Source of the DNA: Bacilli bacterium
GTDB taxonomy: Bacteria; Bacillota_I; Bacilli_A; RFN20; CAG-826
NCBI GenBank assembly: GCA_034185265.1
Contig: JAXFZD010000017.1
Coordinates: 5,757 to 69,756 of the forward strand
DNA length: 64,000 nt
Direction of reading: 5' to 3'
Shown: positions 1 to 64,000 of the stretch, in pieces
Position numbering within the stretch: the first letter of the stretch is position 1
How the letters are laid out: each line of letters begins with the position of its first letter
Notes under the pieces: model-generated
What the model saw: the letters and a program-made list of their open reading frames with translations, nothing else
The model's database searches: none
Told to the model about the DNA's origin: nothing
Position numbers and translations under genes: made by a program

Positions 1-381
1 TTACTTATATCTATAAAAGGGATTGGTATAAAGACTGCTTTAGCTTTATTTACTAGTTATCCTTTAGATGAACTAATCTCAATATTAGAGAACCAAGAAA
101 TATCAAAATTAGTGTCAATTCAGGGAATTGGACGGACTTCTGCAGCGATTTTAGTTGGCTCTTACCCGTTTTTGATATCTAGACATAGTAAAGAAAAGCT
201 TTCTAACAATAAAGAAGAAGTTAAGAAGGCGTTAGTTTCTTTAGGCTATAAAGAAAATGAATTCATGATGTATTTAACAACAGCTGATGAAGATTCTAGT
301 GAAAATATTCTTAAATCAATACTAGAAAAATTAGCAAAGAAAAATAGGAGGGGATTAGATGGAAAAAATAGAGAATATTAA
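1..381 (+). CDS. ruvA: Holliday junction DNA helicase RuvA, C-terminal part (5' end lies outside the window)
   Basis: Frame 1 is open from base 1. Two helix-hairpin-helix motifs are present (IKGIGIKTA, IQGIGRTSA). The gene lies directly upstream of ruvB and overlaps it. Confidence 0.8.
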   Translation, partial: LLISIKGIGIKTALALFTSYPLDELISILENQEISKLVSIQGIGRTSAAILVGSYPFLISRHSKEKLSNNKEEVKKALVSLGYKENEFMMYLTTADEDSSENILKSILEKLAKKNRRGLDGKNREY

Positions 382-1333
382 TATACGTCCCGCCTCTTTT
401 TCAGATTTTATAGGTCAAGAGAAGATAAAAAAGATGCTTGAAGTTACTATTTTTTCTTCTGCAAAAAGGAAAGAGTCCTTAGAGCACGTTTTACTTGTTG
501 GACAAGCTGGACTAGGAAAAACTACTCTAGCAAATATTATAGCTAATGAACTTGGCGGAAAAATAATAGCGACAAGTGCGCCTAGTCTAGAAAAAAATGG
601 AGATTTGGCAGGACTTCTTTCTTTACTTAACCCAGGAGACGTCTTATTTATAGATGAAATTCATAGATTAAATAAATCTATTGAAGAACTTTTATATAGT
701 GCAATCGAAGACTATAAAGTTTCGATCACAGTTAATAATAATGGAGTTAGTAAGCCTTTAATCATGAAACTTCCGCCATTTACTTTAATTGGAGCGACAA
801 CCAAGATGGGCTCTTTATCACATTCTTTCTATGACAGATTTACTCTTGTATTAAATTTTGAATATTATTCTCAACAAGAAATCTGTCTCATCTTAAAAAG
901 AACAGCCAGAATTTTTAAGATGGAGATCGATGAAGAATCTTGCAAACTCATCGCTCAAAGAAGTAGAGAAACTCCAAGAGTTGCGAATAAAATTTTAAAA
1001 AAAATAAGAGATTATTATTTGTATAAAGGATTAAAGAAAATTAACAAAAACGATACCCTGTCTGCCCTGGATTTGTTTTCTATCGATTCTTTAGGGCTTG
1101 AAGAACTAGATCGAAAATATCTTTTAACTTTAATAAGTGAATATAAAGGAGGACCAGTTGGAGTATCAACATTAGCTTCTAGACTTAATCAAGAAGAGAC
1201 TAATCTGATTGAAATCGTAGAACCATTTTTACTTAGACAAAGGCTTATTATTAGAGGTCCTAGAGGTCGTCTTGCTACTACTTTAGCATATGAACATTTT
1301 GGATTAAAAAATCCTGATGAAAAAGGGAGATAG
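359..1333 (+). CDS. ruvB: Holliday junction branch migration ATPase RuvB
   Basis: 324 aa. Walker A GQAGLGKTT and Walker B LFIDEIHRL are present. AGGAGGGG lies just upstream of ATG 359. Confidence 0.95.
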   Translation: MEKIENINIRPASFSDFIGQEKIKKMLEVTIFSSAKRKESLEHVLLVGQAGLGKTTLANIIANELGGKIIATSAPSLEKNGDLAGLLSLLNPGDVLFIDEIHRLNKSIEELLYSAIEDYKVSITVNNNGVSKPLIMKLPPFTLIGATTKMGSLSHSFYDRFTLVLNFEYYSQQEICLILKRTARIFKMEIDEESCKLIAQRSRETPRVANKILKKIRDYYLYKGLKKINKNDTLSALDLFSIDSLGLEELDRKYLLTLISEYKGGPVGVSTLASRLNQEETNLIEIVEPFLLRQRLIIRGPRGRLATTLAYEHFGLKNPDEKGR

Positions 1334-1335
1334 CG

Positions 1336-1378
1336 GGGATTTGCAGAGTTTTTTACTGTAAAACCCACTTATTTTTTC
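1336..1378 (+). terminator. Rho-independent terminator after ruvB
   Basis: GGGATTTGCAG (1336-1346) pairs with CTGTAAAACCC (1356-1366) with one mismatch and one G-T wobble. A TTATTTTTT run follows. Confidence 0.5.
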
Positions 1379-1533
1379 TTCATAGGATTAACAGTTATAG
1401 TCTTTAGATATAAAAAATTAAAAATTTTTCTTTTTTTCCAAATATTTATATTTGCTTTATATACTCTTTTAGAGTATTCTTTTCCACGTATCCAGGCTAG
1501 AGCCTGATTGTATTTTCTTACGGGAGGAAATTT

Positions 1534-4338
1534 ATGCGTCGTTTCGTATCATATTTGGCCTTATGTGGCGTAATGCTTCTTGGAGTCGGCATTTCTGTTA
1601 AACCAGTTGTTACTTCCATGAACACTGACGTTGCATATTCAGATGGTAAAACCCTTTATTTCAAAGCATCTTCTTATGATGTTACAAAGCAAGAAGAAAC
1701 TTGCGTTGGTGGTTATACTGATTTCTTAACTGAATATGACTATACCGATAATGGTCAACTTGCTATCGAATATTTATCTGATGTCGTTACATCAAGACTT
1801 AATACTTGGAAGATGTCTGAGTATAAGGTTGAAATTGAAGGTTACGATACAATTAAAGTTACTTTAAGAGCAGCTAACAATTCTGCTATCACTTATGAAT
1901 ATTTAGAGAAATATCTTTCATTCTCAGGCCAAGATTATGAATTAGACGTTACAGCAATCGCTGATAAAGATAACGATCCAACCAAAGAAACATGGAAAAC
2001 AATGATTGATGGAAATGAAGCAGCTATCGAATATATTGAACAATCCGGTTATTCAATTCCTGTCGTTGTTATCGGTGTTAATAGCGAATGCGTTTCCGAT
2101 TTCCTTGAACTTGTTAAATATTGCGACGAACATACAACTGAAGAAAATCAAGAGACTGGTGAACCAGGAAAATCAACAAATATTGTTGTTTGGGCAAATA
2201 GAGCACCAGATGATACTTATGAACAAGCTTCTAAAGATGCTAACGTTGCATCCAGAGTTTTAAAGATTCAAACAACTGCAAATGATAATGCTGTTTGGTA
2301 TAGAACTGCTAAAGAAAAAGAAGAAAAATCTTCTCCACATTTACAATTAGTTCCAGAATCATCTGCTTTAACTGCAAATGGATATGATCCTTCTAAAGGA
2401 AAAGAAGCTTATGAAGCTGCTGTTTTCCTACGTAATATGATCAATGCATCTAGATTAGGAAATAGTGAAAAACAACAATTTATGTTGAATTACACCTATA
2501 CAATGGATGCGCCAGCTAGCGTAGAAAAATTAATTTCAACAACTTCAATATTAACTTTATCAATGTCAAAGACATTAATTTCAACAATCGTTGTATTTGC
2601 TTTAATTGCTTTGATTCTTTGCTTATTTGATAGATTGCTTGGTGTTGCTGAACTTACCGCAGTAACTGGAGTTGCCTTCTTATCATTATTATTATTTACA
2701 TGTTTCGGTGCTCAATTTAATATTGCTACTTTATTAGGTGTAGCTGTTGCTGGAATTTTAGGGGCATTTGGTTCAATTCTTTATTCACATAAATTAAAGA
2801 ATGAAATTTATAAAGGAAGAACATTAAAGAAAGCTCATATTGAAGCTTCTAGACGTTCAATGTTACCGATTGTTGACGCTGGTATCGTTTCTATTTTAGT
2901 TGGTATCTTCATTTATGCATTTACTGGAGATATCGTCTCTAAATTAGGATTAATGATGATTATTGGTGGAGCAATTTCCATCCTTTGGAACCTCATTATT
3001 ACAAGAATGCTAGGCTGGTTAGTCTGCAACGATAACACAGTTAATAATAAATTCGCTTCTTACTTAAATATTAATAAAGAGAAGATTCCAAACTTATTAA
3101 AAGATGAAAAGCAAACGTATTTCGGACCTTATGAAGGTAAGAACTTCCAAAAAGGAAAGAAGATTCTTGGTGTCTTTACTGGTGCCGTAATGATTGCTGG
3201 AATCGTTTGTTTAGCGGTATTTGGCGCTAAAAATGGTGGAGATCCATATAACGACGCTGCTTTAAAACAAACTTCTACAGTTTTAAGACTTGATGTCAAA
3301 TCTACTGAACAAGGCAAGATTTCTATCCAACAATTTGAATCTGAAGATAAATTATTAAATAGCCAAGGTGACTATTCCGATATTTTCCATAATATCAAAG
3401 TTAACGACAAAGTCTTCGCTGATAATGTAAAAGAAATCACGTTATCCGAACTTTCTCACCCAGTATTTGATTCAAGTGATGGTGAAAATGGTACAACTTA
3501 CTATTATTTCTATTACAGCATCACTTTAAAGAAATCTTACGATTTAAATAAGAATGACTACAAATTTGATTATGGTTCAGATGGTCAATATAACAAACAT
3601 TTAATTGGATCGTTAGACGATGCATTTGAAAATATCTTCTTAGAAGATGTCTATGGAGATTCAACAGCTTATGCAGTTGAATTTGCTACAATTAATCCAA
3701 AAGTTGGTGCTCCATATCTTAAAGACTTAGCAATTGGATTATCAATTGGCTTAGCAGTTGCTGCTGTTTATATGATGTTAAGATATAGACTTTCAAGAGG
3801 ATTAACTGCTTCATTACTCTCATTTGTTGCTGGTTTTACTGGTATGGCATTCTTTGTTATTACTAGAATTAGTGTTACTCCAATCTTCCCAATTGGTGCG
3901 ATTGCAGCTGCATTATTAACATTAGTTGCTTCAATTTATATCCTGAACGAAGAGAAAGAATTATTCAAAGAATCTCATGAAAGAGATAAGACATCCTTCT
4001 CTAGAAGAAGTGAAAACTTAATTAGAGCTAATTCAACCGCTGCAGCTCCATATTTATTCTTCACATTATTAATCTTCTATATTGGAATTATTCTCTTTGG
4101 ACTTGGAACAATTGAATACTCCTATGTATATCTCTCCTTAATAATTGGTGGATTATTCGGTGTATCTTTAATCCTTGTCTGCATGACTCCAATGTCAATC
4201 TTCATCGCAAAATATCTAGCTAAGATCAAATTCAAACCTTTAAAGAAGAAAAAAGCTAAGAGAAAAGGTGGAGATTTAATGAAGAAAAAGAAAGGTGCAG
4301 AGCCAGAAGAGGCAATATTTATCGGAATTAATGATTAA
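1534..4338 (+). CDS. secDF: Fused protein-export membrane protein SecDF
   Basis: 934 aa. N-terminal membrane anchor, then a large extracytoplasmic region, then two multi-TM SecD/SecF-like bundles. GGGAGG SD is present. The secDF-recJ-rel order matches Bacillus. Confidence 0.8.
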   Translation: MRRFVSYLALCGVMLLGVGISVKPVVTSMNTDVAYSDGKTLYFKASSYDVTKQEETCVGGYTDFLTEYDYTDNGQLAIEYLSDVVTSRLNTWKMSEYKVEIEGYDTIKVTLRAANNSAITYEYLEKYLSFSGQDYELDVTAIADKDNDPTKETWKTMIDGNEAAIEYIEQSGYSIPVVVIGVNSECVSDFLELVKYCDEHTTEENQETGEPGKSTNIVVWANRAPDDTYEQASKDANVASRVLKIQTTANDNAVWYRTAKEKEEKSSPHLQLVPESSALTANGYDPSKGKEAYEAAVFLRNMINASRLGNSEKQQFMLNYTYTMDAPASVEKLISTTSILTLSMSKTLISTIVVFALIALILCLFDRLLGVAELTAVTGVAFLSLLLFTCFGAQFNIATLLGVAVAGILGAFGSILYSHKLKNEIYKGRTLKKAHIEASRRSMLPIVDAGIVSILVGIFIYAFTGDIVSKLGLMMIIGGAISILWNLIITRMLGWLVCNDNTVNNKFASYLNINKEKIPNLLKDEKQTYFGPYEGKNFQKGKKILGVFTGAVMIAGIVCLAVFGAKNGGDPYNDAALKQTSTVLRLDVKSTEQGKISIQQFESEDKLLNSQGDYSDIFHNIKVNDKVFADNVKEITLSELSHPVFDSSDGENGTTYYYFYYSITLKKSYDLNKNDYKFDYGSDGQYNKHLIGSLDDAFENIFLEDVYGDSTAYAVEFATINPKVGAPYLKDLAIGLSIGLAVAAVYMMLRYRLSRGLTASLLSFVAGFTGMAFFVITRISVTPIFPIGAIAAALLTLVASIYILNEEKELFKESHERDKTSFSRRSENLIRANSTAAAPYLFFTLLIFYIGIILFGLGTIEYSYVYLSLIIGGLFGVSLILVCMTPMSIFIAKYLAKIKFKPLKKKKAKRKGGDLMKKKKGAEPEEAIFIGIND

Positions 4339-4340
4339 TT

Positions 4341-5891
4341 ATGTCATCTTTCCAAGATAAAATAATTGATTACTACGGCTTTTCAAAAGAAGAGGCAAAC
4401 GATTTGTTTCGTGAACCCTCTTTTTCTTATTTACCTACGCTTGAAGATGAAGAACAAGCTATTATAGCTAAACTTAGAATAAAGCAAGCGATAAAAAATA
4501 AAGAAAAGATTTTAATTTACGGAGACTATGATTGTGATGGAATCATGTCTTCTTCAATTATTTTTAAATCAATTATTTCTTTAGGAGGAAGTTCATCAAT
4601 TTTCATTCCTTCTAGATATATAGATGGATATGGAATCAATACTGAGAACGCAACTAAGATTTCTAAAGCGGGTTATAAGCTTGTAATTTTAGTTGATAAC
4701 GGGATTTCAGCTAACGAGCAAGTTAAGGTTTTGACTGATGCAAAAATTGACGTAATTATCATCGATCATCATGAAAATAACGGAGATTTACCGCAAAATT
4801 GCATAATTATTCACCCTCTAACAACAAAATATAAAGACTTAATATACAACGTTTCTGCTGGTTATCTATCTTTTATGTTCTCGACAATGTTATTAGAAAA
4901 AGTTGATGATTATCTTCTTACTTTAGGAGGACTTTCGACTCTTTCTGATCTAATGACATTAAAAGAATATAACCGCGAAATTGTTCGTTTAGCCTTAAAA
5001 AATCTTAACCTATATAAATATAAAGAAATAATGTATTTAACTTCAAAAACATTCATTGATGAAAACGTTTTAAATAGTGAAGTTATTCCTTGCATTAATT
5101 CAATTGGAAGAATGGACCTTGAACATAAAATTAGAGTTCTTGTTTACTATTTTGCTTCTTCTAGTGAAAGCGAAAAACAAAAATATTCTTCTTGGATGAA
5201 AAAAAATAATGATGAAAGAAAAGAAATAACTAAAATAGCCTACGATAAAGTTATTTTGGATCCATTTGAGCCAGGAATTTGCATAATTTCTTCACTTATA
5301 GAAGGATTAAATGGAATTCTTTCCAATAGATTAATGACAGAAAATAATAAAGCTACAATCGTATTTTCTCCTTCTAAAATAGATCCAGAAATTCTCGTAG
5401 GGTCCATGAGAAGTAAAAAATCATTTTCTTGCTTTATAGCATTTGATAAATTATCTCATTATATCTTAAGAAGTGGAGGACATGAATTAGCTGCAGGAAT
5501 ATCCATAAAAAAGAGTGATTATCCATATTTCAGAGAAGAATTCATGGAATTATGCAAAAAATATCCTCTTGATGATGAAGAAAAGAATTATCTTGATCTA
5601 TCCATGAATGAACTAACTTCATCTTCTTATCATACTTTAAGAAAATTTGGCCCATTTGGATTTGGCTATAAAGAACCAACTTTTAGAATAGTTGATATGC
5701 CGATTTCTTACTTAAGATTTTCAAAAGATGAAAAATATGTCTTAACATATCTTGATAACGATGTAAGATTATTCTCGTTTTCCTTAGGTAAAAGAGAACT
5801 CATTAATAAACAAGCGGAAACATTTATAGTAAAATTTACTTTGAACGAATATAGAGGAAAATTCACGATTGATATTCTCTTATCTAGGTAA
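4341..5891 (+). CDS. recJ: Single-stranded-DNA-specific exonuclease RecJ (short DHH/DHHA1 form)
   Basis: 516 aa. DHH-family motifs GDYDCDG, VDNGIS and IDHHEN are present. The gene sits between secDF and rel. Confidence 0.8.
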   Translation: MSSFQDKIIDYYGFSKEEANDLFREPSFSYLPTLEDEEQAIIAKLRIKQAIKNKEKILIYGDYDCDGIMSSSIIFKSIISLGGSSSIFIPSRYIDGYGINTENATKISKAGYKLVILVDNGISANEQVKVLTDAKIDVIIIDHHENNGDLPQNCIIIHPLTTKYKDLIYNVSAGYLSFMFSTMLLEKVDDYLLTLGGLSTLSDLMTLKEYNREIVRLALKNLNLYKYKEIMYLTSKTFIDENVLNSEVIPCINSIGRMDLEHKIRVLVYYFASSSESEKQKYSSWMKKNNDERKEITKIAYDKVILDPFEPGICIISSLIEGLNGILSNRLMTENNKATIVFSPSKIDPEILVGSMRSKKSFSCFIAFDKLSHYILRSGGHELAAGISIKKSDYPYFREEFMELCKKYPLDDEEKNYLDLSMNELTSSSYHTLRKFGPFGFGYKEPTFRIVDMPISYLRFSKDEKYVLTYLDNDVRLFSFSLGKRELINKQAETFIVKFTLNEYRGKFTIDILLSR

Positions 5892-5897
5892 CTAACA

Positions 5898-8138
5898 ATG
5901 GAAGAAAAGAAATTAAAACCAAACGGTGGATATCCAATGCATACCTTCGAAGATCTTCGAGCTCTTTATGCTGTCTATATTCGCGATGTTAAATCTAATG
6001 AATTAATTAAAAAAGCATATGCTTTCGCCTCTGAAAAGCACGCAGGAATATTTAGAAAAAGCGGAGAAGCTTATATTCAACACCCTATCGAAGTAGCTTA
6101 TATTTGTGCTCAACTTCAATCTGGTCCAGCCACAATTATTTCTGCTTTACTTCACGATGTAGTTGAAGATACAGATACAAAACTTGAAGTAATTATCGAG
6201 CTTTTTGGCGAAGATGTAGGAAAAATAGTTAATGCTTTAACTAAAATTCAAAGAATGAAGCTTTCTCATATGACTGCAGAAGATTTTGAAGCAGAAGATC
6301 ATAGAAAAATCTTCCTTGGAATGGCACAAGACGTCAGAGTTATCATTGTCAAACTCGCTGATAGACTTCATAACTTAAGAACTCTAGATTCCTTATCTAA
6401 AGAAAGACAACTTGCAATTTCTAGAGAAACTTTAGATGTGTTTACTCCAATCGCTCATAGATTAGGTATATATACTGTTCAATCTGAGATGGAAGATCTT
6501 TCCTTAAAATATCTTGAACCAGCTAAATATAATGAAATATTAGGTTTAGTTAATGAGAAATATGAAAACCGTAAATCTTCTTTAGAATCATTAAAGAAAA
6601 GAATTGCTGACAGCATCTACGCAGAAAAAATACCATTTAAAATTGAATCTAGAGTCAAATCTATCTACTCAATTTATAAGAAAATGTACTTAAAAGGGCA
6701 TTCTTTTGATGATATATACGATGTTTTAGCTATTAGAGTTATTACAAAAACTGTTGTTAACTGCTACGAAATATTAGGTTTAATCCATCAATCTTATTCT
6801 CCAATTCCTGGAAGATTTAAAGATTACATTGCAATGCCTAAACCTAACATGTATCAATCTTTACATACTTCAATTATTGCTGGTGATGGCAATGCTTTTG
6901 AAGTTCAAATTAGAACTGAAGAAATGGATCAAGTTGCAGAAACAGGCGTTGCAGCTCACTGGAAATATAAAGAAACAGCAAATAAATCTGCAAAAGAAGA
7001 ACAAAAAGAAATTGAAGAAAAGCTTCACTGGTTCAGAGATTTTGTCTCTCTTTCAGGCGAAAGCAAAGATGATTCGGCAAAAGATTATATTAAATCTCTA
7101 ACTAACGATATTTTCGGAGCAAATGTTTATGTTTTTACTCCTTTAGGTAAAGTTATTGAGATTCCTAGCGGTGCTACTACGCTTGATTTTGCTTATAAAA
7201 TTCATACTAAAGTTGGTGATAATGCAATTGGCGCAATCGTAAATGGAGTTGGTGTCCCACTTAATACAATCTTAAAAACCGGAGATATCTGTGAAATTAG
7301 AACTTCAAAAACATCGTCTGGTCCTAATTCTTCATGGCTAGATATAGCAAAAACTGCCTCCGCTAAAGCTCATATTAGAAAAGCTTTACAGAAAAAAGAT
7401 GCAGAAATTATGAAGGAAGAAAGATCTAAAAATGGAAGACAGTCCCTTCTAGATGCTTTTAGACTCCAAGGATATACTTCAGAAGAAGAAATAGATAAGA
7501 TACTTTCCACAAACGAAAATAAACTTAGAAATGAATTCCATTTTGATGATTTAGAAGATTTCTATGTCATGATAAATAGTAGAAATCCTGCGCCAGCTGC
7601 AGTTTTAGAATTTTTAAGAATTAAAAGAAGAATTGATATATTTGAAAATGCTAAAAGAAAGAATAAAAACCAAAAAAGTTTCGATGATAGCTCGCTTCCT
7701 GTCTATGTTAATGGAGGTGTTACAGGTTTAGCTATTTCTTTAGCGCAGTGCTGCTGTCCAATTCCAGGAGATGATATAACTGGATATATAACTAAAGGAA
7801 AAGGCATTACAGTTCATAGAAAGTCTTGTCCAAATGTAGCAAATCAATCTAGAAGACTTATTGATGTCCACTGGAAAGACAATTTGGGAATGTCTTCTTA
7901 TAACGTAGATATAGAAATCTATGCTAACGATAGAACAAATTTAGTCGCTGATATTCTCGCTACTCTTGCTAGTAAAGGAATAGGAATTACGGATTTAAAT
8001 GCACATTTAATCAAAGAAAATATGAATACAGTTGTTAATTTAACTGTCACTGTTCCTGGATCAAAAGATCTTTCCGATGCCTTTGCTTTACTTTTAGGAA
8101 TTAAAGGAATCTATTCTGTAAATAGAGTTATTCACTAG
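5898..8138 (+). CDS. relA: Bifunctional (p)ppGpp synthetase/hydrolase (RelA/SpoT homologue)
   Basis: 746 aa. HD hydrolase motif HPIEVA...LLHDVVEDT is present. The length is consistent with a synthetase core plus TGS/ACT-type C-terminal domains. Confidence 0.95.
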   Translation: MEEKKLKPNGGYPMHTFEDLRALYAVYIRDVKSNELIKKAYAFASEKHAGIFRKSGEAYIQHPIEVAYICAQLQSGPATIISALLHDVVEDTDTKLEVIIELFGEDVGKIVNALTKIQRMKLSHMTAEDFEAEDHRKIFLGMAQDVRVIIVKLADRLHNLRTLDSLSKERQLAISRETLDVFTPIAHRLGIYTVQSEMEDLSLKYLEPAKYNEILGLVNEKYENRKSSLESLKKRIADSIYAEKIPFKIESRVKSIYSIYKKMYLKGHSFDDIYDVLAIRVITKTVVNCYEILGLIHQSYSPIPGRFKDYIAMPKPNMYQSLHTSIIAGDGNAFEVQIRTEEMDQVAETGVAAHWKYKETANKSAKEEQKEIEEKLHWFRDFVSLSGESKDDSAKDYIKSLTNDIFGANVYVFTPLGKVIEIPSGATTLDFAYKIHTKVGDNAIGAIVNGVGVPLNTILKTGDICEIRTSKTSSGPNSSWLDIAKTASAKAHIRKALQKKDAEIMKEERSKNGRQSLLDAFRLQGYTSEEEIDKILSTNENKLRNEFHFDDLEDFYVMINSRNPAPAAVLEFLRIKRRIDIFENAKRKNKNQKSFDDSSLPVYVNGGVTGLAISLAQCCCPIPGDDITGYITKGKGITVHRKSCPNVANQSRRLIDVHWKDNLGMSSYNVDIEIYANDRTNLVADILATLASKGIGITDLNAHLIKENMNTVVNLTVTVPGSKDLSDAFALLLGIKGIYSVNRVIH

Positions 8139-8182
8139 AAAAAGCTATAGTTAATTAATATTTACATTAATTAAATTGTTTA

Positions 8183-8199
8183 TTAGATAAAGTTAGTCT
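8183..8199 (+). repeat. Degenerate tandem TTAGATA-AAG-TTAGTCT (member of the TTAG-heptad family)
   Basis: Shares the 10-mer AAAGTTAGTC with the dxs-upstream copy at 15851-15860. It lies in the spacer of a TTGTTT-17-TATGAT promoter-like sequence upstream of hisS. Confidence 0.35.
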
Positions 8200-8235
8200 A
8201 TGATAAATTAACCTTAAATTTAAGGAGGTTTTTTG

Positions 8236-9543
8236 ATGGCGTATATAGGTGTAAAAGGAACTCACGATATTTTTGGTGATGAAGCGGAAGCTTATAACTA
8301 TATCCAAAATGTCTTTAGAGGAGTTTGTGAACTTTACGGGTATAAAGAAATTGTTACCCCAATTTTAGAATACACAAATGTTTTTGATAGATCTAGCGAT
8401 GAATCTAGCGATGTTGTTAGAAAAGAAATGTACACATTCCTAGATAAAGGAAATAGAAGTGTAACTCTTAGACCTGAAGGAACGGCTGGAGTAATTAGAA
8501 GCGTAGTTGAAAAGAAATTATATATAGATAATGATTTGCCTTTAAAAACATTCTATTTTGGACCTGTTTTTAGATATGAAAGACCTCAACTTGGCAGATA
8601 TAGACAATTTTTCCAAGCTGGAGTTGAAGCAATTGGCGTAGATTCTCCTAGACTTGATGCCGAAACAATTTGTTTAGCAATTCAATTCCTTTGTTATTTA
8701 GGATTTAAGAATCTTAAACTTAAAATAAATACTTTAGGAGATGAAGAATCTAGAGCAAATTATAAAGCTGCTTTAAAAGAATATTTTGGTAAGCATATCG
8801 ATGATATGTGTGAAGATTGTCACCAAAGAATTGAATTAAATCCACTAAGAATTTTAGATTGCAAAGTCGAAAATGATAGAAAATATATCGATGGAGCGCC
8901 AAAAATTAGTGATTATCTTTCTTTAGCTTCTAGCCAAAGATTTGGTTTAACTTTATCAATTCTTAATGATATGGGAATTGATTATGAAGTTGATGAAACT
9001 TTAGTTAGAGGATTAGATTATTATGGAGAAGTTGTTTTTGAAGTACATGCTCTTTCTCCAAATGGAAATGATTATGGAGCTCTTTTAGGAGGTGGACATT
9101 ATCAAGGAATTTTATCTACTTTTAATGGACCTAAAGAAATAGACTATGGAGTTGGTTTTGCTATAGGAGTAGAAAGACTTTATTCTTTAATGAAAGACAA
9201 TGATTTAATTACAGATGAACTTAAGTCTTCTTTAGATATTTATTTAATGCCTTTAGGAGAAGAAGTTCTTGATGATGCATTTAGATTAAGTGAATCTATC
9301 CGTTCTTTAGGATATAGCGTGGAAATGCCTTTTGTTCCTTCTAAGAAAATAGGGACATATTTCAAAAAAGCCATGAAACATAATGCAAAATTTGCAATTA
9401 TTCTAGGAGCTGATGAACTAGAAAAGAATGTTGTTCAACTTAAAAATCTAGAAACTCAAGAACAAAAAGAAGTTTCTATAGATGAATTAGATAAAGCTTT
9501 AGATGAAGAATTCATGGAAAAAGATGAACATCATCACGAATAG
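8236..9543 (+). CDS. hisS: Histidine--tRNA ligase
   Basis: Class II motifs such as LRPEGTAGVIR are present. AAGGAGG at 8222-8228 lies 7 nt before ATG 8236. The ORF track begins at an adjacent TTG at 8233. Confidence 0.95.
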   Translation: MAYIGVKGTHDIFGDEAEAYNYIQNVFRGVCELYGYKEIVTPILEYTNVFDRSSDESSDVVRKEMYTFLDKGNRSVTLRPEGTAGVIRSVVEKKLYIDNDLPLKTFYFGPVFRYERPQLGRYRQFFQAGVEAIGVDSPRLDAETICLAIQFLCYLGFKNLKLKINTLGDEESRANYKAALKEYFGKHIDDMCEDCHQRIELNPLRILDCKVENDRKYIDGAPKISDYLSLASSQRFGLTLSILNDMGIDYEVDETLVRGLDYYGEVVFEVHALSPNGNDYGALLGGGHYQGILSTFNGPKEIDYGVGFAIGVERLYSLMKDNDLITDELKSSLDIYLMPLGEEVLDDAFRLSESIRSLGYSVEMPFVPSKKIGTYFKKAMKHNAKFAIILGADELEKNVVQLKNLETQEQKEVSIDELDKALDEEFMEKDEHHHE

Positions 9544-9552
9544 GAGATAATT

Positions 9553-11289
9553 ATGAACAGAACTGATTTTAATGGAAATTTAAGAGCAGCTGATGAAGGA
9601 AAACATGTTGAACTTGTCGGCTGGGTTGCTAATAGAAGAAACCTTGGATCGTTACTTTTTATTGATTTAAGAGATTATAGTGGAATCGTCCAGCTTGTTT
9701 CTTCTTCTCCAGATTCTCTTCCAGAAATTAAAAACGAATATGTAATCGGAGTTAAAGGAATTGTTAGAAAGAAAGAAGTTCCTAATAAGAATTTAGCTAC
9801 TGGAGAAATTGAAGTAGAAATTACTGAACTTAGAGTAATCAACAAGTCCATGCCAACTCCTTTCATAATTGCAGATAAATCAGATGCGTTAGAAGAAACT
9901 AGACTTCCTTATAGATATCTTGATTTAAGAAGACCAGTTTTGCTAAATAATCTTAAAACTAGAGCAAAAATCGTAAAAATCTGGCATGAATACTTAGATT
10001 CTAAGGGATTTATTGAAGTTGAAACTCCAATTCTTAATCTTTCTTCTCCAGAAGGAGCAAGAGATTATTTAGTTCCTTCTAGGGTTCATCCAGGAAGCTT
10101 CTACGCTTTACCTCAATCTCCTCAATTATGGAAACAATTACTTATGGTTGGTGGAATTGAAAGATATTATCAAGTTGCAAAATGCTTTAGAGACGAAGAT
10201 TTACGTGCAGATAGGCAACCTGAATTTACTCAACTTGATTTAGAAGTATCTTTCATGTCTCAAGATGAAATTCTTTCTCTTCAAGAAGGATTCTTAGCGA
10301 GAATATTTAAAGAAATAGTTGGATATGATGTTCAATTACCTTTAAGAAGAATGAAATATTGGGATGCAATGGACATTTATGGATCAGATAAACCTGATAC
10401 TAGATATGGACTTACTTTAGTTGATATAACTGAAATAATGAAGAAATCGACTTTTGAAGGCTTTGCTGAAGCTAAATATATTAAGGCTATCGTTGTTCCT
10501 AATATGGCTTCTCAAACAAGCAGAAAGAACGTTGATGAAGTAGTTGCTGAAGGAAAGAAATTTAAATTAAAAGGCGTCACAGCTCTTAAATATTTGAATA
10601 ATACTTTGGAAGGTTCATTCACTAAATTCTTAAATGAAGAAATAATTGCTGAACTTATTAAGAAACTTAATTTATCCGATAACGACTTAGTGTTATTCTC
10701 TTCATCTTCTTCTAGAAGAGATATTGACTTTGGACTAGGCGCAATAAGAACTATGTACGCTAAGAAATTAGAATTAATTAAAAAAGGTACATATGACTTA
10801 TTGTGGGTTATTGATTTCCCAATGTTTGACTTAGTAGATGAAGAAAAGGGCATCTATGCTGCTGAACATCATCCATTTACTAGACCTAGAGATGAAGATT
10901 TACATTTATTAGACACTAATCCAGAAGAAGTTTTAGCTTACGCTTACGACATTATTATTAATGGATATGAAGCAGGTGGAGGAACTCTACGTATTTATGA
11001 TCATGATACTCAATGGAAGATTTTCAAACTTCTAGGATTATCTGATGAAGACGTTGAAAGAAAATTTGGCTGGTTCATCAATGCATTTAATTATGGCGCG
11101 CCACCTCATGGAGGAATCGCTTTTGGATTAGATAGACTTGCTATGATTTTAGTCGGCAGTGACAACATCAAAGACGTTGAAGCATTCCCTAAAAATCTTC
11201 AAGCAAGCGATCCAATGTCAAAAGCTCCAACTCCAGTTGACCAAGACCAACTTGATGTGCTTAATATACAAGTTAAGCAAGAAAGTTAG
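9553..11289 (+). CDS. aspS: Aspartate--tRNA ligase
   Basis: 578 aa. Motifs FRDEDLRADRQPEFTQLD and GGIAFGLDRL are present. The hisS-aspS pair matches Bacillota. Confidence 0.95.
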   Translation: MNRTDFNGNLRAADEGKHVELVGWVANRRNLGSLLFIDLRDYSGIVQLVSSSPDSLPEIKNEYVIGVKGIVRKKEVPNKNLATGEIEVEITELRVINKSMPTPFIIADKSDALEETRLPYRYLDLRRPVLLNNLKTRAKIVKIWHEYLDSKGFIEVETPILNLSSPEGARDYLVPSRVHPGSFYALPQSPQLWKQLLMVGGIERYYQVAKCFRDEDLRADRQPEFTQLDLEVSFMSQDEILSLQEGFLARIFKEIVGYDVQLPLRRMKYWDAMDIYGSDKPDTRYGLTLVDITEIMKKSTFEGFAEAKYIKAIVVPNMASQTSRKNVDEVVAEGKKFKLKGVTALKYLNNTLEGSFTKFLNEEIIAELIKKLNLSDNDLVLFSSSSSRRDIDFGLGAIRTMYAKKLELIKKGTYDLLWVIDFPMFDLVDEEKGIYAAEHHPFTRPRDEDLHLLDTNPEEVLAYAYDIIINGYEAGGGTLRIYDHDTQWKIFKLLGLSDEDVERKFGWFINAFNYGAPPHGGIAFGLDRLAMILVGSDNIKDVEAFPKNLQASDPMSKAPTPVDQDQLDVLNIQVKQES

Positions 11290-11293
11290 TATC

Positions 11294-11314
11294 TATCGAT
11301 ATAATAACTACTAA
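11294..11314 (+). repeat. Copy of the TATCGATATAA-N3-CTACTAA intergenic element
   Basis: TATCGATATAATAACTACTAA matches 27755-27775 at 19 of 21 positions. It lies between aspS and tkt. Confidence 0.5.
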
Positions 11315-11347
11315 AAATATACTTTATAATTACTAGGAGATTACTAT

Positions 11348-13477
11348 ATGAGCAAACAGATGAGTAAAAAAGAAAAAGAAAAATTAGTTTCAGGAGCAAT
11401 AAGAAGTTTAGTTATTGATCAGACTAATCAAGCAAACTCTGGACACCCAGGAATGGCTTTAGATTCCGCAAATATCTTATATGCCTTATATAGAGATCAC
11501 TTAGTTGCATCTCCAAGTCATCCAGAATGGATAAATAGAGATAGACTTGTTTATTCTTGCGGTCATACATCTGCTTTAGTCTACGCAATGCTTCATTTAT
11601 GCGGATATGAATTAAGCATGGATGACCTAAAATCATTTAGACAACTAGGAAGTAAGACTCCAGGACACCCAGAAATCTCTTTAACTAAAGGAATTGATGC
11701 TTCTAGCGGACCATTAGGTCAAGGAATTGCTCAAGCTTTAGGAATGGCAATCGCTGAAAAGCATTTAGAAGCTAAATATCCTGAAGGAAAGAAGATAATG
11801 AACCATTATACCTACTGTATATGTGGGGATGGTTGCCTTGAAGAAGGTATTTCTCAAGAAGCAATTTCTCTTGCAGGACATCTTAGATTAAATAAATTCA
11901 TTCTTATTTATGATGAAAATGGCTCAACTTTAGATGGACCAACTTCAAATTCTTTAACTGAAAACATGGAGCTTAGATTCTTAGCTTCTGAATGGTTAAC
12001 TATCAAAGTTAAAGATGGAAATAACATAAATGAAATCTCTAGAGCTATTAAAAAAGCTAAGAAATCAGCTTATCCAACATTAATTATTGTTAAAACTAAG
12101 ATTGGATATGGAACTGTCTTAGAAGGCTCTAATAAAGTACACGGGTCTCCTTTAGGAGAAGAAAATGGAGCAAAAGCAAAAGAAGTTTATGGATATAATC
12201 ATCCTAAATTCACTGTTCCTGCTGAAGTTTATGAAGAATTTAAACAAACATTTATCGCTAGAGGAGAAGAGGCTTATAAAGCTCATATTGTTGAATTAAA
12301 TAAATATAGAAACTCTCATCCTTCTGAATATAAAGTTTTCATGGATTCTTTTGATAGGAACGTTGATCCTTACTTAGAAAATATCTCTATTGAGCTTAAA
12401 GATGAAGCAAGTAGAGAATCTAGTGGAAGAATGTTAGAAGCTTTAACTAAAAATGTTCCATTTATGTTTGGAGGAAGCGCTGATGTGGCTTCTTCAACAA
12501 AGACTAATGTAAAAGGTCTTAAAGATTTCTCTTCTTTAACTCCAGAAGGAAACAACATGAACTGGGGAATTAGAGAATTTGTTATGGCTGCTGCCAATAA
12601 TGGAATTCTTCTCCACGGCGGATTAGTTACCTATGAAGGATTATTTTTAATTTTCGCTGATTATATGAAACCAGCTATAAGAATGGGCGCAATAGAAGAT
12701 CTTCCTGCAATTTATGTATTTACTCACGATTCGATTTCAGTAGGAGAAGATGGCTTAACTCATGAACCAATCGAGCAAATTGCTTCTTTACGTTCAATTC
12801 CTAACTTTATTGATATTCGTCCAGCAGATAATAAAGAAACTATCGGAGCTTATAAATTAGCTTTAAAAGAGAAAAAGTCCCCGATTGGTCTTATTCTTTC
12901 TAGACAAAAACTTCCTTTATTAGATGAAACCGATGAAAAGAAAGTTCAATTTGGCGCTTATAAAGTTAGGGAACATAAAGATGATAAATATTTAATTATC
13001 GCTACAGGAAGCGAAGTTAACTTAGCTTTAGAAGCTGCAAAAAGAATAGAAGAAGAAAGAAATATCCATGTTGGAGTAGTTTCTATGCCTTCTATGAATT
13101 TATTTGAAAAGCAAAGCGAAGAATATAAGAAGCTTGTTCTTTCTTTACCTAGAGAAAAGACAATTTCTTTAGAAATGGCCGCAACTTTTGGCTGGGAAAG
13201 ATATGCTAAATTTAATTTAGGAATCAATTCTTTCGGCGCTAGTGGAAAAGAAAAAGATGTTCTTAAATATTTCGGATTTGATCTAGATGGAACTACGAAG
13301 AAGTTACTTGACATAATTGATCACGATAATGAAGAAATTAAACCAGCAAAAGTTGAATCTAAGAAAGAAGAAAAGCCTTTAGAAACTGCTAAAGTTGAAG
13401 AAAAACCTCTTAAAGAAGAAAAGAAAGAAAAGAAACCATATAGAATTCTTTTAGTAAAAAGAGAAGAACAAATCTAA
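11348..13477 (+). CDS. tkt: Transketolase with a roughly 50-aa Lys/Glu-rich C-terminal extension
   Basis: 709 aa. Motifs GHPGMALDSANILYAL and GDGCLEEGISQEA are present. An AGGAG SD is present. Confidence 0.9.
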   Translation: MSKQMSKKEKEKLVSGAIRSLVIDQTNQANSGHPGMALDSANILYALYRDHLVASPSHPEWINRDRLVYSCGHTSALVYAMLHLCGYELSMDDLKSFRQLGSKTPGHPEISLTKGIDASSGPLGQGIAQALGMAIAEKHLEAKYPEGKKIMNHYTYCICGDGCLEEGISQEAISLAGHLRLNKFILIYDENGSTLDGPTSNSLTENMELRFLASEWLTIKVKDGNNINEISRAIKKAKKSAYPTLIIVKTKIGYGTVLEGSNKVHGSPLGEENGAKAKEVYGYNHPKFTVPAEVYEEFKQTFIARGEEAYKAHIVELNKYRNSHPSEYKVFMDSFDRNVDPYLENISIELKDEASRESSGRMLEALTKNVPFMFGGSADVASSTKTNVKGLKDFSSLTPEGNNMNWGIREFVMAAANNGILLHGGLVTYEGLFLIFADYMKPAIRMGAIEDLPAIYVFTHDSISVGEDGLTHEPIEQIASLRSIPNFIDIRPADNKETIGAYKLALKEKKSPIGLILSRQKLPLLDETDEKKVQFGAYKVREHKDDKYLIIATGSEVNLALEAAKRIEEERNIHVGVVSMPSMNLFEKQSEEYKKLVLSLPREKTISLEMAATFGWERYAKFNLGINSFGASGKEKDVLKYFGFDLDGTTKKLLDIIDHDNEEIKPAKVESKKEEKPLETAKVEEKPLKEEKKEKKPYRILLVKREEQI

Positions 13478-13538
13478 CTTTTTTCTCTTTTAAGAGAAGA
13501 TTTGAGCAAGAGATTGTTCAATTATTAAAATAATTGGG

Positions 13539-13544
13539 TATAAT
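13539..13544 (+). promoter_or_regulatory. -10 box TATAAT exactly 6 nt before ATG 13551 (leaderless-type promoter)
   Basis: The sequence reads gggTATAATaactttATG. There is no Shine-Dalgarno sequence. Confidence 0.45.
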
Positions 13545-13550
13545 AACTTT

Positions 13551-13913
13551 ATGTCATTAAAAAATTACATGATAATTAATAACTACACAGGTCTAGGAAC
13601 TTTAGCTATTTCTAGAACTGCTTTAACTACGATTGTTGAAAAGTCAATCAAGTCAATGGAAGGCGCTGTTCTTACTGAAAAGAAAAAGAAAAGAGTTCCT
13701 TCTCCATTAGATAGATTCTCTTTAAATGACCCAGCAAAAGTAGTTTTTACAGCAGAAGGAAAACTTTTAATTAAATTAAATGTTTCTATCTTTGCTGGAA
13801 ATAATGTATCTGATACATGCTTAAATATTCAAAAAGAGATTTCCAATAATCTTCTCTACATGTGCGATACAATCCCATGTGAAATAAAAGTTCACGTAGA
13901 TAAAATCATTTAG
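13551..13913 (+). CDS. Asp23/Gls24-family (alkaline shock protein-like) protein
   Basis: 120 aa. It sits immediately upstream of nusB, like Bacillus yqhY. The family call rests on size and synteny plus weak sequence recognition. Confidence 0.55.
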   Translation: MSLKNYMIINNYTGLGTLAISRTALTTIVEKSIKSMEGAVLTEKKKKRVPSPLDRFSLNDPAKVVFTAEGKLLIKLNVSIFAGNNVSDTCLNIQKEISNNLLYMCDTIPCEIKVHVDKII

Positions 13914-13962
13914 TTGACATCAGCTAAATTTAACTTAAAAACACTTAAAAAAATTGATCTTT

Positions 13963-14409
13963 ATGCAAAACAACATTGAAAACGAACTAGAAAACGAATT
14001 ATCTTCACGTAATTCTTTACAGAAAATAGCGTTGTTTTGCTTATACGATATTTTGGTTTATAAAGAAGTAGATAAAGAAATTGATGTAGTTGACATCATC
14101 TCTTCTTTGTGCGAATGTGGCTATGATGAGGCTCCTATTTTTGTAAAAAGTATCGTAATTAACGCTTTAAAACATTTTGAATATGAAATAAAAACTATTG
14201 AACCATTCTTGACTAAATGGTCATTTTTTAGACTAAATAGACTAGCTCAAGCTATTTTACTTCTTTCTTTTACTCATTTTTTCTATGTAGAAGAAGATGT
14301 AAACAAGAGAATTGTTATAAATATTGCTGTTAAATTTGCTAAATTATATTTAGATGCCAACGACTATAAATACATTAACGCTGTCTTAGATAAAGTTTTA
14401 GTTAGGTAA
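13963..14409 (+). CDS. nusB: Transcription antitermination factor NusB
   Basis: The C-terminal motif YKYINAVLDKVL is present. The gene sits between the asp23-like gene and xseA. ATG 13963 is preferred over the TTG 13954 used by the ORF track. Confidence 0.7.
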   Translation: MQNNIENELENELSSRNSLQKIALFCLYDILVYKEVDKEIDVVDIISSLCECGYDEAPIFVKSIVINALKHFEYEIKTIEPFLTKWSFFRLNRLAQAILLLSFTHFFYVEEDVNKRIVINIAVKFAKLYLDANDYKYINAVLDKVLVR

Positions 14410-14413
14410 AAGA

Positions 14414-15619
14414 ATGAACAAAGACAAATTATTTACTGTCTCTACTTTAAACTCTCTTTTAAAACTAGAAATCGAATCGAACTCTCTTTTTCAAGGAATC
14501 TCCTTAAAAGGAGAGATTTCTTCTTTTAAAGCATATCCTAATGGGAATATTTATCTCTCGATAAAAGATGCAACTTCTTCGATAAATGCTGTATTTTGGT
14601 CTTCTTATTCTTCTAGACTAAAGTTTGTCCCTAAAATTGGAGATGAAGTTATAGTTTACGGAGGAATAAGCGTTTTTCAAAATAAAGGAACTTATCAATT
14701 TAATATCTTTTCGATGGAACTTGCTGGAAAAGGAGATCAGCTAGAAGCTTTAAAAGCTTTATATGAAAAGCTTAAAGCTGAAGGACTGTTTGATGAAGAA
14801 AATAAGCTTCCAATCCCATCTTTTCCTAGAAGAATTGGCGTAATAGCTGGAGAAAATAGCGCTGGAATGAAGGATATTGTTCACAATATTTCTTTAAGAA
14901 ATCCTTTGGTAGAGCTTTTTGTTTTTCCTTCTTTAGTCCAAGGAGTGAATGCCCCTAAAGATCTTCTTAGAGCCTTAGAATTTGCTAAAAAATGTTCTTT
15001 AGATGTTCTAATTATAGGAAGAGGCGGAGGAAGTAATGAAGATTTATCTGCATTTAACGATGAAACTTTAGTTAGAGCTCTTGCGGCTAGTAAACTTCCT
15101 ATAGTTTCTGCTGTAGGACACGAAATTGATACGACATTATGTGATTTAGTCGCTTCTAAAAGAGTTTCAACCCCAACAGCAGCCGCAGTTTTAGTAACAA
15201 TAGATCAAAATGAACTATTCTCTAGCTTTGACGAATATTCTCAAAGATTAAATTATTTAATTGGTAAGCATTTATCTAATCTTAGTGAGCAACTCAATAG
15301 TTTTAAATCTCGTCCATGCTTAAGTCGATATGATCATCAACTTACTGTAGGAAAAGATGCATTAGATTCGATTAAATCTAACTTTTTAAACGTTTTCTCA
15401 TCTTATTTTAACGAAAAAATTTCCTCATTTAATCTATATAAAGAGAAGTTAAATACTCTTTCTCCATATAATGTTTTAAATAGAGGTTATTCGCTTTTAG
15501 AAAATGAAGATGGTAAGATTATTTCTTCTATTGAAGAAATTAATGTAGGGGAAGAAGTGAAAACACATCTTCATAATGGTATAATTTATTCTAGAGTTAG
15601 TAAAAAGGAGTCCAAATAA
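14414..15619 (+). CDS. xseA: Exodeoxyribonuclease VII large subunit
   Basis: 401 aa with an N-terminal OB fold and a catalytic core. Its stop overlaps the xseB start (TAATG). Confidence 0.9.
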   Translation: MNKDKLFTVSTLNSLLKLEIESNSLFQGISLKGEISSFKAYPNGNIYLSIKDATSSINAVFWSSYSSRLKFVPKIGDEVIVYGGISVFQNKGTYQFNIFSMELAGKGDQLEALKALYEKLKAEGLFDEENKLPIPSFPRRIGVIAGENSAGMKDIVHNISLRNPLVELFVFPSLVQGVNAPKDLLRALEFAKKCSLDVLIIGRGGGSNEDLSAFNDETLVRALAASKLPIVSAVGHEIDTTLCDLVASKRVSTPTAAAVLVTIDQNELFSSFDEYSQRLNYLIGKHLSNLSEQLNSFKSRPCLSRYDHQLTVGKDALDSIKSNFLNVFSSYFNEKISSFNLYKEKLNTLSPYNVLNRGYSLLENEDGKIISSIEEINVGEEVKTHLHNGIIYSRVSKKESK

Positions 15620-15825
15620 TGGCAGATACATCTAATATTTCTTTTGAAAACAAAATTGAAAGAGTTAAAGAGATCGTTGATAAAATGGAAAACGAAACTC
15701 TTCCTTTAAACGAGTCTGTTTCGTTATTTGAAGAAGGGCAAAAGCTTCTTAAAGAACTTGAAGAAGAACTTAAAAAAGCTGAAATTAAAATTAAGACAAT
15801 TAAAGAAGAAAAAGATATCGAATAG
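15619..15825 (+). CDS. xseB: Exodeoxyribonuclease VII small subunit
   Basis: 68 aa, coiled-coil protein. It is translationally coupled to xseA. Confidence 0.85.
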   Translation: MADTSNISFENKIERVKEIVDKMENETLPLNESVSLFEEGQKLLKELEEELKKAEIKIKTIKEEKDIE

Positions 15826-15843
15826 TAAGAATAAAGTAAAATA

Positions 15844-15861
15844 TTAGTAGAAAGTTAGTCG
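15844..15861 (+). repeat. Tandem TTAGTAG-AAAG-TTAGTCG (11-nt period)
   Basis: Direct heptad repeat ending 4 nt before the dxs ATG. No SD is present there. Confidence 0.45.
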
Positions 15862-15865
15862 AAAA

Positions 15866-17755
15866 ATGTCCGATAAAATCAAAAGAATTAATGTAAAAGA
15901 GATTGAGAACCCGACATTTTTAAAAACGCTCTCTTATCCATCAATTAAGCTTCTTTGTCATGACATTAGACATGAAATAATTGATGCTTGCAGCCAATAT
16001 GGCGGACATCTTTCTAGTAACTTAGGCGTAGTTGAATTAACTGTTGCCTTACATAGAGTTTTTGACTTTAACAAAGATAAATTAATCTTTGATGTTGGCC
16101 ACCAATCTTATGTTCATAAGATTTTAACAGGTCGCTCTTTAACAAAAATAAAGCAAAGAGGTTATATTTCTGGATTCCAAAAACGCAGTGAATCTATTTA
16201 TGATCCTTATGAAGCAGGGCATTCTTCAACTTCAATTTCTGCCGCTCAAGGATTTGCCTTAGTTAGAGATTTAAAGAAAGAAAACTTCGATGTAATCGCA
16301 CTTATTGGGGATTCTTCCATAGTTAACGGTTTAGCTTTTGAAGCTTTGAATTCCATTACAGAAACACATTCTAAAGTAATAATTGTCCTTAATGACAACG
16401 GAATGAGCATCTCTAAACCTGTTGGAGGAATTGGAAAGTTCTTTAGAAAAGTTTCCCTAGATAAAGCCTATAGAAAATTTAAAAAAGGATACAAAAGAGT
16501 TCTCTATAGAGGAACTTTGGGAAAGAAATTTGTCGATTTTACATCTTCATTTAAGAACGCATTAAAGCGTAGATTAGTTCCTGTTACCATGTTTGATAAC
16601 ATGGGTTATACATATTTAGGCCCAATTGATGGACACGATATAAAAGCTCTTGAAAAAGTCTTTAAAAAAGCAAAAACATACGATAAATCCACAATTATTC
16701 ATGTTAAGACAATAAAAGGAAAAGGTTATAAATACGCTGAACTTGATACAGCAGGATATTGGCACGGGGTAACTCCTTTTGATATTGAAACTGGTAGACC
16801 AAAGAAATACCATCCAGGTTTAATTTCTTGGAGTCATTACATTTCTGATCTAACTAGATTAATGATGAAAGAACATCAAAATTCTTTCTTAATTGTTCCT
16901 GCAACCCAAAAAGGAGCTGGACTAGGTCAATGTTTACAAGAATTCCCAGAAAGATGTATTGATGTAGGCATTTCTGAAGAACACGCTCTTACTCTTGCTG
17001 GCGCTATTGCTTTGAACAATATGCACCCAATTGTTTCGATATATTCGACATTTTTACAAAGAGCATACGACGAACTTTCTCATGACTGCGCTAGAATGGA
17101 TGTCAGCATGACAATTTTAATAGAAAGAGCTGGACTCGTTGGGGGAGATGGAGAAACTCATCAAGGAATTTATGATGAAGCTTACTTAAAATCTATTCCA
17201 AATATCATTTTAACTATGCCTTCGACTAAAGAAATTGCTTATTCATTGTACCAACAATCTTTTGCTCATCATGGAATATTCGCTATTAGATTCCCAAGAG
17301 ATTTTGTCCAAGAAAGAGAAGATTATCACCCAATTCCTTTACCTTATTTAAGATGGAGATGGGCGAATATTACTAAGAAAAAAGATTTAGCAATCATTTC
17401 AGTTGGTCCTCATGCAAATGAACTAGAAAAACTATTAAGAAAAGAGGGAGTTGAAGCTGAAGTTATCGATCCAGTCTATATTTTCCCAATTTTAAAAGAC
17501 AATTTAATTCTCTTACTTTCTTATAAAAACATCCTTATTTATGATGCTTATGCAACTAAAAACGGCTTTGCTGAATCAATTTTATCTGAATTAATGCTTC
17601 TTTCTTATAAAGGAAGTGTTTTTGTTAGAGCAATCCCAAATATGTTTGTTTCTCAAGGAACTATAGTTGAACAAGAACAAGAATTCGGATTACGCCCAGA
17701 ACAAATCTTAGTTAAAGCTAAAGAAATATTAGAAAATACCAAAAAAGTTAAATAA
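15866..17755 (+). CDS. dxs: 1-deoxy-D-xylulose-5-phosphate synthase
   Basis: 629 aa. Motif GHLSSNLGVVELTVALH and the TPP motif GDSSIVNGLAFEALN...LNDNGMS are present. The xseAB-dxs synteny is conserved. Confidence 0.9.
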   Translation: MSDKIKRINVKEIENPTFLKTLSYPSIKLLCHDIRHEIIDACSQYGGHLSSNLGVVELTVALHRVFDFNKDKLIFDVGHQSYVHKILTGRSLTKIKQRGYISGFQKRSESIYDPYEAGHSSTSISAAQGFALVRDLKKENFDVIALIGDSSIVNGLAFEALNSITETHSKVIIVLNDNGMSISKPVGGIGKFFRKVSLDKAYRKFKKGYKRVLYRGTLGKKFVDFTSSFKNALKRRLVPVTMFDNMGYTYLGPIDGHDIKALEKVFKKAKTYDKSTIIHVKTIKGKGYKYAELDTAGYWHGVTPFDIETGRPKKYHPGLISWSHYISDLTRLMMKEHQNSFLIVPATQKGAGLGQCLQEFPERCIDVGISEEHALTLAGAIALNNMHPIVSIYSTFLQRAYDELSHDCARMDVSMTILIERAGLVGGDGETHQGIYDEAYLKSIPNIILTMPSTKEIAYSLYQQSFAHHGIFAIRFPRDFVQEREDYHPIPLPYLRWRWANITKKKDLAIISVGPHANELEKLLRKEGVEAEVIDPVYIFPILKDNLILLLSYKNILIYDAYATKNGFAESILSELMLLSYKGSVFVRAIPNMFVSQGTIVEQEQEFGLRPEQILVKAKEILENTKKVK

Positions 17756-17774
17756 TTATCGAAATATTTTTTAT

Positions 17775-17790
17775 TTTTGTTAACATAATA
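17775..17790. promoter_or_regulatory. Exact 16-mer TTTTGTTAACATAATA shared with the XerD arm of the dif candidate; it covers the dinB -10-like CATAAT
   Basis: Identical to 24124-24139. CATAAT at 17784-17789 lies 5 nt before ATG 17795. Confidence 0.45.
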
Positions 17791-17794
17791 TTGT

Positions 17795-18970
17795 ATGACT
17801 AGAATAATCATGCATATTGATTTGGATGCCTTTTTTGCTAGATGCGAAGAAATTAAAAATCCTTCTTATGAAAAGGTTCCTTTAGCAATTGGAACTAGAG
17901 GAAGAAGCGGGATTATTTCAACTAGCAACTATGAAGCTAGAAAATATGGAGTTAGATCAGGTCAACCAACATTTTTAGCAGATAGAAATTGTCCTTCTTT
18001 AGTTTTAGTTCCTCCAGATTTTTCTTTTTATAAGAAAATGTCTGATAAATTCTTTAAATTTATATCTTCTTTTACAAAAGAAATAGAAAAAGTTTCGATA
18101 GATGAATGCTTTTGTGACGTAACTTCTTTACTTTATAATCATAAATCTCCCATGGAATTTCTTTCTTCATTACAGAAAAAACTATTCGAATTAACTTCTT
18201 TAAAATGTTCAATAGGGGTTGCTCCAACTAAATGGCTAGCCAAAATGTCTTCTGAAATAAAAAAGCCAATGGGAATCACAATTTGTAGAAGAAAAGATAT
18301 TCCTAATATTATTTATCCGCTCCCAATAGAATCTTTCTGGGGAATAGGAAAGAAAACTTCTCCTAAACTCAGAAACTATGGAATAAACACAATCGGAGAG
18401 TTAGCTACTGCAATAGAACAAAATGATCCTTTAGTCTCTAATTTATTAGGTAAATTTTATTTTACAGTCAGAGAATGGATTAAAGGATATGGAGAAGACC
18501 AAATAAATAAGGAACCTTTTGACCCTAAATCTATTGGAAATCAAGAAACTTTGATGGAAAATTCTACAACTTTTGATCAAATAGAAGAGACTTTATATAG
18601 ACTTGCTGAAGAAGTTTCTTCTAGAGCTAAGTCTTCTAAAAAAGTAGGAAAAACTCTTTCAGTTGTAGTTAAAGATACATCTTTCCATCTTCATTCAAAA
18701 AACGTTAGCTTACTTTCTCCAACTAACGATTTCTCGACTATTTTCTCTAAAGCCTCCTCGATATATAGACAATATTTTGAAGGACAAGAGATTAGATTAA
18801 TCGGAATAACCCTAGAAAGACTTGAAAATATAAATAAAGAAGAAGCCCAAATGTCTATCTGGAATTATGAAGAATATGAAAAGAAAGATAAAACAAATAT
18901 TCTGATTAATTCTTTAAACAAGAAATTAAAGAAGAATTCATTAAAAAGAGCGAGTGAGATTAAAAAATGA
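17795..18970 (+). CDS. dinB: DNA polymerase IV (Y-family)
   Basis: 391 aa. Motifs IMHIDLDAFFARCEE and SIDECFCDVT are present. It ends in TGA, overlapping the xerD start (ATGA). Confidence 0.9.
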   Translation: MTRIIMHIDLDAFFARCEEIKNPSYEKVPLAIGTRGRSGIISTSNYEARKYGVRSGQPTFLADRNCPSLVLVPPDFSFYKKMSDKFFKFISSFTKEIEKVSIDECFCDVTSLLYNHKSPMEFLSSLQKKLFELTSLKCSIGVAPTKWLAKMSSEIKKPMGITICRRKDIPNIIYPLPIESFWGIGKKTSPKLRNYGINTIGELATAIEQNDPLVSNLLGKFYFTVREWIKGYGEDQINKEPFDPKSIGNQETLMENSTTFDQIEETLYRLAEEVSSRAKSSKKVGKTLSVVVKDTSFHLHSKNVSLLSPTNDFSTIFSKASSIYRQYFEGQEIRLIGITLERLENINKEEAQMSIWNYEEYEKKDKTNILINSLNKKLKKNSLKRASEIKK

Positions 18971-19857
18971 AAGAACTCGAAATACATGAAGCTTTAGACA
19001 ACTATGTTGATTATCTTTATTCTTCTAAAGGACTAACAAAAAACTCCGTTAAAGCTTATGAAGATGATATCAAACGTTTTTTAGCTTATTTTCCTGATAA
19101 AAAGCTAACAAATCAGCTTAGCGACTATGATTTAGAAGACTTTGCGAATCTTTCTGCTGAAGATGGACTTTCTCCTTCAACGATTTCTAGACGACTTTCT
19201 TCTTTATATAACTTCTTCGTTTATCTTTCTAATCATGAATTAATGGAATTTTCTAAAGAAAAGATAGATAGACCGTCACTTCCTGAAAGATTTCCTTCTA
19301 TTTTAACCGTTGAAGAAGTTGAAGATCTTCTAAATGCACCAAACATTGAAAAAGAAAGCGGACAAAGAGATAAAGCAATGTTAGAAATTATGTATTGTTC
19401 AGGTTTAAGAGTCTCAGAACTAGTTGCTTTAAAAATGAGAGACGTCCATTTTGATAAACAAATAATTTCTATTAAGGAAGGAAAAGGAAGGAAAGATCGA
19501 AATATTCCTGTTTCTAAATTTGCTTTAGATTATCTAGAGCAATATATTCAAGGATATAGACGCTCAAATAAAGGAAAGAATTCTCCTTATATTTTCTTAA
19601 ATAGAGATGGCAAACCTGTCTCAAGAAATTATTTCTTTAAGCAAGTTAAAAAATATGCTGCCGAAGCAAATATAAATAAAAGCATTTCTCCTCATACATT
19701 AAGACACTGCTTTGCAACTCATCTAATAGAAAACGGTGCTGATTTACTTTTAGTTTCTAGAATGCTTGGACATTCTTCTTTAGAAACTACTCAAATTTAT
19801 ACTCATTTATCCTCTCAAAGAATTCTTCAAGCTTACGATAAATTCTCTAAAAAATAA
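18967..19857 (+). CDS. xerD: Tyrosine site-specific recombinase XerD
   Basis: 296 aa. Catalytic motifs HTLRHCFATHL and LGHSSLETTQIYTHL are present. It lies directly upstream of deoB, like Bacillus ripX-drm. Confidence 0.85.
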   Translation: MKELEIHEALDNYVDYLYSSKGLTKNSVKAYEDDIKRFLAYFPDKKLTNQLSDYDLEDFANLSAEDGLSPSTISRRLSSLYNFFVYLSNHELMEFSKEKIDRPSLPERFPSILTVEEVEDLLNAPNIEKESGQRDKAMLEIMYCSGLRVSELVALKMRDVHFDKQIISIKEGKGRKDRNIPVSKFALDYLEQYIQGYRRSNKGKNSPYIFLNRDGKPVSRNYFFKQVKKYAAEANINKSISPHTLRHCFATHLIENGADLLLVSRMLGHSSLETTQIYTHLSSQRILQAYDKFSKK

Positions 19858-19871
19858 GTATCATTAAACAA

Positions 19872-19892
19872 ACATTATTTATTAAATAATGT
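19872..19892. promoter_or_regulatory. Perfect 10+1+10 palindrome ACATTATTTA-T-TAAATAATGT abutting the deoB -10 (TATAAT 19892-19897)
   Basis: Read directly from the sequence. A GAGG SD and ATG 19922 follow. Confidence 0.4.
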
Positions 19893-19921
19893 ATAATAAA
19901 AGCATCTTTGAGGTAATAACT

Positions 19922-21127
19922 ATGTCAAATTACAAATTTAACCGCGTTTTCTTGATTATATTAGATAGTGCTGGAGTTGGAGAAGAACCTGATGCAGCGC
20001 TTTTTGATGATGTAGGAACAAATACTTTTGCTCACGCAGCTGAATCTATTAATGGACTTAACGTTCCTTATATGGAATCTATGGGTTTAGGTGAACTAGA
20101 TGATATCATGGGAGTAAAAGTAGTTAAAGATCATCCTCATAGTTTTTCTCTTAGACTCAGAGAAACTTCTCTAGGAAAAGATACAATGACTGGTCACTGG
20201 GAAATGATGGGCATAAATACTAAAAAACCTTTCCAAACATTCACAGATACAGGATTCCCACAAGAACTGATCGATAAATTAGAGAAACTTATGGGACATA
20301 GGATAATCGGAAATATCTCAGCTAGTGGAACTGAAATTATTAAGCAACTTGGCGAAGAAAGTATGAGAGATAATTCTTTAATTGTTTATACTTCTTCAGA
20401 TTCTGTTCTTCAAATCGCTGCTAATGAAGATGTTTTAGGACTAAATGAACTTTATAGATGCTGTGAAATTGCTAGAGAAGTTTGCATGGAACCTAAATAT
20501 TTTGTAGGCAGAGTTATCGCTAGACCCTTTAGAGGAACAAACGCGTCTAACTTTGTTAGAGATGGCGCTGCTAGACATGATTACACAGTTTCTCCAACAG
20601 CTCTTACAGCTTTAGAAATCTTAAAAGATAATGGGTTAGAAGTCTCTGGGGTAGGGAAAATTAATGATATCTTTAACGGAGTAGGAATTACGAGAACAAT
20701 TCATACAGCTAAAAATGTAGAGGGTATGGATGAAACTATCCGTCAAGTTAAAGAAGAAGATTATAAAGGATTATGCTTTATTAATTTAGTAGAATTCGAT
20801 TCTGAATATGGACATAGAAGAAATCCTGTAGGGTATGCAAGAGCTTTAGAAGAATTTGATGAAAAGCTTGGAGAACTTCTAAAAGTAATTAAAGATGATG
20901 ATTTAATTATGATTAGTGCAGATCATGGAAACGATCCAATATATAAAGGAACAGACCATACAAGAGAAAAAGTCCCGCTACTTATCTATTCTAAATCAAT
21001 AACAAACGGAAAATATCTAGAAGAGAGACCAACTTTTGCCGATATAGGGGCAACTATATTAAAGAATTTCCATTTAGACCATTCTTCTTTAGATTTAGGC
21101 TCTCCTATAGAAGAAGTTCTCTCTTAA
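19922..21127 (+). CDS. deoB: Phosphopentomutase
   Basis: Motifs FLIILDSAGVGEEPDA and SADHGNDP are present. The start is set at ATG 19922, behind GAGG. The ORF-track start at 19889 lies inside the promoter palindrome. Confidence 0.9.
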   Translation: MSNYKFNRVFLIILDSAGVGEEPDAALFDDVGTNTFAHAAESINGLNVPYMESMGLGELDDIMGVKVVKDHPHSFSLRLRETSLGKDTMTGHWEMMGINTKKPFQTFTDTGFPQELIDKLEKLMGHRIIGNISASGTEIIKQLGEESMRDNSLIVYTSSDSVLQIAANEDVLGLNELYRCCEIAREVCMEPKYFVGRVIARPFRGTNASNFVRDGAARHDYTVSPTALTALEILKDNGLEVSGVGKINDIFNGVGITRTIHTAKNVEGMDETIRQVKEEDYKGLCFINLVEFDSEYGHRRNPVGYARALEEFDEKLGELLKVIKDDDLIMISADHGNDPIYKGTDHTREKVPLLIYSKSITNGKYLEERPTFADIGATILKNFHLDHSSLDLGSPIEEVLS

Positions 21128-21897
21128 ATAAATCTATAAATTATTTTCTTTGCTAGATAAGCTAGCGCAGAAATAACTAAAACAATAATTACACAAATTA
21201 CAGCGATAGCAAATATAACCGCTAGGTTTCCTGGATCGGTGTTTCTTACTGCGCTTATCATGCATCCTAGACCATCACCAGTATTTCCTGAAATTATTTC
21301 AGCCATAATCTCAGTTTTTAGCGATAAAGCAAAAGAAGAAAGCAATCCTATTCCTATATAAGGAAGAGATAAAGGAAGTCTAATTCTAAATAAAATATCT
21401 AGATATGAGGCTCCGTCTACTTTAGAAGCATCTAGAACTTCTTTTTCTGTTGAACCAATTCCAGCAGAAATCGCTTCATATAAAATAGGCGTTGCAAGCA
21501 ATACAACTATATAAATTGGAGCGTATTTTACTTTAGATAAAGCAATAATAAAGAAAACTAAAGTCGCTGTAGGAATTGATTTTAATACGCTCATTAAAGG
21601 AATTAGGAATTTATAGATAAATTTAATTGATCCAGCAAATAATCCTAAAACTAGGGCTATAGCAAAAGAAATTATAAATCCTAAAAAAGTTCTATATAAA
21701 GTCATCCCTAAGCTTGCGTAGAAATATTTTGAATTAAGAGTATTTCCCATCTCAAAAAAAGTTTCATTTATCGAAGGGAAAACTAAATTACCTTTTCCAA
21801 TCGAAGCTGAAAAGATGTACCAAAGAACAAATATAAATATTATTCCTAAGGCAATAGGGGTTCCGTTATTAATAATAAATTTCTTCACTAGTTGCAC
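21124..21897 (-). CDS. ABC importer permease, NitT/TauT (TauC/SsuC-like) family
   Basis: 257 aa, about 6 TM. The EAA-type loop LDASKVDGASYLDILFRIRLPLSLPYI is present. Confidence 0.8.
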   Translation of the reverse strand: MQLVKKFIINNGTPIALGIIFIFVLWYIFSASIGKGNLVFPSINETFFEMGNTLNSKYFYASLGMTLYRTFLGFIISFAIALVLGLFAGSIKFIYKFLIPLMSVLKSIPTATLVFFIIALSKVKYAPIYIVVLLATPILYEAISAGIGSTEKEVLDASKVDGASYLDILFRIRLPLSLPYIGIGLLSSFALSLKTEIMAEIISGNTGDGLGCMISAVRNTDPGNLAVIFAIAVICVIIVLVISALAYLAKKIIYRFI

Positions 21898-23038
21898 TAA
21901 ATCCTATTGTTTCTAAGAAAGAATCGACTGATTCTTTATTTTCTTTAGCATTTTTAAATCCTAAACCTAAAGAATTTTCTTTTAAGACTGTTTTAAGTAA
22001 TTCTTTATTCGCTCCAAGTTTAGCTGCAACTTGAAGATCCTCATAAGAAGTGAATATTTCATCGATAATTAATGGATTATCTAAAAGATAATTTACTTCA
22101 AATTCTAAGGTAGAAAGGAATTTATCCGCTTTTTCTTTTTCTAAATCTTTATGAACAAAGACAGAAGCTTGAGTAATCATCTTACCGCCACTTTTTGTTT
22201 TATATAATTCTTGGATATTCCCGACTACTTTGGCGTTTTTGTTTTTACTTAGAGCATTAGATAACGCTGGTTCAGCGACTAAAACATAATCTAGAGGAGC
22301 ATTATCTTCGTCAAGTTCATCATAACCTAAGATTAGATTTCTAGCCGCATTAGAATTATCTCCGCCGTAATAAATATTTGTAAAATTCATCTCTGAATAG
22401 ACATAACTAAATAATTTAGCTGGTATATCAGTTGCTGTTTGGAAGATAAATATTGGGTCATCAGCGTCTAAAGTATCGTTTTCATCGTTTCCTGTAGAAA
22501 CTAAATAGAAATTACCAAAAGTTAAGATTGCAGCTAGCTTATATGAAACATTTTTCTTGGAAATTAAGTTACATCCAGCATTGGTTGGAGCGATAACCAC
22601 ATCTTTATTTCCAGCTAAAAGCCAGGCTTGAACGTTAGTTGGATCGTTAACTTCAACATTATCTTCAAAAACGTGATTATATAAGCCTACCGCTGGAGCT
22701 CCTTTAGGAGAAGCTACAGTAACTTCGAGGTTTTCTTTTGGTAAAGAAGATCCTTCAGTAGAAGAAAGTTTTTCACTAGATTCTTCTATAGATAATTCAG
22801 TTTCGTGAGTTTCAGATTCTTCTTCAGTCTCAGAAATAGCTGATTTAGTCTCGGATTCTTCAGTTTCTGAAACTTCAGGTTCGGATTCAGAAGATTCAAA
22901 AGATTCTGAAATAACTAAAGATTCGCTAGAAACAGAGGATTCTACTGATGAACTAGTCGAAGAAGACTTTTTCTGAGAGCAAGAAGCAAGTAAAGCAATT
23001 GAGCTTAAGATTAATAAGTATGAGTTAATTTTTTTCAT
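21869..23038 (-). CDS. Lipoprotein, ABC-transporter substrate-binding protein (TauA/NMT1-like) with a Ser/Glu-rich linker
   Basis: Start at ATG 23038 (MKKINSYLL...), behind AAAGGAA. Lipobox LLASC is present. A roughly 70-aa S/E/T low-complexity tether follows. The gene overlaps the permease gene by 29 nt. Confidence 0.6.
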   Translation of the reverse strand: MKKINSYLLILSSIALLASCSQKKSSSTSSSVESSVSSESLVISESFESSESEPEVSETEESETKSAISETEEESETHETELSIEESSEKLSSTEGSSLPKENLEVTVASPKGAPAVGLYNHVFEDNVEVNDPTNVQAWLLAGNKDVVIAPTNAGCNLISKKNVSYKLAAILTFGNFYLVSTGNDENDTLDADDPIFIFQTATDIPAKLFSYVYSEMNFTNIYYGGDNSNAARNLILGYDELDEDNAPLDYVLVAEPALSNALSKNKNAKVVGNIQELYKTKSGGKMITQASVFVHKDLEKEKADKFLSTLEFEVNYLLDNPLIIDEIFTSYEDLQVAAKLGANKELLKTVLKENSLGLGFKNAKENKESVDSFLETIGFSATSEEIYY

Positions 23039-23096
23039 AAAATAGGTTCCTTTAATTTTGCACAAAAGATTTTATATCTTTTAATTAATATAAATC

Positions 23097-23110
23097 GTGA
23101 TTATAATCAC
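23097..23110. promoter_or_regulatory. CRP/FNR-type palindrome GTGATTATAATCAC (cGTGA-N6-TCACa) containing a TATAAT -10
   Basis: Perfect 14-bp palindrome. TATAAT at 23102-23107 lies exactly 6 nt before ATG 23114 of the Crp/Fnr-family gene, and the box lies 59 nt upstream of the divergent lipoprotein gene. Confidence 0.5.
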
Positions 23111-23113
23111 ACT

Positions 23114-23698
23114 ATGAAAAATATTTTAAATACCTTAAACATTGAAGATCTAAATAACTTCAAATTAGTTAAATTGGAAAAAGAAGGAATCTTATTTAGA
23201 GAGAATGATGTATGCATGCATGTAGGAATAATAAAAACAGGGGAAGTTAAGATTTCATCGTACTCTTTTGATGGAAATGAGATTGTTTATAACAACATAA
23301 AAGTCGGTGAAATGTTTGGAAATAATCTCTTATTTTCACTTAATCCTATTTATAGAGGAAATATAATTGGAAGTAAAACAAGTGAAATATATTTAATAGA
23401 TAAGACATCTTTATTAGATTTGCTTTCATCAAATAAAGAATTTCTTGAGTCTTTTTTAGAATATGAAGCTAATTTAGGGTTATCTCTAAATTCTAAGATC
23501 AAATATCTTTCTTTTAATAAGATAGAAGAAAGATTTTTATATTATTTATTCCTTCATGAGAATGAAATAACTTATAAATCAGTAAAATCTCTAGCAGAAG
23601 AGCTCAACGTTCAAAGAGAAAGTCTTTCAAGAATGCTTACAAAGCTAGAAAAAGATAAAATAATAAAACGAGAAGAACATAAAATTATCAAGTTATGA
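23114..23698 (+). CDS. Crp/Fnr-family transcriptional regulator (cNMP-binding domain + C-terminal HTH)
   Basis: 194 aa. The N-terminal region looks like a beta-roll. The HTH SLAEELNVQRESLSRMLTKLEKDKII is present. Confidence 0.75.
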   Translation: MKNILNTLNIEDLNNFKLVKLEKEGILFRENDVCMHVGIIKTGEVKISSYSFDGNEIVYNNIKVGEMFGNNLLFSLNPIYRGNIIGSKTSEIYLIDKTSLLDLLSSNKEFLESFLEYEANLGLSLNSKIKYLSFNKIEERFLYYLFLHENEITYKSVKSLAEELNVQRESLSRMLTKLEKDKIIKREEHKIIKL

Positions 23699-23981
23699 TT
23701 TTGTCAATGAAAAACCTATTTTGCCTTTATATATAAAATAGTTTATAGGAAATATTATATTCTTTCAGCCATCATTTCTTAGGTTCTAAAACTTTAATTA
23801 TTTTGTTTGATGAAAATAAAATTAAAGCAATTGATTAAAAATAAAATTGACCAGATTGTTTGATCTTTATTTTTAATCTTATCTAAAGTTTCAATGTGCA
23901 AAATTATCAATACATTTTTATATAAACTGACAAAAAATAATGAGTAATCCTTTTTTGAATAACTAAGAGGGTATATTTATA

Positions 23982-24017
23982 TTAGTAGAAAATTAGTAGT
24001 TTTATAAATTTACTAAT
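23982..24017 (+). repeat. TTAGTAG-AAAA-TTAGTAG tandem plus an inverted TTACTAA copy
   Basis: Direct repeats at 23982-23988 and 23993-23999. AATTAGTA (23991-23998) can pair with TACTAATT (24011-24018). Confidence 0.45.
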
Positions 24018-24126
24018 TCTGTGGATAAGTTTGACTTTTCCTAAAGATTGTTTGAATCATATATAAAATTATATATCTTATGTGTATATTAAATTCTTCA
24101 GTATTCATCGAGAGAATTTTATATTT

Positions 24127-24154
24127 TGTTAACATAATAACTATTATGCGAAGT
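24127..24154 (-). other. dif: Candidate chromosome dimer resolution site dif (XerC arm - 6 bp spacer - XerD arm)
   Basis: The minus strand reads ACTTCGCATAA-TAGTTA-TTATGTTAACA. It lies in the non-coding gap where gene orientation switches, 4.3 kb from xerD. Confidence 0.6.
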
Positions 24155-24182
24155 TATAAAAGAAAACAAAATATTCATGAGA

Positions 24183-24222
24183 AAAAAGCAAAATAAAACC
24201 ACCGCTACTGCTCTTCGGTGGT
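24183..24222 (-). terminator. Rho-independent terminator after rsfS
   Basis: ACCACCG (24198-24204) pairs with CGGTGGT (24216-24222). On the minus strand this is followed by TTTTATTTTGCTTTTTT. Confidence 0.7.
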
Positions 24223-24236
24223 CTTTATAGTCAAAT

Positions 24237-24581
24237 TTACTTTAATAAATTGACATATTTTGTTATAAGTTCTTCTAGGTTAATTTCTCTTCTATTTGCT
24301 GCTAAGAATAAGTGAACTAGGACATCTTCAACCTGAACGATAACCCAACCTGAATTTGCGTTTCCTTGTCTTAAAGAGACATGTAAATTTTCCTTTTCAA
24401 GCTCTTCTTCTAAGATATCAGGAATCGCATCTAGAGATGTTACGTTTATACAAGTTGCTAGAACGTAATAAGAGGCGAATGGAGACATCTTTGAAACGTC
24501 AATCAAAGATACATCCTCTACTTTATGATCTTCTAATACCTGTTTAATTAGTTCAGCTTCTTTTTTTGCAACATTAACCAT
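24237..24581 (-). CDS. rsfS: Ribosomal silencing factor RsfS
   Basis: 114 aa. It is the last gene of the conserved yqeG-yqeH-yhbY-nadD-yqeK-rsfS cluster. Confidence 0.85.
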   Translation of the reverse strand: MVNVAKKEAELIKQVLEDHKVEDVSLIDVSKMSPFASYYVLATCINVTSLDAIPDILEEELEKENLHVSLRQGNANSGWVIVQVEDVLVHLFLAANRREINLEELITKYVNLLK

Positions 24582-25597
24582 TAAATTTTCTCCTTTAAAT
24601 AATATTCAAAAAAATCTTTAGATAATTTATTATCAATTGAAAAACCTTTTTCTAATAAAAACTTCTTAACTTCATAGACTACGAGTTTCCATCCAGACTT
24701 AAAATCTTTTAAGCATGCATTAATCATCTCAGAAGAATCATAATCTCTAGTAGGTTCAATTTTATCTGAAGCATAAATAATCTTACCTAATAAAGACATT
24801 CTAGCTTTACCTGTAGAATGATATTTAATCCCCGCTTCTAGAGTTTTATCTAGTTTAAAATATTTTCTAGCAATATCTATAGCTAAAAATTGATGATAAG
24901 TCCAGGAAGGAAAGTCTAAATATTCAGGATGAAGTTCTCTCATTAATCTATAAGCTTCTTCCTTAGGAAGAGACTTCGCAATATCGTGAATTATCCCTGC
25001 TTTATATGCTACTAAAGGATAATAATATCCGTTAGAAAGTGTAATTTCCGCAGCTAAATGAGCTACAGAAAGAGAATGAGAATATCTATGAGGAGTTAAT
25101 TTTTTAGCGATTTTCTCTAAGAAATAAAGCTTATTCTCTTCTAAATAAGTAATTTCTTTGGAAGATAAAAGATAGAGTTTTTCTAATCTATTTATATAAG
25201 AAGTTATTTCTTTTAAGTCAACTCTTTCAAAAGGAAGAGTTAATTTATTTGTTTCTTCTTCATTTTTAAATGGTTTTAAATAAATAAATCCTTTAAAAAT
25301 AGGTCTTTTATAATCTATAAATGCTCCAATAAAATATTTATTCTCATAGATAGATAAATCTTCTTTAGAGAAATCTTCTTCAAATACTATTCTATAAGAA
25401 TCTTCTTTAATCTCATATTCATCTAGGAAAATCTTAATTAAATTCTTTCTATGCTCTTTAGATACATATCCGTCTTTAGATATAACAAAATAAACTAACG
25501 AATCTTTTAACGAAGAAAGATAGCTAAAAACATTAAACTGATTTTCGTTAAATGGATCAAAACTAGAATAATATAAATATAAATTCTTATGATTCAT
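24581..25597 (-). CDS. yqeK: Fusion of a degenerate NadD-like nucleotidyltransferase domain with a YqeK HD-domain hydrolase
   Basis: 338 aa. The N-terminus YYSSFDPFNENQ aligns to the NadD GGTFDPxHxGH motif but lacks the H-x-G-H. The C-terminal half carries the HD motifs HRYSHSLSVAHLAAE and GIIHDIAK. Confidence 0.7.
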   Translation of the reverse strand: MNHKNLYLYYSSFDPFNENQFNVFSYLSSLKDSLVYFVISKDGYVSKEHRKNLIKIFLDEYEIKEDSYRIVFEEDFSKEDLSIYENKYFIGAFIDYKRPIFKGFIYLKPFKNEEETNKLTLPFERVDLKEITSYINRLEKLYLLSSKEITYLEENKLYFLEKIAKKLTPHRYSHSLSVAHLAAEITLSNGYYYPLVAYKAGIIHDIAKSLPKEEAYRLMRELHPEYLDFPSWTYHQFLAIDIARKYFKLDKTLEAGIKYHSTGKARMSLLGKIIYASDKIEPTRDYDSSEMINACLKDFKSGWKLVVYEVKKFLLEKGFSIDNKLSKDFFEYYLKEKI

Positions 25598-25598
25598 C

Positions 25599-25895
25599 TT
25601 AATCTCTAGGTAGCACTATTCGAGGATTTTTCTCATTTCTTCTATATAAAAGAATTGTATGCCCAACTCTACTAACTATTTCTGCATTAAGTTTATTAGC
25701 TATATCTAAAGAAACTTCTTTAACTTCATCTATAGAAGCACTAAGAAGATTAACTTTAATTAATTCATTCGCTCTAATACCTTTATCTAGAAGTTCTATG
25801 AAATTTTCATGAACTCCATTTTTCCCTATGCTATAGCGAGAAGTAATCGTATTTCCTAATCTTTTAAGATACTTAACTTGATTTTTACTTAGCAT
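25599..25895 (-). CDS. yhbY: CRM-domain RNA-binding protein YhbY/YqeI
   Basis: 98 aa. Motif IGKNGVHENFIELLDKGIRANELIKV is present, and the synteny fits. Confidence 0.8.
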   Translation of the reverse strand: MLSKNQVKYLKRLGNTITSRYSIGKNGVHENFIELLDKGIRANELIKVNLLSASIDEVKEVSLDIANKLNAEIVSRVGHTILLYRRNEKNPRIVLPRD

Positions 25896-25898
25896 ATA

Positions 25899-27038
25899 TT
25901 ACAAAATCTTGGCTCTAGAAGCGTATAGAGCAACTCCTTTAGGAACATAGATTCTATATCTTTGATTTTGTCCTTCAAAAGAAAACCAGCCTAGTCCTGC
26001 AATTCCAATATCTCTTCTACCTTTTTCTTCAATTTCTAAATCAAAGATATCAAAGTCATTTTTAGAAGTTACTTCGTTAGAAGCAGGTAAAAGATCTTTA
26101 TTTGCTTCTAAATTATCAAATAATCTCTTAATTTCTTTATCTGAGAATCTTTCAACAGTTACTGAAGAAGGGAAATAGCAGTCTAAAGCGACTTTTTCAT
26201 CTGAAAGAAGATCTAATCTAACTAATCTTCCAAACATAATGTGAGTTTCTTTAGATAAAACCATTTTTCTCTTCTTTAAGGTTTCCATATCAGTTAAATC
26301 TAAAACATCTCTTTGATTTAACTTAATTAGGATTGAATTATCTATTGCAATACCTGGAGTATCGAATACGTAGGAAGAAGAATCTAGAGGAATTTGCATA
26401 ACTTTAATAGATGTTCCTGGATAATTTGTTGTTAAAATCTTTCTTCCTGAAGAATTTTGATAATGTTTTAACATTGCAGAAAGGAATAAAGTTTTTCCAG
26501 CTCCTCTTCCACCAATAATATAAACATCATGTCTAGCTCTTCTTTTTTCTATTTCTTTACCAATTAAAGTTGTATCGCTTCCGCTAGAAAGAGAAGCTAA
26601 GAAAACATCTTCGCTTTTTGCTGGAAGTCCAGCAACTCTAAATCTATGAGCAACATATTCTTTTAAATCTTTATCTTTAACTTTAGCAGGTAGTAAATCT
26701 CTTTTATTTGCAATGATTAAAAGATGATTATTACGGAGAATCCAAGAAATATCTGCATTAAAAGTAGTTTCAAAAGAGAACAAGTCTACAACATAAACAA
26801 TTAAAGCATCGCTAGCTTCAGCATCTTTAAGCATTGATAAATAGTCATCAGAAACTGCAGGAGTTGCTTGAACAAAGTTATATTTCTGAGCTTCGTAGCA
26901 TTTATCACAGAATAAAATAGATTCGGGTCTAGCTTTTTCGACTACTTCTGGCTTAATATAACCGATTTCTCCAGGATTTTCTGTTTGGAGAACTTCTCTA
27001 CAGTTATAGCAGCGACGAACAAGATTGAATTTAGACAT
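25899..27038 (-). CDS. yqeH: Ribosome biogenesis GTPase YqeH
   Basis: 379 aa. It has an N-terminal CxxC...CxxC zinc finger. The GTPase motifs are circularly permuted: NKRDL comes before GGRGAGKT. Confidence 0.85.
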   Translation of the reverse strand: MSKFNLVRRCYNCREVLQTENPGEIGYIKPEVVEKARPESILFCDKCYEAQKYNFVQATPAVSDDYLSMLKDAEASDALIVYVVDLFSFETTFNADISWILRNNHLLIIANKRDLLPAKVKDKDLKEYVAHRFRVAGLPAKSEDVFLASLSSGSDTTLIGKEIEKRRARHDVYIIGGRGAGKTLFLSAMLKHYQNSSGRKILTTNYPGTSIKVMQIPLDSSSYVFDTPGIAIDNSILIKLNQRDVLDLTDMETLKKRKMVLSKETHIMFGRLVRLDLLSDEKVALDCYFPSSVTVERFSDKEIKRLFDNLEANKDLLPASNEVTSKNDFDIFDLEIEEKGRRDIGIAGLGWFSFEGQNQRYRIYVPKGVALYASRAKIL

Positions 27039-27564
27039 ACATTCTCTCCTTATAATCTATTAATAAATTTTCTTTTCTCATTTTTTCTCTTTTTGGTCTA
27101 TCGAAATGTCTATTGAATTTAGTCCATGGGGGTTCAATAGATGGATCAAGAGGTTCTAGAAGAAGGGTTCTAATTCCAGCTTTATTTCCAGCTATGATAT
27201 CAGTTTGAATCTGATCTCCAATTAGAATTACTTCATCTTTAGACCAATTTTCTCTTTTAATAAGTCTTTTTAGAGGACCAGAGAAAGGTTTTCTCATTAA
27301 ACAAGAGCAATTTACCCCAAGAACTTCGGCTATTTTTTTAACTCTTTTTCCTTTGTTATTCGAACAAATGTAAATTGTTAAGCCTTCTTTCTTGAGAATA
27401 TTTATTAATTCAACAGTTCTTCCTTCAATTACTTTTTTCGAATAAGGAAGCAAAGTATTATCCAAATCAAAAAGTAAGACTTTGAATCCGTTATTTTTGA
27501 AAAAGTTTACGTCTACATCAAAAATGTTATTCGCATAAGCATAAGGAATAAACTTTTTATTCAT
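27031..27564 (-). CDS. yqeG: YqeG-family HAD phosphatase
   Basis: 177 aa. The HAD motif LLFDLDNTL is present. It is the first gene of the cluster. Confidence 0.8.
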   Translation of the reverse strand: MNKKFIPYAYANNIFDVDVNFFKNNGFKVLLFDLDNTLLPYSKKVIEGRTVELINILKKEGLTIYICSNNKGKRVKKIAEVLGVNCSCLMRKPFSGPLKRLIKRENWSKDEVILIGDQIQTDIIAGNKAGIRTLLLEPLDPSIEPPWTKFNRHFDRPKREKMRKENLLIDYKERMYV

Positions 27565-27570
27565 GCCGAT

Positions 27571-27576
27571 ATTTTA
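27571..27576 (-). promoter_or_regulatory. -10 box TAAAAT exactly 6 nt before yqeG ATG 27564 (leaderless-type promoter)
   Basis: The minus strand reads ttgTAAAATatcggcATG. No SD is present. Confidence 0.45.
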
Positions 27577-27703
27577 CAATAAGGAATATCATCTTTCTAG
27601 GACAAAGATAAATATTTATCTTTAGGTTTAAAAGTCATTTTTGGAGGATTAAAGAACGATAATTTTTAATATTTTACGAAATAATCCGCACTAATTTCAT
27701 TGA

Positions 27704-27741
27704 TAAAAAAATGCAATCATACTATTTTAGCATAATTGCAA
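27704..27741 (-). terminator. Rho-independent terminator after parC
   Basis: TGCAAT (27712-27717) pairs with ATTGCA (27735-27740), with 2 further pairs. A T7 run follows on the minus strand. Confidence 0.5.
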
Positions 27742-27751
27742 TTTATTCTGT

Positions 27752-27774
27752 ATATATCGATATAAAATCTACTA
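27752..27774 (+). repeat. 23-mer intergenic element ATATATCGATATAAAATCTACTA
   Basis: 22 of 23 positions are identical to 45973-45995. It lies between the parC stop and its terminator. Confidence 0.55.
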
Positions 27775-27807
27775 ATTTATAACTAACAATAAACTATATA
27801 TTTACTA

Positions 27808-30462
27808 TTAGAAGTCATCATCTCCAAATATAGAAATTTGTTCAAATTTTTCTTTTCCAAAGTCAGAATCGCTTGGCATTATTTCTTTTATTTGAGGTTG
27901 AGAAGTTTCTTGATCACTATTATTAGATTCTTCAGAGACTTCATTATCATTATTTATAATAGAAGGAGTTACAGCTTTTGTATTTTCATTAATTACTTCA
28001 TCATCAAATAAGTTAATATACTTAATTAATGTCTTCTTAGGTAACGCTATATCCCCTGACTTAGCATATTTATCCATTGGAGTTAAATATAAATCAGGAA
28101 CAGTAAATTCAATTCTTTGTCCATTGGTTAAAGTAGCAAAGAATCTATAAACTTCGTTCTTATCGTTAACTTTATAGGCAAATACAAGATTATTAGGATC
28201 GTTTTTAAAGCATTTAAATAGCGTTGTAGCTTTAGAAAGTCTCTCCGATGGAGAAATATTCATCGTGGAGAAAACTCTTAGATGTCCTCCATCAGTAACT
28301 AATATAATTTTCTTATTTCCCTCATCTAAGTCAATTGGGATTAAAGAAGCCACACTGCCACCTTTAAAGCTACCGGCTTTAACTCCTGAAGAAGAAGTTG
28401 AAGTTACGGCGATTAAATTCTCATTATATAAAGTAGCTAAGCCGTTATTAGCTAAAACTAAACAATATGTATCTCCGCTAGTTTGAATTGCACCAACTAC
28501 TTCATCATCAGCAAGAAGTTTCATTGCTCTAATTGGTCTATTGTATCTAGAAACCGGAATTGAAGAGACTTTTATACGTTTAATCATTCCTTTTCTACTA
28601 GCTAAGACAAAATATAGATCATCTCTAAACTTTCTAACGATAAATGCTTTAACTATCTTATCATCCGCATCTAAAGAAATCGCATAATTAACATGTAATC
28701 CTTCATCAAGCCACTTACTAACTTTAAGAAGATGAACAGGAACATATAAATAATTTCCTTTAGAAGTGAACATAACAAGGTAATCTGTAGTTAAAGCTAA
28801 TCCAGAATAAACTAATGTATCTCCGTCTTTTAGACCAGGGAAAGCCCCATTATGTCCGTTACTTCCTTTATAAGAAGCTATAGAAGAACGTTTGATGTAG
28901 CCATCTTTAGTTACAACAACCATAACTTCTTCTTTAGAAATTAAATCTCTAGTATCAATAGACTTAGCTTCATAAGATTCTTCTTTAATTTCAGTTCTTC
29001 TTTCATCTCCATAAGTCTTTGCTATAGTGCGTAAATCAGAGATTAAAAGTTTATGTAAAGAATCTCTATTATTGAGGATGTCTTCTAAGTAAATAATGTT
29101 TTCTTTTAAGGAAGCAGCTTCATTTTCTAAAGCAACTACGTCAGCATGAGAAAGCTTATATAAAGGCATCATCGTGATTGCTTCGCTTTGTTCTTCGCTA
29201 AATCCAAATTCTTTTTGTAAATTTAATTTAGAATCTGCTTTATCTTTACTTGCTCTAATAATTGCGATTACTTGATCAATAATCGAGGTTACGCGGATTA
29301 ATCCTTCAACAATTTCTAGTCTAGACTTATTTTTATTTAGATCAAATCTAGATTTTCTTTCTATTACATCTTCTTGATGAGCAATATATGTATCACAATA
29401 AGTTAATAAATTTAAAGTTTGAGGACGTCCATTAACTATAGCGACCATATTCATTGAGAAAGAAGATTTCAAAGCTGTTTTATTCATTAAATAGGATAAA
29501 ATAGCGTTTTCGTTTGCTTCTTTCTTTAAATCAATTGCAATTCTTATACCAGTTTTATCGGTTTCATCTCTAACTTCTTCAATTCCAGGGAGAACTTTAT
29601 CAAATCTAAGTTTATCTATTGCTTTAACTAAGTCTGATTTAACTATTCCATAAGGAATCTCTGAAATGATAATTTGTCTAACACCTTTATTATTCTCTAT
29701 GGAAGTTCTAGAAACTACATCGATTCTTCCTCTACCCGTAAGATAAATGTCTTTTAATCCTTGAGATTGATAAATAATTCCTCCAGTAGGGAAATCTGGT
29801 CCAGGAATATAATTCATTAAGGATTCAATTGGACAAGAAGGATGCTCAATTCGGTGAATTATTGCTCCAATAAGTTCTTTTAAGTTATGAGGAGCAATTT
29901 CTGTTGCAATACCTACAGCAATTCCACTAGTTCCATTTAATAATAAATTAGGGAAACGAGATGGTAAAACTGCTGGTTCAAATTCAGTGTCGTCAAAAGT
30001 AAGCACCATATCGACACTATTTTTATCTAAATCTCTAATTAATTCTTTTGATAAAGCGCTAAGTCTGGCTTCAGTATATCTATAAGCTGCAGGTCCATCT
30101 CCATCCATCGAGCCGTTATTTCCTTGGAAATCAATTAAAGGAAGTCTAATCTTCCAAGTTTGACTCATTCTAACTAAAGCTTCATAAATAGAAGAATCTC
30201 CGTGAGGATGATATTTACCCATAACTTCACCAACTATGTGAGCACATTTTTTAGTTGGCTTATCTATTGTATTTCCTGTTTTATACATTGCGTAGATAAT
30301 TCTTCTTTGAACTGGTTTAAGGCCATCTCTAGCATCAGGAATTGCTCTATCTTGAATAACATCTTTAGCGTAAATATCAAAACGATCTCCCATTAATTCA
30401 TCTAAAGGAGAAACATTAATTTGCTCAATAATTGGGCTAATTACGTCTTTTTCTTTCTTCAT
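27808..30462 (-). CDS. parC: DNA topoisomerase IV subunit A
   Basis: 884 aa. The active-site region AAYRYTEARL is present. I saw no GyrA-box. The plsY / parE-parC neighbourhood is typical of Bacillota. Confidence 0.85.
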   Translation of the reverse strand: MKKEKDVISPIIEQINVSPLDELMGDRFDIYAKDVIQDRAIPDARDGLKPVQRRIIYAMYKTGNTIDKPTKKCAHIVGEVMGKYHPHGDSSIYEALVRMSQTWKIRLPLIDFQGNNGSMDGDGPAAYRYTEARLSALSKELIRDLDKNSVDMVLTFDDTEFEPAVLPSRFPNLLLNGTSGIAVGIATEIAPHNLKELIGAIIHRIEHPSCPIESLMNYIPGPDFPTGGIIYQSQGLKDIYLTGRGRIDVVSRTSIENNKGVRQIIISEIPYGIVKSDLVKAIDKLRFDKVLPGIEEVRDETDKTGIRIAIDLKKEANENAILSYLMNKTALKSSFSMNMVAIVNGRPQTLNLLTYCDTYIAHQEDVIERKSRFDLNKNKSRLEIVEGLIRVTSIIDQVIAIIRASKDKADSKLNLQKEFGFSEEQSEAITMMPLYKLSHADVVALENEAASLKENIIYLEDILNNRDSLHKLLISDLRTIAKTYGDERRTEIKEESYEAKSIDTRDLISKEEVMVVVTKDGYIKRSSIASYKGSNGHNGAFPGLKDGDTLVYSGLALTTDYLVMFTSKGNYLYVPVHLLKVSKWLDEGLHVNYAISLDADDKIVKAFIVRKFRDDLYFVLASRKGMIKRIKVSSIPVSRYNRPIRAMKLLADDEVVGAIQTSGDTYCLVLANNGLATLYNENLIAVTSTSSSGVKAGSFKGGSVASLIPIDLDEGNKKIILVTDGGHLRVFSTMNISPSERLSKATTLFKCFKNDPNNLVFAYKVNDKNEVYRFFATLTNGQRIEFTVPDLYLTPMDKYAKSGDIALPKKTLIKYINLFDDEVINENTKAVTPSIINNDNEVSEESNNSDQETSQPQIKEIMPSDSDFGKEKFEQISIFGDDDF

Positions 30463-32411
30463 TACTTAGTTACCTCCTTGATAAAGGAGTCTTCTTCGTT
30501 AAAGGAAATGTTTTCTTCAATCCATTCTCTACGTTTACTTGCATCATTTCCCATTAAAGTTGAAATACGTTTTTCTACGACTAAAGGATCGTTAATAGAG
30601 ACTCTAAGAAGTCTACGAGTTGCTTTATTCATTGTAGTTACAGCGAGTTGATCAGCGTTCATCTCACCTAAACCTTTATATCTGTTAATTCCATACCCTG
30701 GGCCAATCTTAGCTTTAGCATCTTCTAACGAAGCATCATCCCAAGCATAAAGGAATTTCTTGTTAGGTTCGCTCTTTTTATAAACTTTATATAAAGGCGG
30801 GCAGGCAATATAAACCATTCCATTAGTAATTAATGGTTTCATGAAATTGTAGAAGAAGGTTAAAAGAAGAATTTGGATATGAGCGCCGTCAGTATCAGCA
30901 TCAGTCATGATTATGATTTTGCCATATCTAGAATCTTCAACATCAAAATCTGGACCAACTCCAGCTCCAATAGTTTGAATAATTGTGGCAAATTCTTGAT
31001 TAGCCTTCATTTTTTCAATACTTATTCCATCAGTATTTAGTGGTTTACCTCTTAAAGGAAGAATTGCTTGATGAAGTCTATCTCTACCTGATTTAGCGCT
31101 TCCTCCTGCAGAATCTCCCTCAACGATAAATAATTCATTGTTCTTATAATCTTTACTTTGAGCAGAGGCTAGTTTATCAGAAATTACCATCTCAACTGAT
31201 TTTTTCTTATTTCCTCTAGCGGCTTCTTTAGCTTTTCTAGCAGCATCTCTAGCATTTTTCGCTGCTTGAACTTTCTTAATCAAATCAATTGCGAATTCTT
31301 TATGTTCGGCAAGATAATGAACTAAATTATCATATATAAAATCAGAAACTTCTCCAAAGGCTTGAGGAGTTCCTAATTTTGCCTTAGTTTGTCCGTCATA
31401 TTGAGCAATATCTTCAGGAATCTTTAAAGAAATAACTGCAGTTAAGCCTTCTCTAATATCGATTCCGTCGAGTTTTCCGCTCTCTTTTATAATTCCATTT
31501 TGTATCGCCCAGTCATTAATTGCTTTAGTTATACCAATTTTTAATCCAGTTTCATGAGTTCCACCGTCATGAGTTCTAACAGAGTTAGCATAAGAATAAA
31601 TATTCTCGTTATAATCTTTTAAACACCACTGCAAGGCAGCTTCAATCTTAATTAATCTATCTTCGTCGTCAAAATATAGAATCTCTCCTAAAGGACTCTT
31701 ATTTTGATTAATTAAATTTACATATTCTTGTAAACCATTTTGAAAGAAGAATTCATGAGATTGTCCGCTTCTTTCATCTTTTAAATAAAAATGAACTTTT
31801 TTAAGTAAAAATGCTTGCTCTTGCAAATGATCGTAAACTGTTTCCCACTTAAAATCTACAGTAGTAAACATGCGTTTATCAGGTTTGAATCTTACAATTG
31901 TTCCATGTTTTCTAGTTGGACCAAGTTCTTCTAAAGGAGTAACGAGCTTTCCACCATCTTCAAATCTAATATGATAAGAAATGCCACCTCTATTTACGAT
32001 AATATCGCAATAATCTGATAAAGCATTTGTAACGCATGCACCCATTCCGTGCAAACCAGAAGAAGTCGAATAGGCTTTATTTGAGAATTTTCCTCCAGAA
32101 TGAAGAGTTGTATAAACAAGTTGAACAGCAGGAATTCCAGTTTTTTTATGAATATCTACAGGAATACCTCTTCCTTCATCTTCAACAGTTACTGATCCAT
32201 CTTTATGTAAGGTGACAAAAATCTTATTTCCATGGCCATTGACAGCTTCATCAACACCATTATCAACAATTTCCCAAATTAAATGATGAAGTCCATTGGA
32301 ATTTGTTGTTCCAATATAGACTCCAGGACGTTTTCTAATACCTTCGATTTCTGAGAGAATCTCAATATTAGAAGCGTTATAATTCATTTCATCTTTTAAA
32401 AAATCGTCCAT
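30462..32411 (-). CDS. parE: DNA topoisomerase IV subunit B
   Basis: 649 aa. The GHKL ATPase N-terminus EGIRKRPGVYIGTT and the Toprim motif EGDSAGGSAK are present. It is coupled to parC by a 1-nt overlap. Confidence 0.9.
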   Translation of the reverse strand: MDDFLKDEMNYNASNIEILSEIEGIRKRPGVYIGTTNSNGLHHLIWEIVDNGVDEAVNGHGNKIFVTLHKDGSVTVEDEGRGIPVDIHKKTGIPAVQLVYTTLHSGGKFSNKAYSTSSGLHGMGACVTNALSDYCDIIVNRGGISYHIRFEDGGKLVTPLEELGPTRKHGTIVRFKPDKRMFTTVDFKWETVYDHLQEQAFLLKKVHFYLKDERSGQSHEFFFQNGLQEYVNLINQNKSPLGEILYFDDEDRLIKIEAALQWCLKDYNENIYSYANSVRTHDGGTHETGLKIGITKAINDWAIQNGIIKESGKLDGIDIREGLTAVISLKIPEDIAQYDGQTKAKLGTPQAFGEVSDFIYDNLVHYLAEHKEFAIDLIKKVQAAKNARDAARKAKEAARGNKKKSVEMVISDKLASAQSKDYKNNELFIVEGDSAGGSAKSGRDRLHQAILPLRGKPLNTDGISIEKMKANQEFATIIQTIGAGVGPDFDVEDSRYGKIIIMTDADTDGAHIQILLLTFFYNFMKPLITNGMVYIACPPLYKVYKKSEPNKKFLYAWDDASLEDAKAKIGPGYGINRYKGLGEMNADQLAVTTMNKATRRLLRVSINDPLVVEKRISTLMGNDASKRREWIEENISFNEEDSFIKEVTK

Positions 32412-32521
32412 GAAATATAAAAAAACCTTCGATTACTTCATTATTATAATAAATTTATTTTGGAAAATAAATCTCAATATTTATAATATTGTAGGCTTAT
32501 TTATTAGCAAAGGAATTATTT

Positions 32522-33265
32522 ATGGTCATTTGGGTTAATGTTGCAGTCGGAGCTCTTGCAATAATTCTTGGTTACTTATTCGGAGCTATACCAACTGGAG
32601 TTGTTATTGGAAAAGTTTTCTTTGGAAAAGATCCTAGAGATTTTTATTCTCATAACTCTGGTGGAACTAACACTGGAAGAGTTTTAGGAAAGAAAATAGG
32701 TGTCTTAGTAATTTTCTTAGACATGCTTAAAACATGTTTAACTATTTATGTTACTTGGGCAATAGTTACCTACATTCCAGCAATTAGAGACAATTTAATT
32801 TGGGAAAATGGTTATAATCCTGCTCCTCTATGGTATTGGCTTGCTGGTTTAGCTGGTGCAATCGGTCACTGCTGGCCTATTTATCTTAAGTTTAAAGGCG
32901 GAAAAGCCGTTGCTTGCTTTATGGGAGTCAACGCTTTTACAAGTTGGATCGAATTCGTCTGTGCTGGATTTGGTTATTTAATCATCTTAAAGAAAACAAA
33001 ATACGTTTCCCTTTCTTCTTTAAGTGCTGCAGTAATCGGTTGTGTTGTCGCTTGGACAATTGCCATCGTTCAAATTTGCGCTAAGACAGATTTGTATTGG
33101 ATGATGTGGACAATGAATTTCCCTAACGGATTAAAATTTGGTTTTGAATACGCTGCCATCAATACAATAATTGCTGTCTTAGTCTTCTTAAGACATAAAG
33201 AAAATATCATTCGTTTAAGAAACGGAACTGAAAGAAAAACAACTGACAAATTAGAAAATAAATAG
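32522..33265 (+). CDS. plsY: Glycerol-3-phosphate acyltransferase PlsY
   Basis: 247 aa, multi-TM. The motif SGGTNTGRVLG is present. It is adjacent to parE, as in Bacillus and Staphylococcus. Confidence 0.85.
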   Translation: MVIWVNVAVGALAIILGYLFGAIPTGVVIGKVFFGKDPRDFYSHNSGGTNTGRVLGKKIGVLVIFLDMLKTCLTIYVTWAIVTYIPAIRDNLIWENGYNPAPLWYWLAGLAGAIGHCWPIYLKFKGGKAVACFMGVNAFTSWIEFVCAGFGYLIILKKTKYVSLSSLSAAVIGCVVAWTIAIVQICAKTDLYWMMWTMNFPNGLKFGFEYAAINTIIAVLVFLRHKENIIRLRNGTERKTTDKLENK

Positions 33266-33272
33266 TTAATTT

Positions 33273-33290
33273 TTAGTAGTTTTTTAGTAA
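33273..33290 (+). repeat. Tandem TTAGTAG-TTTT-TTAGTAA
   Basis: Starts 7 nt after the plsY stop. The 16-mer TTAGTAGTTTTTTAGT is identical to the minus-strand copy at 63390-63405. Confidence 0.5.
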
Positions 33291-33305
33291 GTGGTAAAAC
33301 AAAAT

Positions 33306-33332
33306 TAAATCGATTGAAAAATCGATTTTTTT
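33306..33332 (+). terminator. Rho-independent terminator after plsY
   Basis: AAATCGATT - GAAA - AATCGATTT forms a perfect 9-bp stem with a GNRA-type loop. A T run follows. Confidence 0.75.
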
Positions 33333-33401
33333 TCGATTACAAGCTACTTTTAAATTGACAAAAATAGTAAATAACTAAAGTTGTAGTTAGAAAAAGGCAT
33401 T

Positions 33402-33435
33402 AAAAAAACTTTGCCATTAGTACTGACAAAGTTTT
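33402..33435 (-). terminator. Rho-independent terminator after the yloV-like gene
   Basis: The minus strand reads AAAACTTTGTC-agtactaat-GGCAAAGTTTT, followed by TTT. Confidence 0.65.
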
Positions 33436-33455
33436 AATAATTTAAAGTATTATTT

Positions 33456-35099
33456 TTACTCTATTGCAAAGAGTAATTGATAGATTGATTGATTAGAGAC
33501 AATCTCTTCTAAATCCATAAGTCTATATTCACTAGAGACAAAGTTTCTAAAGTTCTCTTTATCTTCTTCAGTGACATCTTGACCATAGAAAACAGTAATT
33601 AATGAGCGATCTTCAATATCGTCAATGGATTCGAATAAACGCTTTGTACATTCAATCAACGAATCAGAAGTAGATCTAACTTCTCCACCACAGATTCCAA
33701 GATAATTTCCTTGTTTAATTTCTAATCCGTTATTCTTAGAATCTCTTACAGCTGTAGAAATACTTGCGGAAATAACGTTGGACATAGTTTCATTAATAAC
33801 TTGGATATTAGTTTCCATGTCGTTCATGGCAAAGTCTATCATTGGTAAAGCAACGTAAGCATCAATCATAGATTTAGACTCTATGACAACTATATTAGCT
33901 TTAGGATACATCTCAGCAGCTTGTTTAGCTGTTAAGATAACATTTCCGTTATTTGGGAAAACAATGATGTTCTTAGCATGAACTTCTTTGAATCCTTTAA
34001 TAAAGTCTTCAGCAGATGGATTCATGGTTTGTCCGCCCTTAATGATATAAGAACAGCCCATATTAGTGAATAATTCAGCTAATCCATCGCTAGAAGCAAC
34101 GCAAATAATTGCGTTTTCTTGTTCAGATTCAATAGGCATTTCTTTTAAAAGAACTTCATTATGTTGAATTGACATGTTTTCCATCTTAAATGTAATGAAT
34201 TCACCGAATTTTTGGGCATATTCCATTGCAATGTATGGAGTTTTAGTATGAACATGGATTTTAACTATTGTTCCATCTCTAACAGCAACGATAGAATCTC
34301 CAATTTTTTCTAGGAAAGCAATTGCTTCATCTAAATCAAATTTTTCTGGTCCATTCTTGCTATTAAGGAGTTGGAGAATAAATTCTGTACAATAGCCGTA
34401 TTCAAGTTCGCTATTCTCATCAAAAGGAATTTCCTCGGTGGCATCGATAGAACTTACTGGACCGTTAAAGATTGTGTCTTCGATTTCTTCTCCAAGAATC
34501 TTTTTACACATTCCTTCGATTACAGCAACTAATCCAGCGCCGCCAGAATCAATAACCCCTGCTTCTTTTAAAACTGGAAGAAGCTCAGGAGTATGAGAAA
34601 GAGCGATTCTCATTTGATCTAATAAGGTTTTAAATAATTCCTCAAAAGTTTCAATTTCACCTATATGAGAAGCAATATAACGAGTTCCTACATTAGCAAC
34701 AGTTAAAATTGTACCTTCAACAGGTTTAACTACAGCAGTATAAGCTCTATTGGTTCCACTAACTAAAGCAGCGGAAAATTGTTCAACATTAGCAACTTCT
34801 AATCCTTCTAAAGCAGCGGAAACGCCAGCGAAAAATTGAGAAAGAATAACTCCAGAATTACCTCTAGCGCCTAAAAGCATACCTTTAGCAAGAGCTTGAG
34901 CTGTTTTTCCTAAATGATTAACTTCTACTTTATTCATGGAGGCAACTCCACTAGTTAAAGTAGCAGTCATATTAGTTCCTGTATCTCCATCAGGTACAGG
35001 GAAAACATTTAAATCATTAATGGTTTCGTAACGCGATTTTAGCGCACGACAACCATTTTCGATCATGCTTTTAAATGTAATCGAGTCTACGATATTCAT
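33456..35099 (-). CDS. yloV: DAK2-domain fusion protein (YloV family)
   Basis: 547 aa. The Dak2 motif PVPDGDTGTNM is present. It is paired with a DegV-family gene. Confidence 0.85.
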   Translation of the reverse strand: MNIVDSITFKSMIENGCRALKSRYETINDLNVFPVPDGDTGTNMTATLTSGVASMNKVEVNHLGKTAQALAKGMLLGARGNSGVILSQFFAGVSAALEGLEVANVEQFSAALVSGTNRAYTAVVKPVEGTILTVANVGTRYIASHIGEIETFEELFKTLLDQMRIALSHTPELLPVLKEAGVIDSGGAGLVAVIEGMCKKILGEEIEDTIFNGPVSSIDATEEIPFDENSELEYGYCTEFILQLLNSKNGPEKFDLDEAIAFLEKIGDSIVAVRDGTIVKIHVHTKTPYIAMEYAQKFGEFITFKMENMSIQHNEVLLKEMPIESEQENAIICVASSDGLAELFTNMGCSYIIKGGQTMNPSAEDFIKGFKEVHAKNIIVFPNNGNVILTAKQAAEMYPKANIVVIESKSMIDAYVALPMIDFAMNDMETNIQVINETMSNVISASISTAVRDSKNNGLEIKQGNYLGICGGEVRSTSDSLIECTKRLFESIDDIEDRSLITVFYGQDVTEEDKENFRNFVSSEYRLMDLEEIVSNQSIYQLLFAIE

Positions 35100-35104
35100 C
35101 GTAG

Positions 35105-35998
35105 TTATTCCCCTAGAATAGTAACTTCTTTACCGAAAGAGTATGTTGCGATCATTCCTGGACCACAAGAAGCACCGACGATAGGTCCGATAGGTCCAAT
35201 ATAAATATCTAATGGCTTAGCCATGGCTAAGATTTCTTCTTTAACGAATAAAGCAGCTTCTTCATCATCACAATGTCCAATATAGATAACTTGATGTTCG
35301 ATATCTTCAGCAGCTTCAACAGCACTCTTAGCAATTTCAATTAAAGATGGTTTTCTACCTTTAACTTTCTTATATGCAAAGTTGTTTCCTTTGATATCAG
35401 AGATAATAATTGGCTTAACACCGAATAAATTTCCTAAGAAAGCCTTGGATCCTTTAACTCTACCAGCTCTAGCTAAATAAGTTAAAGTTGGAGTTGTGGC
35501 AAATTGATTGAAACGTAATTTGTTAGCATCTAACCAAGCAAAAACTTCGTCTAAAGATTTGCCTTCTTCTCTCATTTTGGAAGCTCTAAGAGCCATATCG
35601 GCTTGAGCATAACCTGTGATTAAGGAGTCAAAACAAATAATTTTGGCACCTTTATATTCTTTTTCTAATTCTTTTGCGACTAATTTAGCAGCATTTACAG
35701 AAGCAGAAAGAGCTGAAGAACAAGCGATATAAAGAATATCTTTACCTTCATCAAGATATTTCTTGAACTTATTTAAATAAGTTTCATTTGTAACTTGAGA
35801 AGTTGTAACTCTAACACCTTGAGCTTCTTTTTGATAAATTTCATGAGGAGTGTATCCTGAATCATAATCTAATGAAGCAAGATATTCTTTACCTTCGAAT
35901 GCTAATTGCATTGGGCAATAGTCAATATCGTATTTTGTTCTAAATTCTTTATTTAATTCACCAGTTGAATCAATTAAAATTGCAAATTTTCTTCCCAT
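35105..35998 (-). CDS. DegV-family fatty-acid-binding protein
   Basis: 297 aa. The length and sequence character are typical of DegV, and it is adjacent to the yloV-like gene. Confidence 0.8.
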   Translation of the reverse strand: MGRKFAILIDSTGELNKEFRTKYDIDYCPMQLAFEGKEYLASLDYDSGYTPHEIYQKEAQGVRVTTSQVTNETYLNKFKKYLDEGKDILYIACSSALSASVNAAKLVAKELEKEYKGAKIICFDSLITGYAQADMALRASKMREEGKSLDEVFAWLDANKLRFNQFATTPTLTYLARAGRVKGSKAFLGNLFGVKPIIISDIKGNNFAYKKVKGRKPSLIEIAKSAVEAAEDIEHQVIYIGHCDDEEAALFVKEEILAMAKPLDIYIGPIGPIVGASCGPGMIATYSFGKEVTILGE

Positions 35999-36010
35999 TT
36001 TTATTTACCC

Positions 36011-36253
36011 CTACATATTGTTATTTTTCTTCATAGAATTCATGACAGCTCTGATTTGTGCTTCAGATGGTTTTCTTCCCATTTGCATAAACATAGCTCT
36101 GATCATGTTTTCGTTGATTGGAGGATTCTTTTCCATTTGTCTCTTAAATAAGAATCTTGTTAAGAAGAATCCGATGATTAATCCAGCAAATAAAGCGGCG
36201 ATGACGCATCCAAACCATCCGCCATCCCAGCCCATTAATAAACTTAAATTCAT
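36011..36253 (-). CDS. yneF: UPF0154 (YneF-family) small membrane protein
   Basis: 80 aa, one TM. The family signature KNPPINENMIRAMFMQMGRKPSEAQI is present. Confidence 0.7.
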   Translation of the reverse strand: MNLSLLMGWDGGWFGCVIAALFAGLIIGFFLTRFLFKRQMEKNPPINENMIRAMFMQMGRKPSEAQIRAVMNSMKKNNNM

Positions 36254-36255
36254 AA

Positions 36256-36816
36256 TTAGGCTCTCCCGTCGTATTTACCAGTTGTGGTATCAACTAAGAT
36301 TTGTTCACCTTGTTCAATGAATAAAGGAACTCTAATTGTGATACCAGTTTCAAGTAAGGCATCTTTACTTCCACCATTAGAGACTGTATCTCCTCTAACT
36401 CCTGGTTCACATTCAGTAACAGTTAAAACAGCTTTTGCTGGAAGAGCAACGCCAAGAACTTCATCTTCAAAAGTGACGATTGTGACTTCACTATTTGGAG
36501 TTAAGTATGGAAGTTCTCTTTCTAATCTTGACTTTGGAAGTTCAAGTTGTTCGTAGGTCTTTGGATCCATGAAAGCAAGAGTTTCTCCAGCATCATAAAG
36601 ATAGGTCATAACTTTCTTTTCAACGTGGACATCTTCGACTCCATAGCCAGAGTTACGAGCTAATTCGATAATAGCACCGCTTCTCATATTTTTAACTTTT
36701 ACTTTAGCGACCATTTTTCTCATGGCGGTCTTGTTAAGTAAGATGTCTAAAACTTGATATAAATTACCTTCATCGATGAAGTAATTTCCAGGTCTTAATT
36801 CTGTAACATTAATCAT
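36256..36816 (-). CDS. efp: Elongation factor P
   Basis: 186 aa. The N-terminus LRPGNYFIDEGNLYQVLD matches. An AAAGGAG SD is present. Confidence 0.95.
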   Translation of the reverse strand: MINVTELRPGNYFIDEGNLYQVLDILLNKTAMRKMVAKVKVKNMRSGAIIELARNSGYGVEDVHVEKKVMTYLYDAGETLAFMDPKTYEQLELPKSRLERELPYLTPNSEVTIVTFEDEVLGVALPAKAVLTVTECEPGVRGDTVSNGGSKDALLETGITIRVPLFIEQGEQILVDTTTGKYDGRA

Positions 36817-36912
36817 TGTAATAAATCTCCTTTAAAAACGTTAAAATTATACTCTCATTTATCATAGATAAAAAGACGTAATTTTTCATATTAAAATCGA
36901 ACAAAAAACTCG

Positions 36913-36926
36913 ATAAAATCTACTAA
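36913..36926 (+). repeat. Short copy ATAAAATCTACTAA of the 23-mer element
   Basis: The 14-mer is identical to 27762-27775. It overlaps the TAG stop of the MBL-fold gene. Confidence 0.45.
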
Positions 36927-37588
36927 ATTTTTCTTAGATACGGATTAAATTTAATTTCGTATTCTAAAGAGGTGGTCTCTCCGTGCCCTGGATAGATTTT
37001 TGTTTCTGGAGGTAAAGAGAATAACTTTGAAAGAGAAGAAACCATAAATCTTGGGCAGCTTCCTTTTAAATCACTTCTTCCAATAGAAAGCTTAAATAAA
37101 GTGTCCCCGGTAAAAAGAAGTCCATCTTCTTCAAAATAAAAACATGTAGATCCGCTTGTGTGAAATGGAGTTTCAATTACACGAATTTTGTATTTTCTAT
37201 CCTTATTTTCTTTATCAACGTACTTAAAAACAAGAATGTCTTCGTCTTCAAATTTATAAAATTTAAGATCTTCTTTTATTTGGAGAACTTTTCCAAAAAA
37301 TGAACTTCCTAAATTAAGTGAATCATCAAAAAGATAATCAAATTCTTTCTCAGAAACACAAATTAGGGGAGAATTTTCCTTATTTAACGTTTCTAATCCA
37401 GCAATATGATCAAAATGCCCATGAGTTAAAAGAATCGCAAGACATCCATTATGATGTTTTCTAACATAGTTAACCAAACAGTCATTATTGTTATAACCAA
37501 AATCAATAATAATCGCTGGTTCTCCCTCTTCTCCAACTACATAGATATTTCCGATTTCAGGAGAATAATTTAGTTTCGTAACTTTCAT
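36923..37588 (-). CDS. Metallo-beta-lactamase fold hydrolase
   Basis: 221 aa. The metal-binding motif LLTHGHFDHIAG is present. Confidence 0.75.
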   Translation of the reverse strand: MKVTKLNYSPEIGNIYVVGEEGEPAIIIDFGYNNNDCLVNYVRKHHNGCLAILLTHGHFDHIAGLETLNKENSPLICVSEKEFDYLFDDSLNLGSSFFGKVLQIKEDLKFYKFEDEDILVFKYVDKENKDRKYKIRVIETPFHTSGSTCFYFEEDGLLFTGDTLFKLSIGRSDLKGSCPRFMVSSLSKLFSLPPETKIYPGHGETTSLEYEIKFNPYLRKI

Positions 37589-37615
37589 TATATAAATAAA
37601 AAAGAAGGCCTAGCC

Positions 37616-37774
37616 TTACTTTTTTTCCTTATGTTGAGTTTGTTTTCTGCACTTTGGACAGAATTTGTTAATAAGCATTTTATCAGGATGAGTTCTCTTA
37701 TTTCTTGTAGATAAATAATTTTCTTCACCACAGACGCTGCATTTTAATATAACTTGTTCACGTTTTCCAGCCAT
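37616..37774 (-). CDS. rpmG: 50S ribosomal protein L33 (not in the supplied ORF track)
   Basis: My translation is MAGKREQVILKCSVCGEENYLSTRNKRTHPDKMLINKFCPKCRKQTQHKEKK. It has CxxC...CxxC and a GGAGGG SD. A small AAGGC/GCCTT hairpin plus a T run follows the stop. Confidence 0.9.
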   Translation of the reverse strand: MAGKREQVILKCSVCGEENYLSTRNKRTHPDKMLINKFCPKCRKQTQHKEKK

Positions 37775-37857
37775 CTTATTCCCTCCAAGCCGGTATAATT
37801 TACCACAATTAAAATAATAAATCTATACAAAGAATTGAGAAAAATAATAAAAATCAA

Positions 37858-37863
37858 TAAAAT
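37858..37863 (+). promoter_or_regulatory. -10 box TAAAAT exactly 6 nt before ispG ATG 37870 (leaderless-type promoter)
   Basis: The sequence reads caaTAAAATtgaactATG. No SD is present. Confidence 0.45.
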
Positions 37864-37869
37864 TGAACT

Positions 37870-38922
37870 ATGAGAAAAAGAAACGAAACAAAACAAATTA
37901 AAATTGGAAATATTTTTCTTGGTGGACAAGACAGAATAATTCTTCAATCAATGTGTAATATTAAAACCTCAAAAGTCGAGGAAGTATCGAAACAAATTAA
38001 TGAATGTGCTGCTCTTGGAGCTGATATTATGCGACTATCCTGCTTAGATAAAGAAGATGCCTACGCTTTTAAAGAAATTAAGAAAAGAGTTTCCATTCCT
38101 TTAGTTGCTGATATTCATTTCGATGCTGAATTAGCGATTATAGCTTTAGAAAGCGGAGTTGACGCAATTAGAATCAACCCAGGAAATATTGGAAACGAAG
38201 ATAAAATTAAAAGAGTTATTGAATGTGCAAAAGCTCATCACGCTCCAATTAGAATTGGAGTCAATAGCGGCTCTTTAGATAAAACTATTTACGAGGGAAA
38301 TGAAAAAATTAGAGGTAAATTCCTTGTAGAATCAGCTAAAAAACATGTAAAAATACTTGAAGATCATGGCTTTTACGACATTGTTATTTCCTTAAAAGGT
38401 TCCGATGTAATCGAAACTATTGAAGCATATAAAGAAGCAGCTAAGGTCTTCCCTTATCCACTTCATTTAGGAGTAACTGAAGCAGGACCAAAAGATATTG
38501 GACTTATCCGCTCTTCCGCTGCTCTAGCTCCGCTTCTACTAGAAGGAATTGGAGATACAATTAGAATTTCTCTTTCTGATGATCCAAAAGAAGAAATCAA
38601 AGCAGAATGTAGACTTCTTCATGATTTAGGCTTATTAAAAGATTATCCAACTTTTATTTCTTGCCCAACCTGTGGAAGAACTCAAGTCTCCTTAATTAAA
38701 GTTGCTAGCGAAATTCAAAAATATCTTGAAGAACATAGAATAAATAAATCTGTTGCCGTCATGGGCTGCATAGTTAATGGACCCGGAGAAGCTAAGCACT
38801 GCGATTTAGGTGCTGCCGGAGGTAAAGGAGTCTGGGCAATATTTAAAAAAGGCGTTGTTATACGCCAAGTTAAAGATGAAGAAATAATTCAAGAAATGAT
38901 TAAAGAAATTAATCTTCTATAA
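37870..38922 (+). CDS. ispG: 4-hydroxy-3-methylbut-2-enyl-diphosphate synthase
   Basis: 350 aa. It has a TIM-barrel N-terminal domain and Fe-S cysteines (CPTCGRTQV ... GCIVNGPGE). Confidence 0.9.
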   Translation: MRKRNETKQIKIGNIFLGGQDRIILQSMCNIKTSKVEEVSKQINECAALGADIMRLSCLDKEDAYAFKEIKKRVSIPLVADIHFDAELAIIALESGVDAIRINPGNIGNEDKIKRVIECAKAHHAPIRIGVNSGSLDKTIYEGNEKIRGKFLVESAKKHVKILEDHGFYDIVISLKGSDVIETIEAYKEAAKVFPYPLHLGVTEAGPKDIGLIRSSAALAPLLLEGIGDTIRISLSDDPKEEIKAECRLLHDLGLLKDYPTFISCPTCGRTQVSLIKVASEIQKYLEEHRINKSVAVMGCIVNGPGEAKHCDLGAAGGKGVWAIFKKGVVIRQVKDEEIIQEMIKEINLL

Positions 38923-39801
38923 GTTATTCTTCCAATCTAATTCCATTTTCTTATTTCTTATAATTTCAATTTCCTTCTTATAAGGAGGTTTTCCATCTAC
39001 ATATGGAGTTTCTAATATCTTAGGAATGTCTTTTAATCTAGGATCGTAGACAAATTCAAGTAAAGAAGAGAATTCAATAAATCCATATCCGATATTTTCA
39101 TGTCTATCTTTATGAGCTCCCATAGGATTTTTAGAGTCGTTTAAATGAATAACTTTTAATTTATCTAAACCGATAATTCTATCGAATTCATCGATAATTT
39201 CTTTAGGTTTAGTTAAATCATATCCCGCATCAGAAATATGACATGTATCTAGTGTAATTCCAATTCTATCTTGCTTATGAATAGCTTTTATAACTCTAGA
39301 GAGAAATTCAAAATTAGTTCCTAGTTCGCTTCCTTTTCCTGCCATAGTTTCTAAACAAATTATGACATTTGAATCATCGTTATCTAAAACTTCATTTAGT
39401 CCTTCGACTAAAGATTCAAATCCAACTTCTTCCCCCATTTTTACATGAGATCCTGGATGAAGAACGAGTAAAGAAAGTCCAAAAGCAGCAACTCTAGAAA
39501 TCTCTTGAGCTAAAAATGAACGAGCTAATTCGTATGTTGGACCATTTAATTTGTTTCCTAAATTAATTATATAAGGAGCATGAACAACAATTTTACTTTC
39601 ATCTAACCCTGCTTCTTTTATAGCTTGCCTTCCTTTTTCTACATTAAGCTCACTTACAGGTTTTCTAAAAGTATTTTGCGGAGCTCCTGTATAAAACATA
39701 AAAGTATTAGCTTTATAAGAAAGAGCTTCTTTAACTGTTCCTAAATAATATTCAGGAGAAGATAATCCTACATGACATCCTAAAAACACATTTTCGCTCA
39801 T
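38917..39801 (-). CDS. nfo: Endonuclease IV
   Basis: 294 aa. Motifs HPGSHV and HLNDSKN are present. It follows the DEAD-box helicase gene, as in Bacillus cshB-nfo. Confidence 0.9.
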   Translation of the reverse strand: MSENVFLGCHVGLSSPEYYLGTVKEALSYKANTFMFYTGAPQNTFRKPVSELNVEKGRQAIKEAGLDESKIVVHAPYIINLGNKLNGPTYELARSFLAQEISRVAAFGLSLLVLHPGSHVKMGEEVGFESLVEGLNEVLDNDDSNVIICLETMAGKGSELGTNFEFLSRVIKAIHKQDRIGITLDTCHISDAGYDLTKPKEIIDEFDRIIGLDKLKVIHLNDSKNPMGAHKDRHENIGYGFIEFSSLLEFVYDPRLKDIPKILETPYVDGKPPYKKEIEIIRNKKMELDWKNNL

Positions 39802-39803
39802 AA

Positions 39804-41150
39804 TTAGTCTTCTTTCTTACGATGTTTATTTATAGATTTTGAGATAGCTTTTCTACGATATTTATTTTTTACTCGATCAATAGCCTTCTTTTGTTTCTTT
39901 TTATAACCAGGTTTAACTACATTAGAAGAAGTTCTAGCTTTTGCTATTTTAACTTCTTTAGCTTCTTCTTCAGAGAAAGCTTTTTTTCTTGGGGAGGTAT
40001 ATTTTTCTTTTAATCCTAAAGGATCATCGACGAATTTTCCTCCTTTTAAGGTTAAATAGGAAACGCTAAGCCCATTTTCTAGAAGAGATTTAACTTTTTT
40101 GGTTTCATCTATGTTATAAAAAACATAAGAATTGCCTTCTTTTCCAAATCTTCCTGTTCTTCCAGCTCGGTGATAATAATAGGAAAGGTCAGAAGGCAAA
40201 TCTAAAGAAATTACATCGCTTACATCTTCAATATCGATTCCTCTACTAAGTAAATCTGAACAAACTATGACTTGGAATCTATTTTCTTTTATTAATCTAA
40301 TTATCTTTTTTCTTTCTCTAGTTTCTAGTTCTCCAGAAAATTTAGTAACTTGATAATCTAGATCTCTTAAATAAGCATAAGCCTTATTTACATCTTCCTT
40401 TTTAGAAGCAAAAACTAAGCATAAATACGGGCTTTTTTCCTTTAAGAAGAGGTGTAAAGCTTCTAATTTTCCTATATGTTTAACATTAACGAAATAATGT
40501 TTAACTTTTCCAGCGGTCTTATTTTTCTCTCCTTCATAGAGGAAAGAAGATTCAATATATTTCTCTAAATGTTGCTTTAAAGATAAAGTTAATGTAGCAC
40601 TAAAAACCATAGTTTGAACTTTTTTATCTAATAGAGAATAAATTTCATCGATATCTTCAAAATATCCGTTCTCCATAAGCATGTCAGCTTCATCCAAAAC
40701 AAAGAATTTAACTGAATGAAGATTTAAGATATATGAACTTGAGAGTAAATCTTTTAGTCTTCCTGGAGTTCCTATAACCATATGAGGAGATTTACTTGTT
40801 CCTTCTATATTAGAAGAAGTATCGCTTTCAGAAGTAAATAGTCTAACTCTAAATAAAGGGAAATATTTTTTGAAGACAACAGCAAAATCATAAACTTGTC
40901 TAGCCAATTCCCTGCTAGGACAAATAATAATTGATTGTAATTTATCTAATCTAAAATCACTTTGATCAATAATCGGGACCAAATAAGAATGAGTTTTTCC
41001 CGATCCAGTCTCACTTTGGCAAAGTAAAGAATTCCCGCTAAGAGCTTTAGGAATAACTCTAGATTGAACAGGAGATGGATTTAAATAACCTTCTTTTTTT
41101 AAAGCATTTACAATCTCTTTAGATAAATTGAATGAGCTAAAACTATCCAT
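39804..41150 (-). CDS. cshB: DEAD-box ATP-dependent RNA helicase (CshB-like)
   Basis: Motifs ETGSGKT, VLDEADMLM, FSATL and HRAGRTGR are present. ATG 41150 is preferred, because the ORF-track TTG 41159 overlaps the -10 box. Confidence 0.8.
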   Translation of the reverse strand: MDSFSSFNLSKEIVNALKKEGYLNPSPVQSRVIPKALSGNSLLCQSETGSGKTHSYLVPIIDQSDFRLDKLQSIIICPSRELARQVYDFAVVFKKYFPLFRVRLFTSESDTSSNIEGTSKSPHMVIGTPGRLKDLLSSSYILNLHSVKFFVLDEADMLMENGYFEDIDEIYSLLDKKVQTMVFSATLTLSLKQHLEKYIESSFLYEGEKNKTAGKVKHYFVNVKHIGKLEALHLFLKEKSPYLCLVFASKKEDVNKAYAYLRDLDYQVTKFSGELETRERKKIIRLIKENRFQVIVCSDLLSRGIDIEDVSDVISLDLPSDLSYYYHRAGRTGRFGKEGNSYVFYNIDETKKVKSLLENGLSVSYLTLKGGKFVDDPLGLKEKYTSPRKKAFSEEEAKEVKIAKARTSSNVVKPGYKKKQKKAIDRVKNKYRRKAISKSINKHRKKED

Positions 41151-41164
41151 ATGCGACAATTATA

Positions 41165-41188
41165 ATAGAAAAGATTTCCCTTTTCTAT
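41165..41188. promoter_or_regulatory. Perfect 9-bp inverted repeat ATAGAAAAG-atttcc-CTTTTCTAT in the divergent cshB / ispH control region
   Basis: Read directly from the sequence. It lies just downstream of overlapping divergent TATAAT boxes (ATTATAAT 41159-41166). Confidence 0.3.
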
Positions 41189-41210
41189 TTATTAAGGGCA
41201 AAATAAGATC

Positions 41211-42065
41211 ATGGAAATTATTTCTTTAAAACCTTTTGGATACTGCGTTGGAGTTTCTAATGCAATTTCTTTAATTTTAAAAGAAAAAGAAGAACATCCT
41301 AATGATGAGATTTTTCTACTAGGTTTACCAGTTCATAACGAAGAAGTTGTGAATACTTTAAAAGAAAAAAACATACATTTAATCGATGAAAAAACTATTG
41401 ATTTAGAAAAAGCTCTGGAAGAAATTAAAGAAGGATCCACTGTTATTTTTTCGGCTCATGGACACCCAAAAAAATATGAAGAAATAGCAAAAAGACGAAA
41501 TTTGAAAATAGTTGATACAACTTGCAAATTCGTAAATGAAAATCTTCTTTATGCAATTAAAGAAAATAAAGATGTTATCTATATTGGGAAAGCTACTCAC
41601 CTAGAAACTATGGCTTTTTTAGCTAACTATCCTTCTTCTTTTTATGATGTTAATTCTAAAAAATTAGTATTAAAAGAGGGCATAAAAGATCCTTTGATTA
41701 TCTCTCAGACAACTTTAACAGAAAAAGAAATTGAAGAAGGAGAAAAAGAAATTTATTCGATTTTTCCTAACCCAATAAAAGGAAAAGAAAGATGTTTTTC
41801 AACTAAACTTAGACAAGATGCCATAAAGAACTTAGATAGAAAAAGTGTTGATTATGTGCTTGTTTTAGGGTCAAAACTTTCTTCTAATTCTCTAGCACTA
41901 TATTCTCTTGCTCTTTCTTTAGGATTTGAAGCTTACATTTGCTTAAATCTAGAAGAAGTTAAGAAAATAAAATTTGATAAAAATAAAAAGATTGCTCTAA
42001 CAAGCGGGGCTTCCACTTCTCAAGCAACTTTTAATGAAGTCTATAATTATTTAAAAGAGATTTAA
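41211..42065 (+). CDS. ispH: 4-hydroxy-3-methylbut-2-enyl diphosphate reductase
   Basis: 284 aa. Motifs FGYCVGVSNAI, VHNEEVV and SAHGHP are present. Confidence 0.9.
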   Translation: MEIISLKPFGYCVGVSNAISLILKEKEEHPNDEIFLLGLPVHNEEVVNTLKEKNIHLIDEKTIDLEKALEEIKEGSTVIFSAHGHPKKYEEIAKRRNLKIVDTTCKFVNENLLYAIKENKDVIYIGKATHLETMAFLANYPSSFYDVNSKKLVLKEGIKDPLIISQTTLTEKEIEEGEKEIYSIFPNPIKGKERCFSTKLRQDAIKNLDRKSVDYVLVLGSKLSSNSLALYSLALSLGFEAYICLNLEEVKKIKFDKNKKIALTSGASTSQATFNEVYNYLKEI

Positions 42066-42739
42066 TCTTTGAGTGCTTTAGCGATATAACGATAAAGTTG
42101 AAGATAATATTCTCTTTTTTCTTTATCTAAAACTGGACCATTTAGAATAGAATTAACTTTCTTTTTTTGTAAATTAAGCCAATCGATAAAAATTTCTTCT
42201 CTTTTTGCTAAATTTATTGGTCCAAATAAATAATCTTCTTCTTTATATGGCTTCTCTGGTTTACCTTTTCTAAATTTAATGATTGAATAATAAATTCTAT
42301 CTTCAAGTAAGATTTTTTCTTCTTCTATATGATAGCCTAGAGCTGTAATATGTTTTCTTACCTTTGCTATATCTCTATGAGGGTCAACTATTATTGAGTC
42401 TACATGGAACAATTTATCTTTATTTTTCTCGAGTATTTCGATAGTTTTTAGTCCTCCTATACCCGCAATGACTATAGAATTTACATCGTCATTTAGTTCA
42501 TCAAGTCCATCAGAAAGAGAACAATCTACATATGAATCGAATCCAGCTTCTTTAATCGCGGCTTTCATCCTTAGATAAGGTCCACTTTTATTTTCAACAG
42601 CTTGGCACCACTTAATTTGCCCTTTTTCGAATAAATATATAGGCAAAAGAGCATGGTCTGAGCCTATATCAGCCAAGTAAACATCTTTATCAACTAAAGA
42701 AGCAATTGCTATTAATCTTTTGGATTTAATTTTAATCAT
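42062..42739 (-). CDS. trmK: tRNA (adenine22-N1)-methyltransferase TrmK
   Basis: 225 aa. The motif [13 protein letters not shown] is present. It lies directly downstream of sigA, like Bacillus yqfN. Confidence 0.8.
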
Positions 42740-44156
42740 CTTTATCTGGTGGAATTGTTGGTAAGGTTATTTCGCGATAATCTCCAAGTTTCTTCGCTCT
42801 AGTTGGATGACGAAGTTTTCTAATAGCTTTAGCTTCAATTTGTCTAATTCTTTCTCTAGTAACTCCGAATTCTCTTCCGACTTCTTCAAGAGTTCTTGGT
42901 CTATTATCGTCAAGTCCATAACGAAGTCTTAAGACTTTTTCTTCTCTATCAGTAAGATCCTTCATGATTTCATAAAGTTCTTCTTTAAGAAGCATCTTAG
43001 TTGTGTAATCTTCTGGAGATTGAACTTCTTTATCTTCAATAAAATCTCCTAAATGTGAATCATCTTCTTCACCGATTGGAGTCTCTAAAGAGACTGGTTC
43101 AAGAGCAATACGTTGAATTTCTCTAATTTTTTCTGGAGAAAGAGCTCCATCAAGCTTTTCAGAAATTTCTTCTGCAGAAGGATCTCTTCCTAATTCTTGA
43201 ACTAATTGTCTTTGAACTCTAGTCATCTTGTTAATGGTTTCAACCATATGAACAGGAATTCTAATTGTTCTAGCTTGGTCTGCGATAGCTCTAGTAATGG
43301 CTTGTCTAATCCACCAAGTTGCATATGTAGAGAACTTAAAACCTTTGGTGTAATCGAACTTTTCTACTGCTTTGATTAAACCCATATTACCTTCTTGGAT
43401 TAAATCAAGGAAATGCATTCCTCTACCGACGTAGTGTTTTGCAATAGAAATAACAAGTCTTAAGTTTGCAGTAATTAATTTATCTTTAGCAAGTTTAGCA
43501 TCTTCGATTGTGTACTTTAAATCTCTAATTTCTTGAGCAGAAGCGTTAGGATCATCTTTAATTTTGTCTAACTTTTCTTGAGCTTCAGCTCCCAAAGCAA
43601 TTCTTTTTGCGAGTTCAGGTTCTTCAGCGGGGTTAAGTAAAGGAACTTTTCCGATTTCTTTAAGATACATCTTAACGGAATCATTAACTTTTACATCGCC
43701 AATTCCGGTTAAAGCTAAGTTAGTTACTTCATTAACATCTTCTATTTCACTTTCATCAAGATCATCAACATTATCGAGTTCTTCTTGTTCAAGATCTCTT
43801 TCCATATCTTCTAAAGACATAGTATCGGAGAAATCTGGTTCAGGTTCTTCATCTTCTTCTTCGCTTTCAACCTTGATATTTTGACTCTTGAAGAAATTAA
43901 TTAAGTTAGAAATATCATCATCAGTCAAATCAAAAGGTTCGATTGCATCGAAGATTGTTCCTGTATCAATAAAGCCATCTTCTTTAGCTGTTTTTAAAAG
44001 TTTTTCCTTAACTTCTTCAAAAGAAGGAAGTTTTTCATCTTCATCATCAACGTTGATAATGTCATCAACTAGAGCATCTAGACCTTCGTTGTTGATAATA
44101 TCTTTTTCATCTTTTGCGGCTTTCGCGCCTTTTTTTGCTTTCTTTTCTTTTGCCAT
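42732..44156 (-). CDS. sigA: Primary RNA polymerase sigma factor SigA/RpoD
   Basis: 474 aa with an acidic N-terminal region. Region 2 [14 protein letters not shown] and a region 4 HTH are present. The dnaG-sigA pair is conserved. Confidence 0.95.
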
Positions 44157-44167
44157 AAGTATTTCCT

Positions 44168-45964
44168 CTACTTCTTACTTAGTTTTTCTCTTCTTTTTTT
44201 TGCATATTCAGCTAGAGAAGCAGCTGAAGTGTCCTTTTCATCGGATTTTTTCTCGATTGACTGCTTATATCGCAATCTTTCTTTTTCTTCCACAATTATT
44301 TCGCCACAGGCTTTTATCGTTTCTTCCTTAAAAGGAACAAAATTGTCTGACATAGCGATTTCAGTAATAATTCCTTTTAATCTTTCACCAGATTCGCTTT
44401 CTGATTGATCAATCTCTAACAATATTCCGTTAAGTTCGATTTCATCATGATTATTTTTATAATCAATAATGTAATTAGCGATTTCATCAAATGATGAATT
44501 GTAGAAACTCTTGATGTTCTTTTCGTAGAATTCCACTGCACCCTTCTCGCTTAACATATAGTAGAGAATGGTTTTCTCCGCATTTAGGAGCCTATTTAAG
44601 TTTTCTGAAGCAAACAGGAGATCATTTTTCTTATTAGATATATCCACTGTTTCTTCATTAAGCGCAGTTTCTTCAAATTTATATTCCTTAATCATCTCTC
44701 TAATTGCTTTATCGTGGAATCCAGTCGCATCAGCTAACTTATAAATATAATCTTCTTGCTCTAATCCAGGCCCTAAAGCAACTAATTTAGGAATAAAGTT
44801 GTTTAGAATTGCTTTTCTTTGATCTAGAGTTTCAACTCTATAAATTTTCTGGTAGAAATGGAGTTGGAACGGCAAGGCATCGAACAAATTGTTCATTTTT
44901 TTAACTAACGCTTCAGCTCCTTCTTGCTGCAATATGTCATCAGGATCCCTTAGATCATCCTGATAATCCACTATTCGGAAAGGAATTTTCGCTTGTTGGA
45001 ATTGCCCTATTATTTTCATCATTCCTTTTTGTCCGGCTTCGTCTCCGTCTAAACATAAACGAATTTCGCAGCGCAATTTCCTTAATAAATCTATTTGATT
45101 GTTAGTTAAAGCTGTTCCCATTATTGCAACAGCACTTTTAATTCCGGCTTTATCTAAAGCCATGACATCCATAAATCCTTCTAAAAGATAACAATATCCG
45201 TCATGATGAGCGCTATTTTTAGCATTATGGTAGTTATAAAGAATATTTCCTTTTATAAAAATAGGTGTTTCTGGAGAGTTTCTATATTTCTCAGTTCCAT
45301 CTTTTTCAATTTGTCTAGCTGAAAACCCTACGACTTGTCCTTGACTATCGCATAAAGGGAATATTATTCTTCCGAAATTTGTATCCAAGATTTTGTTTGC
45401 ACCTATATAACAAATGCCGATGTCCTCGATGGTTTTTAAAGAATGTTTTTTGGCTTGAAGATAGGAAATTGTTTTTTCTCCATCTAAAGGAGAATAGCCA
45501 ATTCCATATTTTTGAATTTGTTCTACTGAAATATTACGATTCTTTAAATATTCTCTAGCTTTGCTAGCTTCTTCAATTGATAAAGAATATTTGTAGAACT
45601 GTTGAAGGTCATTTATACATTTATAGAGAGGTTCTTTAGTTTCATCAACTCTCTTTTTAGGCATATTTTCATCAAGACGAGGATCTTTTATGCCACAGAT
45701 CTCAGCGACTTTTCTCACCGCAGTTATAAAATCGCAGTGTTCATATTTTTGAACGAATGTGAATGCATTCCCACCTGTCCCACAAACGAAACATTTAAAT
45801 ATTTGCTTATCTTTTGAGATAGAAAGAGAAGGATTTGTGTCATTATGAAAAGGACATATTGCCACATAGTTCTTTCCTTTCTTTTTTACCTCAATATAGG
45901 CAGAAACTACTTCAACAATATCAGATTTAGCTAAAATATCACTAATTAAGTCTTCTGAGTACAT
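44168..45964 (-). CDS. dnaG: DNA primase
   Basis: 598 aa. The zinc-binding motif [14 protein letters not shown] and the Toprim motif [11 protein letters not shown] are present. Confidence 0.95.
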
Positions 45965-45972
45965 TGTTTCGA

Positions 45973-45995
45973 ATATATCTATATAAAATCTACTA
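45973..45995 (+). repeat. 23-mer intergenic element ATATATCTATATAAAATCTACTA
   Basis: 22 of 23 positions are identical to 27752-27774. It lies between the glyQS stop and the dnaG ATG and overlaps the putative dnaG -10 (TATATT on the minus strand, 45972-45977). Confidence 0.55.
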
Positions 45996-46028
45996 GTTTC
46001 TTACTTATTATTTCCTAGTAATTAACTA

Positions 46029-47411
46029 TTATAAGAGTTTTAACTTCTCCTTAATTGTTTCTACGATATTATCTAAAGGAACTCTAACTTGTTCCATAGA
46101 ATCTCTATCTCTTAAAGTAACTTGATTATCTTCTGCTGTATCAAAATCAACAGTTAAGCATAAACAAGTACCGATCTCATCTTGTCTACGATATCTTTTA
46201 CCGATAGATCCAGTTTCATCATAGGCAACAGAGAAATGTTTATTTAAAACATTGAGCACTTCTAAAGCTTTTTCGTTTAACTTCTTAAATAAAGGAAGAA
46301 CCGCAACTTTATAAGGAGCGACGTTTGGTGAAAGATGCATTACGATACGAGTTTCTTCATTTTCTAAAGCTTCTTCATCATAAGCATCTACCACTGTCAT
46401 TAAAACAAGTCTATCTAATCCCATAGATGGCTCGATACAATATGGTAAGAAACGAGAATTTGTTTCTTGATCAAAGTATGTTAAATCTTGTTTTGAATAT
46501 TCTTGATGACGCTTTAAGTCATAATCTGTTCTATCTGCGACTCCAAGAATTTCTCCCCAACCTAAATTAGGGAAATCGTATTCTACATCGGTAGTTGCTT
46601 TAGAATAGAAAGCTAATTCTTTTGGATCATGATCTCTAAATCTTAAGAAGTCATCTCTAATTCCAAGCTGTTTAACAAAAGAAATTGAATAATCTTTCCA
46701 ATAAGCGAACCATTCTAGATCGGTTCCAGGTTTACAGAAGAATTCACATTCTAATTGATCAAACTCTCTTGTTCTAAAGGTAAAATTCCCTGGAGTAATC
46801 TCATTTCTAAAAGATTTACCAGCGTTACAAATACCAAATGGTAATTTCTTTCTACAAACTCTTTGAACACTCTTGAAGTTTGTGAAAACGCCTTGTGCAG
46901 TTTCTGGACGTAAATAAACTACTGAAGAAGAATCATCAGTTACACCAATATGAGTTTTGAACATCATGTTGAATTTTCTTATTGGCGTAAAATCTTTTTT
47001 GCCACAAACTGGACAAACAATATCGTGACTTGCGATAAATTCGTCCATTTCTTTATAATCCATCCCTTCTACGCTTACATCAGGATAAGCTGAATGAATA
47101 AGATTATCGGCTCTATGTCTAGCTTTACAAGCTTTACAGTCTACCATTGGATCATTAAATGTAGAAACATGTCCGGTCGCTTCCCAAACTTTTGGATTCA
47201 TTAAAATAGCTGCATCAATGCCAACATTTGTAGGAGATTCGGTGACAAATTTCTTCCACCAGAAATCCTTAACGTTTTGTTTAATTAACGCACCTAAAGG
47301 TCCATAATCCCATGTATTAGAAAGTCCGCCATAAATTTCAGACCCTTGGAAATAAAATCCCGAATCAATTAAATGAGTAACTATTTTGTCAAATGAATAT
47401 TTTGTTGCCAT
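46029..47411 (-). CDS. glyQS: Glycine--tRNA ligase (single-chain, class II)
   Basis: About 460 aa from ATG 47411 (MATKYSFDKIV...). The ORF-track start at 47468 lies inside the promoter. Confidence 0.95.
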   Translation of the reverse strand: MATKYSFDKIVTHLIDSGFYFQGSEIYGGLSNTWDYGPLGALIKQNVKDFWWKKFVTESPTNVGIDAAILMNPKVWEATGHVSTFNDPMVDCKACKARHRADNLIHSAYPDVSVEGMDYKEMDEFIASHDIVCPVCGKKDFTPIRKFNMMFKTHIGVTDDSSSVVYLRPETAQGVFTNFKSVQRVCRKKLPFGICNAGKSFRNEITPGNFTFRTREFDQLECEFFCKPGTDLEWFAYWKDYSISFVKQLGIRDDFLRFRDHDPKELAFYSKATTDVEYDFPNLGWGEILGVADRTDYDLKRHQEYSKQDLTYFDQETNSRFLPYCIEPSMGLDRLVLMTVVDAYDEEALENEETRIVMHLSPNVAPYKVAVLPLFKKLNEKALEVLNVLNKHFSVAYDETGSIGKRYRRQDEIGTCLCLTVDFDTAEDNQVTLRDRDSMEQVRVPLDNIVETIKEKLKLL

Positions 47412-47439
47412 AAAAAAAGCCTTTCGTATATCGCGTGAT

Positions 47440-47468
47440 ACTATACTTTTCTGGTATCTCTTTGTCAA
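47440..47468 (-). promoter_or_regulatory. Sigma-A type promoter of glyQS: TTGACA-17-TATAGT
   Basis: On the minus strand, TTGACA occupies 47468-47463 and TATAGT occupies 47445-47440. The predicted leader is only about 25-30 nt. Confidence 0.6.
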
Positions 47469-47486
47469 CCCACTATAAGATAATAA

Positions 47487-48230
47487 TTAAAGTTTTATCA
47501 GGAATTCTAGGGATTTTAAAGTCACGTTTTCTATATCTTTTATATAAAGTTTAAAAATATAAAGAAGATCTTTTGCTACGTTATTATCAATTTTAATTTG
47601 TCCAAAATTTTCTTCGCTAACCATAAATAAATATCTTAGATATATCATGGAATCTTTCTTTAAAGGCATATGGAATCTTTCATCATAGCAATCTCTGCAA
47701 ATAAAGCCACCATCTTTAAAAGAAATGGCACATATATTTTGCTTACTTCCACATCTAACACATTTATTAACTTCTAGTCTATATCCGCAAACATCAAGAA
47801 CTTTTGCAAAATAGATTAATGAAAGAGTTAAAGAATCAGCTTTGTTTTCCTTTATTTGGCAAAGAATTTTATAGAATATAGGATAAATTTCTCTAGCATC
47901 GCTAGATTCTTTTATAAATGTTGAAGTTACATCTTTAATAAACTGCAAGCATGATAAAACCTCGATTGATTCTAAAGAAATCAATTGTTCTTTAAGACTA
48001 ACTTCCTGCAAGAATAAGTTTCCGTTTTCATAAAGAACTAGAGAAAAAGAACATCTATATAATTCGTTTAGACTATTTTTATTTTTAGAAGACTTAGTAA
48101 AAATGGATTTAGCATAAAAAGAAAATACTTCATCCTTATTTATACAAGTTACAATGGCATCTTTTTCTTTATATTCAGTTAAAGAAATTATGATGCCTTC
48201 TTTATTTATAACATTTTGTTTATATTTCAT
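47487..48230 (-). CDS. recO: DNA repair protein RecO
   Basis: 247 aa. Zinc-finger motifs CVRCGSK...CRDC are present. The era-recO synteny is conserved. Confidence 0.8.
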   Translation of the reverse strand: MKYKQNVINKEGIIISLTEYKEKDAIVTCINKDEVFSFYAKSIFTKSSKNKNSLNELYRCSFSLVLYENGNLFLQEVSLKEQLISLESIEVLSCLQFIKDVTSTFIKESSDAREIYPIFYKILCQIKENKADSLTLSLIYFAKVLDVCGYRLEVNKCVRCGSKQNICAISFKDGGFICRDCYDERFHMPLKKDSMIYLRYLFMVSEENFGQIKIDNNVAKDLLYIFKLYIKDIENVTLKSLEFLIKL

Positions 48231-49098
48231 ATCCTAGACTATTTAGGATCTTTGAATTGTTTCTCCAATCAGGAACAGCTTCAACTTCAATTTCTAAACT
48301 TGCAATATGGGTATGCCACATTCTTTCTAATTCATGTCTAGCAGCCATAGAGATCTTCTTAATCATTTCGCCATTTTTTCCTATGACAATTCCTTTATGA
48401 GATTCCCTATTTACAATGAGTTTAGCTTTTATAACATAAGCCCCATCTTTTTCTTCAAATTTCTCGATTAATACAGCACTTTGATGAGGAATCTCTTGCT
48501 TTAAGAAATGGAGAAGTTTTTCTCTAATAACTTCTTTAGCTTGGAAAGCAAGATCTTTATCTGTGTAATATCCTTCTTGATAATAAGGATTTCCTTCTTC
48601 TAAATATTGGTCTAAAAGGTTTTTAAGCTCCTTCAAGCCAAAATTTTCGATAAAACAAGCTTCGATGATATCATCTTCAGGATATCTTTCTTTCATTTGC
48701 TCTAAGATTTTCTTTCCAACAGCAGGTCTAACTAAATCAATTTTATTCAAAACAAAAATCTTAGGTGCATTTGATTTAATAGAATCTATAGTTGCAAAGT
48801 CTTCATCTAAAGATTTTGCGGAAGCATCTAAAACATAGACGATTGCATTAACATCATCACTAGATTCAAATGCAACTTTGCGCATATATCTATCAATTTT
48901 TACCGAACTAGAAAAAATACCTGGAGTATCTATAAAGACAATTTGTCTTTTAGAATCGTTATAAATCCCAGAAATAGAATCTCTAGTCGTCTGAGCTTTA
49001 GGAGATACAATCGAAACTTTTTTGCTTATTAAAGCATTAAGTAACGTAGATTTTCCTACATTAGGTTTCCCTAAAATGGCTACAAAGCCTACTTTCAT
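48220..49098 (-). CDS. era: GTPase Era
   Basis: 292 aa. G1 GKPNVGKST and G4 LNKIDL are present. The C-terminal part is presumed to be the KH domain. Confidence 0.95.
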   Translation of the reverse strand: MKVGFVAILGKPNVGKSTLLNALISKKVSIVSPKAQTTRDSISGIYNDSKRQIVFIDTPGIFSSSVKIDRYMRKVAFESSDDVNAIVYVLDASAKSLDEDFATIDSIKSNAPKIFVLNKIDLVRPAVGKKILEQMKERYPEDDIIEACFIENFGLKELKNLLDQYLEEGNPYYQEGYYTDKDLAFQAKEVIREKLLHFLKQEIPHQSAVLIEKFEEKDGAYVIKAKLIVNRESHKGIVIGKNGEMIKKISMAARHELERMWHTHIASLEIEVEAVPDWRNNSKILNSLGYEI

Positions 49099-49493
49099 AA
49101 ATCTTCTCCTGTAAAAGCATATGGAAGTAATTCTCTTGGAGTTGTTTCTTTAATATCCCCTTCTAAATTAGAAAGACAAATCGGCATATCTAAAGGACAG
49201 AGTTCATGAATAACTTGTCTACATGCTCCACAAGGAGAAATAGGTTCTTTTGTTTTTCCTATTATTGCTAAAGCAACAAAATCTTCTTTTTTATAGCCGT
49301 GATTCATTGCATTATAAATTGCATTTCTTTCTGCACACATACATAAAGGATAAGAAGAATTTTCTACATTACATCCATGGAAAACTTTTCCATCTTTAGT
49401 TTCTAAAGCTGCGCCAACAGCAAATTTAGAATAAGGTGAATAAGAATTCTTTCTAGCTAATTTTGCTTCTTCTAATAATTTCTTAAAATCCAT
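49095..49493 (-). CDS. cdd: Cytidine deaminase
   Basis: 132 aa. The zinc motifs CAERNAI and PCGACRQV are present. Confidence 0.9.
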   Translation of the reverse strand: MDFKKLLEEAKLARKNSYSPYSKFAVGAALETKDGKVFHGCNVENSSYPLCMCAERNAIYNAMNHGYKKEDFVALAIIGKTKEPISPCGACRQVIHELCPLDMPICLSNLEGDIKETTPRELLPYAFTGEDL

Positions 49494-49959
49494 TTTCTTC
49501 TCCCTTTAAATAGATATTTAAAATTTCTTCTTGTAACGGAAACATAACCTTTTCATCATCTTCTTTCATATGATCATAGCCTAGAAGATGTAATAAACCA
49601 TGAATAAATAGGAAACAAACTTCTCTATTTAAGCTATTTCCAATATTTTTGGCTTGTTCTTGGGCAACATCCAAACAAATAAATATTTCCCCTAAAAGAA
49701 CTGGAATATCTTTTGAGTTAATATGTCCTATATCAGATTTATCATCCAAAAAAGCAAAAGAAATAACATCTGTTTCTCTATCAATCTTTCGATATTCCCT
49801 ATTGATTTCGTGGATTTTTTCTCTATCAACTAAATTTACATCTACTTCGTAATTTGTCTTAATGGATAAATGATTGAAGGTAATTTCTAATAATTTTAAA
49901 AACTTTTCCTCGTAAAAATCATAGATTTCGTCAAGTTCGTTATTGAAAACAAGTTCCAT
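49483..49959 (-). CDS. ybeY: rRNA maturation endoribonuclease YbeY
   Basis: 158 aa. The motif HGLLHLLGYDH is present. Confidence 0.9.
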   Translation of the reverse strand: MELVFNNELDEIYDFYEEKFLKLLEITFNHLSIKTNYEVDVNLVDREKIHEINREYRKIDRETDVISFAFLDDKSDIGHINSKDIPVLLGEIFICLDVAQEQAKNIGNSLNREVCFLFIHGLLHLLGYDHMKEDDEKVMFPLQEEILNIYLKGEENGF

Positions 49960-49999
49960 AAAGTAAGTTTACCATCCTGCTGATTAAAAATACATTTTT

Positions 50000-51211
50000 T
50001 TATAATAAATGTTGTCTAAAATAGAATTCTTCTTTCCTTCTTTTCTTTATATTTTTTTCTTCCGTTAAAACTTTTAAGAACATACTTTGTAAAAAAAGCA
50101 AAGTTAGACTTTTCATAATTAAATAAGAAGGATTTAGTTTCTGATAAAAGACAAATGAGAATAAAAACAAAATTCCTAAAGAAAAAACATAGATAATTGA
50201 TTGATTTAGAATAACGCTTCTGCTGTATTTCATTGCTTTACTATTCATTTCTTCTAATAAGGCAATTCTTTCTTCTTTAGATAAGTCGTTAGTACCTACA
50301 TAAGTTGATTCCATCGAAGAAATTTTTCTTTCTTGCTTAGAAAAAGAAGGTTCTATAAACAAGAAATTTACAAGCATAAATGCATACATTATAAGTATGC
50401 AGGCTCCAAAAAACATGTCTTCTAGGAAAAGAAATATTGAGAAGAAAGCATTGGTTAAAACATTACAAAGAAATATAGGTATTGTGGAAAAAAGACTACC
50501 TTTGAGGAAATTGTAATGTTCGAGATTCTCTTTTCTTTCTAACACATTCTCAGAGTCCACACACTTAAGATATTTCTTATCAAAATTCTTTAGAAATAGG
50601 CTTTTACCATTAAGGTCAACTAAAGAAAAGATAAGAAACAAAAAGAAAAGGCTTACGGAAATAAATGCAGGCACCTCCTCATTTGATAATAAATAGACAC
50701 CGCAAGCCAAGCTTATAATTGGTAGGATGGATAAGCCAGCCATTATGAATTGTCTTGATAAAGGCAAGATTTTCTCATGAGAATAACGGATTCCTAAATC
50801 TTGGTATTCCTCTACTCTAAGGATAATGCCAGTGAATATAGAAATAAATTCGTCAAGATGGATAGAATACCTACCAAGTTCTGGATCGATTAAGATAAAC
50901 TTACCTCTTTTTTTACGTAGTACGAGCAAAAGATGGAGACTACGATTAACATTCACGACACCTAGTAAAGGAAATTCCTTGTTCAAAGCAATGTCATTTT
51001 TATCTAAAAGCCTACTAGCCCCTAAAGAACACCCTAAAGATTTTCCATAGTTGATAATATCTTCTAGTGAAGGCGAACGGTTGCCTTCAATTTTCGGTTC
51101 AGGGGCAAATAAGATATCTCTTCGATTAAGCACAGTAAAATATATTGCGTTTTTAACCGAAGCATACCCGCAACCATTTCGCGAAGATTGAAAAGCAAAT
51201 TCCCGCCTCAT
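50000..51211 (-). CDS. Peptidase C39 (double-glycine leader peptidase) domain fused to an ABC-exporter-like 6-TM domain, without a nucleotide-binding domain
   Basis: 403 aa. Q8 and C14 occur in FQSSRNGCGYAS, H93 in SLHLLLVL, and D109 in ILIDPELG. About six hydrophobic helices follow. The ORF ends with no Walker motifs, and the next gene is ybeY. Confidence 0.6.
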   Translation of the reverse strand: MRREFAFQSSRNGCGYASVKNAIYFTVLNRRDILFAPEPKIEGNRSPSLEDIINYGKSLGCSLGASRLLDKNDIALNKEFPLLGVVNVNRSLHLLLVLRKKRGKFILIDPELGRYSIHLDEFISIFTGIILRVEEYQDLGIRYSHEKILPLSRQFIMAGLSILPIISLACGVYLLSNEEVPAFISVSLFFLFLIFSLVDLNGKSLFLKNFDKKYLKCVDSENVLERKENLEHYNFLKGSLFSTIPIFLCNVLTNAFFSIFLFLEDMFFGACILIMYAFMLVNFLFIEPSFSKQERKISSMESTYVGTNDLSKEERIALLEEMNSKAMKYSRSVILNQSIIYVFSLGILFLFSFVFYQKLNPSYLIMKSLTLLFLQSMFLKVLTEEKNIKKRRKEEFYFRQHLL

Positions 51212-51265
51212 GCTATATAGTTAGGAGAAAACGCAAAAAAGTTTAAATTAAATTTTATACATAAA

Positions 51266-51293
51266 ATAAAAAATCGCCGATACTTTCGACGAT
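51266..51293 (-). terminator. Rho-independent terminator after rpsU
   Basis: The minus strand reads ATCGTCG-aaagtat-CGGCGAT (one G-U pair), followed by TTTTTTATTTTAT. Confidence 0.6.
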
Positions 51294-51310
51294 TACAAGT
51301 GATTTTACAA

Positions 51311-51487
51311 CTAGAATTTTTTTCTTCTAGCTAACTTGGATTTCATTTTTCTCTTTAATCCAGGTTTTAAATAAGCCTCTCTTTTTCTACATTCAAGTAA
51401 GATTCCAGACTTATTAACGCCTCTTTTGAAACGTCTTAAGCCATCATCTAAAGATTCACCTTCACGTAGAACTACTTTAATAGACAC
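51311..51487 (-). CDS. rpsU: 30S ribosomal protein S21 (not in the supplied ORF track; GTG start)
   Basis: My translation is (M)[57 protein letters not shown]. An AGGAAG SD is present, and an in-frame TAA lies directly upstream of the GTG. Confidence 0.9.
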
Positions 51488-51551
51488 TTATCATCACTTC
51501 CTTTCTAACTGGGAAATATTACAGGTATTTAATTCTTAAAGCAAGTAAATT

Positions 51552-52202
51552 TTACTTTACGTATTCTTCCATTATAGCAACGCTAGCTGAAGCGCCGATT
51601 CTAGAAGCCCCTGCAGCAACTAAATCATTAACTTCAGATAAATAATGGACTCCACCAGAGGCCTTGACGCCAAGTTCAGAACCCACAGTTTTTCTCATTA
51701 AAGCGATGTCGCGAGGATTAGCCCCAGCTTTAGAGAATCCAGTAGAAGTTTTTACATAATCAGCTTTAGCTTCTTTAGCTACTTTACAAACTTCAACTTT
51801 TTCTTCATCAGTTAATAAGCATGTTTCGATAATAACTTTAAGCAAAGTATCTCCGATTGCTTTTTTAATAGCAGCAATCTCTTCCTTTATATATAAATAG
51901 TCATGATCTTTGGCTCTAGAAATATTAATTACCATGTCAACTTCTTCTGCACCGGCTTTTTTAGCATCAACAGCTTCAAAAACTTTAGTTTCAGTAGAAT
52001 TAGCTCCTAAAGGGAATCCTATAACAGTACAAACTTTTACATCACTGCCTTTAAGACATTCGGAAGCAAGAGGAATAAAGCCGGGATTTACACAAACCGA
52101 AGCGAAGTCATATTTTTTTGCCTCATTACAAAGCTTTACTATATCTTCTTTTTTTGCATCTGGTTTAAGATTTGTATGATCGAATAATTTATTAAATTTC
52201 AT
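51552..52202 (-). CDS. deoC: Deoxyribose-phosphate aldolase
   Basis: 216 aa. The Schiff-base lysine context YVKTSTGFS is present. An AAAGGAG SD is present. Confidence 0.9.
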
Positions 52203-52223
52203 GATTTATGCTCCTTTAACAAG

Positions 52224-52244
52224 AAAAAAACCCGTTAAAACGGG
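52224..52244 (-). terminator. Short terminator/attenuator hairpin between rpmF and deoC
   Basis: The minus strand reads CCCGTTTTAACGGG followed by TTTTTTT. Confidence 0.5.
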
Positions 52245-52246
52245 AA

Positions 52247-52435
52247 TTATTCTTCTTCAACTTTCTTTTGAACGACTGGTTTACCATTGTAATATCCACA
52301 TTTTGGGCAAACTCTATGTGAGCGAATCATTTCACCGCAATGTGGACATGCTACTAAGCCAGTTACTTCTAATTTGAAATGTGTTCTACGAAGTCTTTTA
52401 CGTGTTTTACTAGTTCTTCTCTGTGGGACTGCCAT
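52247..52435 (-). CDS. rpmF: 50S ribosomal protein L32
   Basis: 62 aa. It begins [13 protein letters not shown] and has CPHCG...CPKCG. Confidence 0.9.
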
Positions 52436-52461
52436 AAATCTTCTCCTTTAAAACCTGGATT

Positions 52462-52489
52462 ATTATATAAAAGATGTTTCAGGTGTCAA
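52462..52489 (-). promoter_or_regulatory. Sigma-A type promoter of rpmF: TTGACA-16-TATAAT
   Basis: On the minus strand, TTGACA occupies 52489-52484 and TATAAT occupies 52467-52462. Confidence 0.6.
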
Positions 52490-52525
52490 TTAGTTTTTTT
52501 AGACGATGTTAAAAATCTACCAAAA

Positions 52526-53821
52526 TTAGTCGATTGCAACGGATGAATTATAATTGACTATACCAAATTTATTTGTTAAATCTTCATTAGAATTCACGCC
52601 AACAAGAAGATAGTTGCTCGTATGACCATAACAAATTTTCTTTTCTTTGTCATACTTTTCAAATAAAACTTCCATATCCTTATTATAAAAAGAGGATTTA
52701 TAGTCATTTCTTAAAGATTTAGATAAAGCTAGAAGTTCATTTACGCGACGTTTTTTAGTTTGCGAATTCACGTCTTTCATTCTGGAAGCAGCTGTTCCTT
52801 CTCTACTGGAAAAAGGAAATACATGAATTTCAGCGAATTTAATATCCTTACATAATTCTACTGTTTCTTTCCATTCTTGCTCAGTTTCTAAAGGAAATCC
52901 AACTATTATATCAGTTGTAATCGCAATATCTGGTCGGATTTCTCTTATTTTATTTACCTTCTCCCTAAAAGTTTCAACGTCATAATTGCGTTTCATTCTA
53001 CCTAAAACTGACGATGAGCCCGATTGCAATGAAATATGAAGATGAGAAACAATCTGAGGATATTTTTTAAGTAAAGATAAAAAATATTCATCAGTTTCTG
53101 TAAAATCTATTGATGAAATCCTTATTCTTTTTAACTCTGGATTAGCCAAAATCATTTCTTCTAATAAGTTAGAAAGTCCATAAGAATCTCCATAAAGATC
53201 TTTTCCATAACTTCCTATATCAATTCCGGTAATAACAATTTCTTTGAAGTCAGATTGAACTAAGTTTTTAACTTCTTCTAGGACAAGTTCTTTTTTTCTA
53301 GATCTAGAAACTCCTCTAACAAAAGGAATTAAGCAATAAGAGCAAAAATGATTACATCCATCTTGGACTTTTACATAGGCTCTAACTCTTTCTTTATAGT
53401 TACTATTAACTAAATCTTCATAACTTTCTGATTGAATGTTAACTTTTATATCTAAAATAGGTTTTTTATCCACTGAAAAAGACTTTATGTAAGGAATAAT
53501 CTTTTTTCGTCTTGTTGTTCCAATGACAATATCTGCCCCACATTCTATTGCTTCTTCACCATTTTTTTGAGTATAGCAACCCATTGCGACTAATATTGCA
53601 TGAGAATTATTTTGTCTGAAAGAACGTATATGTTGACGAGATTTTTTATCCGCCATTCCGGTCACTGAACAAGTATTTAAAATAATTACATCGGCTTCCT
53701 TAATATCTTTAGTTTCCTTGCCTCCAAGAGAAAGAAGTTCTTGGCCAATTGAAAAAGTTTCATATGTATTTACTTTGCATCCAAGCGAAAATAAATAATA
53801 TGAAAAATTATTTCTTAACAT
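52526..53821 (-). CDS. mtaB: Radical-SAM methylthiotransferase, MtaB-like (MiaB family)
   Basis: It begins MLRNNFSYYLFSLGCKVN. The radical-SAM motif CNHFCSYCLIP is present. AGGAG precedes ATG 53821, whereas the ORF track used the upstream TTG at 53842. It sits downstream of rsmE, like Bacillus yqeV. Confidence 0.8.
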   Translation of the reverse strand: MLRNNFSYYLFSLGCKVNTYETFSIGQELLSLGGKETKDIKEADVIILNTCSVTGMADKKSRQHIRSFRQNNSHAILVAMGCYTQKNGEEAIECGADIVIGTTRRKKIIPYIKSFSVDKKPILDIKVNIQSESYEDLVNSNYKERVRAYVKVQDGCNHFCSYCLIPFVRGVSRSRKKELVLEEVKNLVQSDFKEIVITGIDIGSYGKDLYGDSYGLSNLLEEMILANPELKRIRISSIDFTETDEYFLSLLKKYPQIVSHLHISLQSGSSSVLGRMKRNYDVETFREKVNKIREIRPDIAITTDIIVGFPLETEQEWKETVELCKDIKFAEIHVFPFSSREGTAASRMKDVNSQTKKRRVNELLALSKSLRNDYKSSFYNKDMEVLFEKYDKEKKICYGHTSNYLLVGVNSNEDLTNKFGIVNYNSSVAID

Positions 53822-54611
53822 GTTTGGTAAATCTCCTGTCAATAGAGATATTATCGGATGTATTTATACTCAAAAATCTACTAGAAATAAACTTATTATC
53901 AACTAATGCCTTTATAAATCTTTCTCTATCATTATCAAAGAAAGCATCAACAACTGGAGCAGTTCTTTCTCTGATATTTTCATAATTAGGATGATGGCAA
54001 TCTTTATCAAATAAGGCAACTCTTGCATTTAGACGTCCTTGATTATTAACAAAGAAAATTGACAAAGAATCTTTATCATAAAACGCTGCTTCATCTCCTA
54101 CTCTTTTTAATAAAATGAGATTTGTAAATGAAGAATCGAAAACATCAACTCCGTAAGTATCAAAAGGATCTACGACCGCACTTTCAAAGTATTTTAAAAG
54201 AATCTTATAAGGATTATTAGTTAATAATTCTAATCTATTATTATAAATTTGATTAATTGTTCTAGAAAAAATAGGAAGGAAAATATTAGATTCTTTCTCT
54301 TCAATGTGAGGAAGATTAGCACATTTTTCTTTTACTAAGGCTTGAAGCTTTTCTGGATCAACTTTAGATCCTACTTTTTCCACTTCTTTTCTTTCACGGA
54401 AATAAAACTTTTCAAATGTTTTCTTATTAATTAAGGATTTTATTATGATATTCGCTCTAATAACATCAAATGGCTCTACTGCTTTTTGAAAAATAGAAAA
54501 ATAAGGTACATCGTTTAACAAAATTGCATTTCCTAAAAAATATCTCATTTGTTCAGAATTAGAAAATGGGGTATGTCTTTGTCTTTTTGCTAGTGTTTCA
54601 AATAGATCCAT
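53808..54611 (-). CDS. Hypothetical protein; I recognise no family
   Basis: 267-aa ORF. Its start overlaps the rsmE stop (TAATG), and its last 14 nt overlap the mtaB start. Confidence 0.5.
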   Translation of the reverse strand: MDLFETLAKRQRHTPFSNSEQMRYFLGNAILLNDVPYFSIFQKAVEPFDVIRANIIIKSLINKKTFEKFYFRERKEVEKVGSKVDPEKLQALVKEKCANLPHIEEKESNIFLPIFSRTINQIYNNRLELLTNNPYKILLKYFESAVVDPFDTYGVDVFDSSFTNLILLKRVGDEAAFYDKDSLSIFFVNNQGRLNARVALFDKDCHHPNYENIRERTAPVVDAFFDNDRERFIKALVDNKFISSRFLSINTSDNISIDRRFTKHVKK

Positions 54612-55330
54612 TAGAATTTTTCCTCTATATATGAAGATATTATACTACAAGAATAAAGCGCAGCGGTTTCTGCTCTTAAAATTCTTTTACCTAAACTTAC
54701 AAAAATGAAATTATTTTCCCTAGCTAAAGAAATCTCTTTATCAGAAAATCCTCCCTCAGGTCCAATAATAATTAAGATTTTATCGGATTTTTCAATATTT
54801 TTTAACTCGCTTAATAAAGTATTAGATTTGCCAAAATCACCTTCATAAGCAAAAAAGATTTTATCGTAAAAAGAGAAATCAATTTTAGATAAAGATGAAA
54901 AAACATCAATTGAAGGTATTAAACTTCTTCTACATTGTTCGCAAGCTTCCTTAGCAATTTTCTCTAATCTAATAAATTTATTATCATCTTTAGTTATTTT
55001 AGCAACACTCCGATCAGAATTTACTACAAGGAATTTTTTAACTCCGACTTCACACCCTTTCATGACAATAAGTTCATTATAAGAGGATGATTTTAAATTA
55101 GAAAAAGCTAAATCTAGTTCTAGAGGTAATTCTCTATCACTAGAAAGCTCGCTAACAACTTTTATTTCAAGTGGTTTAATCTTACTAACAATGCATGTAA
55201 AAAGCTTTCCATTAAAAGAAATCTCGATTTCTTCGCCTATATTTACTCTTTTAACATTAATTAGATGATGTAAATCATCTTTACTTAGAGTTACAAATCC
55301 ATTATTAATTTCACCAAAATAATGCTGCAT
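54611..55330 (-). CDS. rsmE: 16S rRNA (uracil1498-N3)-methyltransferase RsmE
   Basis: 239 aa. The C-terminal SPOUT motif GPEGGFSDKEI...LGKRILRAETAAL is present. Confidence 0.85.
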   Translation of the reverse strand: MQHYFGEINNGFVTLSKDDLHHLINVKRVNIGEEIEISFNGKLFTCIVSKIKPLEIKVVSELSSDRELPLELDLAFSNLKSSSYNELIVMKGCEVGVKKFLVVNSDRSVAKITKDDNKFIRLEKIAKEACEQCRRSLIPSIDVFSSLSKIDFSFYDKIFFAYEGDFGKSNTLLSELKNIEKSDKILIIIGPEGGFSDKEISLARENNFIFVSLGKRILRAETAALYSCSIISSYIEEKF

Positions 55331-55764
55331 TATCTAATATAAACTCCGTCTTTATCTTTTATGGATTTATTTATTGAAAGTATTCCATTAAGAATATAAA
55401 CACAATAAATTCCTATCAAAGGGAAAATAAAAGCTAAAAATGACTTATAAACAGTAAAGAATAAAGGTAAAGCAATTGCTAAATAAACCAAAATCGTCGA
55501 AATTATATTAGCTGCTGCCCTTTTAGATTTTCCTAGATAAAAATTATGTAATCCAAATAGGCCACAGAATAACAAAAGAAGGAGATAGACTTTTTTCTTC
55601 TTGGCAGAATTAAAAGCAAGATTTCCTATCTTCTTTTGCTGCTCTATATCCGTCATATCCATTGTCTCATACGAAATAGAAATAGGATCTTTATGTCCGC
55701 AAAAAGGGCAGATATCCGTATCTAGACGAGAAATGGTTGCATCACAATATTTACATTTAGCCAT
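55330..55764 (-). CDS. Zinc-ribbon + TM2-domain membrane protein
   Basis: 144 aa. It has CKYC...CPFC at the N-terminus and the TM2 signature GLFGLHNFYLGK. Confidence 0.65.
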   Translation of the reverse strand: MAKCKYCDATISRLDTDICPFCGHKDPISISYETMDMTDIEQQKKIGNLAFNSAKKKKVYLLLLLFCGLFGLHNFYLGKSKRAAANIISTILVYLAIALPLFFTVYKSFLAFIFPLIGIYCVYILNGILSINKSIKDKDGVYIR

Positions 55765-55766
55765 AA

Positions 55767-56903
55767 TTAGAATTTAGCTTTCCATTTTGCAAATGCAGAA
55801 TCTTTTTTATCGGATTGAGACTGGAATTCTTTAAGTAAATCTTTTTGATTCTTATTTAATTTAGTAGGTGTTTTTACAGAAATATGGATGTATTGATTTC
55901 CTGGTTTACCAGTTCTTAAGTCCTTAACACCTCTATCTTTAATTTTTAAGACTTGATCAGGTTGAGTTCCTTCTGGGATTGTTACGTTAACTTCTCCATA
56001 AACAGTAGGAATATCAACAGTAATTCCTAAAGCACAGTCTACGAAAGATAATGGAACTTCTACGTGGATATCGTTTCCATCACGTTTGAATTCTGGATGT
56101 GGATTTACAACAACTTCAACGTATAAATCCCCATTTGGTCCACCATTTTGGCCTCTCATGCCTTTTCCTTGAACTCTAATTTGTTGTCCAGAATTAATTC
56201 CAGCAGGAATATTTACATTTAAATCTTTATGAACTCTTGTATATCCTTTGCCTTGGCAAGATGGGCATGGATCTTTAATTACTTTCCCTTTGCCTCCGCA
56301 ATAAGAACATGAAATATTTTGATTCATTGCTCCAAAAATTGTTTGCTTTTGAATAGTTGTATAGCCTTTGCCACCACAGTGCTTACAATTTTCTATTCCT
56401 GAAGCAGAAGAAGCTCCGCTTCCGTGACAATGTTCGCACATTTCATCATAAGTTACAGGAACTTTAACGTGACAGCCGTTAATAGAATCCATGAAGGAAA
56501 TTTTAACTCTAACTAAGGTGTCATCACCTTTAGTTGGTCCAGTTTGAGTTCGACCAGCATTTCTTGGGCCTCCGCCAAAAAATGAAGAAAAGATATCATC
56601 TAAATCAATACCACCGAATCCTGCATTAGTAAAACCTTGTCCGAATGGATTTCCATTTCCACCAGTAGATGATCCTTGAGTAAATGCTGCATGACCAAAT
56701 CTATCATAAGCAGCTCTTTTTTGGTCATCTTTTAATACATCATAAGCTTCTTGAACTTCTTCGAATTGCTTAGGTGCGTTTGGGTCTTTGTTAATATCAG
56801 GATGATATTTTTTGGCTAATTTTCTATAGGCAGAAGTAATTTCATCTTTACTAGCACTTTTACTAATGCCAAGCACTTCATAGTAATCTCTTTTTTCAGC
56901 CAT
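55767..56903 (-). CDS. dnaJ: Molecular chaperone DnaJ
   Basis: 378 aa. It has a J domain with HPD, a G/F region, and four CxxCxGxG repeats. Confidence 0.95.
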   Translation of the reverse strand: MAEKRDYYEVLGISKSASKDEITSAYRKLAKKYHPDINKDPNAPKQFEEVQEAYDVLKDDQKRAAYDRFGHAAFTQGSSTGGNGNPFGQGFTNAGFGGIDLDDIFSSFFGGGPRNAGRTQTGPTKGDDTLVRVKISFMDSINGCHVKVPVTYDEMCEHCHGSGASSASGIENCKHCGGKGYTTIQKQTIFGAMNQNISCSYCGGKGKVIKDPCPSCQGKGYTRVHKDLNVNIPAGINSGQQIRVQGKGMRGQNGGPNGDLYVEVVVNPHPEFKRDGNDIHVEVPLSFVDCALGITVDIPTVYGEVNVTIPEGTQPDQVLKIKDRGVKDLRTGKPGNQYIHISVKTPTKLNKNQKDLLKEFQSQSDKKDSAFAKWKAKF

Positions 56904-56926
56904 TTTGATCTCCTTTCTTCATTTTT

Positions 56927-56956
56927 CTAGCGCCACTCCGAGTGAAGTGACGCTAG
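56927..56956 (-). other. GC-rich intercistronic stem-loop between dnaK and dnaJ
   Basis: The minus strand reads CTAGCGTCACT-tcactcgg-AGTGGCGCTAG, an 11 bp stem with one G-U pair. No T run follows. Confidence 0.4.
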
Positions 56957-56973
56957 AACAAGTTGATAATTAA

Positions 56974-58797
56974 TTAGTTTTTATCGGTGAAATCCGCATC
57001 AACAACATCATCAGCTGATGGATTTACATCGTTAGGATTTTCGTTTGCTCCTGAATTGGCTCCGCCAGCTTGGGCTTGAGCAGCCATAGAAGCAGCATCT
57101 TCTAATCTTCCAACAATTTCTCTTAACTTTTCAATATCATTAGAGGCAATAGCAGCTTGTGCTTCATCTCTAATTTGAGTTAATTGTTGTTTTTGAGCAT
57201 CATCCATCTTATCACCATTATTTGTTAATTGATTGTTGATCTCATCAATATAAGTTTGGGCTTTATTCTTAACTTCAATATCGCCTTTTCTCTTTTCATC
57301 AGCTTCTTTATTTTCTTCAGCTTCTTTAACCATTCTATCGATATCTTCTTTAGATAATCCGTTAGAATTTTGAATTGTGATATCAGCTTCTTGTTGAGTA
57401 TCTAAATCTTTAGCAGTAACTTTAACGATACCGTTAACATCGATTGAGAAGGAAACTTCGATTCTTGGAGTTCCTCTTCTTGCTGGTTTAATTCCACTTA
57501 ATGTGAAGTGACCTAATAATTTATTGTCATGAGCCATAGGTCTTTCACCTTGGTAAACCATGATATCTACAGCAGGTTGATTATCTTCAGCAGTAGAGAA
57601 GATTTGAGACTTTGTTGTAGGAATGGTTGTATTTCTATTGATAAGTGGGGTCATGATTCCGCCTAAAGTTTCAATACCTAAAGTTAATGGAGTGACATCG
57701 AGAAGAACGATATCTTTAACATCACCAGCGATGACAGCACCTTGTAAGGCAGCACCGATAGAAACGGCTTCATCTGGGTTAATAGATAGGTTAATGTTCT
57801 TACCAGTAACACTCTTAACCATTTCTTGGACAGCTGGCATTCTTGTAGATCCACCAACCATTAAGATATCTCCGATTTCAGCATAGGATAATCCGCTATC
57901 TTTAAGAGCTTTTTCCATAGGAACTTTACATCTTTCAAGTAAATGACGGGTTAAGTCTTGGAATTTAGCTCTAGTTAAAGTTGCTTCAAAGTTGATTGGC
58001 CCGTTTGGGCCCATTCCAATGAATGGAAGAGAGATAACAGTTTCAACAGAGGAAGAAAGTTCGATTTTTGCTCTTTCAGCAGCATCTAAGAATCTTTGCT
58101 TTGCCATCTTATCTGTTAAATTTGCACCAGTTTGAATCTTGATTTCAGAAGCAATCCAATCAGCGACGACGTGATCCCAGTCATCACCACCTAAATTTGT
58201 ATCTCCGTTTGTAGATAAAACTTGGAAAGTTCCATCACCAATATCAAGGATGGAAACATCTAATGTTCCGCCACCTAAGTCAAATACTAAGACTTTTTCG
58301 GACTTTTTGGACTCTAAGCCATAAGCTAAACATGCAGCTGTTGGTTCGTTAATAATTCTAACAACGTCTAAGCCGGCGATTGTTCCAGCATCTTTAGTAG
58401 CTTGTCTTTGAGCATCGTTGAAGTAAGCTGGAACTGTAATAACAGCTTTGCTAATTGGTTGTCCTAAATTCTTTTCTGCATAAGATTTCATGTAAGAAAG
58501 AACTTTTGAAGAAATTTCTTGTGGTGTGAAATCCTTATTTAAGCAGTTAATGTGGAACTTGTGGGATGCACCCATATATCTTTTTGCAGAAGAAACTGTA
58601 TCCATATTGGTAACGGCTTGCCTTTTTGCTGCGTTACCAACAATTTCTTCACCACTAGCCTTAAAAGCGACTACTGATGGAGTTGTATTTGTTCCTTCTG
58701 GATTAGGAATAACTTTGACTTTACCATCGTTTTGCATATAGGAAATGACTGAATTTGTAGTTCCTAAGTCAATCCCAACAATAATTTCTTTTGCCAT
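56974..58797 (-). CDS. dnaK: Molecular chaperone DnaK
   Basis: 607 aa. The motif GIDLGTTNS is present, and the Hsp70 sequence is recognisable throughout. Confidence 0.97.
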
Positions 58798-58812
58798 AAT
58801 TTTTATCTCCTT

Positions 58813-59454
58813 CTATGCTTCATTAGCATTTGTGTGATCATCATTTTCTATTTCTTCAGAAGGCTTCTCAATTTTTTCTTCTTCGGTCTTCTTGGAAACA
58901 TATACTTTTGCAGGTTGTACTAATCTGTCATGTAATTTATAGCCTTTAGCACAAACCTTAGTTATTATATTTGGTTCGATATCATCTCTAATTTCAACGT
59001 CGATTGCTTCCATGATTGCTGGATCGAATTTATCTCCTTCTTTAGGAGAGATTTCACTGATTCCTTCATCATTAAGGACTTTAACGATTGAATTGTAGAT
59101 ATATTGGAAACCTATTAGATAATTTTTAATTTCTGGATTGCTTGGGGAAGATTCGAGTGCTGAATGGAATGAATTTAGAGCAGGAAGTAAATTTGCTAAG
59201 AATCCTTCGCTGCGATATCTGATAGCTTGACGTTTATCTTCTTCAATTGATTTACGTAGATTTTGCAAGTCAGCAAATTCCATGTAATATTGATTTTTCC
59301 AATAATTCTTATCAGCTATTGCTTTTTCGTATTCTTTCTTTAAAGCTTCAAATTTCTCTCTAGAAATCTTTTTATCTTTTTTCTTATCTATTAATTCTTC
59401 TTCGATTTCTTTTTCTTCTTCGACCGACTCAACATTTTCTTTTTCGTCGTTCAT
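58813..59454 (-). CDS. grpE: Nucleotide exchange factor GrpE
   Basis: 213 aa. It lies within the hrcA-grpE-dnaK-dnaJ operon. Confidence 0.9.
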   Translation of the reverse strand: MNDEKENVESVEEEKEIEEELIDKKKDKKISREKFEALKKEYEKAIADKNYWKNQYYMEFADLQNLRKSIEEDKRQAIRYRSEGFLANLLPALNSFHSALESSPSNPEIKNYLIGFQYIYNSIVKVLNDEGISEISPKEGDKFDPAIMEAIDVEIRDDIEPNIITKVCAKGYKLHDRLVQPAKVYVSKKTEEEKIEKPSEEIENDDHTNANEA

Positions 59455-60482
59455 TAATTTTTACCTCCTTTTTTCTCTTGGAAGTATTCATCTAATGTTT
59501 CAGTAACATATTTCAACATTGCAAGTGCTCTTTCATAATCCATTCTTGTTGGACCTAGAAGAGAGATAACAGCATTTTGTCCTCCTGGAATCTCAATGTT
59601 TGTCGATATAATCGATAAATCATTGTCTTCTCCTGGATTACCGAATCTAATGTTTACTCCCTTTTCATCAGTAAGCACTGCTTCTTCCATCGCACTTCTG
59701 AATGCTTGAGGATCATCTAATAGACCCATAAGCTTTCTAAGTTTTCTTGCATCGTCAGCAAATTCTGGCTGATCAAGAAGATTATCTTTTCCGTAGAGAT
59801 CCATTCTTTCTCCAGCAAATCTAAGGAATGCTTCTAATAATGCTTGATAGATAACATCTTTTCCAACTAAATAATCAGTAATTGCGGGTTTCATTGCTTC
59901 CATCTTATTAACTATCATGGAAATTGGAGTTCCTTTTAATCTTTCATTAAGAAGAACTACAGTTTTTGAGATATCATCAATCTTGATATCTTCTTCAATG
60001 AGGAATGTTTTATTCTCTACATATCCTTGGTCAGTAACAAATACTGCTGTTGCTGCCTTATCTGAAATTGGAATGATTTGAACTGAGACAAGTTTTTCTT
60101 CATTTACTTTAGGTCCAAGAACAACTGAAGCAAGATTGGTCATGTTTGATAAAATTTCACATGATTGCTTAATAATTTCTTCGACGGATTGAGTTCTTTT
60201 TTCTAAAACAGTTTGAAGAGCAAACTTGATTGAGTTATCAACTCTTTCATTACGAAGATTTTCAACGTAATACTTATAACCTTCTGTTGAAGGAATTCTT
60301 CCCGAAGATATATGAGTTTTTTCGATCAAACCTTCTTTTTCCAAAGCATTCATTTCAGCTCTGATTGTCGCAGATGAACAATCTAAACCATATTGGTCAA
60401 GCAATGTTTGGCTTCCTACTGGTTCAGCAGTCTTTATGAAGTGTTCTACAATCAATTTAAGAATTTGGTTTCTTCTTGTCAT
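59454..60482 (-). CDS. hrcA: Heat-inducible transcription repressor HrcA
   Basis: 342 aa. It has an N-terminal wHTH (SQTLLDQYGLDCSSATIRAEMNALEKEGLI). CIRCE elements lie upstream. Confidence 0.9.
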   Translation of the reverse strand: MTRRNQILKLIVEHFIKTAEPVGSQTLLDQYGLDCSSATIRAEMNALEKEGLIEKTHISSGRIPSTEGYKYYVENLRNERVDNSIKFALQTVLEKRTQSVEEIIKQSCEILSNMTNLASVVLGPKVNEEKLVSVQIIPISDKAATAVFVTDQGYVENKTFLIEEDIKIDDISKTVVLLNERLKGTPISMIVNKMEAMKPAITDYLVGKDVIYQALLEAFLRFAGERMDLYGKDNLLDQPEFADDARKLRKLMGLLDDPQAFRSAMEEAVLTDEKGVNIRFGNPGEDNDLSIISTNIEIPGGQNAVISLLGPTRMDYERALAMLKYVTETLDEYFQEKKGGKN

Positions 60483-60493
60483 AGATTAATCTC

Positions 60494-60520
60494 CTAGCAG
60501 TCAAAACTTTTGAGTGCTAG
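60494..60520 (-). promoter_or_regulatory. CIRCE operator (proximal)
   Basis: The minus strand reads CTAGCACTC-aaaagtttt-GACTGCTAG, against the consensus TTAGCACTC-N9-GAGTGCTAA. It lies directly after the -10. Confidence 0.75.
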
Positions 60521-60524
60521 TGTA

Positions 60525-60552
60525 ATTATAAGAATATAGTTAGCACTGTCAA
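60525..60552 (-). promoter_or_regulatory. Sigma-A type promoter of the hrcA operon: TTGACA-16-TATAAT
   Basis: On the minus strand, TTGACA occupies 60552-60547 and TATAAT occupies 60530-60525. Confidence 0.65.
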
Positions 60553-60566
60553 TAGGAAACTGCTAA
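60540..60566 (-). promoter_or_regulatory. Second, degenerate CIRCE-like inverted repeat overlapping the -35
   Basis: The minus strand reads TTAGCAGTT-tcctattga-CAGTGCTAA. The arms match the consensus at 7/9 and 8/9. Confidence 0.45.
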
Positions 60567-60570
60567 AAAA

Positions 60571-61659
60571 TTAGAAAAAATTTAATAAAATTTTATCTAG
60601 AACAAGAATCCCCTTATCAGAGCACATAAAATTACCGTTTTTTACTAAAACAAGGTCGTATTTTTCAAGGTCTGATATCTTATCTTTATATTTTTCAAGG
60701 AAATCAAATTTGAATATCTCTTTGAATTTATCTAAATTAAATCCCTCACTAAGTCTTAAATTAGTCAGTAAAAAATATTTGAAAAGATCGTCTTTATTAA
60801 CGACTTCCTTATAATCAACAAATTCATGGTCTAAATATTTGTGGAGGTTTTTTGAATTTGTGTATCTAATATTATTTAAATATCCGCTCGCGCCTAACCC
60901 AACCCCGTAATATTCTTCGTTATGCCAATAAGTGAGATTATGTTTTGAAAAATAATTATCTTTAGCAAAATTTGAAACTTCATATCTTATATAGCCTTTG
61001 GCTCTAAGCTTCTCCACTATTAGGTTATAGAAATCTGCTTGTGTATCTTCGCTAGCCTCCTTGATTCCTTGATTAAAGAAAACAGTACTTTTTTCTAAAA
61101 TAAGTGAATATGTAGAAATGTGAGGAACATCTAAGGAAATAAAGTTCTCTAGATCTTCTTCAAGATCAGTTATAGATTGTTCTGGCAAAGCATAAATTAA
61201 GTCGACATTAATGTTACTAATTCCATGTCTTCTCAATAGATTTATTTTTTCTTTTACAAGTCCGAATGAATGATTTCGATTCAGTAATTTTAGATACTTT
61301 TCGTTAGAACTTTGAACACCTAAAGAAACTCTATTTACGCAATGCTTTTTTAAGAGTTTTATCTTTTCTTCATCTAGGCTTTCTGGGTTAGCTTCAAAGG
61401 TAAATTCTGTGTTTTCCCCAACGAATACATCAAGAGATACAAGTAACTTGTTTAATTCGATAATATCAAGACTACTCGGAGTACCTCCACCAATATAGAT
61501 GGTGTTCATTTTTTCTTTTTTTAGTGAAGAAATTTCATATAAAAGAGCGGAAATATATTTTTCCGCCCAGTCTTTTTTATAATAGAGTTTAGTGAAATCA
61601 CAATATGAACAAATTACATTACAAAAAGGTATATGAACATAAAGAGATTTGGCACTCAT
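60571..61659 (-). CDS. hemW: Radical-SAM heme chaperone HemW (HemN-like)
   Basis: 362 aa. The CxxxCxxC motif CNVICSYCDF is present. It sits between lepA and hrcA, as in Bacillus. Confidence 0.85.
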   Translation of the reverse strand: MSAKSLYVHIPFCNVICSYCDFTKLYYKKDWAEKYISALLYEISSLKKEKMNTIYIGGGTPSSLDIIELNKLLVSLDVFVGENTEFTFEANPESLDEEKIKLLKKHCVNRVSLGVQSSNEKYLKLLNRNHSFGLVKEKINLLRRHGISNINVDLIYALPEQSITDLEEDLENFISLDVPHISTYSLILEKSTVFFNQGIKEASEDTQADFYNLIVEKLRAKGYIRYEVSNFAKDNYFSKHNLTYWHNEEYYGVGLGASGYLNNIRYTNSKNLHKYLDHEFVDYKEVVNKDDLFKYFLLTNLRLSEGFNLDKFKEIFKFDFLEKYKDKISDLEKYDLVLVKNGNFMCSDKGILVLDKILLNFF

Positions 61660-61662
61660 TTA

Positions 61663-61920
61663 TTATTCTTTTTCTTTTGGCTCTTCAGTTTCAACCTTCT
61701 CAGATTTTTCTTCTTCTAAAGGTTGTAACTCTTCTTCAATAGGTTGAAGAAGACGATCTAATTCTTCTTTAGCAATTTCTTTATCTGTCTTTGGTTTTTC
61801 GTCATCTTTGAAGAATTTGGATTTCTTTCTAATTAAGTAAACAATTAAAACAATTAATCCGAATACTCCGACTAAGATTACAGGTGTAAGAATAGGTGTT
61901 AAATTTGTTGCTAAAATCAT
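61663..61920 (-). CDS. Small membrane-anchored protein with an acidic Glu/Lys-rich tail
   Basis: 85 aa. It has one N-terminal TM (ILTPVILVGVFGLIVLIVYLI). Its start overlaps the stop of the upstream gene by 4 nt (ATGA). Confidence 0.5.
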   Translation of the reverse strand: MILATNLTPILTPVILVGVFGLIVLIVYLIRKKSKFFKDDEKPKTDKEIAKEELDRLLQPIEEELQPLEEEKSEKVETEEPKEKE

Positions 61921-63344
61921 TTTGAATCTCCTTGTTTAATAGGTGTGTAGAAAAATTTATTTTGAACTTGGACTTTTTCATAAAATCCCTGTGATACTAG
62001 ATTTTCCATAGAAGTTCTAGCAGTTTCATATGCACACCTGGCATATTTTTTATAATCTTGAATTGAATAATATCTTCCAATAGTACAGTGAGATGCAAAG
62101 AAGAATGCTTGCATTTTCTTAACATTTGGATTGATTTCAAGGATATATTTTGCAATATCTTTGATATCCTTTTCTGAGATAACTTCTTGTTTAGGCTTGA
62201 TAGCAAAGACAACTTCTTTCTCATATTCAGCTCTAATTAAATTATTCATATCCTTCTTTCTTAAAGAAGATGGAGCTTTTTTGACTAATTGAGTTTGCTC
62301 TTCTTTTACTTGCTCTTTTGGAACAAATTCTTCTCCTCTATCGATATTATCGACAACATAATTTTCTTCTCTAATTGCCGAACTTCTCATTCTGATAATA
62401 TCATCAGAATTTAATTTGATAAGAGGTGAAAGAATATTGATTCCGTAAGTAATTATATAAGTTAAATCGTACTCGTCAGAAATAGATAAAATGTAGTCAT
62501 CAAGCATGTTTGTCTTAATAAGAACATTCTCTAAGCAGAAATATGGAGCAAACGAAGAAATTTGTTCATGAGCTAAAATTAATTTAGCAATAAGCAAGGA
62601 CATTTCCTCGTTGTAATTAACAAATGGTTTAACATAGTTAATGTAATAGAGAGTTACTAAAGCTTTAATAAAAGGCTTTATGTTAGGATCTTTGATGAAT
62701 TCGAAGAAATTATTCATCATTGAATCAATAAGAATAACAGGAGCTTGATTATATTTAGTTCCTATTAAGGAGGTTGTATTTCTATTTACAGTCTCGGTAA
62801 CTCTATAGAATTCGGTTAATTCGTTTGTATTGGAGAGAATCGAATATAGATTAGCGACTATATTTTCATCAATTGTCGAACCATAATTTTCCTCAATCCA
62901 TAATAAAGCTTTCTTATATTGGATAAAAATATTATGTTTTGGATTATTTTCTCTATATGCACCAGTTACAATGGCTTTAATAGTTAATTCATTTGTATTT
63001 AGGTTAGAGATTGTATTTAAAGCATTCAAACAGTTGTTTAAGCAATAATTCTTGAAGGAATTTTTACTGTTTTCATTTAATTTTTCAGCAAAAAAGCTAT
63101 TTGTTAAAGAAGATAAACTTGTTTCAAATCTAGCAAAAATATCTCTAAGTTTAGGAGTCATTGTAATGCTGAAATTTCTAGAGTTATAAGCAATTAAACG
63201 AGTATCAACGCTGAATTTTTTTCTATAAGCGGAAACATCAGTAAAAATCTTATAAATTAGACTAGTTTTTAAAATAGTCTTTATGTCAGTTTTACTTGCA
63301 TAAGTCTCGTCTGTAAACTTAATACTAAAATTTTCAGTGGCCAT
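61917..63344 (-). CDS. Fic-fold protein with a degenerate catalytic motif and a C-terminal winged-helix domain
   Basis: 475 aa. STIDEN (aa 156-161) fits the [ST]xxxE[GN] inhibitory-helix motif. FYRVTE...APVILIDSMMNNFFEFI...ALVTLYYINYVKPFVNYNEEMSLL aligns to the Fic core, but HPFxDGNGRxxR is replaced by KPFVNYNEEMSL. The C-terminus YETARTSMENLVSQGFYEKV...FFYTPI is wHTH-like. An AAAGGAG SD is present. Confidence 0.45.
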   Translation of the reverse strand: MATENFSIKFTDETYASKTDIKTILKTSLIYKIFTDVSAYRKKFSVDTRLIAYNSRNFSITMTPKLRDIFARFETSLSSLTNSFFAEKLNENSKNSFKNYCLNNCLNALNTISNLNTNELTIKAIVTGAYRENNPKHNIFIQYKKALLWIEENYGSTIDENIVANLYSILSNTNELTEFYRVTETVNRNTTSLIGTKYNQAPVILIDSMMNNFFEFIKDPNIKPFIKALVTLYYINYVKPFVNYNEEMSLLIAKLILAHEQISSFAPYFCLENVLIKTNMLDDYILSISDEYDLTYIITYGINILSPLIKLNSDDIIRMRSSAIREENYVVDNIDRGEEFVPKEQVKEEQTQLVKKAPSSLRKKDMNNLIRAEYEKEVVFAIKPKQEVISEKDIKDIAKYILEINPNVKKMQAFFFASHCTIGRYYSIQDYKKYARCAYETARTSMENLVSQGFYEKVQVQNKFFYTPIKQGDSK

Positions 63345-63387
63345 TTTTTCTCCTTTGAAAATATTATATAGAACAGCGGTATCAATT

Positions 63388-63405
63388 CAACTAAAAAACT
63401 ACTAA
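63388..63405 (-). repeat. Tandem TTAGTAG-TTTT-TTAGTTG
   Basis: Starts 14 nt after the lepA stop. The second heptad overlaps a TTGAAT-16-TATAAT promoter-like sequence for the Fic-like gene. Confidence 0.5.
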
Positions 63406-63419
63406 TCTTGAGGAATTGT

Positions 63420-64000
63420 TTAGTTATTTTCAATAGTTAAAACAGCCATGAAAGCTTCTTGCGGCACTTCTACAGAGCCAACAGCTTTCATTCTCTTTTT
63501 ACCTTCTTTTTGTTTCTCTAAAAGTTTCTTCTTTCTAGAGATGTCACCGCCATAACACTTGGCAAGGACATCTTTTCTTACAGATTTGATATCTGTACGA
63601 GCAATAACTTTGCCTCCAACAGCAGCTTGAACAGGGACTTCAAATTGTTGACGAGGAATAATTTGTTTTAATTTTTGAACGATTGCCAAACCCCTTTTAT
63701 AAGCATCAGGTCTATAGACAATGCAACTTAAAGCATCGATTGGATCGCCATTTAACATTATATCCATCTTACAAAGATCAGATTTTTTATAATCTTTAAA
63801 TTCATAATCTAAGGATGCATAACCCTTAGTGTAAGATTTTAATTTATCAAAGAAGTTGAAGATAATTTCCGATAATGGAAGATCGTATTTTAATATGACA
63901 CGAGTATCGTCAAAATACTCCATATCAACATAGATTCCTCTTCTATTTTGACATAGTTCCATAATTGGCCCGACAAACTCTTTTGGGGACATTATTGAAG
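63420..64000 (-). CDS. lepA: Elongation factor 4 (LepA), C-terminal part (5' end lies outside the window)
   Basis: The frame is open to the window edge. The LepA-specific C-terminal domain is present, ending ...[37 protein letters not shown]. Confidence 0.9.

Follow-up and report, generated by a model that had tools for sequence, protein, structure and literature searches.

The 28-bp sequence at positions 24127-24154 of the DNA analyzed here, read on the minus strand, is very probably the dif site on the chromosome of an uncultured bacterium of low GC content within the Bacilli, and it probably lies in or very near the replication terminus of that organism. By "the window" we mean the whole 64-kb stretch in which the site is found. 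Metagenome assemblies are the sole record of the source organism, and the relatives with which it was compared belong to the same uncultured Bacilli clade. A dif site is an ordinary chromosomal feature and its occurrence here is not surprising; it is newly recorded in a poorly known lineage. The decisive support for the identification is comparative, and it is joined by the position of the site at a junction of gene orientation and by the presence of a recombinase gene close by. The same three lines of evidence uphold the reading of an earlier note on this DNA, which had proposed a dif site of the XerC/D type at a point where two replichores converge. The features discussed below are collected in Table 1.

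Table 1. Features in and around the probable dif site, with positions numbered along the window.
Feature	Position	Strand	Remark
XerD-like tyrosine recombinase, 296 aa	18967..19857	+	presumed catalyst at the right arm
Phased CTACTAAT repeats	23981..24018	-	two direct copies 11 nt apart and one inverted
Perfect DnaA-box word TTATCCACA	24020..24028	-	starts 98 nt past the XerD-type arm
AT-rich spacer, dif to DnaA-box word	24029..24126	.	length of 86-98 nt and AT-richness kept
Probable dif core, 28 bp	24127..24154	-	ACTTCGCATAATAGTTATTATGTTAACA, i.e., ACTTCGCATAA-TAGTTA-TTATGTTAACA
Right (XerD-type) arm TTATGTTAACA	24137..24127	-	
Central region TAGTTA, 6 bp	24143..24138	-	
Left (XerC-type) arm ACTTCGCATAA	24154..24144	-	
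Predicted rsfS intrinsic terminator	24190..24222	-	stem ACCACCG/CGGTGGT then T-run, read from sequence; hairpin flagged at 24204-24222
parC (topoisomerase IV)	27808..30462	-	TIGR01061 parC_Gpos, 842 bits, above cutoff
parE (topoisomerase IV)	30462..32411	-	best match parE_Gpos

The 28-mer is present on the minus strand exactly where the earlier note had placed it, and its layout of two 11-bp arms around a 6-bp centre, with the inner CATAA and TTATG, is confirmed. That note had also given an identity of 20/28 to the dif of E. coli and of 21/28 to that of B. subtilis, and both figures are reproduced with the reference sequences printed in Kono et al. 2011 (PMC3025954). The right, XerD-type arm is identical to each of the two references at 9/11 positions, and the left arm agrees with E. 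coli at 8/11. The chance level of such a likeness was estimated with a pattern made from the positions common to the E. coli and B. subtilis sites, applied to dinucleotide-preserving shuffles of the window, whose GC content is 31%. With up to two mismatches the pattern picks out 24127-24154 alone, and the shuffles lead one to expect 0.11 matches per window at this stringency and 1.72 with up to three mismatches. Since matches arise in shuffled DNA at this rate of 0.11 per window, likeness to the reference sites is by itself only suggestive, being weakly significant in such AT-rich DNA; it is the position at the junction and the conservation in relatives that lift the site far above chance. The 28-mer occurs once in the window, even when up to three mismatches are allowed.

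The relatives were found through homologs of the adjacent recombinase and by a metagenome scan, which together provided 12 lineages beyond that of the window (L131, L134, L136-L139, L142, L143, L145, and L431-L433), so that 13 lineages were compared. Their XerD-like proteins are 45-67% identical to that of the window, and the genomic GC content of the lineages ranges from 30 to 58%. Ten further contigs of the same species carry the identical 28-mer but are uninformative on conservation, as they are about 99% identical to the window throughout. In the fetched DNA spanning the junction, each of the 13 lineages has exactly one perfect (17/17) match to ACTTCNNATAA-N6-TTATGTNAA, always on the strand opposite to xerD, just beyond the 3' end of rsfS, and between the xerD-deoB unit and rsfS. 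The loci of the relatives measure 9-21 kb each and contain a single site wherever the fetched DNA spans the junction. Over the 13 sites, 17 of the 22 arm positions are invariant (9/11 in the left arm, 8/11 in the right), as is one of the six spacer positions and none of 40 flanking positions; the arms average 1.85 and 1.67 bits of information, the spacer 1.02, and the flanks about 0.6. The AT-rich arms are unaltered even in genomes of 52-58% GC, and the consensus of the clade can be written ACTTCG[CT]ATAA-TNNNNA-TTATGTTAA. Conserved arms between a variable centre and variable flanks form the footprint expected of a Xer core site, in which the arms would be bound by protein and the centre would be free. 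The pattern is also confined to the clade in the material searched: among 80 metagenome loci (689 kb) matches of at least 15/17 occur only in four clade members, and no match of at least 15/17 to ACTTCNNATAA-N6-TTATGTNAA is present in the roughly 600 kb of the 73 loci whose XerC/D genes are more distant.

This conservation bears directly on the possibility that the sequence is a chance AT-rich palindrome, or else the operator of a local regulator such as the Crp-like product of 23114-23698. Loose matches to a dif consensus are not rare in DNA of 31% GC, and the Crp-family gene ends only 428 nt from the site, which lends the suggestion some initial appeal. The arms are nevertheless unchanged in the genomes of 52-58% GC, and the site is kept in lineages that have no Crp-like gene at this place (among them L134, L137, L138, and L433). 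The genes on both sides end toward it, which leaves no promoter there to be regulated, and the conserved arms are asymmetric, unlike the operator of a homodimer. The conservation pattern in practice refutes this explanation, and we give it almost no credence. The second-best matches to the clade pattern in the window reach 14/17, for example, at 23726-23753; this match is not kept in L131 and was treated as chance, as was a weak dif-like direct repeat at 23698-23724, which is likewise not kept there.

The probable dif occupies a junction at which gene orientation changes. The earlier note had described the genes of 1..21127 as lying on the plus strand and almost all of those from 24237 onward as lying on the minus strand, and the open reading frames agree with this description: those of at least 90 aa listed in 1..21127 are all on the plus strand, save two short ones nested in longer frames, and to the right of 24237 nearly all are on the minus strand, the clear exceptions being plsY, ispG, and ispH. 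Counted over the window, genes on the plus and minus strands number 15 and 2 to the left of the site, and 4 and 34 to the right of it, and the genes converge in every relative too.

The proposal in the earlier note that GC skew should turn near the site stands only in part. The cumulative G-C curve does peak at 24188, 34 nt from the site, and the cumulative T-A curve has its minimum at 23684; the flip of the raw skew, however, largely restates gene orientation. At third codon positions the GC skew has the sign opposite to that of the raw skew on both sides of the site, and it is codon positions 1 and 2 that generate the raw skew. The coding strand is C-rich at the third codon position (mean of -0.14 over all coding sequences of the window) and G-rich at positions 1 and 2. 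With this composition, raw GC skew here mostly reports the orientation of genes, and GC skew was rejected as independent evidence for a terminus on account of the opposite sign at third positions. In five relatives, mostly those of higher GC content, the raw skew lacks the expected flip. These observations call for caution with skew-based calls of origin and terminus in metagenome-assembled genomes (MAGs) of this lineage, where raw skew tracks gene orientation. In intergenic DNA the skew amounts to +0.133 to the left of the site (221 G against 169 C) and to -0.120 to its right (324 G against 412 C), which provides modest independent support for the convergence of replication forks. The five genes oriented against the majority have a lower coding-strand skew than the rest, a trend in the direction expected of converging forks, although the difference is not significant.

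Words that might steer a DNA translocase toward the site were also considered. The KOPS word GGGNAGGG, of which the window has no copies, and the SRS word GAGAAGGG are essentially absent from the window. Some purine-rich words are strongly polar, GAAGAAG occurring 62 times in the direction of dif and 25 times away from it, and GAAGAAAA 38 and 3 times, respectively, but the polarity of both is inseparable from the bias of the coding strand. Kono et al. (PMC3025954) argue that a dif site is found near the point at which the forks meet, and not necessarily at that point. The location of the site at or near the replication terminus, presumably opposite oriC, would follow mainly from the strand bias over 64 kb and from the nature of dif sites.

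The site lies in a gap of 538 bp (23699-24236) that had been described as non-coding, and the gap indeed contains no open reading frame of at least 60 aa, only four of 27-40 aa that are unconserved. It is bounded on the left by the Crp-family gene mentioned above, on the plus strand, and on the right by rsfS (24237-24581, minus strand), whose predicted terminator brings the right-hand unit to an end some 35 nt short of dif. Promoter-like matches in the gap do not exceed the chance level. A gene for a structured RNA was considered for the gap and rejected, as Rfam has no match at gathering score in the window and just a sub-threshold osmY match elsewhere; the absence of Rfam families at this score extends to T-boxes, none of which precedes hisS-aspS or the glycyl-tRNA synthetase gene. 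The 64-kb window contains no tRNA genes.

On either side of the gap the order of genes is shared with the relatives. The left block runs on one strand as (hisS-)aspS-tkt-asp23-nusB-xseA-xseB-dxs-dinB-xerD-deoB, and the right block on the other strand as rsfS-yqeK-yhbY-yqeH-yqeG-parC-parE. The genes parC and parE lie 3.7-8.3 kb to the right of dif, and a parC-type gene is placed likewise in the relatives wherever the fetched DNA reaches that far. The linkage of xerD, deoB, dif, the rsfS operon, parC, and parE spans about 13 kb and is found throughout the clade as far as the fetched DNA reaches, over its whole range of 30-58% GC; the recombinase, its site, and the decatenase are kept together in the clade.

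Several other genes of the window deserve a remark in their own right. The yqeK-type HD protein encoded at 24581-25597 (minus strand, 338 aa) has an N-terminal stretch of about 130-165 aa without a recognizable NadD (CTP_transf_like) domain, a domain that is present in its orthologs of 337-370 aa in several relatives. The protein of the window may be a degenerated nadD-yqeK fusion. The open reading frames 21869-23065 (398 aa) and 53808-54611 (267 aa), both on the minus strand, have no match in Pfam or NCBIfam, and 61917-63344 (475 aa, minus strand) has none in NCBIfam. The first of these extends over the start of an ABC permease gene; relatives have counterparts of it in syntenic position, and these too are without a Pfam match.

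The recombinase gene that the earlier note had put 4.3 kb away does end 4270 nt from the site, and an XerD-like gene is found 2-5 kb from dif in 13/13 lineages. Its product combines a Phage_integrase domain with a SAM-like N domain (Pfam). Among equivalog models the best score is that of the XerD model TIGR02225, with 301 bits against a cutoff of 329.6, followed by the XerC model with 261, so that the protein falls below both cutoffs; the tyrosine recombinase subfamily model NF001399 scores 284, which is above its cutoff. A search of the PDB gives E. coli XerD (1a0p, 1.8e-52) as the best match, with XerH far weaker at 2.8e-21, and the XerS model reaches 125 bits against a cutoff of 267. The catalytic set R148, K173, H243, R246, H269, and Y278 (R-K-H-R-H-Y) is invariant in 29 homologs. 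No second tyrosine recombinase that could serve as the XerC partner was found in any frame of the 64-kb window with a profile of the XerD-like homologs.

By analogy with XerCD/FtsK of E. coli and CodV-RipX of B. subtilis, the function of the site can be modeled as follows. An odd number of crossovers between sister chromosomes after replication would give rise to a chromosome dimer. On each dif copy, two Xer protomers would then occupy the 11-bp arms, with TTATGTTAACA bound by the XerD-like protein and ACTTCGCATAA by an XerC-type partner, and the two dif copies would be brought into synapsis at the division septum. Strand exchange catalyzed by these recombinases over the 6-bp central region, presumably activated by a translocase of the FtsK/SpoIIIE type, would resolve the dimer.

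A variant of this model, in which the linked XerD-like protein would occupy both arms by itself, in the manner of XerS at difSL in streptococci and of XerH at difH in Helicobacter, is in our opinion unlikely, but it draws on several of the observations just described. In each of the 13 lineages the recombinase gene is found 2-5 kb from the site, and such linkage of gene and site is described as typical of single-recombinase systems in two reports on them (PMC1914069, PMC2731167). The XerD-like gene is one tyrosine recombinase standing by itself in 64 kb, its product misses the equivalog cutoffs of XerD and XerC alike, and its placement would be unusual for a canonical xerD: genes of that kind usually lie near the origin (Kono et al., PMC3025954), which is what makes an XerD-like gene beside dif uncommon. 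Against this variant, the two arms are unlike in their outer halves, with ACTTCG on the left and TGTTAA on the right, and each is separately invariant clade-wide, as two binding specificities would give; this is an indication of two specificities, not proof of them. The site has the 28 bp of XerCD-type sites and not the 31 bp of difSL, the matches of the protein to XerS and XerH are as poor as stated above, and its gene does not directly adjoin the site. A xerC gene may, moreover, sit elsewhere, the window being less than 5% of the genome.

Sequences with the arms of the clade are also found in viral DNA. A scan of IMG/VR returned 92 contigs with ACTTCG[N]ATAA-N6-TTATGTTAA, of 31-66% GC and many of them 4-15 kb long. 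The commonest versions of the site have TGTATA as central region and end in AAAT, and the sites often lie near a contig end, as is expected of elements that integrate by means of Xer. One of the contigs, L303 (5751 bp), encodes a microvirus capsid, a pilot protein, and a replication initiator, and has at about 2721-2748 the sequence ACTTCGCATAA-TTGTCA-TTATGTTAATA, i.e., the clade arms around the same spacer as in L139. ATTAGTAG repeats are also found at about 3140-3210 of this contig, directly upstream of the rep gene. Small phages such as microviruses integrate at dif with the help of the host Xer proteins, and L303 may be a Xer-exploiting phage of this clade; a microvirus with the same arms fits the view that these arms are genuine Xer-binding sequences.

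Arms identical to those of viral contigs, a microvirus among them, could also suggest that the site in the window is itself the scar or junction of a mobile element (an IMEX, a filamentous phage, or a microvirus) or a plasmid-type site such as cer, psi, or pdif. An integrated element would, however, leave two sites bracketing foreign genes. The window has one copy only, its next-best matches stopping at 14/17 and being unconserved in L131, and there are no phage or plasmid genes alongside, the neighbors being housekeeping genes in an order conserved over 13 lineages. As the site is single and flanked by housekeeping genes, it is to be regarded as the site of the host and not as the junction of an element, and an origin from a mobile element appears to us very improbable.

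A separate scan of genomes used the pattern ACTTCNNATAATNNNNNNTTATGTWAA, which has a 7-nt spacer, and was not a search for the site of the window. It returned ACTTCCGATAATGATATGTTATGTAAAC, a dif-like sequence with a spacer of this length, on dozens of contigs of two genomes, Ectobacillus panaciterrae and E. funiculus (loci L013, L019, L020, L023, L024, L026, L030, and others), and the near-identical ACTTCTGATAATCATCGATTATGTTAAT in many Staphylococcus species. Mobile elements or repeats with Xer-like ends are a possible explanation of these sequences.

The DNA beyond the XerD-type arm has conserved features of its own. The perfect DnaA-box word TTATCCACA listed in Table 1 is the single copy in the window. 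In 9 of the 13 lineages (the window, L134, L137, L139, L142, L143, L145, L431, and L433) a word of the form TTWTCCACW, either TTATCCACA or TTTTCCACA, is found in the same orientation at +114 to +126 from the start of dif, TTATCCACA itself being perfect in the window, L143, L145, and L431. Over the first 10 lineages the density of TTWTCCACW is 1.75/kb near dif and 0.06/kb elsewhere (Poisson P of about 7e-13). From its recurrence at this place, a DnaA-box-like word appears to be tied to dif across the clade. L139 and L145 have additional tandem boxes just upstream of dif. The DNA between dif and the box has no conserved columns in an alignment, and the region from +28 to +113 is poor in GC, with 16-28% in 11 lineages, including three whose genomes have 52-58% GC, and 34-38% in two lineages whose genomes have 54-57%. 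In the window the distance from dif to the box departs from that of the other lineages by roughly a helical turn. No precedent came up when the literature was searched for the motif words or for a DnaA box next to dif.

Phased repeats follow a little farther on. In a word search around 10 dif sites, AACTACTAA was the most widely shared non-trivial word, present at nine of the ten, at +141 to +167 from the start of dif and often in two or three copies 11 nt apart. The unit is TTAGTAG (reverse complement CTACTAA), repeated two or three times with an exact period of 11 nt. The window has further copies at 15844-15860, 27770-27786, 33273-33289, and 63389-63405, and also at 11306-11315. Of 39 phased pairs counted in the clade, all but one (38) are intergenic, though just 5.6% of the sequence is intergenic DNA. 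Most of the pairs follow the end of a gene at a distance of 5-40 nt, and they recur in either orientation at orthologous spacers such as xseB/dxs and aspS/tkt (L131-L145). A role of the CTACTAAT repeats as a dif-specific Ter/RTP-like or accessory element was rejected, as they occur at many gene ends far from dif. No protein of the RTP family was found among the window's open reading frames scanned with Pfam, four frames having been checked by NCBIfam or gene tables only, and the family is absent from the called-gene tables of the relatives. By their distribution, the phased repeats appear to be a clade-wide intergenic element, which could be the binding array of a DNA-binding protein or a signal that marks gene ends or acts as an insulator.

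We put forward only tentatively, and consider rather doubtful, the proposal that dif is one part of a larger terminus module, which would also comprise the AT-rich spacer of about 86-98 bp, the DnaA box in its fixed orientation, and the phased CTACTAAT repeats. If this were true and the box were bound by DnaA or another protein, it might exert accessory control over Xer recombination, a chromosomal analogue of the cer and psi systems on the XerD side. Alternatively, a protein-bound box could be a DnaA-titration or timing site at the terminus, which is replicated last, or could belong to a fork-arrest or transcription barrier that guards dif.

The site would fix the terminus and the boundaries of the replichores for a small-genome lineage of uncultured Bacilli known solely from metagenomes. 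It can be used in the scaffolding of MAGs, in growth-rate estimates based on coverage (peak-to-trough ratio), and in orientation-aware annotation, and the clade consensus serves the annotation of relatives. The site is also a likely target of integration for Xer-exploiting phages of the clade. The arrangement of xerD, dif, and parC/parE, together with the DnaA box at a fixed distance, makes a small and testable addition to what is known of termini outside the model organisms.

Compared with known systems, the site resembles the dif of E. coli, on which XerC-XerD and FtsK act, in its 28 bp, its 11-6-11 layout, the number of identical positions given above for the whole site and for each arm, and the apparent convergence of replichores. 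The best solved relative of the nearby recombinase is XerD of E. coli, and topoisomerase IV, which in E. coli acts at dif, is here encoded next door. The window differs from E. coli in that the outer bases of the left arm are of the Firmicutes type (ACTTC), the KOPS of E. coli are lacking, and the xerD-like gene is linked to dif. With the dif of B. subtilis, which is served by CodV-RipX and by SpoIIIE/SftA, it shares the ACTTC start of the left arm and the slightly higher identity already noted, as well as a host within the Bacilli with a strong bias of gene strand; the inner left arm reads CATAA, like that of E. coli, where B. subtilis has TAGAA, the SRS are essentially absent, and, unlike at the RTP/Ter fork trap of B. 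subtilis, no RTP-family protein was found in the open reading frames scanned.

Like XerS/difSL of streptococci and lactococci and XerH/difH of Helicobacter and Campylobacter, the clade has its recombinase gene linked to the presumed site throughout. The site of the window is shorter than difSL, though, its protein has 296 aa where XerS has about 356 and misses the XerS cutoff, deoB and other genes separate recombinase and site, which are 2-5 kb apart, and XerH matches the protein far less well than XerD does. In ColE1 cer and pSC101 psi, the accessory sequences flank the core on the XerC side, where PepA binds them together with ArgR or ArcA. A similarity to these plasmid sites lies in the protein-binding-like word, here the DnaA box, which an AT-rich spacer keeps at a fixed distance of about 90-100 bp from the core; in the window the site belongs to a chromosome, the conserved word is found beyond the XerD-type arm, and the role of the box is putative. 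Finally, the arms are identical to those of the attachment sites by which phages and IMEX elements mimic dif, as found on the 92 IMG/VR contigs, whereas the site of the window is single, flanked by housekeeping genes, and conserved by descent, and is thus the target of such elements and not an element itself.

Follow-up and report, generated by a model that had tools for sequence, protein, structure and literature searches.

A homologue of peptidase-containing ABC transporters (PCATs) that lacks the nucleotide-binding domain (NBD) is encoded by a gene whose integrity and chromosomal position are preserved throughout an order of uncultured gut bacteria, and the gene is probably a functional, vertically inherited PCAT descendant that removes a Gly-Gly-type leader without ATP-driven export. 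In the window, by which we mean the whole 64-kb stretch of DNA that was analyzed, its product is a 403-aa protein, most likely a leader peptidase of the double-glycine type that is anchored in the membrane. In PCATs, removal of the leader is believed to be strictly tied to export powered by ATP, and proteolysis to require the transporter core. A natural NBD-less PCAT under purifying selection across an order is a test of this strict coupling, and it raises the questions of whether a peptidase-TMD core is useful alone and what role a TM cavity has without a motor. The gene and its surroundings are as follows.

50000..51211, minus strand: NBD-less PCAT homologue, complete CDS, 403 aa plus TAA (ORF listing, family alignment, AlphaFold, Foldseek)
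49483..49959, minus strand: ybeY, downstream neighbour (PF02130, E = 8.7e-45; synteny)
51311..51487, minus strand: rpsU (ribosomal protein S21), upstream neighbour (PF01165, E = 3.7e-19; synteny)
51212..51310, minus strand: spacer of 99 nt between rpsU and the 403-aa gene (hairpin, weak promoter-like pair, no Shine-Dalgarno motif)

The ORF listing gave an ATG start and a TAA stop at 50000-50002 on the minus strand. The start codon of ybeY is found at 49959, after a gap of 40 nt, and because ybeY begins so soon after the stop there is no room for an NBD. The initial annotation had described a protein without Walker or ABC signature motifs and with ybeY 40 nt downstream, and this was borne out by the ORF listing and by the lack of an ABC_tran match. 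On the other side of the gene, a terminator-like hairpin followed by a T-run was present right behind rpsU (51294-51272, minus strand), and no GGAGG-type motif was found ahead of the ATG of the 403-aa ORF, in agreement with the rpsU terminator and the missing SD reported at first. An SD-like motif was missing in 28 of the 34 related loci, and most of those carried a TA-rich hexamer at a distance of 5-6 nt from the start codon, on its upstream side. In the window, a weak promoter-like pair (TTTAAA, 18 nt, TAACTA) ended 6 nt upstream of the ATG, and a putative promoter and a putative leaderless transcript may be read from this spacer. The spacers flanking the gene contained no ORF that reached 20 aa, and Rfam gave no match to them or to the region. 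The ORF was found in two independent assemblies of the window organism, 99% identical and flanked by the same genes. Prp is a protease that trims a ribosomal protein, and a Prp-like protease acting on the neighbouring ribosomal protein was considered and rejected; S21 is here an ordinary protein of 58 aa without an N-terminal extension.

The gene was located just upstream of ybeY-cdd-era-recO-glyS in 34 of 34 species-level genome loci of RFN20-type Bacilli (Ca. Enteromonas and relatives), and ybeY, which heads the ybeY-cdd-era-recO string, was kept in every related locus. Among the loci in which the upstream flank was covered, the dnaJ...rpmF-deoC-rpsU block was found upstream of the gene, the exceptions being L029-L031 and L034, where rpsU had no match. 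The slot upstream of ybeY is held by PhoH or PgpH in most other bacteria. The related loci were gathered with a 13-sequence family alignment, and residue conservation was determined over 171 sequences; a word-index search with the single 403-aa protein found itself only, and with the family profile it was dominated by nearly identical Faecalibacillus PCATs, which pointed to the positional orthologue. The family comprised at least 170 non-identical homologues, each about 400 aa long and aligning end to end. The gene had initially been taken for an orphan, accessory-looking insertion, a view that does not hold given the size of this family and its constant position in the related genomes. Proteins of the family are currently labelled "cysteine peptidase family C39 domain-containing protein" or "hypothetical protein".

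The 33 complete ORFs, each taken from a different genome, were all intact and ranged from 395 to 414 aa. In pairs with dS below 1, dN/dS was 0.07-0.26 over the full gene, 0.05-0.22 in the C39 domain and 0.07-0.25 in the TMD. These findings show that both domains are under purifying selection, and the fact that the TMD is as constrained as the peptidase suggests a role beyond that of an anchor. They also bear on the reading of the gene as a PCAT pseudogene or remnant in decay, and on that of an assembly error or frameshift that masks a downstream NBD. Decay would agree with the rate of change of the gene, which is the fastest-evolving of its cluster (homologues have a median identity of 27% to the window protein, compared to 59-84% for the products of rpsU, ybeY, cdd, era and glyS), and with a TMD that PF00664 no longer recognizes. 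In contrast, the intact ORFs in all complete loci and in both assemblies, the low dN/dS in both domains and a catalytic triad that is nearly invariant in 171 sequences are opposed to decay, and an artefact is opposed by the agreement of the two assemblies, by the position of ybeY just past the stop and by the homologues, all of which stop at the same conserved C-terminal motif. On these selection and conservation data, a remnant or an artefact is rejected as extremely improbable.

The N-terminal part of the protein contains the following features.

50804..51211, minus strand: C39 (papain-like, double-glycine type) peptidase domain, residues 1-136, cytoplasmic (PF03412, Foldseek)
51188..51190, minus strand: Gln8 codon, proposed oxyanion-hole residue (Gln in 153/161 non-gap family sequences)
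51170..51172, minus strand: Cys14 codon, catalytic nucleophile (Cys in 161/161 non-gap family sequences)
50933..50935, minus strand: His93 codon, catalytic base (His in 170/171 family sequences)
50885..50887, minus strand: Asp109 codon, third triad member, in a D-P-x-x-G motif (Asp in 170/171 sequences)

The Peptidase_C39 profile PF03412 matched the 403-aa protein with 29.9 bits (gathering cut-off 22; E = 5.7e-7) and matched 56/56 aligned family members, with a best E of 7.7e-23. The intact C39 set of Gln8, Cys14, His93 and Asp109 proposed in the initial annotation was confirmed codon by codon. Within the D-P-x-x-G motif, Pro110 and Gly113 were conserved at 98% each in the 171 family sequences. 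The Gln8 column of the family profile aligned with a Gln of the positional full-length PCATs, and in a phmmer alignment of marginal significance (E = 0.016) His93 and Asp109 stood opposite the His and the D-P-G motif of the PCAT1 peptidase domain 7n87. Foldseek also matched the peptidase domains of LahT150, ComA and PCAT1, with E of about 1e-5 to 1e-6 for isolated C39 domains (LahT150, ComA PEP) and HlyB-type C39-like domains. NCBIfam matches were solely to peptidase-containing families and far under their cut-offs; the best, NF045998, covered the linker and the latter half of the peptidase domain with 38 bits against a cut-off of 500. Cleavage of a Gly-Gly-type leader is the most likely predicted activity of the domain.

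The remainder of the protein is formed by the membrane domain.

50003..50761, minus strand: membrane domain, residues 151-403, six long helices with a type-I ABC-exporter fold (AlphaFold, Foldseek)
50579..50581, minus strand: Asp211 codon, F-D motif at the cytoplasmic end of TM2 (ICL1; Asp in 98% of 171)
50501..50503, minus strand: Lys237 codon, cytoplasmic side of TM3 (Lys in 96% of 171)
50309..50311, minus strand: Glu301 codon, cytoplasmic extension of TM4 (ICL2; Glu in 99% of 171)
50009..50035, minus strand: C-terminal motif K-E-E-x-Y-F-x-x-H, residues 393-401 (conserved in both family alignments)

When the 56-sequence alignment was used as input, AlphaFold2 returned a monomer model with a pLDDT of 95.1 and a pTM of 0.89; from the single sequence the pLDDT was 43 and the model uninformative. 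Six TM helices were obtained from both hydropathy and the model, in which they span residues 151-176, 182-218, 223-264, 266-306, 312-355 and 361-402. Lys and Arg numbered 25 in the cytoplasmic segments compared to 1 in the external loops, which places both termini and the peptidase in the cytoplasm. PCAT1 chains made up the best 13 Foldseek matches in the PDB (E from 1.4e-13 to 6e-9; TMq from 0.47 to 0.61), with alignments of about 465 columns that covered both the peptidase and the TMD, followed by HlyB, isolated C39 domains and other exporter TMDs (McjD, YbtPQ, ABCB6, TAP, MsbA). The closest PCAT1 states were inward-facing (7t55 and 9azl, TMq 0.60-0.61) and the poorest was the ATP-bound outward-facing 7t54 (0.47). 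The six PCAT-type helices of the initial annotation were thereby upheld. Of the two profiles that it had proposed to search, PF03412 matched and PF00664, the ABC-exporter membrane-domain profile, matched 0/56 family members; the exporter fold of the TMD was recovered by Foldseek. Pfam returned C39 alone for the 403-aa protein and the 56 members, with no ABC_tran in the 403-aa protein and no SbmA/BacA, and PADLOC gave no match.

The origin of the family is indicated by full-length PCATs that occupy the same slot in a sister lineage. The best match of the family profile outside the family was the 686-aa PCAT of Faecalibacillus (P0230, Faecalibacillus intestinalis WP_107029818.1, to which P0222 is closely similar), and the ybeY-linked full-length PCATs scored 76-80 bits with this profile. 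The Faecalibacillus gene overlaps ybeY by 23 nt and cdd-era-recO comes next; in the metagenome locus L038, a full-length PCAT (669-aa ORF) lies 12 nt upstream of ybeY, and the two PCATs are only 27% identical to each other. The C-terminal motif of the family aligned with EEKMVFEHFKEF of the L038 PCAT and ELQIIFERYKEM of P0222, immediately ahead of their NBDs, and corresponds to the TMD/NBD junction of full-length PCATs. MAFFT paired Asp211 with the D of 'LFDQDY' from the L038 PCAT, and in the profile alignment Glu301 shared a column with a Glu of the Faecalibacillus PCAT. The gaps of the family against the full PCATs, about 50 residues in total (265 compared to 313-316), fell in the PEP-TM1 linker, ICL1 and ICL2. 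Since a full-length PCAT is found in the slot of a sister lineage, the RFN20 gene is best read as its positional orthologue, from which the NBD would have been lost at the domain junction. The initial annotation had envisaged relatives with either a full-length PCAT or nothing at this position; the first was found in Faecalibacillus and L038, and the RFN20 kin hold the form of about 400 aa in place of an empty slot.

A separate ATPase was not found near the gene. In the 64-kb window, no ORF with a length of at least 150 aa combined Walker A with the ABC signature motif, nor did any ORF in a regex scan of 575 kb (window and related loci). A gene for 305-376 aa between the 403-aa homologue and ybeY in L029-L031 and L033 was considered as a degenerate NBD and dropped; it had no Pfam match, its mutual BLASTP E was 0.031 and it is missing from the window. 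These results weigh on the possibility of a split transporter, in which the 403-aa protein would be the peptidase and membrane half, the NBD a separate polypeptide encoded elsewhere, and processing and export ATP-driven. The ICL1, ICL2 and junction regions face the NBD in full type-I ABC exporters, and an NBD bound in trans is also compatible with the conservation of F210/D211 in ICL1, E301 in ICL2 and the C-terminal junction motif, with the strength of selection on the TMD, and with the termination of the protein exactly where an NBD would start. In contrast, the loss of about 50 residues from both intracellular loops and the linker, as seen against the full-length PCATs of the slot, the AlphaFold model, in which the turns TM2-TM3 and TM4-TM5 measure only 4-5 residues and include no separate coupling helix, and the failure to find an ORF with both motifs in the window and the syntenic loci argue against it. 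Known type-I exporters, too, nearly always have NBD and TMD in one polypeptide. A split transporter was consequently considered unlikely, and a peptidase limited to processing is favoured over it on account of the shortened NBD-coupling loops and the lack of an NBD gene in the loci examined.

The membrane domain, as a dimer, might also move cleaved cargo by the proton gradient or passively in the manner of SbmA, a proton-driven secondary transporter structurally related to the TMDs of ABC transporters (PMC13316013). This precedent for an ABC-TMD-like fold without an NBD and the conserved length and helix number of the TMD, together with its low dN/dS, speak for ATP-independent export, but no charge was conserved within the membrane spans (D211, K237 and E301, the conserved charged residues in the 171 sequences, are all cytoplasmic in the model), no SbmA structure was present among the 50 Foldseek matches listed and no Pfam SbmA/BacA match was obtained, so that such an exporter appears doubtful. 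A broader form of ATP-free release may be entertained tentatively, as possible though hardly probable: the peptidase-plus-TMD core would cleave a GG-leader cargo and release it across or into the membrane, passively or by the proton gradient, and instead of a bacteriocin the cargo would be a protein of the envelope or of signalling with a link to growth. In that case the nature of the cargo is suggested by the location of both PCAT forms upstream of ybeY-era and by the overlap of the Faecalibacillus form with ybeY.

No cargo gene was recognized next to the peptidase. As the initial annotation had stated for the flanks, scans of the window and the spacers for a small ORF with a GG-like leader were empty, and in the window and 34 related loci (575 kb) only five antisense chance ORFs were found, of which 0/5 were conserved. 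The called neighbours of the full-length ybeY-linked PCATs likewise included no obvious GG-leader gene.

In its ATP-free state, PCAT1 has the peptidase docked at the lateral TM opening; cleavage needs the transporter core, and the peptidase is disengaged when ATP binds (PMC6959990). In the favoured reading, a leader peptidase without ATP-driven export, the 403-aa protein would form a homodimer in the membrane that resembles this ATP-free, inward-facing state, and its C39 domain would cut a double-glycine-type leader off one or several cargo peptides or proteins encoded elsewhere in the genome. The membrane domain may be the scaffold that holds the substrate, on which PCAT peptidases depend for cleavage. 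With no ATPase, alternating-access export cannot be driven, and the matured cargo may go to the membrane or the cytoplasm or be passed to another route. The genome of Ca. Enteromonas pullicola is about 1.2 Mb (PMC8035907), and the retention of a membrane protease in small-genome, uncultured gut bacteria points to a processed protein that is important to the cell. The genes upstream of ybeY-cdd-era-recO in Erysipelotrichales and RFN20 constitute a previously unremarked PCAT subfamily, and the proteins now labelled C39 domain-containing or hypothetical could be named as a distinct family.

The window protein shares the C39 Gln/Cys/His/Asp residues with PCAT-like spacing with PCAT1 of Clostridium thermocellum, ComA, LahT, BlpA and LagD (PCAT/AMS), and has the six-helix type-I exporter membrane domain in common with PCATs; in the model, the peptidase and TMD are arranged as in inward-facing PCAT1. 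It differs from PCATs in having no NBD, loops about 50 residues shorter and a TMD too diverged for PF00664, and its gene has no adjoining GG-leader gene and lies in a housekeeping string, not in a bacteriocin or RiPP cluster. Without an NBD and with its end at residue 403, it is not classed as a PCAT proper, and no description of a natural PCAT with a TMD but no NBD was found in the literature. The ybeY-linked PCATs of Erysipelotrichales share the slot upstream of ybeY-cdd-era-recO and are colinear with it through the peptidase into the TMD, whereas they keep ABC_tran (Walker A, a signature-like LSSGQ or LSKGQ, Walker B and H-loop), have longer intracellular loops and are preceded by an aminotransferase gene instead of rpsU. 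The Mbov_0121 family of Mycoplasma (NF045998) is a full-length peptidase domain-containing ABC transporter with an NBD and a 673-position model. SbmA/BacA-like (SLiPT) transporters are likewise ABC-TMD-related membrane proteins without an NBD (PMC13316013), but they have no peptidase domain, work in the import direction and show no sequence-family match to the window protein, and the window family lacks conserved intramembrane acidic residues in comparison with them. The C39-like domains of HlyB-type T1SS have the same fold with the catalytic Cys replaced, whereas Cys14 is invariant in the window family. LahT150 and the ComA PEP also have the same peptidase fold but are laboratory truncations without a TMD, whereas the window protein retains its TMD naturally.

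The ORF listing returned the gene of the C39-TM protein, a homologue of peptidase-containing ABC transporters (PCATs) that lacks the ATPase domain (NBD), with the position and size first read from the sequence, and a hairpin was present where the rpsU terminator had been proposed:

50000-51211, (-) strand: C39-TM gene, 403 aa, ATG start, TAA stop
51294-51272: terminator-like hairpin and T-run in the upstream spacer of the C39-TM gene

The end of rpsU (PF01165) was located 99 nt 5' of the gene and the start of ybeY (PF02130, E=8.7e-45) 40 nt 3' of it. The upstream spacer contained no ORF of at least 20 aa, no Rfam match and, in agreement with the initial annotation, no Shine-Dalgarno-like purine run. 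A Shine-Dalgarno-like motif before the start codon was also missing in 28 of the 34 related RFN20-type loci, L003-L036 (equivalents of window 51212-51250 (-)). Most loci had a TA-rich hexamer 5-6 nt 5' of the start, in many cases preceded by a TTG-type hexamer approximately 18-20 nt further 5', and one subclade (e.g., L017, L018, L025, L026) had a clear GAGG-type Shine-Dalgarno motif instead. Judged from sequence, the TA-rich start regions may belong to a leaderless transcript opening an operon with ybeY-cdd-era-recO.

The Peptidase_C39 profile (PF03412) matched the protein at 29.9 bits compared to a Pfam gathering score of 22. Gln8, Cys14, His93 and Asp109 were found at the positions initially assigned to the catalytic set, and a marginal phmmer alignment (E=0.016) placed the His and the D-P-G motif of the PCAT1 peptidase domain (7n87) opposite His93 and Asp109. 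In an alignment of 171 non-identical C39-TM family members, conservation was as follows:

Cys14: 161/161 non-gap sequences
His93: 170/171
Asp109: 170/171
Gln8: 153/161 non-gap sequences
Asp211, cytoplasmic, membrane domain (TMD): 98%
Lys237, cytoplasmic, TMD: 96%
Glu301, cytoplasmic, TMD: 99%

A K-E-E-x-Y-F-x-x-H-F motif at the C terminus was also kept across the family.

Hydropathy revealed six hydrophobic spans, and six long helices were modelled by AlphaFold (151-176, 182-218, 223-264, 266-306, 312-355, 361-402), consistent with the approximately six transmembrane helices counted initially. Lys plus Arg residues amounted to 25 in the cytoplasmic segments versus 1 in the outer loops, indicating a cytoplasmic location, as in PCAT, for the peptidase, the C terminus and the two long loops. 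The model, built with a 56-sequence family alignment (pLDDT 95.1, pTM 0.89), contained an alpha/beta peptidase domain at residues 1-136; prediction from the single sequence was uninformative (pLDDT 43). When compared to the PDB with Foldseek, places 1-13 were all PCAT1 chains (E 1.4e-13 to 6e-9, TMq 0.47-0.61), with approximately 465 aligned columns across peptidase and TMD. HlyB ranked directly below these, ahead of isolated LahT, ComA and PCAT1 peptidase domains, and lower matches were other type-I exporter TMDs (McjD, YbtPQ, ABCB6, TAP, MsbA, TM287/288). Structure prediction and comparison therefore support the C39 and PCAT membrane fold. PF00664, the profile initially proposed for the membrane domain, matched 0 of the 56 family members, so that only structure and a weak colinear profile alignment to PCAT identify the TMD.

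HMMER, run in full against 1.84 billion representative proteins, found 258 homologues with E<=1e-3, of which 126 had E<=1e-10, and the description of the protein as an orphan was not upheld. Nearly all of the best 150 of the 258 were 380-420 aa and aligned end to end; public names in the family were solely "cysteine peptidase family C39 domain-containing protein" or "hypothetical protein". The 34 loci are those found when 185,579 species genomes were searched with a pattern; the MAGs were labelled Ca. Enteromonas, Ca. Alloenteromonas, and uncultured Erysipelotrichaceae, Bacilli or Mollicutes. An excerpt of one source places Ca. Enteromonas in GTDB order RFN20, family CAG-826, and gives a genome size of 1.2 Mbp after text concerning Ca. 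Enteromonas pullicola (PMC8035907).

The gene had been thought inserted between rpsU and ybeY, which the related loci contradict. It was found in the same slot, with ybeY-cdd-era-recO-glyS directly 3' on the same strand, in 34/34 loci. The dnaJ-TM2-(rsmE)-hyp267-mtaB-rpmF-deoC-rpsU block was present 5' of it in loci with upstream flank, except in L029-L031, where no rpsU match was found upstream, and in L034, where the upstream DNA was unrelated. Among the ORFs of this L034 region (1107-5900) were one for a membrane protein of 747 aa whose C-terminal part is HD-type and several short ones possibly derived from mobile elements, which suggests a local rearrangement. Two proteins of the block are lineage-typical, uncharacterised members whose positions were kept in nearly all related loci:

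53808-54611, (-) strand: 267-aa protein without Pfam family
55330-55764, (-) strand: 144-aa zinc-ribbon and TM2-domain membrane protein

Some relatives had an extra 305-376-aa gene between the C39-TM gene and ybeY, which was missing from the window:

L030 9227-10357, (+) strand; also L029 5762-6889 and L031 9227-10354: extra gene
L033 1393-2310, (+) strand: other version of the extra gene

Its product consisted of a soluble part at the N terminus and a multi-TM part at the C terminus joined by a polar linker, and had no Pfam match. The two versions were only weakly alike (BLASTP E=0.031); by eye they faintly resemble a degenerate NBD, for which the tools gave no support.

The window genome had 31% G+C compared to 43-58% in all 34 loci. 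Despite this gap, gene order was identical and housekeeping proteins were 55-84% identical, and the organism of the window belongs to the RFN20-type group or is related to it, with a strong shift towards AT. The same gene order occurred on contigs titled Lachnospiraceae, Parasutterella excrementihominis, Paludibacteraceae and Bacteroidales (L015, L017, L020, L027) with neighbours 60-84% identical to those of the window; these labels probably result from mis-binning or mislabelled bins.

The C39-TM gene was the fastest-evolving of the block, with a median identity to the window protein of 27% compared to 59-84% for the rpsU, ybeY, cdd, era and glyS products. The ORF was intact in 33/33 complete loci (395-414 aa), and pairwise dN/dS was 0.07-0.26 where dS was unsaturated, ruling out the decaying remnant initially considered. 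Taken domain by domain, dN/dS was 0.05-0.22 in the peptidase and 0.07-0.25 in the TMD, indicating that the TMD is under as much constraint as the peptidase.

The best non-family matches of the family profile (76-80 bits) were 686-aa proteins with C39, ABC_membrane and ABC_tran domains, among them WP_107029818.1 of Faecalibacillus intestinalis (order Erysipelotrichales). The gene of a closely similar protein overlapped ybeY by 23 nt, with cdd-era-recO next in line and glyS at a greater distance. By a second route, 80 metagenome loci were chosen via YbeY alone, and exactly one (L038) had a family-profile match, a 669-aa ORF (C39 E=4.8e-31, ABC_tran E=5.2e-21) that shares only 27% identity with the Faecalibacillus protein:

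L117-L119 6001-8061, (+) strand: full-length PCAT genes, Faecalibacillus-type genomes, 23-nt overlap with ybeY
L038 1946-3955, (+) strand: full-length PCAT gene, 12 nt 5' of ybeY-cdd-era-recO

Full-length PCATs occupying this slot were thus reached by two independent routes. A check of whether relatives carry a full-length PCAT or nothing there had been proposed initially; the former was found in Faecalibacillus and L038, and the RFN20 loci carried the NBD-less form. Both outgroup loci were equally far from the window (Era 39%, YbeY 51%), RFN20 relatives being nearer (Era 55-64% over complete matches). No GG-leader gene was evident among the called neighbours of the full-length PCATs. In other YbeY-chosen loci, motif classification assigned the gene 5' of ybeY to PhoH, the 7TM-HD protein PgpH, YqfD or VanZ, mostly PhoH or PgpH; Pfam confirmed the class in six.

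As annotated initially, the C39-TM protein lacked a Walker A and a signature motif, and ABC_tran did not match it. When the family alignment was extended with the two full PCATs, the RFN20 proteins stopped at the TMD/NBD junction, their Y-F-x-x-H-F lying opposite "MVFEHFKEF" and "IIFERYKEM", immediately before the NBDs. From peptidase end to junction they had 265 residues compared to 313-316, approximately 50 fewer, with gaps at the PEP-TM1 linker, ICL1 and ICL2. The simplest explanation is loss of the NBD from an ancestral ybeY-linked PCAT within the RFN20 lineage, with the cytoplasmic helical extensions that couple to the NBD being trimmed afterwards. Supply of an NBD in trans would agree with the retention of the F-D, Glu and junction motifs, but is improbable given the loop shortening, the turns of 4-5 residues where coupling helices would be, and the finding of no ORF with both NBD motifs in the 64-kb window or in the 575 kb that window and loci make up together.

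In PCAT1, cargo is inserted into the cavity, the transporter core is required for cleavage, and ATP binding closes the NBDs and frees the peptidases (PMC6959990). Because ATP binding disengages the peptidases, an NBD-less PCAT should stay in a cleavage-competent, inward-facing-like state. TM-scores of the monomer model were highest to inward-facing PCAT1 states and lowest to the ATP-bound outward-facing state, in line with such an arrangement. We consider it fairly likely that the C39-TM protein acts as a dimer and is a leader peptidase of the double-glycine type, anchored in the membrane and facing the cytoplasm. Held permanently in the inward-facing-like arrangement, presumably with docked peptidases, the dimer would cut the leader in the cytoplasm, the TMD would act as a scaffold holding the substrate, and the product would be released without ATP-driven export. 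ATP-independent translocation has a precedent in SbmA (PMC13316013); it is an unlikely function here, since no conserved intramembrane charges were found. A substrate or partner gene was not identified within the window and syntenic loci.

In the literature searched, fragments engineered to contain the peptidase alone (LahT150, ComA PEP) were found, and no natural, conserved peptidase-TMD protein without NBD; the PCAT link to the ybeY/era operon also appears undescribed there. These findings reveal a previously unremarked ybeY-linked PCAT subfamily and, in the C39-TM family, a natural test of cleavage-transport coupling. The C39-TM protein would work like a PCAT and appears to derive from one, but is not a PCAT proper because the defining NBD is absent; it is not a HlyB-type C39-like domain, because the Cys is present, nor is it a member of the SbmA family.

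Follow-up and report, generated by a model that had tools for sequence, protein, structure and literature searches.

In the window analysed here, a contiguous stretch of 64,000 nucleotides, two reverse-strand open reading frames lie between lepA (upstream) and hemW (downstream), at the coordinates given in the first-pass annotation. The first encodes a 475-residue protein that we call FicL (61917..63344) and the second an 85-residue protein (61663..61920), with the FicL stop codon and the start codon of the small gene sharing a 4-nt overlap (ATGA). The 3' part of lepA, which encodes EF4 (63420..64000, reverse strand; Pfam LepA_C and EFG_C), precedes FicL. On the other side, hemW, encoding a radical-SAM/HemN_C protein (60571..61659, reverse strand; Pfam PF04055 and PF06969), starts 3 nt past the stop codon of the small gene and is followed by hrcA, grpE and dnaK. 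Both expression signals proposed earlier for the pair were located: the Shine-Dalgarno sequence AAAGGAG (63350..63356), and a sigma-70-like promoter of the FicL–small gene–hemW unit, TTGAAT-16-TATAAT (63363..63390, reverse strand, read from 63390 to 63363), which is a consensus match only, promoter-like sites being no more numerous in our scan than in shuffled sequence. The small gene has a Shine-Dalgarno sequence of its own, AAGGAG (61928..61933, reverse strand), and hemW is probably co-transcribed with the pair.

The gene order lepA–FicL–small gene–hemW–hrcA is preserved in 80 loci; as judged by tblastn, lepA lies directly upstream of FicL in 78 of the 80, and hemW lies downstream of the pair in all of them. 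The order in Bacillus is lepA-hemN-hrcA, the adjacency of lepA being ancestral Firmicute synteny, and the pair had previously been described as an insertion. For its own lineage this is the wrong term: the pair is a syntenic core locus that is inherited vertically. Pairwise identities track those of lepA and hemW, the GC content of the gene pair is that of its surroundings, and we found neither PHROG matches nor flanking repeats. FicL is encoded in at least 425 species-level genomes (RF39/Enteromonas-like MAGs), at E<1e-30 its family falls into 312 clusters at 50% sequence identity, and the gene persists in uncultured Bacilli that are abundant in gut and rumen and have strongly reduced genomes. 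An exact look-up of the window protein among public contigs gave no record.

FicL has a Fic fold. Its AF2 model (pLDDT 87.4, pTM 0.82) retrieved 37 Fic chains from the PDB with Foldseek at E<=1e-3 (best 1.9e-8), including SoFic (3zec/3eqx, E 2e-8) and FICD; the alignments with SoFic, Coxiella Fic2 and Dde_2494 have E-values of 2e-8 to 2e-7 and extend over 415-444 columns. The FicL family profile matches 4rgl with an E-value of 9.3e-13, and the FYR and APVILIDSMMNNFFEFI landmarks align with the Fic 'GRYR' segment and the helix before it, so that the fold assignment made in the first-pass annotation is backed by both profile and structure comparison. Against the Pfam Fic family PF02661, FicL scores 21.1 bits (E 5.7e-4), below the gathering cut-off of 24; some relatives do pass it, about 15 of 120 homologues having a PF02661 annotation. 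With the PADLOC SoFic model, the match is confined to aa 140-279 (E 4.7e-8). The AF2 model begins with a domain of three helices and a beta-hairpin (aa 1-62; 63159..63344, reverse strand), in which Y15 and R41 are invariant and W34 and Y40 nearly so. This domain is absent from SoFic, and Foldseek with the domain alone (model pLDDT 77) returned nothing significant, the best match being winged-helix-like at E ~1.7. It is followed by the Fic core (aa 63-339), a disordered K/E-rich linker (aa 340-390) and a C-terminal winged helix-turn-helix (wHTH) domain (aa 391-475; 61920..62174, reverse strand); both linker and winged helix had been anticipated from the sequence and are found in the model, the winged helix at aa 391-468. 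The SoFic alignments, with a target of 371 residues, cover the Fic and wHTH parts alike, and the modelled architecture of FicL, a Fic fold with a C-terminal winged helix, is of the SoFic/CccR type.

Within the Fic core, the HPFxDGNGRxxR active-site motif is replaced by a degenerate loop, KPFVNYNEEMSL (aa 239-250; 62595..62630, reverse strand), which aligns on IHPFADGNGRMGRL of solved Fic proteins (4rgl, SoFic). Profile and structure comparison agree with the earlier view that the catalytic His and the GNGR anion hole are gone, and we rejected membership among active Fic AMPylases, as KPFVNYNEEMSL departs from HxFx(D/E)GN(G/K)RxxR. The same holds across the family: none of the 120 closest FicL homologues matches HxFxxGN[GK]R, and the catalytic-His column in 120 homologues contains K in 98, R in 13, M in 6 and H in 1. 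The loop nevertheless follows a consensus of its own, [K/R]PFxxx[N/S][E/D], with P in 119 and F in 118 of 120 homologues, N (88) or S (30) at aa 245 and E or D at aa 246, while acidic or aliphatic residues stand in place of the Gly-Asn-Gly-Arg phosphate-binding loop and the final Arg. Judged by these columns, loss of the catalytic motif is family-wide and conserved, and is not gene decay. The inhibitory motif fared differently. STIDEN (aa 156-161), previously read as the class II motif, is a chance match in the wrong position: [ST]xxxE[GN] is found at this site in 2 of 120 homologues, and SLAIEN, the alpha-inh motif of 4rgl, aligns with LNTISN (aa 109-114), which has no Glu. The alpha-inh column holds Glu in 52 of 120 relatives and the full motif occurs in three of the 120; class II Fic membership was rejected, there being no [ST]xxxE[GN] at the aligned inhibitory-helix position of FicL.

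No part of FicL is more conserved than the wHTH (mean top-residue frequency 0.71 vs 0.42 in the Fic core), which is also its most basic domain (mean net charge +6.6). DSSP assigns the pattern H-H-H-E-E to aa 410-468, with a putative recognition helix, YETARTSMENLVS (61992..62030, reverse strand), and a wing that carries K-N-K. Residues Y439, E440, T441, A442, R443, S445 and M446 are invariant, and YETARTSM is found unchanged in 227 of 247 FicL homologues. Weak matches to PF03965 (BlaI/MecI wHTH) occur in 27 of 30 FicL members, and a profile of the C-terminal domain searched against PDB sequences gave TyrRS matches at chance level only. The first-pass annotation had suggested a pseudo-enzyme or DNA-binding derivative that works with a membrane partner; the fold, the dead loop and the wHTH favor the first part of this idea, and for the membrane partner the evidence is genomic.

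A conserved DNA motif at the FicL promoter, missed in the first-pass annotation, is new here. The 16-bp sequence TTAGTAGTTTTTTAGT (63390..63405, reverse strand; exact match) consists of TTAGTA/TTAGT direct repeats 11 bp apart, lies 15 nt past the lepA stop codon and abuts the FicL -35 element. With up to two mismatches allowed, approximately 68 of 80 loci carry the motif at a distance of 43-88 nt upstream of the FicL start codon, and beyond FicL promoters there are about 8 matches in 917 kb; a relaxed form with zero mismatches was found 46 times upstream of FicL and 3 times elsewhere (1.4 expected). Its geometry relative to the promoter is fixed, with offsets to the predicted -35 element that cluster sharply (+15, +23, +35) and a location between -35 and -50 as counted from the predicted start; a T6 tract within it is as conserved as the TTAGTA words. 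The motif is retained in genomes with a GC content of 0.47-0.55, and it is present in the long-form FicL loci too, whose clades keep the RCAYETARTSM helix. Antisense copies, some of them exact, occur between co-directional genes (loci L085, L148, L079 and L047), which argues for an element acting at the DNA level, and we therefore down-weighted an RNA-level reading. Near-exclusive occurrence at the FicL promoter, evaluated over ~0.9 Mb of flanking DNA in loci that all carry FicL, is what one usually sees with a DNA-binding protein that regulates its own gene, and the 16-bp motif is probably FicL's own operator.

The 85-residue protein is a bitopic membrane protein. As originally described, it has a single N-terminal TM helix (about aa 10-30; 61831..61893, reverse strand) and an acidic tail; it also has a basic juxtamembrane stretch and, within the tail, a conserved cytoplasmic motif, EELDRLLQPIEEE (aa 52-64; 61729..61767, reverse strand). 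The tail consensus of the family is EELDRxLxPxEDE, where E52 is conserved in 74, R56 in 71, L58 in 67 and P60 in 55 of 75 sequences, and the tail has a net charge of -7.5 vs +6.6 for the FicL wHTH. The coupling of the two genes holds in 78 of 79 complete loci and fails in one genome (L074), where the small gene is absent while FicL and the DNA motif are retained; in the data examined, the small gene was seen only together with FicL. The gap between the two genes ranges from -4 to +21 nt, with the same ATGA overlap in 24 of 77 loci, and the small gene is coupled to hemW as tightly as to FicL. NCBIfam TIGR04561 matches aa 7-72 of the small protein with 28.9 bits (E 9.6e-7), just under a curated cut-off of 30; none of the 120 best small-protein homologues carries the TIGR04561 name, and a literature search on this family gave no match. 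We collected 225 homologues, all unnamed, and some homologues have been labelled 'ZipA' (TM anchor plus charged linker) by JGI annotators. No natural fusions of FicL to the small protein were found among 247 homologues, and an apparent fusion in locus L045 proved to be two same-frame ORFs with a stop codon between them. Mirror-tree analysis (correlations of 0.63 for small protein–hemW and 0.59 for small protein–FicL) gave no signal of co-evolution between FicL and the small protein beyond common vertical descent. Adjacency and the conserved tail motif support a link between FicL and the small protein at the genomic level, from which we infer physical contact.

The closest precedents of FicL are CccR, SoFic and MMSYN1_0805 of JCVI-syn3.0. 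CccR from Yersinia pseudotuberculosis is an active AMPylase (H192; alpha-inh motif SARIEG) that is secreted by the T6SS and binds and AMPylates FtsZ; its C-terminal HTH binds sites at the -35 and -10 elements of the CccR promoter and represses it independently of catalysis, and CccR binds palindromes as a dimer (PMC9755527). FicL and CccR share the Fic and C-terminal HTH modules, and the CccR-related chain 7cb8 is a structural match, but FicL has neither the His nor the inhibitory Glu, carries an additional domain at its N terminus and has a linker that is long and disordered. Its candidate site is a direct repeat, and its gene belongs to the core set and is paired with that of a membrane protein. 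The best structural match in both the Fic and the wHTH part is SoFic from Shewanella oneidensis (3eqx/3zcn/3zec). A preprint reports that SoFic binds its own promoter DNA and modifies switch I of EF-Tu, and that the mode of target binding is conserved among Fic enzymes (bioRxiv 10.64898/2026.07.09.737422). SoFic is active on EF-Tu, regulated by dimerisation and E73, sporadic in distribution and classed as a PADLOC defence gene, whereas FicL, judged by its sequence, is inactive, and its synteny is universal. Coxiella burnetii Fic2 (PDB 8cil) likewise combines Fic and DNA-binding domains and ranks among the top matches by both structure and profile. Fic2 is an active enzyme in which DNA binding induces (de)AMPylation (PMC10628234), and FicL is without the catalytic residues. 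MMSYN1_0805 of JCVI-syn3.0 (Mycoplasma mycoides) is described as an essential Doc/Fic-like protein of unexplained function in which the catalytic His is replaced by Ser, and its C-terminal DNA-binding domain is similar to that of CccR (PMC13621843). By its published description it resembles FicL; the replacement is Ser in MMSYN1_0805 vs Lys/Arg in FicL, and neither a lepA/hemW context nor a small partner is reported for it. By GTDB classification its host, from a Mollicutes-related lineage, shares the class Bacilli with the FicL genomes. The essentiality of MMSYN1_0805 may reflect polar effects. Literature searches on JCVISYN3A_0805 gave no match, and those on Fic pseudoenzymes a general review only.

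Based on these observations, we propose, with a probability of roughly 0.45, that FicL is a pseudo-enzyme which has become a DNA-binding protein that autoregulates, and that the membrane partner possibly controls or tethers it. FicL would be a catalytically dead descendant of a SoFic/CccR-type enzyme that has retained the transcription-factor half of a bifunctional design. Its basic wHTH would bind direct repeats of the form TTAGTA(G)-N4/5-TTAGT and, with such repeats placed against its own -35 element, FicL would autoregulate the ficL-small-hemW unit; it may also bind a handful of other positionally conserved intergenic sites. Both the binding of the motif by FicL and the direction of regulation are what we infer. 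The Fic core would transfer no AMP and could act as a non-catalytic binding or sensor module, while the co-translated 85-residue protein would provide an N-out/C-in anchor with the acidic motif EELDRxLxPxEDE facing the cytoplasm. This motif probably binds FicL, either in the degenerate Fic groove or at the wHTH as a DNA mimic, in which case membrane sequestration would set the access of FicL to DNA. Fic proteins have been studied as enzymes; here the enzyme is dead, and a DNA-binding-type domain and a cognate-looking DNA motif have been frozen. The proposal offers a testable model for inactive Fic-HTH proteins, in which the operator sequence, a peptide as candidate partner and a small candidate regulon are specified, and the same question about such proteins was raised in 2026 for MMSYN1_0805 as an essential gene of JCVI-syn3.0. 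If the partner does sequester the regulator, the two would form a new small-protein/pseudo-enzyme signalling pair.

Other explanations place the function of the pair elsewhere. FicL may act mainly as a non-catalytic binder of a GTPase (LepA/EF4, EF-Tu or FtsZ), in a complex tethered by the small protein and with DNA binding that is autoregulatory or absent; we consider this unlikely. SoFic docks on switch I of EF-Tu and CccR on FtsZ, the invariant Y180-R181 of FicL aligns with the Fic 'GRYR' segment, and both the invariant upstream neighbor lepA and the 'ZipA' label on some small-protein homologues point in the same direction; however, the adjacency to lepA has little functional weight because it is ancestral, the ZipA label reflects low-complexity similarity, and the Fic core is less conserved than the wHTH. 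It is rather unlikely that the DNA motif is bound by another factor or is a UP-like T-tract element, in which case the wHTH would be a structural or protein-interaction domain and FicL no transcription factor. A location at -35 to -50 is typical of UP elements and many activators, the T6 tract is conserved like the TTAGTA words and, since all loci examined carry FicL, another conserved factor could bind; yet invariant G-containing words (TTAGTA, GT) are atypical of UP elements, copies of the motif also occur away from promoters and in antisense orientation, and, across ~0.9 Mb of flanking DNA, the motif is extremely specific to the FicL promoter. The small protein might instead be a partner of HemW, acting as a membrane adaptor for this heme-chaperone-like radical-SAM protein, with the three genes merely sharing an operon. 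The 3-nt distance to hemW, the overlapping or abutting of these genes in many loci, the genome that has FicL without the small gene, and a mirror-tree correlation with hemW at least equal to that with FicL speak for it; still, the small gene was found only where FicL is, 24 of 77 loci have the 4-nt overlap with FicL, and hemW, near-universal in Firmicutes, is not known to have such a small partner there, which together make this reading quite unlikely.

Two further readings concern activity and mobility. Strong conservation of the replacement motif [K/R]-P-F-x3-[N/S]-[E/D] implies selection on the pocket, and other transfers are known from Fic-fold enzymes whose motifs deviate, Doc and AnkX among them, so FicL could be an enzyme of altered chemistry (Lys-dependent catalysis or a different substrate). 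This is very improbable given that the general base His is missing in 119 of 120 homologues and that the phosphate-binding loop and final Arg are replaced; every known active Fido enzyme retains the His. That the pair is a mobile toxin-antitoxin or SoFic-type anti-phage cassette is effectively refuted, despite the PADLOC match and the small partner genes that Fic toxins often have. The catalytic motif is dead; the partner is encoded downstream, is a membrane protein and is without [ST]xxxE[GN]; all 80 of the 80 genomes have the identical locus, with identities that track lepA/hemW; and the GC content, the PHROG result and the flanks carry no mark of mobility. Membership among PADLOC SoFic defence genes was accordingly rejected (partial match, dead motif, core synteny fixed in 80/80), as was a Fic/Doc toxin-antitoxin module of the VbhT/VbhA, FicT/FicA or Doc/Phd kind (membrane partner, no inhibitory motif, vertical inheritance); the small protein gave no Pfam or NCBIfam antitoxin match.

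The motif that FicL is proposed to bind recurs in the window. A second exact 16-bp copy (33273..33288, forward strand) lies 7 nt past the plsY stop codon, before a terminator hairpin, and a metagenome locus (L130) has the motif at the same position relative to plsY. The repeat site TTAGTAG-N4-TTAGTAG (23982..24008, forward strand) is non-coding, located between a Crp-like gene and rsfS and ~120 nt before a dif-like site; the exact 16-mer is found at the orthologous place in L119, L145 and L198. Another repeat site, TTAGTAGAAAGTTAGT (15844..15859, forward strand), is found in the interval from xseB to dxs, 6 nt ahead of the start codon of dxs. Between parC and yqeG, TTAGTTATAAATTAGT (27771..27786, reverse strand; 1 mismatch) is by itself a chance-level match, and the exact 16-mer occupies the orthologous place in L154. 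An unbiased search of metagenomes for the exact 16-mer gave largely unrelated matches that arise by chance, and it could be interpreted only at loci that contain homologues of window genes. No Rfam family was found in the window at the gathering score, nor any at E<=1 in the non-coding region at 23.7-24.2 kb, and no tRNA genes were found. The non-promoter sites (plsY, dxs) are more in keeping with a roadblock or an architectural role than with control by a classical operator.

The FicL locus and the four further repeat sites all lie within 8-39 kb of the dif-like site. In a different reading, which we regard as improbable, FicL and its anchor would be a sequence-specific DNA-membrane tether or terminus-region organiser, RTP/Ter-, MatP- or Noc-like and derived from a dead Fic enzyme. 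FicL would then bind oriented TTAGTAG repeats clustered near dif and the terminus, which the acidic protein would link to the membrane or division site, and the promoter site would be one of this set, with an autoregulatory role such as the site at rtp has in Bacillus. RTP of Bacillus subtilis is a winged-helix protein whose gene lies near the terminus and is autoregulated via its own oriented binding site, and the RTP Ter cores contain ACTAA/TACTAA, the reverse complement of TTAGT/TTAGTA. For FicL the RTP/Ter system is a lead only, and the site spacing differs between the two. A fork-trap (Ter) reading is weakened by the orientation of the sites, which tracks the local gene (plsY site) and not the replichore. 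If the sites do organise the terminus, FicL and its partner would represent a new chromosome-organising system; one of the repeat sites is conserved beside dif and a DnaA box in four genomes.

On the minus strand the locus reads: the 3' part of lepA (63420..64000), the ORF for FicL, a 475-aa Fic-fold protein (61917..63344), an 85-aa ORF for a small membrane protein (61663..61920), whose ATG overlaps the FicL TGA as ATGA, and hemW (60571..61659), which starts 3 nt past the small ORF and is followed downstream by hrcA, grpE and dnaK, in that order. The 75-nt lepA-FicL spacer contains a promoter-like TTGAAT-16-TATAAT (63390..63363) and a Shine-Dalgarno sequence, AAAGGAG, ahead of FicL; a separate one, AAGGAG (61928..61933), precedes the small ORF. 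Both ORF positions and the overlap, the promoter and Shine-Dalgarno sequence of the pair, and the peptide KPFVNYNEEMSL at 62595..62630 are all as the first-pass annotation had them. Upstream of hrcA, a perfect TTGACA-16-TATAAT promoter (60552..60525) is flanked by CIRCE-like inverted repeats at 60494..60520 and 60540..60566 (TTAGCAGTT-N9-CAGTGCTAA and CTAGCACTC-N9-GACTGCTAG), an ordinary HrcA operator arrangement.

Profile comparison and the AlphaFold2 model assign FicL to the SoFic/CccR type of Fic-fold proteins. The single-sequence signal is weak (Pfam Fic, 21.1 bits, cut-off 24; phmmer against PDB Fic proteins, E 0.35-0.7), and the PADLOC SoFic model gives 4.7e-8. Built from 67 homologues, a profile finds the Fic protein 4rgl (E 9e-13), with further matches to Coxiella Fic2, 7cb8, FICD and SoFic. 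The model (pLDDT 87.4, pTM 0.82) consists of an extra N-terminal three-helix and hairpin domain (aa 1-62), a Fic core (aa 63-339), a disordered Lys/Glu linker (aa 340-390) and a winged helix (aa 391-468), and Foldseek aligns it to SoFic chains at E 2e-8 over 415-444 columns that take in Fic core and C-terminal winged helix alike. Profile and structure comparison therefore agree on the Fic fold first proposed from the sequence, and the model contains the linker and winged helix proposed with it. The N-terminal domain modelled alone has no significant structural neighbour in Foldseek.

In the profile alignment, Y-V-K-P-F-V-N-Y-N-E-E of FicL falls on F-I-H-P-F-A-D-G-N-G-R, and none of the best 120 homologues matches HxFxxGN[GK]R. 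In these 120 sequences the His column holds K (98), R (13), M (6) or H (1), followed by P (119), F (118), three variable residues, N (88) or S (30), and then E or D; the catalytic base is therefore lost, together with the two glycines and two arginines of the anion hole. The loss of the His and the GNGR anion hole, noticed earlier for the single protein, thus extends to the family: the active site is predicted to be dead as a family trait, and the sequence that replaces the motif appears itself to be under selection. STIDEN (aa 156-161), previously read as the inhibitory motif, is a chance match, with 2/120 relatives showing the motif at that site. The inhibitory-helix motif of 4rgl (SLAIEN) aligns instead on aa 109-114 (LNTISN), where the Glu is kept in 52/120 relatives and is absent from FicL of the window.

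The pair had been described as an insertion between lepA and hemW, and is instead a conserved core locus. FicL has at least 311 homologues in a 90%-identity database and 312 representative clusters at E<1e-30 in a 50%-identity library, and, when a single genome is scanned for each GTDB species, 425 have a relative, all of them MAGs of uncultured 'Bacilli/Bacillales/Erysipelotrichaceae/Mollicutes/Candidatus Enteromonas' recovered from gut, rumen and similar samples. Among 80 fetched loci, lepA adjoins FicL upstream in every locus extending that far, hemW follows the pair, and in nearly all hrcA is next; long FicL forms (560-615 aa) occupy the same lepA|hemW position. In long-form clades an RDD-domain membrane protein gene lies between hemW and hrcA (loci L081:9201-9620 and L083:9249-9644), and the window has none. 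Across FicL, HemW, LepA and the small protein, pairwise identities intercorrelate (Spearman 0.52-0.63), as expected for joint vertical descent, and a mirror-tree comparison shows no FicL-small signal beyond this. In GC content the pair does not differ from the DNA around it. The synteny, the correlated identities and the matching GC together exclude a mobile toxin-antitoxin or defence cassette.

On comparative grounds the small ORF is a real and conserved gene, and a candidate partner of FicL. In 77/80 loci an ORF of the architecture first seen in the window, a single hydrophobic helix at the N-terminus and then an acidic tail, starts -4 to +21 nt from the FicL stop, and 24 loci share the 4-nt overlap; locus L033 is truncated, in L045 the small gene lies in frame just past the FicL stop, and only L074 lacks it. 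The tail, predicted by the positive-inside rule to be cytoplasmic, has a mean charge of -7.5 and a motif, EELDR-phi-L-x-P-phi-[ED][DE]E, and is not mere low complexity since specific positions are conserved (n=75: E52 74/75, E53 67/75, R56 71/75, L58 67/75, P60 55/75, with residues 62-64 acidic). Searches detect 225 members of the family, none named; a few are labelled 'ZipA' by JGI. NCBIfam TIGR04561 scores narrowly below its cut-off (28.9 bits against 30).

When the lepA-FicL spacers are aligned, only aaTTAGTAgTTTTTTrGTt is kept and the rest has diverged. With up to 2 mismatches, about 68/80 loci have the 16-mer (in the window 63390..63405, minus strand) at 43-88 nt ahead of the FicL ATG, in sense orientation throughout, and only about 8 further matches lie elsewhere in 917 kb; the relaxed form TTAGTA-N5-TTAGT, without mismatch, is found at 46 places upstream of FicL and at 3 others, against 1.4 expected for the latter. 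The motif is present in the long-form clades, in which the RCAYETARTSM helix is the same, and in genomes of 47-55% GC, as found in an unbiased exact-match metagenome scan. From the motif start to the start of the predicted -35 the offset is +15 (23 loci), +23 (27) or +35 (4), and the motif-promoter geometry is therefore fixed within clades, with the centre near -42, -50 or -62. In one clade (L020, L022, L027, L035, L040, L058, L059, L063, L078) the predicted -35 is overlapped by a palindrome, CTTGT-N3/4-ACAAG, some 23-37 nt past the start of the motif, which suggests that this promoter has a second, clade-specific regulator site.

Based on the conserved basic winged helix, the CccR/SoFic precedent and the promoter-locked motif, we propose that FicL is a regulator. 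The winged helix is by far its most conserved part (0.71, against 0.42 in the Fic core), has an average charge of +6.6, shows a weak but consistent likeness to BlaI-type DNA-binding winged helices, and contains a nearly invariant YETAR(T)SM helix and K-N-K wing. When a putative recognition helix is invariant and so is a motif at a fixed place in the gene's own promoter, the combination is classically that of a DNA-binding protein under autoregulation. Of the two characterised relatives, CccR binds its own promoter with the same domain and represses via sites at -35/-10, independently of catalysis (PMC9755527), and SoFic binds the 100-bp stretch upstream of its own start codon (bioRxiv 10.64898/2026.07.09.737422). 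From a SoFic/CccR-like ancestor FicL would have inherited the regulator half while losing the enzyme half, and its Fic core would now serve for binding or sensing. A plausible ligand, proposed from the gene coupling, is the acidic tail of the membrane-anchored protein, which might dock in the degenerate Fic groove (Lys in place of His) or on the basic winged helix and so sequester FicL at the membrane.

There are rivals to this reading. The motif could be bound by another factor or be part of the promoter architecture; the small protein, whose gene is coupled to FicL and also directly precedes hemW, could serve HemW and not FicL. FicL itself could be a non-catalytic, membrane-tethered binder of a GTPase (LepA, EF-Tu or FtsZ), or could have residual non-canonical catalysis.

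SoFic, CccR and Coxiella Fic2 are of the known Fic-wHTH kind, and FicL has the same fold and architecture. MMSYN1_0805 of JCVI-syn3.0 was described in 2026 as an inactive, essential Fic-HTH protein (His to Ser) with an unexplained role (PMC13621843); we liken FicL to it by its published description only. The literature search found no description of the family's K/R-P-F motif, the fixed lepA|hemW locus, the EELDR-motif membrane partner or the TTAGTAG repeat motif, and the conserved DNA motif at the FicL promoter is new here.

The window holds 4 repeat sites without mismatch (0.2 expected). A second exact 16-mer copy (33273..33288) lies 7 nt past the plsY stop, and further 0-mismatch sites lie between the Crp-like gene and rsfS (23982..24008) and at xseB|dxs (15844); one with a single mismatch lies at parC|yqeG (27771). 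Exact 16-mers recur at orthologous positions on unrelated metagenome contigs: on the rsfS side (L119, L145, L198), at plsY (L130), at parC|yqeG (L154), at aspS|tkt in antisense (L085, L148) and at rsmE|mtaB (L164). That some copies lie antisense between co-directional genes favours an element acting at the DNA level. At rsmE|mtaB the window has a 267-aa ORF (53808..54611, minus strand) with no Pfam match at E<=1e-5 in place of the L164 copy. The 39-nt xseB-dxs spacer (15827..15865) is almost filled by a TTAGTAG-N4-TTAGT site, and the dxs ATG (15866) has no recognisable Shine-Dalgarno sequence.

The window includes the replication terminus, placed near 24 kb because a dif-like XerC/D site, TTAACATAATAACTATTATGCGAAGT (24129..24154, plus strand), sits exactly at the switch of GC skew from + to -, where gene orientations also converge. 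Its reverse complement, ACTTCGCATAAT-AGTTAT-TATGTTAA, is closely similar to E. coli dif. Between the repeat site at 23982..24008 and the dif-like site lies the sole perfect DnaA box of the 64-kb window, TGTGGATAA (reverse complement TTATCCACA; 24020..24028, plus strand). The dif-like element is found again in L198, L119 and L145, in the same order of repeat motif, then TGTGGA(T/A)AA, then dif, so that a repeat site about 120-165 nt from dif with the DnaA box intervening is conserved in 4 genomes. The sites away from promoters, past plsY and 6 nt ahead of the dxs ATG, point to an architectural role that may relate to the terminus; a FicL system acting as tether or fork trap at the terminus has a low probability, since site orientation follows gene direction and not replichore.

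Positions 23699..24236, some 540 nt between the Crp/Fnr-like regulator gene (23114..23698) and rsfS, have no convincing ORFs and no Rfam matches; here lie the repeat site, the DnaA box, the dif-like site and a hairpin (24196..24226) resembling a terminator of the rsfS operon. On two other contigs, TTAGT/TAGTT words spaced 9-11 bp apart form arrays of four to five (coordinates oriented on the motif): L113:600-700 has four direct copies beside a mraZ-like gene, and L138:5330-5480 (GC 0.55) has five direct and then five inverted copies.
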